Assembly: GCA_964016885.1 (NCBI GenBank)
Contig: OZ024744.1
Coordinates: 52,576,001-52,640,000 of the forward strand
Reading direction: 5' to 3'
Source of the DNA: Eledone cirrhosa
Lineage: Eukaryota
Length of the DNA: 64,000 bases
The first letter of the stretch is position 1. Every line of letters begins with the position of its first letter. This document shows positions 1 to 64,000 of this stretch, piece after piece. The position numbers and the translations under genes are program-made. Under the pieces are notes generated by a model. The model was not told the origin of the DNA. It ran no database searches and saw only the letters and a list, made by a program, of their open reading frames with translations.

Positions 1-1667
1 TGTATTTTGTTTTTGGAGGGGGAAGGAAGAGAATTGTTTCTTTTTTTGTTTCTTTTTTTACATTTTTCCTGATACCGTTTCCCACTCCTCGTCGTCACAA
101 TCTGTCTCCAGTTGCGATAAGCCGGGGAGTGGAAAATCCTCCACAGCCGTTGGTTTTGGTTGTGGCGTGGTGGATGTTGTAGGCGCTGTTGTTAGTTCTG
201 GCGCGTTGGGTGGTGGTGGTGTTGGTTTTGCAACTGTTGCTGGGGTTGTTGCTGTTACAGTTGCTTCTGTTGTTTCTGCCACAGTTGTTGCTGCCATCTC
301 TGTTGCTGGTGGTGTTGATGGTTGAGTCACTGGGGTGGGTAGGAGAGGTGGCCTCATCCTTTTAGCATGAGGGCAGAAAGCCCTTAGGTGGGTTCCTTCA
401 CCACAAACGACACACCTAGGCCTTCTGCCCTCGACAATTACGGTGAGGAGGCTGCCGTCAGTGAGGTCTATTACCTCTGGGATCTCCTCAATGCTTTTTT
501 GGTCCGCTTGGATCAGGAGCTCCATCCCAGATCCGGACCAGTTCTCCTGCTTTTCTTTCGCTATTTCTATTATCTTGGTGTTGGCTTCGATGCCGGTAAG
601 GACGGCAGATATTAGCCAGGGAATTTCGATGGCCGGTGGAACGTGGGTGACCCTGATCTTTACGAGTATCTGGCCACAATAGCTTGGGACGAGTGTGAAG
701 TCGTCACTTCTTAATGGGGCCATGGAGTGTTCTCTAGCCTCCTGTGGTGTTTCAAAGAACACGTCCACGGTTCCATACTTTTGCCCACGTCAGATGTGGG
801 GATTTTTGCCCACACATGTCCCAAAGCTTTTTGGATTTGGGACTCGGATGCCCGTCCCACTCGGCGTGACTTTATATTAATTGTTCGATAAGACACGGTG
901 CATAGGCGCCGATGCTCCATTTTATTAGGTGGGATGGGAGGCTGACCCTGTACCCATCTTTTTTACCATTTTTTTGGCTTCTTCTAATTCCTCCTGAGTT
1001 ACCTGAAATGCTTCGCACTGTTTTGCTACTCTGGCAAAACTCAGGGTGGTTTTCTTAATGTCATTGTTGCTGTTGTTATCGTTATATTTGTTATTATTAA
1101 TTTTAGTTTCAGTTGTGGTGGTGGTGGTGGTGGCGTCAGTGGTGTTCGGTGTGGAAGAGTTCATTTTGGTTGAATTCATTTCGATATCACGAGTTAATTT
1201 ATTTTTTTCTTTTGTTTCTGTTGTCGCGGTGGTGGTGCGGGTGCTGGTTGTCGCGGGGGTGGTGGTGGCGGCTTTAACACCTGCAGTTATTGGTAATGGC
1301 GGGATATGAATGTCTGCCTGAGACAAATTTAAAATATTGCTACTGCTTATATCGTTAGTGTTGGCAAACGTAGTAATATTTACAATGGTGGTGTCGGTGT
1401 GAGGTGTTAGTTTGTGAGGAAGGCTATCAGCTGCTTGGTGCAGAGGTGAATCAGCCATGATTTTTTCAAAGAAATTTTTGATAATCATAAATGTTTAAAT
1501 TTTGGGCACAAGGCCCCAATCTTTTTGGGTGTCCTTTTCGGAAAACAATGTATGTGCGCTTATATACAGGTAACAATAACAATTTTCCATAAATGGCAAT
1601 TTCTAACAAACGGAAACAACAAACCTTTGTTGAGCTCACGATGATACGATTTACTACGTAGGTCGCC
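1..1667 (-). mobile_element. L1/Tx1-clade non-LTR retrotransposon, 5' part (5'UTR + disrupted ORF1), runs off window start
   Basis: ORFs 925-1488 and 58-768 are homologous to ORF1 of the intact element at 52840-58865 (SFAxxAK, VPSYCGQ, VTHVPP, IPEVID, CVVCGEGTHLRAFC knuckle). The 5' end abuts (AAT)n at 1668. Confidence 0.85.
58..1488 (-). pseudogene. Tx1 ORF1 (gag-like nucleic-acid-binding protein, CX2CX4HX4C zinc knuckle), frameshifted
   Basis: Split into ORFs 925-1488, 711-920 and 58-768 that align in order to ORF1 at 56557-58654. Confidence 0.8.

Positions 1668-1750
<83 letters not shown>
1668..1750 (+). repeat. (AAT)n microsatellite between Tx1 5' end and Dong fragment
   Basis: Perfect AAT run of ~27 units. 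Confidence 0.98.
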
Positions 1751-1751
<1 letters not shown>

Positions 1752-2283
1752 CTGATGTTGACAAAACTTTAACCCATCAGTGGTTGGCATCCACTGGACT
1801 GAAATCGGAGACTGAATACTGAATATATCAGCACAAGATCAGTGTCTGCCAACAAAAAATTATCAAGCTAGCATAATAAAAAATGGATGCAACCCATTAT
1901 GCCGTGTATGTAAATAACAACCAGAGACCATTGATCATATAATCTCAATGTGCAGTCCTATAGTTCCAACCGAATACCTAAACAGGCACGAAAGAGCTGC
2001 ACCATACATACATTGGATAATCTGTAAGCATCAAAAGAATTGGTGGGAGCATCAACCACCTCCCATACTTGAAAAAGATCACATCTCAATCTTGTGGAAC
2101 TTTAGCATCCAAACAGACCGAAAAATAGATGCAAATAGACCTGATATAATACTGAAGGACTTTAAAAAGAGGGTATGCCTGCTAATTGATATGTCCGTTC
2201 CAATAGACAAGAATTGTCTCTTGATGTCACTGGTTGTGACTTGGTGATAACTCGTATGAACATAAAGCAGGATAAATGCAACT
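1751..2283 (+). mobile_element. R4/Dong element, 5'-truncated 3' fragment with internal deletions (copy C)
   Basis: Matches the copy-A sequence from 5214 onward (CCHC, RH, RPDII). Jumps from GACAAGAAT directly to the 3'UTR TGTCTCTTGA, and ends ATAAATGCAACT+ATAATAA. Confidence 0.9.
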
Positions 2284-2302
2284 ATAATAAGAGTAATACT
2301 AA

Positions 2303-2490
2303 TTGTTTCTACTTTTGGCACAAGGCCAGCAATTTACCAGTGTATTACTGGTACTTTATTTTATCGACCCCATAAGGATGAAAGGCAAAGTTAAGCTCGG
2401 CGTGATTTGAACTCAGAATGGCAAGGCCGTAAATCTATGCGTCAAAGCATGGCGTCCGACTCTCTACCGATACTGCCAATCCACCTCCCT
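2303..2490 (-). mobile_element. tRNA-derived SINE, family 1 (central TTTGCCTTTCATCCTT..GGGGTCGATAAAATAA.GTACCAG core)
   Basis: A-box TGGCAGTATCGG and B-box GAGTTCAAATC on the minus strand. Tail GGCCTTGTGCCAAAAGTAGAAAC+ATT. Homologous to 12241-12427, 18978-19200 and 22500-22680. Confidence 0.88.
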
Positions 2491-2511
2491 TAATAATAAT
2501 AATAATAATAA

Positions 2512-2568
2512 TTGTTTCTACTTTAGGCACAAGGCCAGCAAAACCCAGTGCATTACTAGTACTTTATT

Positions 2569-2570
<2 letters not shown>
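2512..2570 (-). mobile_element. 5'-truncated 3' fragment of SINE family 1
   Basis: AAAATAAAGTACTAGTAATGCACTGGG..GCTGGCCTTGTGCCTAAAGTAGAAAC, flanked by (AAT)n on both sides. Confidence 0.8.

Positions 2571-2623
<53 letters not shown>
2571..2623 (+). repeat. (AAT)n microsatellite
   Basis: Perfect AAT run. Confidence 0.97.
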
Positions 2624-2625
<2 letters not shown>

Positions 2626-5600
2626 CAGAGGCTATATTGACAGTAACAAACTAGCCAATATACGAAGAAATATTGTAAGAAAAAAGTTACTAAATGATAT
2701 AGAAATTGATCAGATCAAGCTAGTAGCACAAAGTCAGCGAAGGGAAAATGAAGCATGTGTCAGTGAAAACGAGGTAAACTGTAACACTTCGAATCCCAGA
2801 GTTGGGGCGGAATCACTGGCAACAGAACAAATTAAAGAAAGGAGCGAAAAAGTGGAGGGAGTGCATGCTCAGGATGAAACTCCAAATGAAAATAATGAGA
2901 TCGTAAATGATAAAGAAATGAATGAGAATGAACTTGCCAACTTGAAGGATGAAATTATGATCGAATGGATGAAAATGAAAGAATCTGACATGGGGCAACG
3001 AGACACCCTCCCTAAGATCCAGAACTCCAAACAGAACCAAAAGATAATACACAAGACTAACATAATTCTCAAAAACATTATCATCACAAACAAACTAAGC
3101 ATTACTGACTTAAATCATCTCTATTATGCATCGGCTAAAGTCACCACTCACTTATGTGGAGTGAAGATGAAAAAACAAAGGAATTCCCACAAGAAATCTA
3201 CTTGGCAAGATAACATCAATCGCCAAATAAACCTTCTCCGATCTGACATTGAAATTTTAAAAAACTATAAGGTAGGTGAACATGTTAAACAAACTAAACT
3301 TAGAAAATTGAAAAAAAAGTACAGTATAAGATCAACATGTGACATAGACATGCTGATAGAAACAATCAACCAAAAAGTGTCGGCCAAAGCTGCTCGTATA
3401 AGGCGCTTTGAAAAACGATCTAGATTCTATAAGGACAATAATATGTTCAAAAACAACCAAAGAAACTTCTACAGAAAAATTGGTAAGTCAACAATAACTG
3501 CTAAATCAATACCACCCAAGGAGGAAGTGCAAGAATTCTGGGAAAAGATCTGGGCCGAAGAAAAAGTTCATAACATACATGCCCCATGGATAGACAGACA
3601 AATGAAAGAAACAGCTCACCTTGAAGAACAAACATGGGAAAATATAACAGTTGAACAGCTGCGCTTGGCTCTAAGAAAAACCAGCAAATGGAAATCCCCA
3701 GGAAAAGACAAAATACAAAACTTTTGGATAAATGCCTTCACAGAGTCTCATGAGCTGTTAGCCCAACTTTACAATGAAATAGTTAAGGAGCCAGAAAAGA
3801 TACCATCATGGCTAGTTAACGGCATTACATTCCTGCTACCGAAGAATGATGAGACAAACAATCCCCAAAATTACAGACCGATAACCTGCTTGACCACAAT
3901 GTATAAAATTTTAACATCAGTCCTAACTGAATACACATATGACCACCTGATAACAAATGACCTATTTCCCATTGAGCAGAAAGGGTGTAAACGAGGCTCA
4001 TATGGCTGTAAGGATCAGCTTCTGGTTAACAAAATGATACTGGAAGATTGTCATAATAGACACAAAAATCTATCGATTGCTTGGATAGATTATAAAAAAG
4101 CATTTGATAGTTTACCACACAGTTGGCTTGAAAAATGTTTAGAGATTTTCAAAATATCCCCCGTTATCAGGAGGTTTTTGTCATTCAGTATGAGGACATG
4201 GAGAACGACACTCCTTTTGAATAGTGAAACAAAATCACTGGAAGCTGGAGAAGTTAACATTAATTGTGGAATTTTTCAGGGTGACTCTTTATCACTGCTT
4301 TTATTCTGCATCGCACTTATACCATTAAGTAAAATGCTCAATGAAACAAAACATGGGTATAGAGTCTATGACAAAACCATTAATCACCTGTTCTACATGG
4401 ATGACCTGAAACTATTTGCAAAAAATGATGAACAATTGCAAGGGCTATTATCCACTGTGAAGCAGTTCAGTGATGACATTAAAATGGAGTTTGGACTAGA
4501 TAAACGTTCACCAGAGGAAAGCTGCTGAAGAGTTCAGACATTAATCTTGATCGGGGGAACGTGATAAGAGAGCTTGATCAAGAACAAACTTACAAATATC
4601 TAGGTGTTTGTGAAGGAGACGGAATCAAGCACTCGACAATGAGGGAAAGGATAAGGAAGGAATGTTACCGCAGAGTAAGAGCAATCTTAAGAACGGAATT
4701 GAATGCAAGGAATAGGATCGATGCCATAAACACGCTTGCCATACCAGTAGTAACCTACAGTTACAATGTCATCAACTGGTCAAGCACAGAGATCCGTAGG
4801 CTCGATACAAAAATCCGAAAATTCTTAACCATGCACAGAATGCATCACCCTAAGGCAGACATAGATAGAATATATCTCCCTAGGAAAGAAGGAGGACGTG
4901 GGTTAATCCAGTTAGACATTGCGTTGAAAACTGCAACAATTGGATTATCCACATATCTAAGGGAATCACATGATTGGATGATCAAACTCGTTTTGAAACA
5001 CGAAAGCACCAAAAGATTATATTCCATTACAAAAGATGCACAAAGATACAGTAATGGACTACAAATTTCAGAAGTCCCATTTACTGCTGAAATGGAAAAC
5101 ACAGAAAAAGCAAAGCAGGTAAAAGTAACTGCTAAGAAAGAACTGCTACAGAAACTGGCTAAGAAATGGCAAGAAAAGCCTCTGTATGGAAAATACCCAG
5201 AGCGAGCTAACAATCCTGATGTTGACAAAACTTTAACCCATCAGTGGTTGGCATCCTCTGGACTGAAATCGGAGACTGAAGGACTGATTATATCCGCACA
5301 AGATCAGTGTCTGCCAACAAAAAATTACCAAGCCAACATAATAAAAAATGGGTGCAGCCCATTATGCCGTGTATGCAAAAAACAACCAGAGACCATTGAC
5401 CATATAATTTCAATGTGCAGTCCTATAGCTCCAACCGAATACCTAAACAGGCATGACAGAGCTGCACAATACATACATTGGATAATGTGCAAGCATTTTG
5501 ACCTGCCCCATCAAAAGAATTGGTGGGAGCATCAACCACCTCCCATACTTGAAAAAGATCACATCTCAATCTTGTGGAACTTTAGCATCCAAACAGACCG

Positions 5601-5931
5601 AAAAATAGATGCAAATAGACCTGATATAATATTGAAGGACTTTCAAAGGAGGGTATGCCTGCTAATTGATATGTCTGTTCCAATAGACAAGAATGTATCT
5701 ATAAAAACATTTGAAAAATTGAGCAAGTATAAGGACCTGGAGATAGAAATTGGAAAAATGTGGAAATTGAGAACTAAAACAATACCAGTGGTTGTAGGCG
5801 CTCTGGGAATGATACCTAAGGGGTCTAACGACTACTTATCGCAAATCCCAGGAAACCCGCGTATAGGAGAAATACAAAAGATAGTACTAATGGGAACTGC
5901 CCATATACTAAGGAAGATCCTGTTAATATAA
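2624..5931 (+). pseudogene. Dong RT-RLE polyprotein broken by one 13-nt deletion at ~4504
   Basis: ORFs 2852-4528 and 4561-5931. Copy B has TGCGCCAAAGCAA (6951-6963), which is missing here and causes the frameshift. Confidence 0.9.
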
Positions 5932-6071
5932 GTACATCACAAGTCTAAACACTAAGGATGCATGTGTGAATATGTGTGTTCTTTCTTGAACATGGCGGAC
6001 CTTGTTGTCTCTTGAGGTCACTGGTTGTGACTTGGTGATATCTCGTATAAACATAAAGCAAGATAAATGCA
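2624..6071 (+). mobile_element. R4/Dong-clade non-LTR retrotransposon (RT + RLE), slightly 5'-truncated (copy A)
   Basis: Frame open from 2624 (NRGYIDSNKLANIRRNIV, Myb-like N-terminus). RT motifs SPGKD, NYRPITCL, DYKKAFD, QGDSLS, YMDD, YKYLG, GGRGL. CRVC..HIISMC zinc finger, RH, and RPDII..D..K..KY RLE. Flanked by (AAT)n. Confidence 0.95.
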
Positions 6072-6109
6072 AATAATAATAATAATAATAATAACAATAA
6101 TAATAATAA
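6072..6109 (+). repeat. (AAT)n spacer between tandem Dong copies
   Basis: AAT run with one AAC variant. Confidence 0.95.
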
Positions 6110-8452
6110 GTGGCTCTAAGAAAAACCAGCAAATGGAAATCCCCAGGAAAAGACAAAATACAAAACTTTTGGATAAATGCCTTCACAGAGTCTCATGAGC
6201 TGTTAGCCCAACTTTACAATGAAATAGTTAAGGAGCCAGAAAAGATACCATCATGGCTAGTTAACGGCATTACATTCCTGCTTCCGAAGAATGATGAGAC
6301 AAACAATCCCAAAAATTACAGACCGATAACTTGCTTGACCACAATGTATAAAATGTTAACATCAGTCCTAACTGAATACACATATGACCACCTGATAACA
6401 AATGACCTATTTCCCATTGAGAAGAAAGGGTGTAAACGAGGCTCATATGGCTGTAAGGATCAGCTTCTGGTTAATAAAATGATACTGGAAGATTGTCATA
6501 ATAGACACAAAAATCTATCGATTGCTTGGATAGATTATAAAAAAGCATTCGATAGTTTGCCACACAGTTGGATTGAAAAATGTTTAGAGATTTTCAAAAT
6601 ATCCCCCCGTTGGCAGGAGATTTTTGTCATTCAGTATGAAGACATGGAAAACGACACTCCTTTTGAATAGTGAAACAAAATCACTGGAAGCTGGAGAAGT
6701 TAATATTAATTGTGGAATTTTTCAGGGTGACTCTTCATCACCGCTTTTATTCTGCATCGCACTTATACCATTAAGTAAATTGCTCAATGAAACAAAACAT
6801 GGATATGAAGTCTATGACAAAACCATTAATCACCTGTTCTACATGGATGACCTGAAACTATTTGCAAAAAATGATGAACAATTGCAAGGGCTATTATCCA
6901 CTGTGAAGCAGTTCAGTGATGACATTAAAATGGAGTTTGGACTAGATAAATGCGCCAAAGCAACGTTCACCAGAGGAAAGCTACTGAAGAGTTCAGACAT
7001 TAATCTTGATCGGGGGAACGTGATAAGAGAACTTGATCAAGAAAAAACTTACAAATATCTAGGTGTTTGTGAAGGAGACGGAATCAAGCACTGGACAATG
7101 AGGGAAAGGATAAGGAAGGAATGTTACCGCAGAGTAAGAGCAATCTTAAGAACGGAATTGAATGCAAGGAATAGGATCGATGCCATAAACACGCTTGCCA
7201 TACCAGTAGTAACCTACAGTTACAATGTCATCAACTGGTCAAGCACAGAGATCCGTAGGCTCGATACAAAAATTCGAAGTTAATCCAGTTAGACATTGCG
7301 TTGAAAACTGCAACAATTGGATTATCTACATATCTAAGGGAATCACATGATTGGATGATCAAACTCGTTTTGAAACACGAAAGCATCAAAAGATCATATT
7401 CCATTACAAAAGTTACACAAAGATACAGTAATGGACTACAAATTTCAGAAGTCCCATTTACTGCTGAAATGGAAAACACAGAAAAAGCAAAGCAGGTAAA
7501 AGTAACTGCAAAGAAAGAACTGCTACAGAAACTGGCTAAGAAATGGCAAGAAAAGCCTCTGTATGGAAAATACCCAGAGCGAGCTAACAATCCTGATGTT
7601 GACAAAACTTTAACCCATCAGTGGTTGGCATCCTCTGTACTGAAATCGGAGACTGAAGGACTGATTATATCAGCACAAGATCAGTGTCTGCCAACAAAAA
7701 ATTACCAACCCAACATAATAAAAAATGGATGCAGCCCATTATGCCGTGTATGCCAAAAACAACCAGAGACCATTGACCATATAATTTCAATGTGCTGTCC
7801 TATAGTTCCAACCGAATACCTAAACAGGCATGACAGAGCTGCACAATACATACATTGGATAATGTGTAAGCATTTTGACCTGCCCCATCAAAAGAATTGG
7901 TGGGAGCATCAACCACCTCCCATACTTGAAAAAGATCACATCTCAATCTTGTGGAAATTTAGCATCCAAACAGACCGAAAAATAGATGCAAATAGACCTG
8001 ATATAATATTGAAGGACTTTAAAAAGAGGGTATGCCTGCTAATTGATATGTCTGTTCCAATAGACAAGAATGTATCTATAAAAACATTTGAAAAATTGAG
8101 CAAGTATAAGGACCTGGAGATAGAAATTGGAAAAATGTGGAAATTGAGAACTAAAACAATACCAGTGGTTGTAGGCGCTCTGGGAATAATACCTAAGGGG
8201 TCTAATGATTACTTATCGCAAATCCCAGGAAACCCGCGTATAGGAGAAATACAAAAGATAGTACTAATGGGAACTGCCCATATACTAAGGAAGATTCTGT
8301 CAATATAAGTACATCACAAGTCTAAACACTAAAGATGCATGTGTGAGTATGTATGTTCTTTCTTGAACATGGCGGACCTTGTTGTCTCTTGAGGTCACTG
8401 GTTGTGACTTGGTGATAACTCGTATGAACATAAAGCAAGATAAATGCAACTG
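6110..8452 (+). mobile_element. R4/Dong element, 5'-truncated (copy B), same subfamily as copy A
   Basis: Begins at the equivalent of position ~3666 of copy A. ORFs 6110-6670, 6624-7283 and 7301-8308. Frameshift near 6605 and ~80-nt deletion at ~7279. Same 3'UTR. Confidence 0.94.
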
Positions 8453-8477
8453 TAATGATAATAATAATAATAATAAT

Positions 8478-8501
8478 GATTTCTTTATTGGCTACAAGGC
8501 C
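8478..8501 (-). mobile_element. 24-bp abortive Tx1-type 3' terminus inserted in (AAT)n
   Basis: GGCCTTGTAGCCAATAAAGAAATC+(ATT)n on the minus strand, nearly the same as the adjacent Tx1 3' end at 8520. Confidence 0.75.
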
Positions 8502-8519
8502 AATAATAATAATAATAAT

Positions 8520-10598
8520 GATTTCTTTATTGGTCACAAGGGCTGACATCAAGAAAAACATTACAGAGGACACAGAATGGTACAGGATGATACAAAGTGG
8601 GTTTTGATTGTGTAAAAAGGTTATAATGCGAATATAGAAATGTGTAAAAAAAAATTAAAAAATTCAAACAACAAAAAATCCCCAATAGAAGGGAAACCTT
8701 TAGGGGTCACTCGTGGCGAAAACCACACAAAAGACCACGCCCACCCTGATCACTCAGTTCTCCCACTACTCAGTCTACAGGCGCATATTGAGAACGGCCC
8801 GTTTACTCTGACCAGACTCGCCACTTTCACCCACCTTCCAACAAACTTACTAGAAGGCAGCTCTTGCCCTCCACTGTGATTTTCCCCTTCAAGTGAAATT
8901 TGAAAAAGTTAATCAGGGATTCGCCAGAGAGGAAAGTGTCCGTCTTCAATCCTTTCAAACTTGTCCATCAGCCACGACATGACCACTCCTCCACGCAACG
9001 GGATATGACTGCAGATGGATCGTCTGACGATGGAAGCACGCCACTTCCACAAAAAGCGGAAGAGGAGGTGCTCCATTTTGGTCAGACTTGCGCCGGAGCA
9101 AAGCACGACGATCAGGAGGTAGCAGATGACCGATGCGATATACGGATTCACCACCTCCACCCGACCTTTCTGGGTCAGCTTCTTCCCAGCCCAATTTTGG
9201 GTGAGAGAGGCCACCCTGCCCGTCACATCGGTCCAATTTAACCGGTCCTTCAGTCCAGCACCACACGACGCTTTCGAATGGCATGGACCTGCCTCTCCAG
9301 GTGCTGACCTCCAAGTCCACCGACTTTTACTAGTTTAACTTTGCTCCTATCACCGCTTTGTATTCCTTGTGAGCGGTGCCGAGCATCTGGACGTGTTTGG
9401 TGCTCGACACCACCACGGTGACGGAGTCGGCGCAAGCTAATACGGATCTCTCACATCCCAATTCACGTGGGACGCCTCTTATCGCTTCCAATTTGTGTAG
9501 TAACGGCTCGAGGGCCAATACATACAAGCCAGACGAGAGGGAACAACCATGGCGGACCGAGCGCATGATGCTGAACGGCTGTGACGGGCGACCGTTCACC
9601 CTCACAACTCAGCAGATGTCGCTATGCATCGCAGCGATCCAACCGTTGATAACGGGCCCGAAATCGGCCGCCTCAAGAACCGCCGCCAGGTACCGAATGT
9701 CGACCCTATCAAATGCTTTAGATTTATCCTCAGGGCGCCACATGTGCCAGGTTCCTTAACTACCCTCTCTATGATGTATCCCATGAGGTGGAGGTTGTCG
9801 CGGATAGATCTGTCAGGAATGACGCATGTCTGCGCCTCTCTTACCATATTACCGACGAAAAGCGCCAATCTCGTTGCTAACCCCTTGGCCAAAATCTTGA
9901 AATCTCCTTTTAACAGAGTTATGGGCCTGAAGTTGTCTATAACGTACACCTTGTTCGGGTTTATTCTCAGCAGCGCCAGCGCTCCCCGGCTCACAAGACC
10001 GGGAATGCTCCCGTTCGGCCGCCAGTTGCGGTAGACATCTGCCAAGATATCGCCGAACAAGCCTGGCATGTACGCTTAAAGCTCGCAGGGCAGAGAATCC
10101 AAATCTGGCTATTTACCTCTCTGGCTATCAGACATCGCTTCCCGTATTTCACCTGCTGTTATCGGCTTTTCGCAACACTGCGCTGCGATCGTCGAGAGCC
10201 GCGGCAGTCCGTCGAGGTATGCACCCGAGTCCATACTCCGATCTGGCCCACCACTGAGCAAATTGTTGCTGAAAAGGCTCACACATTTTTCTCGGGTTCG
10301 TTTTGGTCAGACAAAGACCGAATTGTGGCCCATTAGACAGCTTTCCTTCCCTCATGTCTCAGAGCACGCGCTCTAGCTCTGACAACGCAGCCTTTATGCT
10401 TTGCGTTGAAGAATTGGTCGAGTGTCAATCTCGCCGCAAACACGCCGGTTGTGATGCCTGTACTAAACGCCTCTTCTAGCTTTCTAACTAGCTCTGTCTC
10501 TACTCTATTTTATTCTATCACTACTCCTTTGCTAAACCTTATCGATTCTACTCTAATTGCCCTTTTCAGGGTAAACTATCACCTGTTGTTGACGATCG
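8520..10598 (-). mobile_element. Decayed L1/Tx1 element, 5'-truncated ORF2 remnant + 3'UTR
   Basis: ORFs 9602-10069, 9330-9605 and 8909-9226 align to the RT region of 53102-56521 (NFRPITLL, SVRHGCSLS, KGRVEVVNPYIASVICY). 3' end is AATAAAGAAATC(ATT)n. Confidence 0.9.
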
Positions 10599-10609
10599 TT
10601 TTACACTGC

Positions 10610-10855
10610 TAAAAGTCTAAAGCCTGTCTCGAGCCCGGGTGGCTAACCAGGCCGGTGCTTATCCGGGTTTCCGTGGCATTAAGCGACTGAGAGTACAAGA
10701 CCCCTTTCCCTAGACAGGAAGTCAATCCGTCGCAGGATTAAACCCTCAGCTATTGCTGGTAGTTATTTTCAGCTGAGTATACTGGAGCAACGTGAAACGA
10801 AGTGTTTTGCTTAAGAACAAAACTCACAATCCAGCCCAGGAATTGAACTAGTAGG
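10610..10855 (-). mobile_element. tRNA-derived SINE, family 2 (V/CORE-like), 5'-truncated
   Basis: Reverse complement matches 20884-21145 (GTTCAATTC B-box, CACGTTGCTCCAG, AACCCTGCGATGGAC-like core). Confidence 0.8.
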
Positions 10856-10865
10856 CCACGCGCCT

Positions 10866-10892
10866 CTGCTGCTGCTGCTGCTGCTGCTGCTG

Positions 10893-10954
<62 letters not shown>
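10866..10954 (+). repeat. Compound (GCT)n(ACT)n microsatellite, probable tail of the adjacent RTE fragment
   Basis: Direct reading. Confidence 0.95.
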
Positions 10955-10955
<1 letters not shown>

Positions 10956-11255
10956 AATTAATCCAATTCATTGTGGTGACATCATAAAACCCTTCCATCT
11001 CACACGATCCAACATTAACTGCCAATTCTGAATCTTTCTCAATGTCTTTTTGTAATGTCTTGAGGGGACTTTCCCGTTTGCATTTTATTTTAGTGGGCTC
11101 CCATAATAAAAGTTGTGTTGCTGGTTCATTGCCTCTCATGACATAACATTCAAGTTGGAGACGCCTGATGCAGATGGTTTGACTAATGAGAGGGAGGTTG
11201 CCGTAGAGAATGTTGGCTTTGTGTTCCAAAACACACTACAATTACAAAGAACACA
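10955..11255 (-). mobile_element. RTE-clade LINE 3' fragment
   Basis: LYGNLPLISQTICIRRLQL..YVMR.NEPATQLLLWEP...R.SP..TL..DI resembles the RTE C-terminal RRLxxxGHxxR...LLW.P..RGRP motif. Confidence 0.7.
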
Positions 11256-11594
11256 AAACATAACAGCCCATAACAACAGATCACCTATAAAATGAAATAA
11301 AATAAAAGATATTGATTTTCTTATAACTTTGAGTAAAGTTAACGACGACGGCGCAGGTTTGTTTTGATTTTTTACTTTCAAAACTGACCCATAAATCGGG
11401 CATGTAAGCCCCTGGGGACGGAAAATAACTAGACAGCCGTTAACTCTATTCTGTTATCTTAATTGTCAAAAATTTCGTTACTCACTCAATGCTCCTAATA
11501 ATAGATTGTTTATTAACATTGATTTCAAATTTAGACATGGCCAGCAAATTTGGACGAACCCGCAATGCTGGGGAAAGGAAGATAAACAATAACC

Positions 11595-11886
11595 GAGGCT
11601 TGTCAGGCCGCTTCCTTTTCGTACTTGTCACCGTTGAGACCTCAGATGTCCTAGGTCTCCTCACTGCTGATGCCCTTCGTAAAATCGGAAAGACAGCAGC
11701 TCGTCTGAGGAAGGAAACCTGCGAAGTGGCGAGGCTGTTGCAATGGGTGTCGCTGGCCATTCTCTGTGGCAATGCCTTTACCGTTACGTCTGCGGGGTAT
11801 AGCCGAATCACCACCCAGACTGGGGTATAGAGTCTGTCCATTTATCTCACTATCCCTTGCTTCATTCTCTTTCTTTTGTTTCATTT
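11595..11886 (+). mobile_element. CRE-like (RLE) non-LTR retrotransposon 3' fragment
   Basis: FLFVLVTVETSDVLGLLTADALRKIG...LLQWVSLAILCGNA resembles the CRE-type C-terminus F.PxAxETxGxxG...QRxSxAxxRGNA. Confidence 0.7.
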
Positions 11887-12240
11887 AATTATTATTTTGA
11901 CTAACTCTACCATTTCTGCAAAATATTTTCATTAAAAAAAGAAAGTATTCCTTGACACACATAAACATACAGTCACATAACCGTACACATGCACACACAT
12001 ACACACGCACACACACAGATGTACACAGACACATATATATGCAGAAATGTTCTGAACAATGGAGCGAATACAATAAATTCAAACAGTACTATTGTACTAC
12101 ATAGTACAGTAATAGACTATGGAGAGAATACAATTATGACCACAAGTATACATCACTTCATACCATTCACGAGGAAGGTCCCCCTCACCTAAACAGTGAT
12201 ATCTTATAAATGAGAAACATTATTTCTGGGTCAAACGTCA

Positions 12241-12427
12241 AAGGGCGGTGAATTGGCAGTATCGGTAGAGGGTCGGACGCCATGCTTTCCAGCATAGTTA
12301 GGTCCCTTTACGATCTGAGTTCAAATCCCGCCGAGGTTGACTTTGCCTTTCATCCTTACGGGGTCGATAAAATAAAGTACCAGTAATGCACTGGGTCTTT
12401 GCTGGCCTTGTGCCTAAAGTAGAAACA
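12241..12427 (+). mobile_element. tRNA-derived SINE family 1, full length, with 18-bp TSD
   Basis: A/B boxes and core present. TSD ATTATTTCTGGGTCAAAC at 12219-12236 and 12428-12445. Confidence 0.92.
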
Positions 12428-12523
12428 ATTATTTCTGGGTCAAACCTTGTCGTTCGATAAAAAACTGACTTGAAATGAATGCCATGAGATAACATTGTAA
12501 AGTCAGGCAAAACAATAATATTT

Positions 12524-12815
12524 AAATGAAACGAACAAAAGAAACGGAATGAAAAAAAAAAGAGAATGAAGCAAATAGGAAAATGAGAGATGGAGAGAGG
12601 GACAAATTCTACACTCCAGTCTGTGTGGTCATTCGGCCGAGCTTCACAGGCAGAATGGTGAAGGCATTGCCACGGAGAATGGTCAGCGGTACCCTCTGCA
12701 ACAATCAACCCCACCCCACCCACCTCAAGGGGGCTCTGTCCTCAGGTGGGCTGCTGCCTTTTCGATGATCGGCAGTGCGGGGACCAAGGTTACCAGATGT
12801 CTCGACGGCGACCGC
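12524..12815 (-). mobile_element. CRE-like 3' fragment, inverted homolog of 11595-11886
   Basis: AVAVETSGNLGPRTAD, GGCAATGCCTT and the TGCTTCATTCTCTTT 3'UTR are shared with the + copy. Confidence 0.7.
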
Positions 12816-13668
12816 ACAACAACTCCATATATGCAAGTATGTGTGAATGCAAGTATGTGTGATTTTCAATGATGTACGTGTGTGCACGGGCATATGTGTG
12901 TGTGTGCACGAGCGTATGTGTGTGCATGTGTCCTTAGATGTGCACGCGTGTATGTGTACGCACGCGTGTATCTGTGAATGTGTGTGTGTGTGTACACGCG
13001 TGTAAGTGTGTACACGTGTGTATGTATTAAGGAGAAATTTTCATCCATTTTAGATTTCTTTTGATGCAGCAAAGACTTGTGATGTTTCTGAAGTATAATT
13101 ATTCGGTATATTTCTCCAACCTTTCTTCCTTTCTCTTCTTCATAAACTGTAGATGACCATTTATGCTTCAATAATGTTTTCTTCATAAGTAGTATGAGCT
13201 GATTTATCTCAACTTATCTCAACGAAATACGAAATTAATATGTTTACACGAAATCATTATTAGCTTGAGAAATACAAGAGCCGGTACGTTATCATGTTTT
13301 ATATATTTAAGAGAGACTTCCCATTAAAATTGTTCAAAGATTTTAGCAAGAAACTAGATATTAGCGGGTTTGAGTCCAAATATGTGCAAATATTTGCATT
13401 GCTCTATCTGAAGAGGTCGTGTATTGTATTCAGTGTGTTAAATATGTATATAATTAAAATGTATACACGTAAAAACAGACTAGTTCTCCAAATAGTCAGT
13501 TGAGTCTAGCTAATAGAAATAGCTAGACAGACATGTATGTAAACATACAGACATACGGATAGATAGGTAGGTAGATAGTCGGATAGATAGACAAACAGGC
13601 AGACAGACAGACATATTGATAGACAGATAGGGAGGGGGCTGGATAGATTGATAGATAGAGAGCTATTG

Positions 13669-13705
<37 letters not shown>

Positions 13706-13845
13706 GGAGAGAGAGAGAGAGAGTGTGTGTGTGTCTGTGTGTGTGTGTGAGAAAGGTAACTAGATTGATAGATAGATAGAGATATACATATAGAGAAAGA
13801 GAGATTGGTAGGTGTTAGGACAAACATATGTACGTACGAAAATAA

Positions 13846-13891
<46 letters not shown>

Positions 13892-14058
13892 GTGTGTTAT
13901 AAGTAGCCTACATTCAAACATATATTCTCTAAAGTAGATGATTGAATATACACGTGCTTTGCTCTTACGTGAAATATTTTTGTTCTATTAATTTTTTTTT
14001 TTTTTACATTTTATTACTTTCGTTTATTCTCCTATTTCTTCTTCCATCTCTCATTCTA

Positions 14059-14094
14059 TCTTCTGATGAAGGACAAACTTCCGAAACATTAAGA
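14059..14094 (+). ncRNA. Minimal (Penelope-type) hammerhead ribozyme-like motif, probably decayed
   Basis: TCTT-CTGATGA-A-GGA-caaact-TCC-GAAAC-ATT-AAGA: stem I TCTT/AAGA, stem II GGA/TCC, catalytic core boxes. GAAACATT may be CpG-decayed GAAACGTT. Confidence 0.55.
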
Positions 14095-14344
14095 CACTGT
14101 TCCTAATATATGATGCGTTAAACGAATATATATATATATATATTGACCAAGTAAAAAAAAACAAAAACAAAACAAGGAGTGCAATTACGAACAGTGTTGG
14201 TAATGTAGATGAGATGACGGCTGAGAGAAAAGAGTACTCAATACCGAAGTAGAGTTTACATATTCATTTTATTAAGGCTAAAAGGTGAGTCTTGTTACTC
14301 TTAAGTTTCGACTGCTCATCACAGGGTGATCAGATTATTATTAT

Positions 14345-16790
14345 GGTTCAATTTTTGTAAATCTGAGGTCCATAGATGTTGAACGATCGGGACATTAGGG
14401 AGCTGTCAACAACACGATGACAAATATCCCTCACTGCATCTGCTTCTGTGTCTTACCTAGACAAGACTTTCTTTAAAATCCTCGTTGTACCCAGATGTGA
14501 TGTCTTCTACATAACCTGTAACCTTGCATCAATTCTGATTCTATATACACAGTCCTAAAAACGGCCTTATGTATCCCAACATCGATCACCACAGGAATCA
14601 CTAAAACCTTCTTCAACCCCCACAACATTCCAGCCTCCTCCTTCAGTAGATCAAACTTCTCCATCTTTTCATGTTCTTTATCCTTCACTCTACTATCTCC
14701 TGGGAAAGAGATATCGATAAATTGGGTCTTTTTCTTTCTTGTTCACAACTAAAATGTCTGACCTTCTTGCCTTAATCATTTTATTGCATTGAATGGTGAA
14801 GTCACACAAAAACTTAAATTGCTCATTCTCTAGCACCCAGGTCTCTGCTAATACTATTTAGTTTCTCTGACAAACTCACATTTCTCAGATATCTAATGGA
14901 TATCTATCTGGCAACATTATCATGTCGTCATTTGTACTCTCGCTGTGCTAACTTATAGTTAAAACTTTCACTTACAACATGGCTGACCGTTTCTCCTTTT
15001 GTTCAACACATTCTACATAATGGTGATTTTATCTTGGTGTCAACATGATGTTTAATGTAGTTAGTTTGAAGAGCTTGCTCTGAAGTGATGCAAATCAGAG
15101 CTTCAGTGCATCATTTCAGATCACCATTTTTAAGCTATGACCAGCCTTTTTACCAATCAATGCCTACTTTATCTCTAGTGTACTGTCTATGCAATAGTTT
15201 ATCTTTCCATTCCTTTTCAAGTTCTTTTTTCACTCTCTTCTTACATTCATTAGGTGCTACTACATCAGCAGATTTCAGATTACTTTTGACATGATGTTGC
15301 CCCTTATATTTTTAAGGTACCATACTTGGTTATTTTATTCACTTTTGACATTTTTCACAACTTATTAGTCATCTGCCTCCTTTCTTTCTTCCAAAATAAA
15401 GTCCTGCGATATCACACTTTTGGTTTTTCTGTCTTCAAACATAGTCTTTTGTGACACCACTCATTTTGTGGTGTTCCTTATGCACTCTCATCAATCTCCT
15501 AGTTTTCCTATCAATACCTTCCGATCCATTTTCCTTAATTCAATAGCTCCTACCATATAACACACGAGAGACACAACCCATGTATTCGTTGCCTTGATCT
15601 TATTCCTTCCATTCAATATAGTTTCAACCGCCTGAGGTATTCTTTCTTGTATATCTTCATTTCCTTCGCTTTGATCTTACCCGAATCAAAGACGACCAAA
15701 TATTCCTTGCTCTCCCACTTCTTTAATAGACTGGGATTTTGAAAGCTTAATCCCTCTATTCTTTGGTAGTTTCCCACAATCAGGGTTACAGCACCACATC
15801 TTTGCATTACAAACCCCATCCAAAGTCTTGACTAATCAGGTTTAAATCCACCATGAGTAACAAATGGTTGATCTTTATACTATGTAGCAAATATCGCATT
15901 TTCACTTTTGTAAGGACTTTGGTCAGGGGATTCGTACAGATGATAAATAAGAGTGGTGATAAACTGTCTCCCTGAAATATATCTCTTCGTATATTGACAA
16001 AATCTAACCTTGCCCCCTCAGGAAATTAACTCTGTCTGCCATCTGGCCCTCGGTCATTCTATGTAATCTAGTTAGACACTCTTGCATCCAACTGTGGTGG
16101 TGGTGTGTGGGGGTCATTGCATAGTCTTTCTTACAGTCCACTCACGCCATGGCTTAGTTCTTGTTTGTACCGATTTTTACAATCTGCAAGGATTGTTTAA
16201 TCAATCAGCAGTTGATCTTTTGTAACCCTGCTGTTGTTTTTGCACCCGTTCTGCTCTTCCTGTAGGATTTCGTTCTCCATAAGGAATCTCATACACAAAC
16301 TCCGAGTATAAGTTCCAAATTAGTGGCAAGCAAGATATTGTTCTAAAATTATCTACTACATTGCCATTAGCAGATTCCTTCTGACAGAACACAGTCCTGT
16401 CTGTTGGTAACCATATAGGTATCTATATTCACTCACGTTCAACCCAAATCCCTGGATACCATCAGGCCTAGGAGCTTTCCAATTAGGAATTTGTTGCTTG
16501 CATACAAACTATTCCTGTTATTTCAATATCACTTTTCTTCACATTTGTTCACATTTGTTCACTTTTCTTCACATTTGTTTTCCTTAAATTCCTTCAGTAA
16601 TTTAGCTTTCTTTTTGTGCTGTACCTCATATTCCAGATGTTTGACCAAAACCGTTTTGCTTTCTTCTGCATTCAGTGTCCCTCTTTCTTTCTAATGTTCA
16701 CCCTCGAGGACTGGGTACCCCCTTTTCTGATCCTACTGGAACATTTTATTGATGCTATAATGTTGGATTCTTTGTCCAAATCTCAACTTA
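14345..16790 (-). mobile_element. Old, heavily decayed R4/Dong element (copy E, third subfamily)
   Basis: Remnant motifs on the minus strand: NWKAP.PDG, NFRTISCLP, IFQGDSLSPLLF, KE.EK.EKF..L...LW...V.VIPVVI. 3' flank reads (TAA)3 on its sense strand (14334-14344). Confidence 0.8.
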
Positions 16791-17068
16791 GACGAATTGG
16801 CCTGCAAAAGCCTCACATGTCTATTGAATGATCGGTCAGATGAACGTTAATTTCACGGGCAGGCGGGTGACGCTGTTTCAACGTTGAAACCGGTGGAGGT
16901 CGAAAACATTTGCCTGTGAAACGGATGTGAAGCCTCGTTTTACAGAAACTTTGATCTCCCTATAAGTGTAATGATTACGGCTGAAATGCGATGGATACAG
17001 GATTAATGAATATTACACACCTGCACACACACATTTTCTTGATATAATATGTATATGCGTATGGATTT

Positions 17069-17900
17069 ATATGGCCCTTAAAGCGATGAAATGCCTGGGA
17101 CGGTTGGAGGGTCACTGATGAAGGACTTACTTTTTCATATGCACCACCATTTGCAACGCGCAGCCATCATTATTATCATATTTATACATAATTTTTCTTC
17201 TGCTGCCACTCATCTGTTTCGTTCTTTGTACCTTTTAACCTTTCTCGTTCTTTGTACCTTTTACCCTTTCTCGCAGTCTCTCTCTCTGTTAGCCTCCTCC
17301 TCAACTTTCACTCACTCATTCTCTGTCACTACCTCTCCTCCTCCTCCTTCAAGTTTGACCTGTGTGTAATTCTTTTCTCGCGCGGTCTTGACCAAGCTGG
17401 TATGGAATTTTTTTCTCTCTCTCTTTCGTCTGCGACTTCACAAAACTTATGTTTACCGAATTCGTAGACCAGACCCCTTTATCTTCTTCTTCTTCTTCTT
17501 CTTCTTCTTCTTCTTCTTCTTCTTCTTCTTCTTCTTCTTCTTCTCTTTTTTTTTCCCCCCGTCAGACCTGTGCGAAATTCTTTCCTTGCTCACATTTCAA
17601 CCAGGTTTGATGGTCTTTTGTATCTTGTTCACGATTTCACCGAGTTTATATTCATAGAGATCTGGGACTTGTCTATTTCTTCTCACTTTCCGTTGCTTAA
17701 ACCTTTTTGTTTGTTACCCTGGCGTCCCCTTTGTTTACGTGTCCCAACGACTTTTTTTAGCCGTTGTTCGCACCAACCTGAGGCATATGGCCCTTAAAGC
17801 GATGAAATGCCTGGGACGGTTGGAGGGTCACTGATGAAGGACTTACTTTTTCATATGCACCACCATTTGCAACGCGCAGCCATCATTATTATCATATTTA
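17069..17900. repeat. Pair of identical 116-bp direct repeats (17069-17184, 17785-17900) flanking a 600-bp pyrimidine-rich interior with (TTC)n
   Basis: ATATGGCCCTTAAAGCG...CATTATTATCATATTTA occurs twice exactly. Confidence 0.9.
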
Positions 17901-18139
17901 CACATATATATATATATATATATATAAGTAGTAACACAACTGTTAGTTCACCATACCGAGAACAATTGTTTCACCTTATGCGGAACTTCAGCTCGGACTG
18001 ATCATGGTTATACGGAACAGGAAGAACAACCGTATGAACGCCGCGCATGCACAGAAACTTCTACCAAACTCGCCCCATGGACTGAGTTCTCTACCACTAC
18101 GGATATTACCTTCCAGTGTTCTACCTCTCCCCCTCTATG

Positions 18140-18226
<87 letters not shown>

Positions 18227-18415
18227 CTCCGGTGTGGAGATTAGGCAAACCACAATCAGAGTAGTACTCAATACATGGCTGAGTCATAACTGCGAACTCA
18301 GGCGGTTTCAACTTAAACTCCGCAACTTTATTTAGGTTAAGCTGACGCCACTCGAGCTCTTGGTCGGGTCACCCCATACTTAATATATATATATTAATAT
18401 ATATATATATGTGTT

Positions 18416-18492
<77 letters not shown>

Positions 18493-18914
18493 ATGTATAT
18501 ATACCAACACATATACATTATATAAAAGTGTTCGTATGCACATATACATATATGGGCGTATGGATACATTTAGATACACATGCATATAATATGAAAACAT
18601 CCTGTATGCGTTTGTGTATATATCTACTTAGACCTATATGCATATTTTATTAACTTGCATGTTAACAAACACACACGTGCTCTAATCTTGTGTGTCTATG
18701 TGCATATGCGCGCGCTCACGTGTGTGCATGAAGAAATGTGTATCTGTAGATGTGCGAGTAGATGTATGTGTGCTTGTATATTATATTCTTTATGATCTAC
18801 TTAACACGCTATGCTCCCATTATTGGCATGTTTATCTGATGACAATTGTGATAGTGGTAGGAGTGTTTGTGCTGAGGTTGATGGCAATAATGTTGATGAT
18901 GATGAAAATGTTGT

Positions 18915-18967
18915 TATCGACCTTCTCACCACAAATTGATGGCCTTGTGTCTAAATTAGAAATCATT
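18915..18967 (+). mobile_element. 3' tail fragment of SINE family 1
   Basis: CACCACAAATTGATGGCCTTGTGTCTAAATTAGAAATCATT. Confidence 0.6.
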
Positions 18968-18977
18968 TCTATTATTA

Positions 18978-19200
18978 AAAGGGCGGTAGATTGGTAGTAC
19001 GGTAGAGCGTCAGACACCCTGCCTTGCAGCATAGAGTTATGTCCCTTTACATTCTGAGTTCAAATCTCACCGATGTTAGCTTTGCTTTTCATCCTTACGA
19101 GGTCGATAACATAAAGACCAGTAACACACTTGTGTCGATTTAATCGAATTTAGCCACCCACAATATTGTTGACCCTGTGCTTAAAGTAGAAACAATTATT
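18978..19200 (+). mobile_element. tRNA-derived SINE family 1
   Basis: A/B boxes, TTTCATCCTTACGAGGTCGATAA core, tail ..TGTGCTTAAAGTAGAAAC(ATT)n. Confidence 0.85.
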
Positions 19201-19206
19201 ATTATT

Positions 19207-19490
19207 GAAAGGTGAATGAATGTGGTGAGAATGGCTCGAGTGAATTGATGAGTCTACTCTGAACATGCGGCTCCATAGGCTGGAGCGAGATTCGAGAGGA
19301 GTGGGGAGTGGGGGCACCTTCCTATGGTGATCTTAGAGATTAGGGTGATGTAGGGTTTCTTGCGGGGTGATCCCTGGGTGGTGCTTCTTGCTATTGGGGC
19401 ATATTTATTGTTATGGCTTTATTGTTTATTGTTTTATTTGGTGTACTGAGTCATATTTTTTGTTTTTTTTTACCATTTGTTCTATTTATG
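19207..19490 (+). mobile_element. Short Tx1 3' fragment inserted after the SINE (ATT)n tail
   Basis: Encodes ER*MNVVRMARVN, homologous to the ORF2 end ERWVREARMARVN. 3'UTR motifs GGGCACCTTCCTATGGTG and CTATTGGGG match the 52840 element's 3'UTR. Confidence 0.7.
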
Positions 19491-19605
19491 ACGTTACAAC
19501 ATTCTTAAATGCGTGGTTTTTGTTGCGGTGCTAGTGGTAGTAGCAGTATTAACGCTAATAGTAGTGGTATTGGTGTTGATGGTTGTAGTAGTGGTGGTGA
19601 TAATG

Positions 19606-19666
<61 letters not shown>

Positions 19667-19669
19667 AGA

Positions 19670-19705
<36 letters not shown>

Positions 19706-19708
19706 AGA

Positions 19709-19747
<39 letters not shown>

Positions 19748-19758
19748 TAGTGGTAGTA
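19606..19758 (+). repeat. (AGT)n microsatellite
   Basis: Direct reading. Confidence 0.95.
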
Positions 19759-20254
19759 GATTTGTTGTAGTTGTTGTTGCGTAACCTCAAGTTCAGCCTG
19801 GTCAAGCAGAAGTATGACAAAGTTCTTGCAGCCATCAGTTTGTAAGTGCTATCAAGAAACGCCATCAACTCTTTTGCTGGAGTTGGTGTTAAAATTCCAG
19901 CAAAAATGTCAGCCATTATGGGGGTGAGGAGGAGGGGTGTCAGGAAATCAAGTTTAATACCAGCTTTCTCAATCATTGCTGAAGTTTTCTGGAACTGATC
20001 CCACGCATGTACACACAAACATACACACACACACTCTCTCTCTATCTCTCTCTCACACACACATGCACACACCCATATAAATGCATATACATATATATGA
20101 GTATATTGCGAAACCCCTAAAGGAACCAAATAAATATATATATTTTTAAAAAAAATAAGACTTCAGTTGCATTTTCGATTTCATCTCTTTTTCTTTATAC
20201 TTTCACTCGTGTAGGACACCTCGGTTATTTTTCATTTTGTAAAAAAAACCTCAC

Positions 20255-20298
<44 letters not shown>

Positions 20299-20557
20299 AG
20301 ATCAAAAGATGGTTAAAGGAGTTCAATATATTTTATTATGCGCATTTCAAAAACAAACATCATCAAACAATAATATTTGTGTTTTCATCAGATAAAACAG
20401 GAGAACATGATATGAAGGCTAAAAAAACACTTGTTGATAGTGCAGTTTTAAATCAACATATCTTATATTATGCATACTCCAGTCCCACAAACTGTAGAGT
20501 GCATCTTATCCGATATCTGCATTGCTTTATTGTACTACAATAAAACTCACCTCCTAC

Positions 20558-20806
<249 letters not shown>

Positions 20807-20883
20807 CATATATACATATATACACACATTGCCTACATACATATGTACCTACATACCTATATACCTACAAACATACATATATA

Positions 20884-21145
20884 GTGAAGGCACATGGCTT
20901 AGTGGTTAGCGCATTAGGCTTGCAATCGAAAGGTTCTGAGTTCAATTCTCGGACCGGATGATGTGTTGTGTTCTTGAGCAAAACACTTTATTTCACGTTG
21001 CTCCAGTTTACTCAGCTGAAAATGAGTACCAGCAATAGCTGGAGGTTTAACCCTGCGATGGACTGGCGTCCTGTCCAGGGGGGTGTCTTGTACTCTCAGT
21101 CGCTTCACGCCATGAAACCGGGATAAGCACTGGCCAAATGAGCAT
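20884..21145 (+). mobile_element. tRNA-derived SINE family 2 (V/CORE-like), full length
   Basis: A-box TGGCTTAGTGG, B-box GAGTTCAATTC, then GTGTTCTTGAGCAAAACACTTTA and AACCCTGCGATGGACTGGCGTCCTGTCCAGGGGG. Confidence 0.88.
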
Positions 21146-21953
21146 ATATAGATGCACGCATACATACATATATACATCCATACACAAATACATATGTATA
21201 TACATATATACTTACACACATATACACACATATATAAATGTAGATGCATATATACGTACGAACATACATATATTTATACATGTATACATATATGCATGCA
21301 TATACATGTAGATGTATATACATACATATATACATACATGGTGGCTGTCAACTCGTTTTCGAGTACGGCCACTACTTATATCCATGTAGGAAAACCCCTA
21401 CCGATGCGCTGAACGAGTGTGACTTTTAGTCCAGCCAGCAACTTGAAAACTCTGGTACAAACACTACACTTGTGACAATTATTGACACATAGTGCTGGGC
21501 CCATGGTACCATGTGACCACAAGTGCAGAGAGATCTCCAGATATAAAGCAATGCCTGTGCTATGAAGCTTTTATAGTGAGCAAAGGCACTGCACAAAGCC
21601 AATCCCACTCTCTTAACCAAGATGATATTTACCAAAAAGTAGAACAAGTCAACATCATTGGATACCATCAGGGTTTCAGGTGTTATATCAGAGTTTTGCT
21701 TCTCCTAGAATTCTGTCTTGACAAAGGCTAAGGGGTCATCTCTCCCGGTGATTTTGGATGGCCATTGACTCTTAAGAGCTCCTTTGCCCTTTGACAGGTT
21801 TTGTTTTTAGTCCTGCAGGATGTCCATACATACATACACACAAACATACATACATACCTACATATATACATACATTCATATGTACACACATACATACATA
21901 CATATATGCATACACACATACATACGCACATACATACATATATGGATAAATAC

Positions 21954-22037
<84 letters not shown>

Positions 22038-22204
22038 GCATACAGACATACATAAAGCTGAGAAAGGTATATTTTCATAGTATTGGATATCAAACAAAGT
22101 ATTATCTGCTCAGCAAACGATCAACACTGATTAATGTATGGATACCAAAGTCTATTTATCTATGAATCGGATAAATTAGTTTGAGAAGTGCATACACAAT
22201 GCGA

Positions 22205-22430
22205 CACGGTGAACCTCCGTCGGTTGCGATCGATGACGAGCTTTCGATTTGTTCTATCAACAGAACATTCAGTTCATGAAATTATGGTGTGTTTGTTTGA
22301 GCATTTGTCAACGTAATATTTTCGGGTAGATTTAGCCTGACACAGGGTGGGACATGGCTGCCTTTTCAGTTAGAGATACATTCCATCCGAAGGGCTTCCT
22401 GACAGCTTCTGTCTACCCGGTTTCACTCAA
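22205..22430 (+). mobile_element. Decayed interspersed repeat fragments (SINE body/RTE-like tail)
   Basis: GAAATTA.GGTG..TGAGCA segment is similar to the reverse complement of 16828-16865. Family assignment is from memory of cephalopod SINEs only. Confidence 0.35.
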
Positions 22431-22499
22431 TATGCTGCGTCAGAAGGCTAAGCAACATACACAATTATATACATCATTGTGATTTCATGAGATTATTAC

Positions 22500-22680
22500 G
22501 GTGAATTGGCAGTATCGGAAGAGGGTTGGACGCCATGCTTTCCATAAGAGTTACGTCCCTTTACGGTCTCAGTTCAAATACCGTCTAGGTTCACTTTGCC
22601 TTTCATCCGTACGGGGTCGATAAAATAAAGTACCAGTAATGCACTAGGTAATTGCTGGCCTTGTGCCAAAAGTATAAACA
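22500..22680 (+). mobile_element. tRNA-derived SINE family 1 with 8-bp TSD
   Basis: A/B boxes, core and tail GGCCTTGTGCCAAAAGTATAAAC. ATTATTAC at 22492-22499 and 22681-22688. Confidence 0.88.
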
Positions 22681-23622
22681 ATTATTACATAGATGCATAC
22701 ACATAGAGATATATACACACCGGCAGATAACACATGTGTATACACATGTACACATACACACGCACATTATATATACTCTACTATGCATTGAGTACCTTAC
22801 TTACTGTGGTTACTCCCGATTGAACCCGGAATACACACACACGCACATACACACACACATACACACATACATATATAAATACATACACGTACAAACACAA
22901 CAAACAAGAACATATGTGTACACAATGGCACATACACACACACTTATACATACATATACACCCATCTCTACACACTCCCACAAACAACACGTACATGAAG
23001 GCGCCCTCACACTGTTATAAATATACATGAACACACATGCACATACACACATCCCCTATAATAACTATACACAAACATACACGCATAAACAACATACATA
23101 ACCACACACACACCCACACAAACTAGCGCACACACACACCCACACGTACTCACACAGACACACACATATACTCTTATAACTATTCACAAAACGCACGCGC
23201 CGGCACGCCGTCACCCGCCTGCCAGACCGAGGAGACCGCCCGTCCGCCTGCCCGCCGGTTAGCACACGCAAATATATAGAAGCAAAAATAGCAAAAACAG
23301 CAACAACAGCAAGAAAACCGACAAACAAACTTAAAATAAAAGCTAACAACCAAAACAAAACAACTTCAAATAACAGTGGAAGTTGTGTCCACATATAAAG
23401 CATACAATCTTGAATATATTTAAATATACTCGACAAGCATATAGAAACAATACATGGTATGTATAATTTATGAGTCTTTATTGAATATATATACGAAAGT
23501 TTGTATTATACAAATATGCACATATAATTTTACACATAATTACACAATCTGAATTATGTACATATGTACATATTTGAATACCTAGCAAAAACACTTAACA
23601 AACTTCACACACACACACATAA

Positions 23623-23659
<37 letters not shown>

Positions 23660-23960
23660 TGCGTGTGTATATATATATATATATATACATGTATAAACAT
23701 ACACATACGCATACATGCACACGTACATGTACGAGTATACGCATATGCATACACGCATGTATACACAAGTCTTGTAGCGATATCTGTATCCATATGATAT
23801 ATAGACAGACACAAACATACACAGATACACGCCCCCCCCACCCCCCACCCCCATATAAATAAACACACAGACACAGAGACACACACACACACATACACAC
23901 ACGCACGCGCACACGCATACATACCTACATACATACACACACACACACGCACACACACCC

Positions 23961-23999
<39 letters not shown>

Positions 24000-24360
24000 C
24001 AGACATTTATTATTTATTTATGAAAATGAAAACAAATATAACACTATTTGAATAAAGTACTGAAGGAACTCAATACGGTATTAAAAGTGGAGTTAAATAT
24101 TTATACATTCCTGAATGCATGATCTCCATATATCCATACGCACATGATCACATACTCACATACTCACTCATACACACACACACACACACACACACGAATA
24201 TATATATATATATACATACATATATACATACATATATACATACATATATACATACGTACATACATAGATACATGCATGCATACATTCATATATACATACA
24301 TAAGTATATATATATATATACACAGACATATATGGATACATACATATATATCTATATATA

Positions 24361-24428
<68 letters not shown>

Positions 24429-24566
24429 TATATAGATAGATACATACACCAAAGAAAATGGTTGCAGTGCTTTACGTATACTGAGGGCTCATTCAGTCAA
24501 TGTTTCAACAAATTACATAGATGTGTATACATAGAACAGCCTCTTCAGTACAAACACACACATATA

Positions 24567-24692
<126 letters not shown>

Positions 24693-24910
24693 ATTGTGTG
24701 TGTGTGTGTATAGTATCATTTTGCATGGCTGTATGTACATACGATGTATGTAAATATAAATGTGCATATATACACAGTCTGCTGACATGATTACCTTCAC
24801 TGAGCAAGTGGCATTGGACGGTGTTTGGTTGTTAGTTGTTGTTGTTGTTACTGTTGTTGTTGAAGTGTGATTGAGACAGATACACCACTGTCAAGGAATT
24901 CATCAACACC

Positions 24911-24944
<34 letters not shown>

Positions 24945-25154
24945 CTTTCTCTATCTCTCTATCTCTTTCTTCCCTCCTCTTTCTCTATCTCCTCCCCCTC
25001 TCTCAGTCTCGCTCAACCCCTCTCAGTAACCATATTGTGGTACCCGAATAAACAATGATCAAATCGTGTCTGGTCACGGCACAACTTTTTTTCCCGTCTT
25101 CTTCATATTGTTCTTATTTTTATGTATGTCTAATGTGATGTGATGTAGTAAAAT

Positions 25155-28100
25155 ATGCTTCCTTCTACAGTACAACATAAAACCTCACTACCTTACTATA
25201 TTCTACTGTGTATATTTATACAGTACATCATAAGAACACACTACCCATTACATTACTTCATAGGACAACACAACTTTTAGAGTGTATCATAAAATCACAC
25301 TACCTTCTGCAGTACTTCATAAGATCACACTACGTTCTACAGTACATCATAAGAAAACACTACCTGCTACAGTACATCAGAGGACCACACTACCTTCTAC
25401 AGTACATCATAGGAGCACACTACCTTCGACAGTACACCATAAGACCACATGACCGTCTAGAGTACATCATAAGACCACACTACTTTCTACAGTACATCAT
25501 AAGACTACACTACCTTCTACAGTACAACATAAGACCACACTATCTTCTACAGTAAATCATAAGACCACACTACCTTCTACAGTACATCATAAGACAACAC
25601 TACATTCTACAGTACATCATAAGCCCACACTTCATTCTACAGTACATCATAAGACCAAACAACCTTCTACAGTACATCATAAGACCAAAGTGTTTTCTAA
25701 AGTATATCATTAGAAACCACATTATCTTGTGTAGTACATCATAAGACCACACTGTCTTCTGTAGTATATCAGAAGACCACATTGTCTTCTATAGTACATC
25801 AAAAAACACATTACATTCTACAGTGCATCATAAGACCACACTACCGTCTACAAAATATCATAACCCCACAATAATTTCTACAGTACATCATAAGACCACA
25901 CTGTCTTCTACTGTACACCAAAAGAACAGATTACCTTCTATAGTACATCATAAGCCCCCACTACCTTCTATAGTACATCATAAGACCACACTATCTTCTA
26001 CAGTAGGTCATAAGACCACACTACCATCTACAAAACATCATAAGCCCACAATAATTTCTACAGTACATCATAAGACCACACTACCTCCCACAGTATACTA
26101 TAGGACCACACTACGTTCTACAGTACATCATAGGACCACACTACCTTCTACATTACATCATAAGACGACACTAACTTCTACAGTAATTCATGTGACCACA
26201 CTACCGCCTACATTACATCATAAGACCACACCATTTTCTGCAGCACATCATAAGACCACACTGTCTTCTACAGTACATCAAAAGAACACATTACCTCCTT
26301 CAGTACATCATAAGACAAAACTACTTTCTACAGTACATCATAAGACCACGCTACATCCTACAGTATACCATAGGACCACATTATCTTCTACAGTACATAT
26401 AAGACGAAACTAAGTTCTAAAATACATCATAAGACATCACTATTTTCGAAAGTACACTATAAGACAACACTATCTTCTACAGTACATCATAAGACGACAC
26501 TACCGTCTACAGAAGATAGTAAGACCACACTACTTTCTACAGTACATCATAAGACTAAGTTACCTCCTACAGTATACTATAGGACCACACTACCTTCTGC
26601 AGTACATCATAGGACCACACTAACTTCTACAGTACATAATAAGATCTGACTACCGTCTACAGTACATCATAAGACAACACTACCTTCTACAGTAAATCAT
26701 ATGAGCGCACTACCGTCTAAACTACATCATAGGACCACACTATCTTCTACAGTACATCATAACTTCCCACTACCTTCTACAGTACATCATAAGACCACAC
26801 TATCTTCTACAGTAGGTCATAAGACCACACTACCGTCTACAAAACATCATAAGCCCACAATAATTTCTACAGTACATCATAAGACCACACTACCTTCCAC
26901 AGGATACCTTAGGACAACACTACGTTCCACAGTACATCATAGGACCACACTACATTCTACAGTACATCATAAGACGACACTAACTGCTACAGTACATCAT
27001 AAGACGACACTACCGTCTACAGAAGATAGTAAGACCACACTACATTCTACAGTACATCATAAGACTAAGTTACCTCCTACAGTATACTATAGGACCACAC
27101 TACCTTCTGCAGTACATCATAGGACCACACTAACTTCTACAGTACATAATAAGATCTGACTACCGTCTACAGTACATCATAAGTCCACACTGCCTTCTAC
27201 AGTACATCATAAGACCACACTATCTTCTACAGTAGGTCATAAGACCACACTACTGTCTACAAAACATCATAACCCCACAATAATTTCTACAGTACATCAT
27301 AAGACAACACGGTCTACTGAAGTATATCATAAGACCACACTACTAACTACAGTAGATAATAAGATCACAATACCCTCTACAGTATATAATAGGACCACAC
27401 TACCGTCTACAGTACATCGTAAGACTAAACTATATTCTACAGTACATCATAATACCACATTACCTTCTAGAGTACATCATAAGACCACACTGTCTTCTTC
27501 AGTACATCAAAAGAACACATTACCTTCTATAGTGCATCATAAGCCCACACTACCTTCTACAATACATCATAAGACCACACTATCTTCTACAGTAGGTCAT
27601 AAGAACACACTACCGTCTACAAAACATCATAAGCCCACAATAATTTCTACAGTACATCATAAGACCACACTACATCCTACAGTATAGCATAGGACCACAC
27701 TACGGTACATCTTCTACAGTACATCATAAAACCACACTGTCTTCTACAGTACATCAATCGAAAACATTACCTTCTGCCGTACATCATAAGACCACAGTAC
27801 TTTCTACGGTACATCATAAGACCACACTACCGTCTACAGTACATCATAAGACAACATTACCATATACAGTACATCATAACATCACACTACATTCTACAGT
27901 ACATATAAGACCACACTATCTTCTACAGTACATTATAAGACAACACTGTCTTCTGAAGTATATCATAAGACGACACAACTATCTACAGTAGATAATAAGA
28001 CCACACTACCGTCTACAGTACGTAATAGGGCCGCACTACTTTCTACAGTACATCATAAGAACAAACTACTTTCTACAGTACATCATAAGACCACACTTCC

Positions 28101-31100
28101 TTCTACAGTATACAATAAGACCACACCGCCATCTATAGCACATTATAAGACCAGATTATCTTCTACAGTACACCATACGACCACACTACATTCTACAGCA
28201 TATCATAAACCCACACAACCTTCACAAGAACATCATATAACCAGACTCTCTTCTACAGAACATCATAGGACCACAAAACATCAAAATGCCACACTACCTT
28301 CTGTAGTATATCATAATACCACACTGTCTTCTACAGTATACCGTAGGACTACACTACCTTCTACAGTACATTATAACACCACACGGACATCTACAGTATA
28401 TCATTAGACCACACGTCCTTCTACATTACGTTATGTGACCACACTATCTTCTACAGTACATCATAAGTCTACCCTGTTTTCTACAGTACATCGAAAGATC
28501 ACACTACCTTCTACAGTGCATCCTAGGAGCACACTACCTTCTACAGTACATCATACGTCAACACTACCTTCGACAGTACATCATAAGAGAACACTAACTT
28601 CTACAGTACATAATAAGACTACACTACCTCCTACAGTATACCATAGGATCACACTACCTTCTACAGTCCATCGTAGGACCACACTACCTTCTACAGTACA
28701 TCATAAGACGACACTAACATCTAAAGTACATCATAAGACCACACTACCGTCTACATTACATTATAGGACAACAATATCTTCTACAGTACAGCATAAAACC
28801 ACACTACCTTCTACAGAACATCATATAACCACAGTACCTTCTACAGAACATGAAAGGAACACAATACATTCTACCGTACATCAAAAGACCACATTACATT
28901 CTGTAGTATATCTCTGACCACACTGTCTTCTACATTATAGCGTAAGACTACACTACCTTCTACAGTACATCATAAAAACACACTGACATCTATACTATAT
29001 CATAAGAGCACAGGTCCTTCTACATTACTTTATAAGCCACACTAAAATCTACAGTACATCATAAGACCACACTACCGTCTACATTACATTATATGACAAA
29101 ACTCTCTTCTACAGTACATCATAAGACCACACTGTCTTCTACAGTACATCAAAAGAACACATTACATTCTCTAGTGCATCATAAGACCACACTACCGTCT
29201 ACAGTACATCATAAAACCATATTACCTTCTACAGTATACCATAAGACCACACTACTTTCCATAGTGCATCATAAGTCCACACTACCTTCTACAGAACATC
29301 ATAAGAATACACAGTTTTCTACAGTACTTCATAACACCACACTACCTCCTACAGTGTATCTTACCACCACACTACCTTCTACAGTACATCATAGGACCAC
29401 ACTACCTTCTACATTACATGATAATATCACCCTAACTTCTACTGGACATTATAATACTTCCAAACCTTCTACAGTACATCATAAGACCACACTACCTTCT
29501 ACAGTACATGATAAGTCAACGTTACCTTCTACAGTACATCATAAGTCCACACTACCATCCACAGTACATCATAAGATCACATTGTGTTCTACAGTACATC
29601 ATAAGACCACACAACCTTCTACAGTACATCATAAGAACACACTACCTTCTACAGTAAAGCATATGACCACACTACCGTCTAAACTACATCATAGGACCAC
29701 ACTATCTTCTACAGTACATCGTAACTTCACACTACCTTCTACAGTACATCATCAGACCACACTTACCTCTAGAGTACATCATAATACAACACTACCTTCT
29801 ACAGTACATCATAAGGCCGCATTACCTACTAGAGTATATCATAATACCACACTATCTTCTACAGTACATGATAAGACAACACTGTCTTCTGAAGTATATC
29901 ATAAGACCGCACTACTATATACAGTAGATAATAAGACCACACTACCGCCTACAGTACGTAATAGGAATGCACTACCTTCTACAGTACTTCATGAGAACAA
30001 ACTACTTTCTACAGTACATCATAAGAGCACACTACCTTCTACAGTACATCATAAGACAACACTACCTTCTACAGTAAATCATATGACCGCACTACCGTTT
30101 AAACTACATCATAGGACCACACTACCTTCTACAGTACATCATAACTTCACACTACCTTCTACAGTACATCATAAGACCACACTATCTTCTACAGTAGGTC
30201 ATAAAACCACACTACCGTCTACTAAACATCATAAGCCCACAATAATTTCTAAAGTACATCATAAGACCACACTACCTCCCACAGGATACCTTAGGACAAC
30301 ACTACGTTCCACAGTACATCATAGGACCACACTATCTTCTACAGTACATCATAACTTCACACTACCTTCTACAGTACATTATCAGACCACACTAACCTCT
30401 AGAGTACATCATAATACAACACTACCTTCTACAGTACATCATAAGGCCGCTATACCTACTAGAGTATATCATAATACCACACTATCTTCTAGAGTACATC
30501 ATAAGACAACACTGTCTTCTGAAGTATATCGTAAGACCGCACTACTATATACAGTAGATAATAAGACCACACTACAGTCTACAGTACGTAATAGGAATGC
30601 ACTACCTTCTACAGTACTGCATAAGAACAAACTACTTTCTACAGTATACCATAAAACCACACCGCCATCTACAGTACATTATAAGACCAGACTATCTTCT
30701 ATAGTACATCATCAGAACGCACTTCCTTCTACAGTAAAGCATATGACCACACTACCGTCTAAACTACATCATATGACCACACTAACCTCTAGAGTACATC
30801 ATAACTTCACACTACCTTCTACAGTACATCATAATGCCACAATACCTACTAGAGTATATCATAATACCACACTATCTTCTACAGTATATCATAAGACAAC
30901 ACTGTCTTCTGAAGTATATCATAAGACGGCACTACTATATACAGTAGATAATAAGACCAAACTACCTTCTACAGTACATTATAAGACCACACTACATTCT
31001 ACAGTATACCATAAGACCACACTACCTTCATGTGGTACATAAAATCATCCTTCTACAGTACATTATAAACACCACACTATCTTCTATAGTACACCATAAG

Positions 31101-34100
31101 ACAACACTACCTCCTACAGCATATCATAATACCACACTACCTTCATGTGGTACAGAAAATCATATAAACACACTATCTTCTACAGAACATCATAGGACCA
31201 CAATACATTCTACAGTACATCATAAATCCACACTAACTTCTACAGTACAAAATAAGACAACGCTGCCGTCCACAGTATTTTATAGGACCACACTACATTC
31301 TACAGTACATCATAAGTCAAAACTACATTCTGCAGTACCTCATAAGACCACACTATCTTCTTCAGTACATCATAGAACCACACTGTCTTCTACAGTACAT
31401 CATAAGACAACACTACCTACTACAGTATATTATGAGACCACAATATATTCTAGAGTACATACTAAAATCACACTACCCTCTAGAGTACATCATAATACAA
31501 CACTTCTGTCTACATTACATCATAAGACCACATCCTCTTCTACAGTACATCATAACATCACACTATCTTCTACAGTACATCATAAGGCCACACTATCTTC
31601 TACAGTACATCAAAAGAACACATTACCTTCTGCAGTACATCATAAGTCCACACTACCTTCTACAGTACATCATAAGACCACACTACCACTTACAGTAGAG
31701 CATATGACCACACTACCGTCTACATTACATATTAGGACCACACTATCTTATACAGTACATCATAACATCACACTACCTTCTACAGTACAGAATAAGACCA
31801 TATTATCTTCTACAGTACATCATAAGAATACACTAATTTCTACAGTACATCATAAGATGCCACTAAAATCTACAGTACCTACTAGAGTATATAATAATAC
31901 CACACTATCTTCTACAGTATATCATAAGACCACACTACCGTCTACATTACATTATAGGACAACACTATCTTTTACACTGCATCATAAGACCACATTGTCT
32001 TATACAGTACATCGAAAGAACACATTACGTTCTATAGAGCATCATAAAACCACACTACCTTCTACTGTACATCATAAGACCACACTTCAGTCTACAGTAC
32101 ATCACAAAACCATACTTCCTTCTACAGTATAACATAAGACCACACTATTTTCCACAGTGCATAATTAGTCCACACTACTTCTACAGTACATCATAACAAT
32201 ACAAAGTTTTCAACTGTATATCATAACACCGCACTACCTTCTACAGTATACCATAGGACTACACTACCACCTACTGTCCATCATACGACCACACTGCCTT
32301 CTACATCGCATGATAATATCACACTACCTTCTACAGTACATCATAAGTCCACACTACCATCTACAGTACATTATAAGACCACATTGTCTTCTATAGTACA
32401 TCATAAGACCAGACTACCTTATACAGTACATCATAGGGCCACACTATCTTCTACAGTACATCATAAGACCACACTACCTTCTACAGTACATCATAATACA
32501 ACAATATATTCTACAGCACATCATAAGACCACACTATGCTCTAGAGTACATCATAATAGAACACTACCTTCTACATTACATCATAATACAACATAACCTA
32601 CTACAGTACGTCATAATACCACACTATCTTCTACAGTACATCATAAGACAACACTGTCTTCTGAAGTATATCATAAAACCACACTACCATCTACAGAAGA
32701 TAATAATACCACACTACCTTCTACAGTACATCATAAAACCAAACTACTTTCTACAGTATATCATAAGACCACACAGCCTTCTACAGTATACCATAAGACC
32801 ACACCGTCTTCTACAGTACATTATAAACACCACACTATCTTCTACAGCACACCATAAGACCACACTACATTCTGCAGCATATAATATTACCACACCACCT
32901 TGTACAGAAAATCATATAACCACACTATCTTCTACAGAACATCATAGGACCACAATACATTCTATCGTACATCATAAGACCACATTATCTCCTGTAGTAA
33001 ATCATACGACCACACTCTCTTCTGCAGTATACCATACGACTACACTACCTTCTATAGTAGATCATAAGACCACACAACATTCTACAGTACATCATATTAC
33101 CACACTATCTTCTACAGTAAATAATAAGACAACACTACATTTTAAAGTAAAACATAAGACCACACTATATTCTAGAGTACATCATAAGACTAAACTAACG
33201 TCTACAGTACATCATAAATCCACACTAACTTCTACAGTACATCATAAGAACACACTACCTTCTACAGTACAGCATAAGACAACACTGTCTTCTGCAGTAC
33301 ATCATAAGCCCACACTACCTACTACAGTACATCATAAGATCACAATATATTCTAGAGTACAGACTAAAATCACCTCTAAAGTACATTAAAGTACATTAAA
33401 TCATAAATCACACCATCTTCTACATACATCATAAGACCACACTGTGTTCTACAGTACATCATAAGACCACACTACCTTCGACAAAGCATCATAAGACCAC
33501 ATGACATTCTACAGTATATCATAAGACCACACTTGCATATACAGTATATCATAAGACCACATTGTCTTCTATAGTACATCATAAGGCCACGCTATCTTCT
33601 ACAGTACATCATAAGACCACACTACCTTCTACAGTAAAGCATATGACCACACTACCGTCTACAGTCCATCATAGGACCACGCTATATTCTACAGTACATC
33701 ATAAGACCACACTATCTTCTGGAGTACATCGAAAGAACACATTACCTTCTACAGTACATCGTAAGACGACACTAACTACTAAAGTACATCATAGGACCAC
33801 ACTACCGTCTACAGTACATCATAAGACCACACTACCGTCTACACTACATCATAGGACCAGACTATCGTCTACAGTACATCATAACATCACACTACCTTCT
33901 ACATTACAACAGAAGACCACACTACCTTCTAGAGTACATCATAAGACGACACTAAGATCTGCAGTACATCATAAGACCACACTGTCTTCTACAGTACATC
34001 AAAAGAACAGATTACCTTCTATAGTGCATCATAAGACCACACTACCTTCTAATGTACATCATAAGACCACACTACCCTCTACAGTACATCAGAAAACGAT

Positions 34101-37100
34101 ACTACCTTCTACAGTATACCATAAGACCACACTACTTTACACAGTGCATCATAAGTCCACTCTACCTTCTACAGTACATCATAAGAATACACAGTCTTCT
34201 GCAGTACATCATAACACCACACTACCTTCTACAATATACCATAAAACCACACTACCTTCTACAGTCCATCACAAGAGCACACTACCTTCTACATTACATG
34301 ATAATATCACACTATCTTCTACAGAACTTCATAATACTTCACTACCTTCTACAGTACATCATAAGACCACTCTAACTTCTACAGCACATCATAAGTCAAC
34401 ACTACCATCTAGAGTACATCATAAGACGACATTGTCGTCTACAGTACATTCTACAGAACATCATAATCCCACACTACCTTCTAGAGTACATCATAAGACC
34501 ACAGCATTTCTACAGTACCTCATAAGACCAAACTTCCTTCTACACTATATCATAAGTCCACACTACATTCTACACTACATCATAAGACCACACTGTCTTC
34601 TACAGTACATCATAAGACCACACTACCTTCTACAGTACATCATAGCACCACACTGCGTTCTACAGTACATCATAAGACCACACTACATTCTACAGTATAC
34701 CACAAGTCCACACTATGTTCTACAGTACATCATAAGACCACACACTCTTCTATCGTTCATCATAAGGCCTCAATACTTTCTACATTACACCATAAGAAGG
34801 CACTACATTCTACAGTACATCATAGTTCACACTACCTTCTACAGTACAACTTAGTAGCACACTACATTCTTCAGTACATCATAAGACTACACTGTCTTCT
34901 ACACTACATCATAAGACGTCACTACCTTCTACAGTACATCATAGTTAAAACATCCTTCTACAGTGCATCATCGTACCACACTACCTTCTAGTGTATACCA
35001 TAAGTGCACACTACCTTCTACAGTATATCGTAAGACCACACTACCTTCTACAGGGCATCATAAGACCACAGTAATTTCTACTGTACATCATAAGACCACA
35101 TTGCCTTCTACAGTACATCATAAGAATACACAGTTTTCTACAGTACATCATAACATCACACTACATTCTACAGTATACCATCGGACCACACTACCTTCTA
35201 CATTCCATCATAATTCAAACACTACCGTCTATATTACATGATAATATCGAACCATCTTCTACAGGACATCGTAATACTTCACTACCTTCTACAGTACATC
35301 ATAAGACCACACTACATTCTACAGTACATGATACGTCCATACTACTTTCTACAGTACATCATAAGTCCACACTACGATCTACAGTACATCATAAGACCAC
35401 ATTGTCTTCTACAATACATCATATAACTACACTACCTACTACAGTAGATCATAAGACCACACTACCTTCTACACTACAGCATACGAGCACACTACCGTCT
35501 ACAGTACACCATATAACCACACTATCTTCTACAGAACATCATAGGACCACAATAGGTTCTACCGTAGATCATAAGACCACACTATCTTCTGTAGTATATC
35601 ATACAACCACACAGTCTTCTACCGTATACCATAGGACTAAACTACCTTCAACAGTAGATCATAAGACCACACTACATTCTACAGTACATCATATGAACAA
35701 ACTATCTTCTACTGTACATCATAAGACAGCACTACCGTCTAAAGTATACCATAAGACCACACTATATTGTAGAGTACATCATAGGACTACTCTACATTCT
35801 ACAGTACATCATAAGACAACACTACCGTCTACAGTACCTCATAATACCACCCTACCTTCAACAGTATGCCATAGGACGACAAAACCTTCTACGGTCCATC
35901 ATTAGACCACACTACCTTCTACATTACATGATAATACCACACTATCTTCAAAAGGACATCATAATACTACACTACATTCTACAGTACATCGTAAGAACAC
36001 ACTATATTCTATAGTACATCATAATCCCACAGAACGTTCTAGAGTACATCATAAGACCACACTACATTCTACAGTGTACCATAGGATCACAGTACCCTCC
36101 ACAGTACATCATAAGACCACACTACCGTCTACAGTACATCACTAGGCCATACTACCGTCGACAGTACACAATAAGACCACACTACATTCTATAGTAAATC
36201 ATAAGACCACACTACCTTCTACAGTAGATCATAAGACCACACTACCTTCTACAGTACATCATAATCCGACACTGCCTCATACAGTACACCGTAAGACCAC
36301 AATACCTTCTACAGTACGGCATAAGGCCAAACTACATTCTAGAGTACATGATAAGAACAGACTGCCGTCTACATTACATCATATTACAACACTACCTTCT
36401 ACAGTACATCGTAAGTTAACACTACATTCTACAGTACATCATAATAACATACTACCTTCTACAGTACATCATATTCCCCACTATCTTCTACAGTACATCA
36501 TAAGTCCACACTGTTTTCTGTAGTATATCGTAAGATCACACTACCTTCTACAGTACATCATAAAACCACACTGTCTTCTACAGTACATAATACCTTCAGA
36601 CTACCGCTGAGAGTACACCATAAGACCTCACATTACATTCTATAGTACACCATAAGACCACAATACATTCTACAGTACACCATTAGACGTCACTAACTTC
36701 TACAGTACATCATAGTTCACAATACCTTCTAGAATACAACTTAGTACCACGCTCCCTTCTAGTGTATACCATAAGAGCACACTACATTCTACAGTATATC
36801 ATAAGACCACACTACCTTCTACAGTACATCATAAGGCCACAGTAATTTCTACTGTACATCATAAAACCACACTGCTGTCTACAGTACATCATAAGACTAC
36901 ACAATCTTCTACAGTACACCAATAGACAACACTATCTTCTACAGTACATCATAAGACCACACTACCTTCTACAGTCCATCATAATTCCACCCTACCTTCT
37001 ACATTACATGATAATACCACACTATCTTCAAAAGGACATCATAATACTACACTACTTTCTACAGTACATCATAAGAACACACTACATTCTATAATACATC

Positions 37101-40100
37101 ATAATCATACAGGACATTCTAGAGTACATCATAAGACCACACTACCTTCGACAAAGCATCATAAGACTACATGACATTCTACAGTATATCATAAGACCAC
37201 ACTTTCATATACAGTATATCATAAGACCACATTGTCTTCTATAGTACATCATAAGGCCACGCTATCTTCTACAGTACATCATAAGACCACACTACCGTCT
37301 ACAGTACATCATAAGACCACACTACCGTCTACACTACATCATAGGACCAGACTATCGTCTACAGTACATCAGAAGACTACACAATCTTCTACAGTACACC
37401 ATAAGACAACACTGCCTTCTACAGTACATCATAAGACCACACTACCTTCTACAGTACATCATAAGACCTCATTACATTCTATAGTACACCATAAGACCAC
37501 ACTATCTTCTACAGTACATCATAAGACTACACTGTCTTCTACAGTACATCATAGCACCACACTGCCTTCTACAGTACATCAGAAGACCACACGACATTCT
37601 ACAGTACACCACAAGTCTACGATATGTTCTACAGAACATCATAAGACCGCACACTCTTCTATAGATCATCATAAGGCCACAATACATTCTACAGTACACC
37701 ATAAGACGTCACTAACTTCTACAGTACATCATAGTTCACAATACCTTCTAGAATACAACTTAGTACCACGCTCCCTTCTAGTGTATACCATAAGAGCACA
37801 CTACATTCTACAGTATATCATAAGACCACACTACCTTCTACAGTACATCATAAGGCCAAAGTAATTTCTACTGTACATCATAAAACCACACTGCTGTCTA
37901 CAGTACATCATAAGACTACACAATCTTCTACAGTACACCAATAGACAACACTACCTTCTACAGTACATCATAGGGCCACACTACATTCTACAGTCCATCA
38001 TAATTCCACCCTACCTTCTACATTACATGATAATACCACACTATCTTCAAAAGGACATCATAATCCTACACTACTTTCTAGAGTACATCATAAGAACACA
38101 CTACATTCTATAATACATCATAATCATACAGGACCTTCTAGAGTACATCATAAAACCACTCTACATTGTACAGTGTACCATAGGATCACATTACCCTCTA
38201 CAGTACATCGTAAGACCACACTACCGTCTAGAGTACATCACTAGGCCATACTACCGACGACAGTACACCATAAGACCACACTACATTCTATAGTACATCA
38301 TAAGACCACACTCCCGTCTACAGTACATCATAGGACCACAGTACATTATACAGTACATTATAAGACCACACTACCTTCTACAGTAGATCATAAGACCACA
38401 CTACATTCTACAGTACATCATTATCCGACACTACCTTATACAGTGCACCGTAACACCACAATACATTCTACAGTACGGCATAAGACCACACTACATTCTA
38501 GAGTACATGATAAGAACAGACTGCCGTCTACATTACATCATATTACCACACTACCTTCTACAGTACATCGTAAGTTAACACTACATTCTACAGAACAGCA
38601 TAAGAACAAACTACCTTCTACAGTACATCATAATTCCACACTGTTTTCTGTAGTATATCGTAAGATCACACTACCTTCTACAGTACATAATAAAACCACA
38701 CTGTCTTCTACAGTACATAATACCTTCAGACTAATGCTTAGAGTACACCATAATACCTCACAACTTTCAACAGTATATCATAAGACCACACTACCTTCTA
38801 CAGTACATCGTAAAACCACAATACCTTCTACAGTACACCATAAGACCACACTACCATCTACACTACACCATACGACTACATTACATTCTACAGTACATCA
38901 TAAGGCCACACTGTCTTCTACAGTACATCCTAAGGCCACACTACCTCCTACACTACATCAAAAAGACTACACAATCTTCTACAGTACACCATAAGACAAC
39001 ACTACCTTCTACAGTACATCATAAGACCACACTACCATCTATAGTTCATCATAAGACCACACTACCTTCTACAGTACATCATAAGACCACACTACATTCA
39101 TAGTACACCATAAGACCACACTATATTCTACAGTACATCATAAGACTACACTGTCTTCTACAGTACATCATAGCACCTCACTGCTTTTTACAGTACATCA
39201 TAAGCCCACACTACATTCTACAGTACACCACAAGTGAACGCTATGTCCTACAGTACATCATAAGACCACACACTCTTCTATAGATCATCATAAGGCCACA
39301 ATACATTCTACAGTACACCATAAGACGTCAATAATTTCTACAGTACATCATAGTTCACACTACCTTCTAGAATACAACTTAGTACCACGCTACCTTCTAG
39401 TGTATACCATAAGAGCACACTACATTCTACAGTATATCATAAGACCACACTACCTTCTACAGTACATCATAAGGCCACAGTAATTTCTACTGTACATCAT
39501 AAAACCACACTGTCATCTACAGTACATCATAAGTCTACACAATCTTCTACAGTACATCATAAGACCACACTACCTTCTACAGTCCATCATAATTCTACCC
39601 TACCTTCTACATTACATGATAATGCCACACTATCTTCAAAAGGACATCATAATACTACACTATTTTCTACAGTACATCATAAGAACACACTACATTCTAT
39701 AGTACATCATAATCACACGAACCTTCTAGAGTACATCATAAGACCACACTACATTCTACAGTGTACCATAGGATTACAGTACCCTCTACAGTACACCATA
39801 AGACCACACTACCTTCTACACTACATCACTAGGCCATACTACCGTCGACAGTACACCATAAGACCAGACTACATTCTATAGTACATCATAAGATCACACT
39901 CCCGTCTACAGTACATCATAGGACCACAGTACATTATACAGTTCATTATAAGACCACACTACCTTCTACAGTAGATCATAAGACCACACTACGTTCTACG
40001 GTACATCGTAATCCGACACTACTTTATACAGTGCACCGTAAGACTACAATACATTCTACAGTACAGCATAACACGACACTACATTCTAGAGTACATGATA

Positions 40101-43100
40101 AGACCACACTGCCGTCTACATTACATCATATTACAATACTACCTTCTACAGTACATCATAAATTAATACTACCTTCTACAGTACATGATAAGAACTCACT
40201 ACCTTCTACAGTACATCAATTCCCCACTATCTTCTACAGTACATCATAAGTCCACACTGTTTTCTGTAGTATATCGTAAGATCACACTACCTTCTACAGT
40301 ACATCATAAAACCACACTGTCTTCTACAGTACATCATACGTCCAGACTACCGCTTACAGTACACCATAAGACGACAATACCTTCTACACTACATCATAAG
40401 ACCACACTACATTCTACAGTACATCATATGACCAAACTACATTCTACAGTACATCATAAGACCACACTACATTCTAGAGTAAATCATAACACTACACTGT
40501 CTTCTCCAGTACATCATAAGACCACACTACCTTCTACAGTACACCACAAGTCCACACTATCTTCTACAGTACGTCATAAGACCTCACTACCGTCTACAGT
40601 ACATCATAGTACCACACTACATTCTACTGTTTACCATAAGAACACACTACATTCTATAGTATATCATGAGACCACACTACCGTCTACAGTATACCATATA
40701 ATCACACTTCGTTCTACAGTACATCATGAGACGACACCGTCTTCTATAGTACATCATAAGACACCAATACATTCTACAGTACACCACAAGACCACACTAC
40801 CTTCTACAGTACATCATAGGACCACTCTACCATCTACAGTACATAATAGTACCACACTACATTCTACTGTTTACCATAAGAACACACTACATTCTATAGT
40901 GTATCATGAGACCACACTACCGTCTACAGTACATCATAATACCCCACTACCGTCTACAGTAACCATAATACCACACAACCTTATATAGTACATAATAAGA
41001 CCACACTAGCTTCTACAGTACATCATAAGACCACACTACCGTCTACAGTACATCAGAAGACCCACTTACCATCTACCGTATACCATAAAATCACACTACC
41101 TTCTACAGTTTATCATACGACCACACTACCTTCTACACTACATCATACTCCAAACTACTTTCTACAGGACATCGTAAGATCACACTCTCTTCTATAGTTC
41201 ATCATAAGACCACAATACATTCTACAGTACACATAAGACCACACTACCTTCTACAGTACATCATAAGAAACAACTACCTTCTACAGTACATTATAGTACC
41301 ACACTACCTTCTACTGTATAACATAACAGCACACTATCTTCTACAGTATATCATAAGCCCACACTACCTTCTACAGTACATCATAAGGCCTTACTAATTT
41401 CGACAGTACACCACAAGTCCACACTACTTTCTACAGTACATCATAAGACCACACTACCTTCTACAGTATAGCATAAGACCACTGTCCCCTCTACAGTACA
41501 TCATGAGACCACACTACCGTCTACAGTACATGAAAAGTCCCCTCCACCGTTTATAGTAACCATAATACCTCACTACCATCTATAGTACATCATAAGACCA
41601 CACTTCCGTCTACAGTACATCATAGGACCACACTAGCTTCTACAATACATCAAAGGACTACACTACCTGCTACAGTACAACATAAGACTACACTGCCTTC
41701 TACAGTATAGCATAATAGCACACTACCTTCTACAGTGCACTATAAGTCCACACTACCTTCTATAGTACACCACAAGTCCACACTATCTGCTACACTACAT
41801 CATAAGACCACACTACATTCTACAGTGTACCATAGGAACACACTACCCTCTATAGTACATCATAAGACCACACTACCGTCTACAATACATCATAGGAGCA
41901 CACTACCTTCTACAGTACATCATAGGACCACACTACATTCTACAGTACATCATAATCCCACAGTACCTTATACAGTACACTGTAAAACAATACCTTCTAT
42001 AGTACGGCATAAGACAACACTGCCTTCTAGTGTACATCATAAGACCACACTACCGTCTACATTACATCATATTACCACACTACCTTCTACAGTACATTAT
42101 AAATCCACACTACCTTCTACAGTACATCATATTGCCCCACTAACTTCTACAGTACATCATCAGTCCACACTGTCTTCTGTAGTATTTCGTAAGACCACAC
42201 TACATTCTACAGTACATCATAAGACGACAGTGTCTTCTGTAGTATAACATAAGGCCAGACTACCTTCTAGAGTAGATCATACGTTTAGACTACCTTCTTG
42301 AGTACATCATACGTTCAGACTACCGCTTACTGTACAACATTACAGTACAACATTACAGTACAACATAAGACCTCACTACTTTCAACAGTATATCATAAGA
42401 ACATCCTAACTTCTACAGTACATCATAAGACCACAATACATTCTACAGTACACCGTAAGACCACAGTATCTTCTACAGTACATCATAAGTCCATACTCTC
42501 TTTTACAGTACGTCATAAAACCACACTACATTCTACAGTACATGGTAAGACGACATCCTCTTCTATAGTACATCATAAGTTCACACTACCTTCTACAATA
42601 CATCATAAGACCACACTACATTCTACAGTAAATCATAAGACCACACTGTCTTTTACAGTACATCATAACACCACACTACCTTCTACAGTACATCATAAGA
42701 CCACACTATTTTCTACCGTACATCATAAGACCTCACTACATTCTACACTACATCATAAGTCCACACTACCTTCTATAGTACATCATAAGACGAAACGACG
42801 TTCTACACTACATCATAGTCCACACTACATTCTACAGTACATCATAAGACCACACTGTCTTCTACAGTACAACACAGGCCCACACTACCTTCTACAGTAC
42901 ACCACAAGTCCACACTATCTTCTACTGTACATCATAAGACCACACTATCTTCTACAGTACATCAAAAGACCACACTATCTTCTACAGTATACCATAAAAT
43001 CACACTACGTTCTACAGTCTTCATAAGAGCACACTACCTTCTACAGTAAATCATGAGGCCAAGCTACCTTCTACAGTACATCATAAGTCCACATTTCATT

Positions 43101-45540
43101 CTACAGTACATCATAAGACCTCAGTGTTTTCTACAGTACATCATAAGACCTCAGTGTTTTCTACAGTACATCAAAAGACCACACTATATTCTACAGTACA
43201 TTATAAGACCACACTATCTTGTACAGTACATGATAAGACAAGACTACCTTCTACAGTACATTATAGGGCTACACTACCTTCTACAGTACATCATAAGACC
43301 ACACTACCTTCTGAAGGATACCACAAGTCCACACTATCTTCTACGGTACATCATAAGACGACACTACCGTCTACAGTACATCATAAGACCACAATATCTT
43401 CTACAGTATACCATATAATCACACTACCTTCTACAGTACCGCATAAGACGACACTACCTTCTACAGAACATCATAAGGGCACACCCTCTTCTATAGTACA
43501 TCATAAGACCATAGTACCTTCTACAGTACACTATAAATACCACACTACATTCTGCATTCATCATAGGACCACACTACCTTCTGCAGTATATCATAAAACT
43601 ACACTACCTTCTAAAGTACATCATAAGGCCACACTAATTTCGACAGTACACCACAAGACCACACTACCTTCTACAGTATACCATAGGACCACAGTACTCT
43701 CTTCAGTACATCATAAGACCACACTAACATCTACAATACATCACAAACCCACACTACCGTCTACAGTAACCATAAGACCACACTACCTTCTACAGTACAC
43801 CATAAGACCACACTCCCGTCTACAGTACATTATAGGACCACACTACTTTCTACAGTACATCATAGGACCAATCTACATTCTACAGTACATCATAGGACCA
43901 ATCTACATACTACAGTACATCATAAGACCACACTACCTTCTACAGTACATCATAAACCACACTCTCTTCTACAGTACATCATAAAACGAAACTACCTTCT
44001 GCACTATATTATACGTCCACACTACATTCTACAGTGCATCATAAGACGCGCTGTCTTCTACGGTACAACATAGGCCCACACTACCTTCTACAGTACATCA
44101 TAAGACCACACTACATTCTACAGTACACCACATGTTCACACTATCTTTTACGGCACATCATAAGACCACACTACCGTCTTCAGTACATCATAGGACCATA
44201 CTATCTTCTACAGTATACCATAAAATCACACTACCTTCTACAGTACATCATAAGAGCACACTACCTTCTACAGTACATCATAATACCACACTACCGTCTA
44301 CAGTACACATAAGCCCGCACTGACTTCTACAGAACATCATAAGACCACACCCTCTTCTATAGTACATCATAGTGCGACACTACCTTCTACTGTATACTAT
44401 AAGACTACACTACCTTCTACAGTACATTATAAGGCCACACTAAATTCGACAGTACACCACAAGACCACACTACCTTCTACAGTACATCATAAGACCACAC
44501 TACCGTCTAGAGTACATCACAAGGCCACACTACCGTCTGCTGTACACCATAAGACCACACTACATTCTATAGTACATCATAAGACCACACTCCCGTCTAC
44601 AGTACATTATAGTACCCCACTACCTTCTACAGTACCTCATAGGACTACACTACTTTCTACAGTACATCTTAATACCACATTACCTTCTACAGTTCATCAT
44701 AGGACCACACTACCTTCTACAGTACATCATAATACCACACTACCTTCTACAGTACATCATAGGACTACACTACATTGTACAGTACATCATAAGTCCACAC
44801 TACCTTCTACAGTACATCATAAGACCACACTACCGTCTACAATACATCATGAGACAACACTACCTTCTAGAGTACACCATAAGTCCACACTACTGTCTAA
44901 AGTACATCTTAAGTCCACACTGTCTTCTACAGTACATCATAAGACCACAATACCTTCTACAGTAAATCATAAGTCCACACTACGTTCTTCAGTACATCAT
45001 AAGACCTCACTACCTTCTACAATATATCATAAACCACACTGTCTTCTGTAGTATATCATAAGACCGCACTACTTTCTACAGTACATCATAAGACCACACT
45101 ACTTTCTACAGTATACCATAAGACCACACTCCCTTCTACTGTGTACCATAAGACCGCACTGCCTATACTATTGACTACACTATACTGTTAGACTACACTA
45201 TCTTCTACAGTACATCAAAAGACAACACTGTATTCTATAGTACATCATAAGACCACACTACCTGCTACAGTATATCATAAGTGCATGATCTCTACTACTG
45301 TGTATAATAAGACCACACTGCCCTCTACCTTATATCCTAAGTCTTATAGTACACCATAAGTCAGCTCTCCCTCCTACAGTACATAATAAGACCACACTAC
45401 CTTCTACACTACATAATGAGACCACATTGCCTTCTACGTTATATTATAAGACCTAATTTCATCTTACAGTACATCATTGGTCATCAATCCCTTCTACACT
45501 ATATAATAAAGCCGCCCTACATAATGTTGTACAAAATACC
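25155..45540 (+). repeat. ~20.4-kb tandem satellite, 30-bp unit, consensus CTACAGTACATCATAAGACCACACTACCTT (~680 diverged units)
   Basis: 30-nt periodicity throughout. Translates as (STVHHKTTLP)n or (LQYIIRPHYL)n. Edges degrade gradually. Confidence 0.98.
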
Positions 45541-46475
45541 ACTATAATTTCCAGAGTGCATTATAAGACATAAATTTACTTCCAATATACATCGTGACAC
45601 ATCACTCCTTATAACTTACTTTAAAAACCTCTCAAAGAACAACATAAACACTAAACTAGATAACATCTTGGACGTAGAATGATCTATGTGATGTGCAACA
45701 TAGAATGATAGAAAGAAAAACTAAATTGCATTATGATATATATGCTCTACACATAAAACATATCAGTTTCTACGCTAGGTATAGTTGAAAAGGAGATTGA
45801 ACTTTTATAACACTAGTCTTTCATCAGGAGGAAGAAATGATATTTGGATGAAACAAGATAAAAAAGAAAAGATAGACGAGAGTGAGAAAAGAAATGAGTC
45901 GGGAATAGGTATATAGGAGAAAAGCGTGTGTCTGTGTTAGCCGCCCATCTTGAAAAGTGAAGATTTTAGAAGAACGTTAGGAGTATTATACGCGATGTGT
46001 GCGGTGGCCGTGAGAAGGAGTTTATGCGAATGTGATACAGCAATGTGTGTGTTGTGAAATAGATTACTGCAATGGTGGAGATATCTACATGTGTGCTAAG
46101 AGTGTTATGTGTGTGCCGGTGTGTGTATGTGTGTGCCGGTGTGTGTATGTGTGTCGAGAGGTATATATGTCTTGCGTGAGTGAATGTATGTAATTTAATG
46201 TGTATAGGAAGATCCTGTTGTAGTCTCGGGATGTGTCTAAGAGCTAAATATGTGTGTGTGAGAGCGGTAGTTTTTTTTTCTTTTCGTAACCAGCGATGTA
46301 TAAAGACATCTGATTGTATGGTCGAGATAAATGTAAACAAAATTACACGAAAGCTCTATCTTTCTAGCGTAGTCTCACGACGCCACCCCCTCGCTTCAAA
46401 GCTAAGTAAGAATTGGTATTTAGACATGTAACCACTATTCAGAAAAGACCCCACTTTCATCAGTTTCACTCCCCG

Positions 46476-46554
<79 letters not shown>

Positions 46555-46999
46555 TATATATTTGTGTGTGAGTATGTGTGTCTGAGAGCATGTGGGTGTG
46601 TATTATAATAATCGAGTGACTTTGGCATTCGCGGCAAATTTCAGTTTGAAACCATCCTCTTATAAAGAGACTAGAACTTCAGAAAGATAGAAAGAAAAAA
46701 AATATTAATACCACATCAATATTTAATACTAGACCTGAAAAATGCGCAAGCTCAAAAGAGCCACAGAATGTTATAATAAACCTTCAAAAGTGTGGGACTA
46801 GAGTTGTTGCTCAAAAATATTGTAATCATTATCTATCGTGCAATCTGTCGCAACTTTTTATAAAAAAAGAGACTCATAACGAACTCAAGATGACACGATA
46901 ATTATTTAAGCTAATGTTCAATATCTCATATTACATGTTTAGTAATGATTAATACGAAATGCACTTAAACCGAATTCTATATTATAAATTCACTTAATT

Positions 47000-49250
47000 G
47001 CCTATTCTAAATAAGGCCATGTTGGGGAAGGAATGGAGTAAGTGAGAAAAGATCACCTACCTTGATCGTGTGGGAAAGGGACAGTCGTACTGTCCCTTTG
47101 GCTGGTCATGAGTGTCTCCAAGATAATGTTGTCGTACATCCTCTTGGTAACCGACCCTGTGAAGTCTCCAACTACGTTGGGGAATTTTTCTTTTAAATGT
47201 ATATAATGTTCTATTTTAATTTCAATAATGTTTATATTTTTTGGTAATTTTTTGGTAGTGTTGGTAGGGTGTAGTAATTTTTGTCTGTAATGTCTGTGTG
47301 CTGCTCTATATGTTCTAGGAGTTCTTTATTTGCCATGTTTATGGCTGTGTAATGTTTTTCTTTTTTTTGGGGGGGGGGGGGATGCTGCTGTTTTCTTGTT
47401 GCTGTTGGGTGTGTGTGTGCTTTGCTGTGTTTGCTATGTTGCTGTTTTTGATGATGCTGGTGGTGGTGGTTGTTGTTGGTGGTGATGTTTGTGGTGGTGA
47501 TGGTGATGCTGGTGGTGTTGCTGCAAGTCTCCTTGCAGCCTTTACGCCTCTTTGTTTGCCTTCCCTTTTGGAGGATGAAGCTAATGGTTTTTTTCTTTTT
47601 TCTTTTTTGTTTGTGGCAGACCGTTTGCCACCTCCCTCCCGCCTCATACTCCATGTCGGATTCTGTGGCGTCTGGGAGGGATATGAGCTCCACTGCTGCT
47701 GCTGCTGCTGCTGGTAGTGGAGCCTACTGCGGCGATTTTGCCGCCGGTATAGCTACTGCGACTGTTGGTGTTGCCGCCACTGCTGCCGCTGTTTTAGTTG
47801 TCCGTGGCCTTGGTATGGGTGCCACGGACGTTGCCCTCCTACTCAGCGTGGAAGTGTCTTCTGCCTTTTCTGCTCTTGGTAGCAGCGGATCAGGTGTCGA
47901 AAGGAGAGGACCCTTCTGCCCACAGAGATAGCACTTTGGGCGCCTTACTTCCACGCTTATAAGGAATTGGAGTCGTTCCTCGAGGTCTATGACATCTGGG
48001 ATGGCCTCAATGCACTCCTGGTCAGTCTGTATTAGCATTTGCATGCCTATTCCTAACCAGTTCTCTCTTCCCATTCGCTGTATTTGCAGTATGGTGGTCT
48101 TCTCCTCGATTCCAGCCAATACAGACGCGGAGAGCCAAGAGATGGGCACGTCGGGCGGGACCTGGGTCACTTTGACCCTCACAATTTCTTCCCGCAGTAG
48201 GAGGGCACCAAGAATATCTTTTCACTCTTTACCGTTTCCAAAGAGTGAGATTTTGCCTCTTGGGGTGTAGCGAAAAGTACGTCTACTGTGGCATACTTTC
48301 TGCCTCGGGTGATTTGGGTTTTGCGCGCCCAGACGCACCGCAAGGCCTTTTGGATTTGAGCCTCTGTCGATCACTCCACCCGATCTGACATTTTGCTTAC
48401 GGTGCGGTAAGTCACCGTGCGCAGCTGCTGGTCTTTGAAGAAATAGGGTGGAGGTTTCAGGGAAACTCTATTGTCATTTCTTGACACCATGGCTCTTGCG
48501 ACTGCCATCTCCTCCTCTGTGTCTAGCACTGTCACTATATTTCGGGCCACACCTGCGAAAGAAGTGGTCCCCTTTTTCAGCGGCACCATTATTGCTGCCG
48601 CTACTGCTGCTACTGCTGCCACTGCTGCTACTACTGCTACTACTGGTCTTGTTGTTGGTGCTGTTGCTGTTGCTACTGCTACAAACGGTATTGTTGGTGT
48701 TGTTGCCGTTATCACTGTTGTAGTTGGTTGTGTTTTTGGTGCAACTCTTGTTGTTTTCGGTGGAACTTGTAGTGTTGCTGTTGGTGTTGTCGTTGTTTAT
48801 TTTCTTGTTATTGGTATTAATATCGTTGTTGCATTTGTTGTCATTTTTTCTGTTGTCTGTATTTTAGTTGTCGCTGTTATTGTTGTAGGTGTGGTAATAT
48901 TTTTAAAATTAGTGTTCTCAGTTTTGTTGTGCTTGTTCACGTTGTTTGTGGTGGTGTTTGTTGTATGAATTTCACTAACCCTCCTCTCAACTTTTACGTC
49001 GTTGTCACACGACAGCAGACATAATGCTGAGGTACGTGGCTCAGTCATGTTTTTTATTTTTTTATTTTTAGAAAAAGTAAAATATTTAAATATTTGGGCC
49101 AAAAGGCCCAAATATTATACTTTCTCCTTCACAGAGCAAAGTCCAATGGCTTATATCCCTTACACAACAAGAAGAATTTAACAACAAATAATTATAATAG
49201 GTAAATCAAGCGAATTACTGTTAGCGGACAAAATGACGTCCAAACAGACC
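47000..49250 (-). mobile_element. L1/Tx1 element, 5' half: 5'UTR, disrupted ORF1 and first ~7 codons of ORF2, 3'-truncated
   Basis: ORFs 48797-49111, 48371-48715, 47724-48182 and 47232-47693 are homologous to ORF1. ATGGCCTTATTTAGAATAGGC (MALFRIG) at 47020 is the ORF2 start equivalent. The 5' end abuts (AAT)7 at 49251. Confidence 0.85.
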
Positions 49251-49271
49251 AATAATAATAATAATAATAAT

Positions 49272-52200
49272 GAAATCAGCAGTGGTGATGAAATCACCGG
49301 TCGTTATGTAACCATATATTCACCAATCCTCGATATGAGTGTTTAAATGTCGAACCTAAACAGTTCGAATAAGGGTGAAAAGGAGACTGGAACGTCATGT
49401 GAAAGACTCTCACCCAGCATGTGCTCCCTGGCCCAACAGGAGGGACCTGGCTATCATCCAAATACTGCTGGTGTTGGATGAAGAAGAAGACCAACTAGAC
49501 GAAAGAATTGAATAGAACTGTCATGAAATGTTACCCGAAGAGTAACCCCATGGAAACGGATGCATAACATCTGGAACGAGATTGGTCTATTTAAATTAGA
49601 TGAACAAAAATTGGCCGAGCAGGCTCGGGTAATAAGAACTTGTGGATGGAGTTGGAACTGGAGGAACTGAACAGAGAGATTAAGTCGGAAATGGAGAGTG
49701 GAGTATGTCAGGCAAATGAGCCAGTGGGAAATGAAGGTGGAGAGGTTGAGAGACCTGAGGAAGCATCCGAAGCAGACAATGATCTGAATGCTGAAATAAA
49801 TAACATCTGGAACAAAGATACGGCCATTGAGGAAACGAATCCTGACGGGCTAGGGCAAGATTTGGTTGATATCCTGAACTTAGTGGTAGATGAAATGAAT
49901 AATGATAGTGGAAAACCTATGAACCTAAGATTTGTATATAGGAAAAAGTTAAAAGAAACAACAGCTAAGGTAAACAAAGTCATCCCATACCTTGAGGCGA
50001 GGAACCTTTACCAATACAACAATATCCTCAAAGCAACCGCAAATGCGGTGAGTAAATTACTTGGCATATAAATGAGAGGAAAGAACAAACAAGAAAGATC
50101 AGAATCTTGGTGGAAGAAACAACTGAATGGTCAAATCAAGGAAATGAGAAAAGATATTGGAAAGCTTGAGCCCTTACTTACATTACAAAACAGACGCTAA
50201 AGATAGATTGAAAATAAAATACAAAACTAAGAGGAAAGAGCTAAATGATATCATAGAGGAACTGAAGCAATGCATTGTAGCAAAAAGTGCAAAGATTAGG
50301 CGGTATGAGAACAGAATCAGTCAGTATAGACAGAACCGCATGTTTGACAACAACCAGAAGATGTTTGAACAGCTTGAAGGGAAAGAAAGAGGCAACGACT
50401 TGATCCCTGAGGCGGAACAGACTAAGACATTCTGGAGAGGTATATGGGAGCAGGATGTTGAGTCTAATAGTCAGGCAGTGTGGATTGAAACATTTCAAAA
50501 GGGGATTAGTGAACAAGCACACCAACAACCTGATTTTAGTATCACAGTTGAAACTCTTAAAGGGCAGACTAAAAACTAACCAACTGGAAAAACCAGGCCC
50601 AGATGGTGTGCAAGGGTATTGGATTAAAAATATAACATCCCTCCACCCGAAACTGAAAACCATGTTTAATGACTGCTTGATGTCGGTTGAAGTACCAGTG
50701 TGGTTGACAAAATGTACCACAGTTCTGGTAATGAAAGTTCGAATCAAGAGTAATGATGTTACCAACTATAGGCCTATCACATGTCTGTCCGTAATGTGGA
50801 AACTGTTGACAAGCATTATGTCTGAGGAAATCCACCATCACCTCCACATAAACAACAGAAAGGATGCCGAAGGAAGTCCCGTGGTACAAAGGACCAGCTA
50901 CTTATTGATAAGATGGTAATGAGGAATTGCAAGAGGAGACACACTGGTCTTGCCATGGGATGGATAGACTACAAAAAGGCATTTGACATGGTGCCTCATT
51001 CTTGGATCACCAAAAGCCTAGAGATCTTCAAGGTGGCAGATAACATCAGACAGTTGTTGAGAAAAAGTATGAAGTCCTGGAAAACAGAGTTAACATCGGC
51101 TGGAGAATCCTTGGGAGGCGTGAAGATCAAGAGAGGTATCATCCAGGGAGATAGTCTGTGCCCTCTGTTGTTTGTCCTTGCCCTGATGCCCCTGACCACT
51201 ATACTGCGAAAAGTGAAATACAAGTTGGGAAAGGGAGAGTTTACCATCAATCACCTCCTCTTCATGGACGATCTTAAGCTCTTCGGGAAGAGTGAGAAGG
51301 AGTTGGATGTGCTTGTTGACACTGTCCGTATTTTCAGCAATGATATATGTATGCAATTTGGTATTAGTAAGTGTGGAGTCCTTGTGATGAAGAGGGGTAA
51401 ATTGAGCAGAAGCAACGGAATCCAGGTACCAACAGGTGAGATGATAAAGGAAATTGACACTGAAGAAGGATACAAGTATTTGGGTGTTCTGGAGGCTGAT
51501 GACAACAAGAACAAAAAAATGAAGGAATTGATAAGATCTGAATACATTCGGAGAGTAGGGAGCGTATTAAAGTCACATCTGAACAGTAGGAATGCCATAA
51601 GTGCAGTAAATTCCCGAGCTGTGTCTATTATTAGGTACAGTGCGGGAATTCTGAGATGGAATGTTGCTGAACAAAAAGAAATGGATAGGAAGACTAGGAA
51701 GCTATTGACTATCTACAACATGATCCACAAGAGGAGTGATGTCGATAGACTCTACTTAAGGAGATCTGAAGGTGGAAGAGGTCTTAGCATAGAGGACTGT
51801 GTTCAGATGGAGAAAAGCAACCTTCACAAATACGTGACTGATAGTAAGGAGCCAATGCTCAAAACTGTAGTGAAGGAGAGGACTATAGACCAAGGGATGT
51901 CCAAGGAGGAAATAACAACAAGCAGAAAGAGCAGCCTTCAGGAAAAATCCCTTCATAGTACCTTCTTTGAGCAAACTGAATTCAGAGATCCACAGACATG
52001 GAACTGGTTGAAAAGAGGAGACCTTAAAAAGGCTACAGAAGGAATGTTAATGGCTGCGCAAGAGCAGGCCCTCAAAACAAAGTGGCTGAAACACCATATT
52101 TACAAGGAGGAGGCTAGCCCACTGTGTAGGATCTGTGGAGAGAGAGAGAGGAGACTGTGGCTCACATTGTATCCGAGTGTAAACACCTAGCCCAGACTCA

Positions 52201-52775
52201 CTGTAAAAGCTGGGGACATGAGATGATGGGCAGGGTGATCCACTGGTACCTATGCAAAGTAAACAATTGACCACATTCAGAGAAGTTGTATGAGCATAAG
52301 CCAGAGTCGGTGATAGAACACGATCAGGTGAAGGTGCTATTGTATTTTAGGATAAAGACGGACAAGAAACTGGAACACAATAGATCTGACCAGGTGGTTT
52401 TGGACAAGGAAAAAAGATCGTGCCTGATTGTGGATGTAGCCTGCACATTCGACACGAGAGTGCAAGAAAAGGAGAGGGAGAAAATTAACCGATATCAGGA
52501 TTTTAAGTGGGAGTTAAAAACTATTTGGAACTGCCATGAAGTCAAAGTCGTCCCGATTGTCATAGGAGCACTAGGTACTATCTCAAAGAGTTTCCAAGGA
52601 TGGTTAAAGAAGATTGGTGTAGCCCCGCTTTTTGGAACACTTCAAAAGGCAAGCTTGCTGGGAACAGCAAGAACCCTCCGATACGTCCTGAATATCTGAG
52701 GCTGCAGGTAGTGGCTTGATATTCATTTCAACAAACTTTCGAGTTAAATAACATCAATGAGTGAGACTCAAAGAA
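49272..52775 (+). mobile_element. R4/Dong element, near full length, second subfamily, multiply frameshifted (copy D)
   Basis: ORF pieces 49640-52699 with PGPDG, NYRPITCL, DYKKAFD, QGDSL, FMDD, YKYLG, GGRGL, CRICGE, and RLE (RSD..D..C.FD..EK..RY). (AAT)n on both sides. Confidence 0.92.
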
Positions 52776-52783
52776 CAACAACA

Positions 52784-52829
<46 letters not shown>

Positions 52830-52839
52830 TAATAATAAT
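52776..52839 (+). repeat. (AAC)/(AAT)n between tail-to-tail Dong and Tx1
   Basis: Direct reading. Confidence 0.95.
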
Positions 52840-53101
52840 GATTTCTTTATTAACCACAAGGGTTTACATAAAGTAGACATTAAGGACAGTGCAGGACAAT
52901 GCAGGACGGTACAAATGGGCATTTCTGCGTGTAAAAAAACAAAAACAGAGGATGTAACAAAAATAACAATGAAAATAACAATGAAAAATTCCCCAATAGG
53001 GGGGAGACTTCGGAGGGACATTTGTGGAGAAAGCCCAGTAAAAAGCCACAATGACCCTGACCACCAAGGCAAGTGCCCTCTCCCAGTTTTCCACCTTTAG
53101 T

Positions 53102-56100
53102 TTACAGATATATACTCAGAGTCGGCCCATTCACTCGGGCCATTCTTGCTTCTCTCACCCATCTTTCAACAAAATGCTGGGAAGAGAGCACTTCCTTCTC
53201 TACTCTGATTTTCCTTTTCAAATGAAATTTGAAAAAGTCAATCAGAGCATCACCGAAGAGGTAAGTGCTCGTCTTCAGCCCTTTCAAACGTGTCCACCAT
53301 ACTATCTCTTTCGCCATGGCCACCAGACAGATAAAAACTGCCTGCCCTTCCCGGCTAAAGGAGGAGGGCGGGGCAATCCTCACGATAGACTCAGATGATA
53401 GCTGGATCCGTCCTAAACGCGACAGCAGGTGTTCGACATAAACCCACAAGTCAGCAATTTTCGGACACTGGACGAGTGCGTGCAGGACGGTTTCGTCGCC
53501 CTGCGCGCATCTCGGACATGCCCGGCTGACGGCACCTCCATGCCTGTAGAGTTTATCCCGAACTGGCAAGGCTCCTCGGTAGCACTGCCAGGCCAGAGAT
53601 TTCTGGAAGTTGTCCATAGGCCCTGGCCCGAAAGTTCTTCCGAAGAGATTGGCTAGTTGATTTTCGTCGACGCCTAGAGTTTCCCCAAGTACGTCGTCGC
53701 TCTTCCCCTCCACTAATCCTCTATAGAACGCCGAGGTGGAGTTTCCACCGATCACATTGCCCGATTGGCCGAGGGCTGTGAGCGCCTGAAGACATTCCAG
53801 TCTCCAGGCGCTCCCTCTCGGTCTTCGCTTGACCCAGGACTGCAGCTCCGTCAAGGAAACGAGCTGGGGAAAAACGCGTCTAGCAAACGGCGACCACACC
53901 TGATCACCGTCGAGGAAGAGGTGGAGATGTCGTAGCCTGAGCGCGTGCCTGCGCATCATCAGCCACGGCATGCCCAGCCCTCCACGTAGCGGGTGTTGAC
54001 AACAGATGGACCGCCTGACCATCGGAGCACGTCCCTTCCACAAAAAGCGAAAGAGCAAACGCTCCAGCGCAGTCAGGCGAGGCTTAGGACAAGGTACGAC
54101 GGTTAGGCGGTAGCAGATGACAGACGCGATGTACGCGTTAGCCACCTCCGCTCGACCTTTCAGGGATAGCTTCCTCTCCGCCCATTTCTGGGTGAGAGAA
54201 GCCACCCTGCTCGTCACCTCGTCCCAGTTTTTGTCCGTCTGGAGGTCCGGACCGAACCAGACCCCTAGCAATTTAACCGGTCCGTCCGTCCAGCGCCCGA
54301 CGACGCTGTTGGACGGCATGGACCTGCCTCTCCAGGTGCCGAGCTGCAGGCCCACTGACTTTTCCTGGTTGATCATTGCTCCTGTCACCGCTTCGTATTC
54401 TCTTAGTGTAGTGCCGATCGCCTCGATGTGTTTGGCGTTCGACACCACTACGGTGACATCGTCGGCATATGCTGACACGGATCTTCCGCATCCTAGTTCG
54501 CGCGGGACTCCCCTCAACGTCTCCAGTTTGTGCAGTAATGGCTCGAGAGTCAATACGTACAAGAGGGACGAGAGGGGACATCCTTGGCGGACCGAGCGCA
54601 TGATGTTGAACGGTTCCGACAGGTGACCGTTCACTCTCACCACAGAGCAGATGTCGCTGTGCATGGCAGCGATCCAGCCTCTGAAGACGGGCCCAAAGCC
54701 AGCCGCCCTCAGGACTGCCGCTAGGTAACGATGGTCGACCCTATCGAAAGCTTTCGACTGATCTAAATTGATCAAGGACCCACCCGTGCCAGGTTCCCTA
54801 GCTACCCTCTCTACGATGTATCGCATGAGGTGGAGGTTGTCGTGGATGGATCTGTCGGGAATGGCGCATGTCTGCGCCTCTCCCACCAGACCACCAACGA
54901 CAAGCGCCAACCTCTTTGCTAGCACCTTGGCCAAAATCTTAAACTCTGTGTTTAGCAGAGTTATGGGCCGGAAATTGTCTATGTTATCCCCCTTGTTCGG
55001 ATCCTTTCTCAGCAGTGCCACCGCTCCTCGGCTCACAGAACTGGGAATTCTCCCGTTCTGTTGCCAGTTGCAGTAGACGTCCGCCAAGAGGCCTCCGAAC
55101 AAGTCTGGCATCTGTACGTAAAGTTCATAGGGCAGACCATCCAAACCAGGCGATTTACCCCTTGTGCAGCCAGTCATTGCCTCCCGTACTTCAGCGGCTG
55201 TTATCGGCTTTTCGCAACACCTCGCCTCAGTGGCCGAGAGCCGCGGCAGCCCGTCGAGGTAGACACTAAAGTCCATCCCTCTACCCGGCCCCCCGCTGCC
55301 CCCGAACAGCTGAGCGAAGTGTCGCTGAAAAGCTTCACACATTTGCCCGGGATCGAGTAGCATGCGCCCGTCGTGGTCCACCAAAGACCGGATCGTGGCT
55401 TTGTTGCCACGACGCGCCTCCGCCACTCGGGCCCATTGAACGGCTTTCGTCCCCTCGTGTCTGAGAGCACGCACCCTAGCTCTGACAACGCAGCCTTCGT
55501 GCTTTGCATTGAAGAATTGGTCAAGGGCCAATTTCGCCGCAAGCACGTCGGTCGCAATGCCTTTGCTAAGCGCCTCGTCTAATTTTCTAACTAGTTCTCC
55601 CTCTGCTCTATTTTTCTCTATTGCTAAAGCCTTACTAAACCTAATCGATTCTATTCTAATCGCTCTTTTCAGAGCAAACCACCACTTGTTGTTGACGATG
55701 GCCCCCGTCAACGCCCGCTTAACTAGTTCGCTAATCCGGTCTCTGTAGGCCTTGCGCGCTGGTAAGGACGCGTTTAGCTTCCAGTAGCCGGGTCCTCGTC
55801 TATGAAGCCTATCTAAGTCAAGCACACAGATCACGAATTTGTGGTCCGTGTAGCTGACTATCTTGAATTGTGGACAGCCTATGCTAGACCTATCTATTTC
55901 CCTACAAAATACTCTATCTAGATATGATCTGGATGACCCTATGCGATTTGTCCAAGTCCACATTGGCACATTCGGGAAATCCAATCGGTACCTGTCAGAC
56001 AGTTCAAAACGCCTGAGCAGGTTGGTGAGGCTCTTGCACCCTCCACCCCTATCCGCTAATCCCACACAGTCCCAGCGTGCATCTAAGATCCCGTTCCAGT

Positions 56101-56521
56101 CGCCCACTAACACTAAAGAGCGGGACGTTCCAAGAAAGGTCTCCAGACGCCGGAAGAAATCAGGCCGCCCTGCTCCTGTCGGGGCATAGACAGCCACTAG
56201 CCTGAAAGCTTGCCCGTCTCCGCTGGTCACGTCCAGCACCACCAGCTTACCCTCTGGGTCCAGGAAGATGGCCCGTATGGCGAGATCCAAACCTCTCCGA
56301 AAAAGCACAGCAACTCCTCCACCCGATCCAGGACGGCTGGGAGATGCGTACACATCGTAGCCGCCGAAGATCGGTACGAAGGCCCGTGCTTCGGAGATTC
56401 TGGTCTCGCTGATGGCCACTACATCTATGTTTAGTGACCTGAGGTCGTTGAGCAGGTGACCCTGCTTCCATGACGACCCCAAGCCACGCGCATTTATGCT
56501 GCCTGTTCTGAGTGAGGTCAT
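53102..56521 (-). CDS. Tx1/L1 ORF2p: APE endonuclease + reverse transcriptase + C-terminal CCHC (1139 aa, intact)
   Basis: APE motifs GSINARG, VAISET, VYAP, GDWN, LDRV, TDH. RT motifs KSPGLDG, FRPITLLN, DQSKAFD, QGCPLS, YADD. CPRC..ETVLHALVQC. Confidence 0.96.
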   Translation of the reverse strand: MTSLRTGSINARGLGSSWKQGHLLNDLRSLNIDVVAISETRISEARAFVPIFGGYDVYASPSRPGSGGGVAVLFRRGLDLAIRAIFLDPEGKLVVLDVTSGDGQAFRLVAVYAPTGAGRPDFFRRLETFLGTSRSLVLVGDWNGILDARWDCVGLADRGGGCKSLTNLLRRFELSDRYRLDFPNVPMWTWTNRIGSSRSYLDRVFCREIDRSSIGCPQFKIVSYTDHKFVICVLDLDRLHRRGPGYWKLNASLPARKAYRDRISELVKRALTGAIVNNKWWFALKRAIRIESIRFSKALAIEKNRAEGELVRKLDEALSKGIATDVLAAKLALDQFFNAKHEGCVVRARVRALRHEGTKAVQWARVAEARRGNKATIRSLVDHDGRMLLDPGQMCEAFQRHFAQLFGGSGGPGRGMDFSVYLDGLPRLSATEARCCEKPITAAEVREAMTGCTRGKSPGLDGLPYELYVQMPDLFGGLLADVYCNWQQNGRIPSSVSRGAVALLRKDPNKGDNIDNFRPITLLNTEFKILAKVLAKRLALVVGGLVGEAQTCAIPDRSIHDNLHLMRYIVERVAREPGTGGSLINLDQSKAFDRVDHRYLAAVLRAAGFGPVFRGWIAAMHSDICSVVRVNGHLSEPFNIMRSVRQGCPLSSLLYVLTLEPLLHKLETLRGVPRELGCGRSVSAYADDVTVVVSNAKHIEAIGTTLREYEAVTGAMINQEKSVGLQLGTWRGRSMPSNSVVGRWTDGPVKLLGVWFGPDLQTDKNWDEVTSRVASLTQKWAERKLSLKGRAEVANAYIASVICYRLTVVPCPKPRLTALERLLFRFLWKGRAPMVRRSICCQHPLRGGLGMPWLMMRRHALRLRHLHLFLDGDQVWSPFARRVFPQLVSLTELQSWVKRRPRGSAWRLECLQALTALGQSGNVIGGNSTSAFYRGLVEGKSDDVLGETLGVDENQLANLFGRTFGPGPMDNFQKSLAWQCYRGALPVRDKLYRHGGAVSRACPRCAQGDETVLHALVQCPKIADLWVYVEHLLSRLGRIQLSSESIVRIAPPSSFSREGQAVFICLVAMAKEIVWWTRLKGLKTSTYLFGDALIDFFKFHLKRKIRVEKEVLSSQHFVERWVREARMARVNGPTLSIYL

Positions 56522-56556
56522 GTTTAAAATAGAGTGGAAAAGATGGGAAAGACCAC

Positions 56557-58654
56557 TTACCGTACTTTTGGTAGAGGAGGGATGGTTTTTACATCCCTTT
56601 TCACTTGATCGTCTGGTGAAGGGACCGTTGAATCGTCCCTTCGGCTGGTCGTCGGCTCTTCTAAGAGAATGTCTGAGTATACTCTTCGATTGATGGTTCC
56701 TCCTAGGTCCCTGAAATCACCAACTGCGTTGGGGAATTTCGTTTTAATGTTTGTGTATTGTTTCTGTGCTATTTTTAGCAGTCTTATGTTAGTTGGCGTT
56801 TTGATTGGTGCTGGTATTATGTAGTCCTGTTGTGAAATGTCTGTGTGTTCAATTATGTAAGTCATTAGTTTCTTGTTGTGTGTATTTATTGCCGTGCATT
56901 TGTTTTTCTGGGGGTGGGGTGTGGTTCTGCTATTTTCTTGTCGTTGTTGCTGGGTCTGTGTGTTTTGTTGTTGTGTTTGCGATGTTGGTGCTTGTGGTGG
57001 TGGTGTTGAAGGTGTTGTTGGCGGTGGGGTTGTCGCCGGTGGTGATGGTGGTGCTAGTGTGGGTGGTGATGGTGTTGGTGTTGTTGCTGCTGTGGGTCTC
57101 TTTGCAGTAGACTTTACCCTTTTCTCATTTCTTTCCTCCCTTTTCAAAGGCGACGATGCGCTGCTTCTGCGTTTGTGCCTTCTTGCGACCTTTTGCCATC
57201 CCTCTCCCACCTCACACTCCATGTCTGATTCTGTGAGGTCGGGGAGGGGTACCAGCTCCACTCTTTCACTTGTTGTTGTTGGTGATGTTTGCACTGGAGT
57301 CTCTGTTGCAGCTGCATTTGGTATTGCTGTTGTTGTTGTTAATATTTCCACTGCTGCTGCTGTCTTTGATTTCCGTGGAGTGGGTATGGGTGCCACGGAC
57401 CTATCGTTCCTGGTTGCCGCTTGTCCTGTTGCTGGTAGCCGTGGAGCCGGATTCGGAAGGAGGGGGGTTTTCTCCTTTCTCAGGGTCTTCTCGTTGCAGA
57501 AGGCCCTGAGGTGAGTCTTCGATCCACAGCGAAAGCATTTCGGGCGTTTGCCCTCAACACTTATGGGCAGTTGAGTGCCGTTATCGAAGTCTATCACATC
57601 CGGGATAGCTTCGATGCACTCCTGGTTGGTTTGGATTAGCATCTCAATGGAGGAGCCGACCCAATCTTCTCTTACTTTTTTCTGTACTTGCAGTACAGTT
57701 GTTTTGTCCTCGATTCCGACGAGGACAGACGCGGCCAGCCAAGAAGGGGTCATTCCGGGGGGGGACGTGGGTCAGTTTGACCCTCACAATTTTTTGCCCG
57801 CAGTAGGAGGGCACCAACACCATTTCCTCGCTCCTTAGGGTCACTACTGATTGGGCCTTTGCCTCCTGGGGTGTGGCAAAAAGTACGTCTACGGTGGCGT
57901 ATTTTTTGCCTCGGGTGATGTGCGTTTTCCTCTGCCACACAGACCCCAAGGCTTTTTGTATTTGGGCCTCTGTGGCTCTTTCCACCCTACGGGATTTTGT
58001 ACTTACTGTACGGTACGTGACCGTACAGTGCTCTTGGGTTTCGAAAAAATTTTTCGCTGCCTTGCAGATTGCTCGGTGTCCGTTCTTTGTCACCATCTTC
58101 TTCGCTTCCTCTAATTCCTCATTTGTTATGAGGATTGTTTCCAGGTTTTTCGCAATACCTGCAAATGAGATTGGTTTTTCTCTGCTGTTGTTGTTGTCGT
58201 CAGAGCTGCTGGTACTTTTGTTGTTGCTGCAGGTACTACGACTACTGCCTCCGCCGCTGTTGCTGTGGTTGTTGTTGGTGTTGCTGCTGCTAATGCTGTT
58301 GTTGTTTATGCTGCTGGTGATGCTGTTGCGGCTGCTACTGTTGTTTTCATTGTCACTGTTGCTGTTGTTATTACGGCTGCTACTGCTATTATTCCTGACG
58401 TCAGACGAATGAACTGGGTTTTCGTATTTCCCGCACACCTGTTTCGTCGCTGTCGTCGTCGTCGTGGAGAAACCTTGCACGCTTTGCACGAGACTTTTCT
58501 TTTCTTTCGTCGCTTGCGAAAGAGAAGGGAGGGAGAGAGACACATTTAAAGAAGGGAGGGAGAGAGACAATCTTCTCTCTGCTGTAGTGATGATTGAGGA
58601 AGAAGAAGACGGAATGAGTGGGAGTGACGTATGAAATTTCTTTTTCGTAGCCAT
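56557..58654 (-). CDS. Tx1 ORF1p (~698 aa if restored), interrupted by one extra C in a C8 run at 57757-57764
   Basis: ORFs 57644-58654 and 56557-57753 join as ..THVPP-GMTPSWL.. after removing one base. CFRCGSKTHLRAFC knuckle. Asn/Ser- and Pro/Thr-rich linkers. Confidence 0.85.
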
Positions 58655-58700
58655 GTTTTTTGTTTAAAATGAAATTTTGGGTACAAAACCCCAATAACTG

Positions 58701-58728
58701 GTTATTTAACCCCGAAGGGCCAAATAAC
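58701..58728 (-). promoter_or_regulatory. 12-bp hairpin with C(UUCG)G tetraloop in the Tx1 5'UTR
   Basis: Sense sequence GTTATTTGGCCC-TTCG-GGGTTAAATAAC. Confidence 0.65.
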
Positions 58729-58865
58729 GGACACAAAGACCCCTCTCACGAGGAGGAGGGTGTCTTTATCAACAATTTGGTTCAAGTTTTAAACAATTTA
58801 CAATTCTTTTAACGGTTAAAAATTACTATACTTACAGAGCCGAGCCTCCGTCAACCATGGCATTC

Positions 58866-58892
58866 AATAATAATAATAATAATAATAATAAT
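58866..58892 (+). repeat. (AAT)9 spacer between tandem Tx1 copies
   Basis: Direct reading. Confidence 0.97.
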
Positions 58893-59155
58893 GATTTCTT
58901 TATTAACCACAAGGGTTTACATAAAGTAGACATTAAGGACAGTGCAGGACAATGCAGGACGGTACAAATGGGCATTTCTGCGTGTAAAAAAAACAAAAAT
59001 AGAGGATGTAACAAAAATAACAATGAAAATAACAATGAAAAATTCCCCAATAGGGGGGAGACTTCGGAGGGACATTTGTGGAGAAAGCCCAGTAAAAAGC
59101 CACAATGACCCTGACCACCAAGGCAAGTGCCCTCTCCCAGTTTTCCACCTTTAGT

Positions 59156-62100
59156 TTACAGATATATACTCAGAGTCGGCCCATTCACTCGGGCCATTCT
59201 TGCTTCTCTCACCCATCTTTCAACAAAATGCTGGGAAGAGAGCACTTCCTTCTCTACTCTGATTTTCCTTTTCAAATGAAATTTGAAAAAGTCAATCAGA
59301 GCATCACCGAAGAGGTAAGTGCTCGTCTTCAGCCCTTTCAAACGTGTCCACCATACTATCTCTTTCGCCATGGCCACCAGACAGATAAAAACTGCCTGCC
59401 CTTCCCGGCTAAAGGAGGAGGGCGGGGCAATCCTCACGATAGACTCAGATGATAGCTGGATCCGTCCTAAACGCGACAGCAGGTGTTCGACATAAACCCA
59501 CAAGTCAGCAATTTTCGGACACTGGACGAGTGCGTGCAGGACGGTTTCGTCGCCCTGCGCGCATCTCGGACATGCCCGGCTGACGGCACCTCCATGCCTG
59601 TAGAGTTTATCCCGAACTGGCAAGGCTCCTCGGTAGCACTGCCAGGCCAGAGATTTCTGGAAGTTGTCCATAGGCCCTGGCCCGAAAGTTCTTCCGAAGA
59701 GATTGGCTAGTTGATTTTCGTCGACGCCTAGAGTTTCCCCAAGTACGTCGTCGCTCTTCCCCTCCACTAATCCTCTATAGAACGCCGAGGTGGAGTTTCC
59801 ACCGATCACATTGCCCGATTGGTCGAGGGCTGTGAGCGCCTGAAGACATTCCAGTCTCCAGGCGCTCCCTCTCGGTCTTCGCTTGACCCAGGACTGCAGC
59901 TCCGTCAAGGAAACGAGCTGGGGAAAAACGCGTCTAGCAAACGGCGACCACACCTGATCACCGTCGAGGAAGAGGTGGAGATGTCGTAGCCTGAGCGCGT
60001 GCCTGCGCATCATCAGCCACGGCATGCCCAGCCCTCCACGTAGCGGGTGTTGACAACAGATGGACCGCCTGACCATCGGAGCACGTCCCTTCCACAAAAA
60101 GCGAAAGAGCAAACGCTCCAGCGCAGTCAGGCGAGGCTTAGGACAAGGTACGACGGTTAGGCGGTAGCAGATGACAGACGCGATGTACGCGTTAGCCACC
60201 TCCGCTCGACCTTTCAGGGATAGCTTCCTCTCCGCCCATTTCTGGGTGAGAGAAGCCACCCTGCTCGTCACCTCGTCCCAGTTTTTGTCCGTCTGGAGGT
60301 CCGGACCGAACCAGACCCCTAGCAATTTAACCGGTCCGTCCGTCCAGCGCCCGACGACGCTGTTGGACGGCATGGACCTGCCTCTCCAGGTGCCGAGCTG
60401 CAGGCCCACTGACTTTTCCTGGTTGATCATTGCTCCTGTCACCGCTTCGTATTCTCTTAGTGTAGTGCCGATCGCCTCGATGTGTTTGGCGTTCGACACC
60501 ACTACGGTGACATCGTCCGCATATGCTGACACGGATCTTCCGCATCCTAGTTCGCGCGGGACTCCCCTCAACGTCTCCAGTTTGTGCAGTAATGGCTCGA
60601 GAGTCAATACGTACAAGAGGGACGAGAGGGGACATCCTTGGCGGACCGAGCGCATGATGTTGAACGGTTCCGACAGGTGACCGTTCACTCTCACCACAGA
60701 GCAGATGTCGCTGTGCATGGCAGCGATCCAGCCTCTGAAGACGGGCCCAAAGCCAGCCGCCCTCAGGACTGCCGCTAGGTAACGATGGTCGACCCTATCG
60801 AAAGCTTTCGACTGATCTAAATTGATCAAGGACCCACCCGTGCCAGGTTCCCTAGCTACCCTCTCTACGATGTATCGCATGAGGTGGAGGTTGTCGTGGA
60901 TGGATCTGTCGGGAATGGCGCATGTCTGCGCCTCTCCCACCAGACCACCAACGACAAGCGCCAACCTCTTTGCTAGCACCTTGGCCAAAATCTTAAACTC
61001 TGTGTTTAGCAGAGTTATGGGCCGGAAATTGTCTATGTTATCCCCCTTGTTCGGATCCTTTCTCAGCAGTGCCACCGCTCCTCGGCTCACAGAACTGGGA
61101 ATTCTCCCGTTCTGTTGCCAGTTGCAGTAGACGTCCGCCAAGAGGCCTCCGAACAAGTCTGGCATCTGTACGTAAAGTTCATAGGGCAGACCATCCAAAC
61201 CAGGCGATTTACCCCTTGTGCAGCCAGTCATTGCCTCCCTTACTTCAGCGGCTGTTATCGGCTTTTCGCAACACTTCGCCTCAGTGGCCGAGAGCCGCGG
61301 CAGTCCGTCGAGGTAGACACTAAAGTCCATCCCTCTACCCGGCCCCCCGCTGCCCCCGAAACGCTGAGCGAAGTGTCGCTGAAAAGCTTCACACATTTGC
61401 CCGGGATCGAGTAGCATGCGCCCGTCGTGGTCCACCAAAGACCGGATCGTGGCTTTGTTGCCACGACGCGCCTCCGCCACTCGGGCCCATTGAACGGCTT
61501 TCGTCCCCTCGTGTCTGAGAGCACGCACCCTAGCTCTGACAACGCAGCCTTCGTGCTTTGCATTGAAGAATTGGTCAAGGGCCAATTTCGCCGCAAGCAC
61601 GTCGGTCGCAATGCCTTTGCTAAGCGCCTCGTCTAATTTTCTAACTAGTTCTCCCTCTGCTCTATTTTTCTCTATTGCTAAAGCCTTACTAAACCTAATC
61701 GATTCTATTCTAATCGCTCTTTTCAGAGCAAACCACCACTTGTTGTTGACGATGGCCCCCGTCAACGCCCGCTTAACTAGTTCGCTAATCCGGTCTCTGT
61801 AGGCCTTGCGCGCTGGTAAGGACGCGTTTAGCTTCCAGTAGCCGGGTCCTCGTCTATGAAGCCTATCTAAGTCAAGCACACAGATCACGAATTTGTGGTC
61901 CGTGTAGCTGACTATCTTGAATTGTGGACAGCCTATGCTAGACCTATCTATTTCCCTACAAAATACTCTATCTAGATATGATCTGGATGACCCTATGCGA
62001 TTTGTCCAAGTCCACATTGGCACATTCGGGAAATCCAATCGGTACCTGTCAGACAGTTCAAAACGCCTGAGCAGGTTGGTGAGGCTCTTGCACCCTCCAC

Positions 62101-62575
62101 CCCTATCCGCTAATCCCACACAGTCCCAGCGTGCATCTAAGATCCCGTTCCAGTCGCCCACTAACACTAAAGAGCGGGACGTTCCAAGAAAGGTCTCCAG
62201 ACGCCGGAAGAAATCAGGCCGCCCTGCTCCTGTCGGGGCATAGACAGCCACTAGCCTGAAAGCTTGCCCGTCTCCGCTGGTCACGTCCAGCACCACCAGC
62301 TTACCCTCTGGGTCCAGGAAGATGGCCCGTATGGCGAGATCCAAACCTCTCCGAAAAAGCACAGCAACTCCTCCACCCGATCCAGGACGGCTGGGAGATG
62401 CGTACACATCGTAGCCGCCGAAGATCGGTACGAAGGCCCGTGCTTCGGAGATTCTGGTCTCGCTGATGGCCACTACATCTATGTTTAGTGACCTGAGGTC
62501 GTTGAGCAGGTGACCCTGCTTCCATGACGACCCCAAGCCACGCGCATTTATGCTGCCTGTTCTGAGTGAGGTCAT
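59156..62575 (-). CDS. Tx1/L1 ORF2p (APE-RT-CCHC, 1139 aa, intact)
   Basis: Identical to 53102-56521 except for three residues in the supplied translations (L/R, R/K, G/D). Confidence 0.96.
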   Translation of the reverse strand: MTSLRTGSINARGLGSSWKQGHLLNDLRSLNIDVVAISETRISEARAFVPIFGGYDVYASPSRPGSGGGVAVLFRRGLDLAIRAIFLDPEGKLVVLDVTSGDGQAFRLVAVYAPTGAGRPDFFRRLETFLGTSRSLVLVGDWNGILDARWDCVGLADRGGGCKSLTNLLRRFELSDRYRLDFPNVPMWTWTNRIGSSRSYLDRVFCREIDRSSIGCPQFKIVSYTDHKFVICVLDLDRLHRRGPGYWKLNASLPARKAYRDRISELVKRALTGAIVNNKWWFALKRAIRIESIRFSKALAIEKNRAEGELVRKLDEALSKGIATDVLAAKLALDQFFNAKHEGCVVRARVRALRHEGTKAVQWARVAEARRGNKATIRSLVDHDGRMLLDPGQMCEAFQRHFAQRFGGSGGPGRGMDFSVYLDGLPRLSATEAKCCEKPITAAEVREAMTGCTRGKSPGLDGLPYELYVQMPDLFGGLLADVYCNWQQNGRIPSSVSRGAVALLRKDPNKGDNIDNFRPITLLNTEFKILAKVLAKRLALVVGGLVGEAQTCAIPDRSIHDNLHLMRYIVERVAREPGTGGSLINLDQSKAFDRVDHRYLAAVLRAAGFGPVFRGWIAAMHSDICSVVRVNGHLSEPFNIMRSVRQGCPLSSLLYVLTLEPLLHKLETLRGVPRELGCGRSVSAYADDVTVVVSNAKHIEAIGTTLREYEAVTGAMINQEKSVGLQLGTWRGRSMPSNSVVGRWTDGPVKLLGVWFGPDLQTDKNWDEVTSRVASLTQKWAERKLSLKGRAEVANAYIASVICYRLTVVPCPKPRLTALERLLFRFLWKGRAPMVRRSICCQHPLRGGLGMPWLMMRRHALRLRHLHLFLDGDQVWSPFARRVFPQLVSLTELQSWVKRRPRGSAWRLECLQALTALDQSGNVIGGNSTSAFYRGLVEGKSDDVLGETLGVDENQLANLFGRTFGPGPMDNFQKSLAWQCYRGALPVRDKLYRHGGAVSRACPRCAQGDETVLHALVQCPKIADLWVYVEHLLSRLGRIQLSSESIVRIAPPSSFSREGQAVFICLVAMAKEIVWWTRLKGLKTSTYLFGDALIDFFKFHLKRKIRVEKEVLSSQHFVERWVREARMARVNGPTLSIYL

Positions 62576-62610
62576 GTTTAAAATAGAGTGGAAAAGATGG
62601 GAAAGACCAC

Positions 62611-64000
62611 TTACCGTACTTTTGGTAGAGGAGGGATGGTTTTTACATCCCTTTTCACTTGATCGTCTGGTGAAGGGACCGTTGAATCGTCCCTTCGGCT
62701 GGTCGTCGGCTCTTCTAAGAGAATGTCTGAGTATACTCTTCGATTGATGGTTCCTCCTAGGTCCCTGAAATCACCAACTGCGTTGGGGAATTTCGTTTTA
62801 ATGTTTGTGTATTGTTTCTGTGCTATTTTTAGCAGTCTTATGTTAGTTGGCGTTTTGATTGGTGCTGGTATTATGTAGTCCTGTTGTGAAATGTCTGTGT
62901 GTTCAATTATGTAAGTCATTAGTTTCTTGTTGTGTGTATTTATTGCCGTGCATTTGTTTTTCTGGGGGTGGGGTGTGGTTCTGCTATTTTCTTGTCGTTG
63001 TTGCTGGGTCTGTGTGTTTTGTTGTTGTGTTTGCGATGTTGGTGCTTGTGGTGGTGGTGTTGAAGGTGTTGTTGGCGGTGGGGTTGTCGCCGGTGGTGAT
63101 GGTGGTGCTAGTGTGGGTGGTGATGGTGTTGGTGTTGTTGCTGCTGTGGGTCTCTTTGCAGTAGACTTTACCCTTTTCTCATTTCTTTCCTCCCTTTTCA
63201 AAGGCGACGATGCGCTGCTTCTGCGTTTGTGCCTTCTTGCGACCTTTTGCCATCCCTCTCCCACCTCACACTCCATGTCTGATTCTGTGAGGTCGGGGAG
63301 GGGTACCAGCTCCACTCTTTCACTTGTTGTTGTTGGTGATGTTTGCACTGGAGTCTCTGTTGCAGCTGCATTTGGTATTGCTGTTGTTGTTGTTAATATT
63401 TCCACTGCTGCTGCTGTCTTTGATTTCCGTGGAGTGGGTATGGGTGCCACGGACCTATCGTTCCTGGTTGCCGCTTGTCCTGTTGCTGGTAGCCGTGGAG
63501 CCGGATTCGGAAGGAGGGGGGTTTTCTCCTTTCTCAGGGTCTTCTCGTTGCAGAAGGCCCTGAGGTGAGTCTTCGATCCACAGCGAAAGCATTTCGGGCG
63601 TTTGCCCTCAACACTTATGGGCAGTTGAGTGCCGTTATCGAAGTCTATCACATCCGGGATAGCTTCGATGCACTCCTGGTTGGTTTGGATTAGCATCTCA
63701 ATGGAGGAGCCGACCCAATCTTCTCTTACTTTTTTCTGTACTTGCAGTACAGTTGTTTTGTCCTCGATTCCGACGAGGACAGACGCGGCCAGCCAAGAAG
63801 GGGTCATTCCGGGGGGGGACGTGGGTCAGTTTGACCCTCACAATTTTTTGCCCGCAGTAGGAGGGCACCAACACCATTTCCTCGCTCCTTAGGGTCACTA
63901 CTGATTGGGCCTTTGCCTCCTGGGGTGTGGCAAAAAGTACGTCTACGGTGGCGTATTTTTTGCCTCGGGTGATGTGCGTTTTCCTCTGCCACACAGACCC
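62611..64000 (-). CDS. Tx1 ORF1p, partial, same C8 frameshift at 63811-63818
   Basis: ORFs 62611-63807 and 63698-63994 match the first copy. Confidence 0.85.

Follow-up and report, generated by a model that had tools for sequence, protein, structure and literature searches.

Does the Tx1 retrotransposon of Eledone cirrhosa carry the same hairpin at both ends of its RNA? The question arises from the window, a 64,000-nucleotide stretch of contig OZ024744.1, in which the original prediction read a single YUUGU-loop signal at the Tx1 3′ end (52852..52864), upstream of ORF1 in three 5′UTRs (58679..58691, 1504..1516, and 49089..49116), and in the tail of a SINE. Each of these four positions holds the hairpin described, on the minus strand, which is the sense strand of the elements. 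These Tx1 hairpins are not chance, since the pattern of the families A/B 3′ end has 7,988 genome matches and that of the family B 5′ hairpin 2,203, whereas reversed controls of both have 0. The single-signal reading is mostly unsupported: we find two different hairpin classes, with a fixed loop at the 3′ end and a free loop at the 5′ end. Compensatory stem change is confirmed within the 3′ end and within the 5′ end, each separately, while the claim that the loop is mostly kept applies to the 3′ end and fails at the 5′ end, where the loop at 49089 is UUUU. From the sequence evidence set out below, the fixed-loop 3′ hairpin common to Tx1 and the SINE is probably an ORF2p site, and the hairpin before ORF1 a separate free-loop structure of the 5′UTR.

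The family A element (all features on the minus strand) has an ORF2 (53105..56521) with AP endonuclease, reverse transcriptase, and zf-RVT domains (Pfam Exo_endo_phos, RVT_1, and zf-RVT) and a separate ORF1 upstream (56560..58654), which is frameshifted near 57770 in the window copies and open over about 713 aa in most copies outside the window. Named protein matches are an Argonauta protein (73%) and an Alligator "transposon TX1" protein (41%); a grouping of its RT with reference Tx1 elements is putative. The 3′ hairpin (52852..52864; 4-bp stem, CUUGU loop) scores 42.9 bits with our 3′-end model; past it, by sequence, come a poly(A)-signal hexamer with a GAAA block (52840..52851), predicted to pair partially with a U-rich run upstream, and an (ATT)n tail with the target microsatellite (52785..52839). 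The 211-nt 5′UTR (58655..58865) abuts the (ATT)n tail of the tandem family A copy upstream, whose own 3′ hairpin, at 58905..58917, is a second Tx1 3′ copy. In most copies read, the 5′ and 3′ ends of Tx1 adjoin (ATT)n, (CTT)n, or (ATCT)n runs, and 105 of 111 ORF2 ends have a microsatellite tail. 5′UTR swaps are frequent among Tx1 families, and elements insert into each other's tails.

A C-Y-N-G-U loop is present in 88 of 99 ORF2-anchored Tx1 3′ ends (a set from which overlapping loci were not fully removed) and is combined with a 3-bp stem of Watson-Crick pairs in 73 of the 99; after it come a poly(A)-signal hexamer and then a microsatellite tail, as in the family A copy. At the final loop position, 7,988 copies carry U and 78 scattered copies another base. 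The stem shows two-sided changes in three of its four pairs, a level reached in 0 of 500 shuffles; these changes trace to about two independent events, of which the A/B lineage and the SINE contribute one each, and 8 of 14 variants leave the fourth pair open. Predicted pair probabilities are 0.65 to 0.98 in six of six valid local folds. In isolation the hairpin is weak (−1.0 to −1.8 kcal/mol), and shuffled sequences fold as well as the whole Tx1 3′UTR (z 0.17), whose minimum-energy fold is an alternative structure. No relatives of P0018 were found in metagenomes; a search from the alignment gave 69 distant loci, mostly at 22 to 33% identity, and in 11 of these, several of them incomplete, no such hairpin and tail was seen by eye.

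The SINE ends in the same tail on the same strand, with one stem pair swapped and an identical loop. In a gapless 33-column alignment of 11 LINE and three SINE 3′ variants, mean column identity is 77%; the SINE retains the hairpin and lacks a canonical poly(A) hexamer. Four copies lie in the window: 2301..2489 (minus; tail hairpin 2316-2328), the 5′-truncated 2512..2571 (minus; hairpin 2526-2536), 12241..12433 (plus; hairpin 12404-12414, 18-bp target-site duplication), and 22500..22687 (plus; hairpin 22656-22668). The SINE is interspersed and about 180 to 210 nt long; direct repeats of at least 8 nt flank 30 of 42 copies, and the target-site duplications mostly begin with ATT. It is of tRNA type, with words that by eye resemble A and B boxes; ARAGORN found no tRNA, and Rfam returned nothing at gathering level for six loci. 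Identity with MetaSINE was rejected, the core being unlike the BivaMeta and BivaMD sequences by eye (part 1 of 4 of the supplement) and its core words being absent from the homologous place. The tail comparison covered Tx1 and Dong-like LINE ends and not the 3′ ends of RTE and CR1; the Dong-like neighbors, which end in TAA on the opposite sense without the hairpin, were rejected as partners. Among the 24 of 129 matches examined, no LINE had the stem polarity of the SINE.

The hairpin matches in kind the 3′ stem-loops read by ORF2p in stringent LINEs, as originally proposed, and it is conserved in both Tx1 and the SINE. In PMC4176376, eel UnaL2/UnaSINE and zebrafish ZfL2-1 and ZfL2-2 likewise have a conserved 3′ stem-loop with a fixed loop, an exchangeable stem, and a short-repeat tail, common to a tRNA-type SINE, and in the zebrafish L2 LINEs specificity is carried by the loop, not the stem. 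Unlike those pairs, the present one has a Tx1/L1-type rather than an L2 ORF2, a core stem of only 3 bp, and a poly(A) hexamer after the hairpin; ORF2p binding here is predicted. Within the L1 clade, LINE1-1_ZM with ZmSINE2/3 and L1-1_CR with SINEX-3_CR also combine a LINE and a SINE through a hairpin tail with compensatory changes; in PMC3747384 and PMC3472496, these plant and algal pairs end in poly(A) with no microsatellite targeting, unlike Tx1 here. The table of 58 stringent pairs, as displayed in PMC3747384, contains no Tx1 family and no mollusc, and in Ohshima's survey more than 800 L1-clade families yielded only three such SINEs, all from plants or algae.

Within the Tx1 clade, Kibi, at (TC)n, and Koshi, at (TTC)n, share the habit of targeting repeats, whereas the targets here are (ATT)n, (CTT)n, and (ATCT)n, and the crocodilian SINEU has been inferred to be moved by Tx1-Mar; in PMC4494074, that link is argued from target, age, and common 5′ heads, not from a common 3′ hairpin. 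The literature searched holds no report of this pair or of such a stringent pairing in the Tx1 clade; Repbase and Dfam entries and Ohshima and Okada 1994 lie outside that search and may describe the SINE.

The Tx1-SINE pair thus fits a stringent LINE/SINE partnership, and through the common hairpin one enzyme probably copies both. In the mechanism we suggest, ORF2p would bind the C-Y-N-G-U loop and initiate target-primed reverse transcription at the microsatellite tail, and the SINE would exploit this recognition in trans. If this partnership holds, an animal has a stringent LINE of the L1/Tx1 clade together with a SINE that shares its tail; this touches the question of whether the L1 clade had strict 3′ recognition ancestrally, and it names the likely motor of an abundant SINE of an octopod genome. 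A simple test is possible because the Tx1 family is young, has intact copies, and would need only a very small recognition element.

The 5′ end is organized differently. Two hairpins, H1 and H2, stand at fixed distances in 19 UTR types, with the H2 loop beginning +142 to +160 of the UTR. In family A, whose 5′UTR folds with z = −4.5, H1 lies at 58731..58764 and H2 (12 bp, UUCG loop) at 58701..58728; the latter is the positional counterpart of H2 in family B1 (1504..1516, CUUGU loop, CUUGA in older B2 copies; 5′UTR 1459..1667) and in family C (49089..49116, 12 bp, UUUU loop; 5′UTR 49049..49250), all on the minus strand. The hairpin at 58679..58691, drawn originally with a UUUGU loop, is an extra third one (H3) in family A, for which a shifted register with an 8-nt loop is predicted; the closing pair of the drawn pentaloop has a predicted probability of only 0.08 to 0.10 in 14 of 14 A copies, and in B1 the drawn pentaloop has a median near 0.25. 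MAFFT lost the register of the 5′ hairpin, so H2 was counted from loop anchors placed by eye: 127 of 136 stem cells are paired, versus 92 when shuffled. G-U cells outnumber A-C cells by only 5 to 3, and RNA over DNA is therefore weakly supported. The H2 loops include UUUA, UGU, ACA, CAAA, UGUA, UUUAC, UUUU, UUA, and UUCG. A real covarying hairpin thus does precede ORF1, while the G+C-closed YUUGU loop expected of a second copy occurs in three of 19 UTR types and is lacking in 16, including family E. Because this is a separate structure with a freely varying loop, it is likely not the same signal as that at the 3′ end. We propose that it acts in translation or RNA handling; more tentatively, H1 and H2 may form in the RNA and govern, through their shape, RNP assembly or the initiation of ORF1, in which case a U-rich loop on a G+C stem would have drifted by chance to YUUGU in A and B1.

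An alternative is that the 5′ hairpins of A and B1, the two youngest ATT-targeting lineages, converged independently on the 3′ loop and bind a second ORF2p upstream of ORF1, repressing translation or helping to complete full-length insertion, the latter a part played in R2 by its 5′ protein-binding motif. YUUGU is present at the 5′ end of 14/14 A, 2/2 old-A, and 24/25 B1 copies, and one protein on both RNA ends has a precedent in the 5′ and 3′ protein-binding motifs of R2Bm (PMC6895275), a restriction-like endonuclease element; the Tx1 ends, in contrast, share no conserved loop across families. The 3′-end model, which scores 3′ copies at 17 to 43 bits, also matches the B 5′ hairpin (17.6 bits, E 0.28) but misses those of A (58679) and C (49089), and the A loop opens with U where the 3′ loop keeps C. 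Instead of a conserved 5′ protein-binding motif across active families, we find a loop that differs in 16 of 19 types, among them the young family E (over the ORF1 query, 150 of 150 matches listed are identical). Within family B, UTR pairwise distance is 0.097 in B2 (CUUGA) versus 0.038 in B1 (CUUGU), and B1 is nested in B2, indicating that B2 is older; on these sequences CUUGU is a recent change that arose only in the young offshoot B1. This gain of U agrees with convergence, yet B2 spread with CUUGA (39 of 100 copies among those listed), and a single loop-matching change in B1 is unremarkable because about 10% of its UTR sites differ from B2. Together with the low predicted probability of the drawn pentaloops, these observations make such mimicry unlikely. 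Neither RNA circularization nor translational autoregulation is supported; hairpins of identical sequence would not pair with one another. We found no literature report of two-end hairpins in Tx1. Were the mimicry real, Tx1 would be an AP-endonuclease LINE with an R2-like grip on both RNA ends, which would favor full-length insertion or damp its own translation and help explain the recent expansion of the two lineages.

Alternatively, 5′UTR replacement might have captured the last hairpin and leader of B, and perhaps of A, C, and H, from a SINE or LINE tail through template switching or nested insertion; the likeness would then reflect ancestry rather than shared function. Aligned with the SINE tail, the B1 UTR matches at 29 of 40 positions, with an ATT-like run after them (p = 0.003, the lowest value that 300 shuffles allow), and of 20 types only B1 and B2 reach 0.02 or below; the frequent UTR swaps and insertions into tails would offer opportunity. 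This alignment test was made post hoc on 80 comparisons. B2, which is older, fits the SINE worse (34 and 30) than the young B1 (38 and 44), the reverse of what capture predicts, and at this one position the stems grade step by step from C-run into G-run types, so we regard capture as quite improbable.

Very improbable is a role in DNA, in which the 5′ palindromes would belong to an internal Pol II promoter or form cruciforms set a constant distance from the start, while the 3′ motif would mainly be a polyadenylation element: positions fixed from +1, reverse-complement loops (UGU and ACA) in G1 and G5, similar sense and antisense folding energies in several types, and the hexamer after the LINE hairpin would agree with it, but the stem flips between C-run and G-run among types, which a sequence-specific factor should not tolerate, G-U intermediates are fixed in A, old-A, D, and G copies, and the SINE retains the hairpin without the hexamer.

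A splice-donor-like motif lies at +31 of the family A UTR (58830..58835, minus). A search for spliced genomic copies, which left out a second possible family A donor and acceptors starting with G, gave 0 matches for family E; for the family A motif, 20/23 matches read were small local changes, none an intron-sized deletion. Three contig runs showed no splice joints, a result that does not bear on expression. That the two-hairpin 5′UTR has outlasted repeated UTR swaps sets it apart as a feature of its own in these elements. The window also holds an older Tx1 copy (8480..8554, minus), in which the 3′ end is doubled and decayed.

Anchoring Tx1 3′ ends by the ORF2 C-terminus rather than by the motif gave 111 ends, 105 with a microsatellite tail and 99 with a poly(A)-like hexamer; among these 99, a C-Y-N-G-U loop is present in 88, and the loop plus three Watson-Crick pairs in 73 (hand counts from the table, in which some overlapping loci remain). 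The 3′ end pattern of families A and B (letters are labels coined here) occurs in 7,988 genome copies and the reversed control pattern in none; these copies all end the loop in U, and 78 others have A, C, or G there instead. Full-length elements keep C-Y-N-G-U as their 3′ loop whatever the 5′ type, except for a few decayed copies and mis-anchored rows (mostly type D). Across 11 LINE and 3 SINE variants, two-sided changes affect three of the four stem pairs and the covariation score was matched by 0 of 500 shuffles; the covariation stems from about two events, and the fourth pair is unpaired in 8 of the 14 variants. RNAalifold returns the 3-bp hairpin unprompted. In isolation the hairpin is predicted at only -1.0 to -1.8 kcal/mol, and whole-3′UTR folding (z = 0.17) places it in the centroid and omits it from the minimum-energy fold; its probability is 0.65-0.98 in all six valid local folds, and in the LINE folds it stands on a further stem formed by a U-run and the hexamer.

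The SINE measures about 180-210 nt, and its head, judged by eye, is of tRNA type; its tail is that of the LINE except for a swapped middle pair. An older variant retains a hexamer-like word as well. Its ATT tail has the same sense as that of Tx1, and direct repeats of at least 8 nt, most beginning in ATT, occur in 30 of 42 copies. The partner comparison covered Tx1 and Dong-like ends, no RTE or CR1 ends having been recovered; the Dong-like elements nearby terminate in TAA, without this hairpin. Elements that we take from their motifs to be Dong/R4-like (window 2624-8470 and 49300-52800, plus strand) occupy the same microsatellite on the opposite strand, interleaved with Tx1 copies. In L2 LINEs, specificity is carried by the loop and the stem is exchangeable, according to the available part of PMC4176376; by analogy, ORF2p would read the Tx1 3′ loop and use the microsatellite tail for priming, a route that the SINE would borrow. 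The lasting result is a stringent Tx1–SINE pair, itself likely, plus a conserved 5′UTR layout. In the portions available, PMC3747384 and PMC3472496 put the number of SINEs with L1-clade tails at only three, from plants and algae; PMC4494074 describes Kibi and Koshi and connects SINEU with Tx1-Mar through their target and heads; and PMC13282606 and PMC8967140 list octopus L1-Tx1, Dong-R4, RTE, and CR1 without a Tx1–SINE pairing. A Meta domain as the SINE core was rejected on comparison with the cores in the accessible parts of PMC4824008 (including its supplement); PMC4758252 was a further source on SINE cores.

The hairpins of the window lie on its minus strand, and the LINEs that contain them encode AP endonuclease, RT, and zf-RVT domains in ORF2. 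Among named relatives of the RT, an Argonauta protein comes closest (73%), which suggests an octopod host. A first genome search (3.0 Gb) gave about 18,000-23,500 ORF1 candidates per query, indicating a large family, part of which is very young, families A and E being 150/150 identical among the matches listed. The sample, the best ORF1 search matches plus 200 kb around the window, is non-random. Insertion targets are (ATT)n, (CTT)n, or (ATCT)n runs, often another copy's tail. Copies of ATT-targeting families also lie in (CTT)n runs (loci L007 and L165), and the one at L165 has a CTT tail, suggesting that the target shapes the tail. Arrays in which copies follow one another head to tail every ~6.05 kb (window 52813-64000 and G000:C1:441115539-441140171) arose when the element inserted into its own (ATT)n tail, and the array copies in the window are 99.8% identical and have a common ORF1 frameshift. 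Families A and B are 92-95% identical in ORF2 and have the same 3′ end, yet their ORF1s are ~50% identical and their UTRs unalignable, a mark of 5′UTR and ORF1 swaps; C and D likewise join sister ORF1s to unrelated UTRs.

The 5′UTRs, collected from 162 copies of 20 types (five of them single copies), are about 205-230 nt long and run in the order start block, splice-donor-like word, AU-rich stretch, hairpin H1, hairpin H2, and AU-rich leader, type F ending before H2. The H2 loop starts at +142 to +160 from the UTR start (169 in one type with a duplication), and with loop anchors placed by eye its stems are paired in 127 of 136 cells (17 types), versus 92 with arms shuffled (0 of 5,000 shuffles as high), forming steps from C-run to G-run types. 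H2 loops comprise UUUA, CUCA, UGU, ACA, AGU, CAAA, UGUA, AUUA, UUUAC, UUUU, UUA, UUCG, CUUGA, and CUUGU. The 5′ hairpins show the reverse of the 3′ pattern, a kept stem under a free loop. This suggests that their shape is what matters, probably for ORF1 translation or RNP assembly. The H2 covariation cells hold five G-U and three A-C, with fixed wobble intermediates present, which points weakly to action as RNA rather than DNA. At four loci (L149, L146, L130, and L133) the H2 loop switches from UGU to the reverse complement, ACA, or back, which is what hairpin-loop inversion would produce.

The original prediction had one YUUGU-loop signal at both ends of the Tx1 RNA and in the SINE tail. Its hairpins lie where it placed them, at the family A 3′ end (52852-52864) and in the 5′UTRs of A (58679-58691), B1, the CUUGU-loop copies of family B (1504-1516), and C (49089-49116). 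Tails of SINEs and one more 3′ copy carry the hairpin too, so that the observation is partly borne out. The shared signal is mostly not supported, as the 5′ loop varies and the 3′ model misses two of the 5′ hairpins: the 3′-end covariance model gives the ten ends of LINEs and SINEs in the window 16.8-42.9 bits, nine of them reaching at least 23, and the B1 5′ hairpin 17.6 bits (E 0.28), and neither it nor a second model run matches the hairpins at 58679 or 49089. In family A a UUCG hairpin is H2 by position and the hairpin at 58679 is a third one, with a pair probability as drawn of 0.08-0.10; that of the B1 hairpin is 0.00-0.97 (median near 0.25). Among UTR types, a YUUGU loop closed by G+C is confined to A, old-A, and B1. 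Weak, mostly A-U stems close YUUGU elsewhere in the UTRs of G3b (6/6), G3 (3/6), B2 (the CUUGA-loop B copies, 1/9), and C (1/17), which shows that the word arises easily in these UTRs. A two-end model is described for R2 in the available part of PMC6895275.

The B 5′ hairpin pattern occurs in 2,203 genome copies (reversed control, 0), and the first 100 listed divide into 61 CUUGU and 39 CUUGA (hand count). In 20 + 20 copies from about the first half of the B listing, distances are larger among CUUGA copies (0.097 in the UTR, 0.063 in the endonuclease) than among CUUGU copies (0.038 and 0.015), which marks the CUUGA copies as older; those with CUUGU form a young clade nested within them, in agreement with the ORF1 tree. 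Convergence of the 5′ hairpin of young lineages on the 3′ loop, favored by the presence of YUUGU at the 5′ end of both young ATT lineages and by its acquisition in B1 during expansion, is nevertheless improbable. Slightly more doubtful still is capture of a SINE or LINE tail as the B1 5′ hairpin: in an alignment of the B1 UTR with the SINE tail, 29 of 40 positions agree, but this reading is weakened because the older B2 resembles the SINE less.

Splice-like words and A/B boxes were judged against the usual consensus sequences. The donor-like word (window 58830-58835, minus strand) lies at +24 to +34 in most UTR types, and acceptor-like ends follow about 75-95 nt past it, directly before H1; searches in families A and E turned up no genomic copy spliced at this word, which genomic copies retain. 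A second donor-like word lies at the ORF1 stop (window near 56560, minus strand), and in one copy (L058) a pyrimidine run follows it ahead of the ORF2 start. The window also holds a 20-kb satellite (25219-45281) of a 30-bp unit with strong strand skew. Keno is a U2-targeting family, and on a metagenome contig (L293:5815-5977) a U2 snRNA sequence (96 bits) lies ~1 kb downstream of a distant Tx1-like element.
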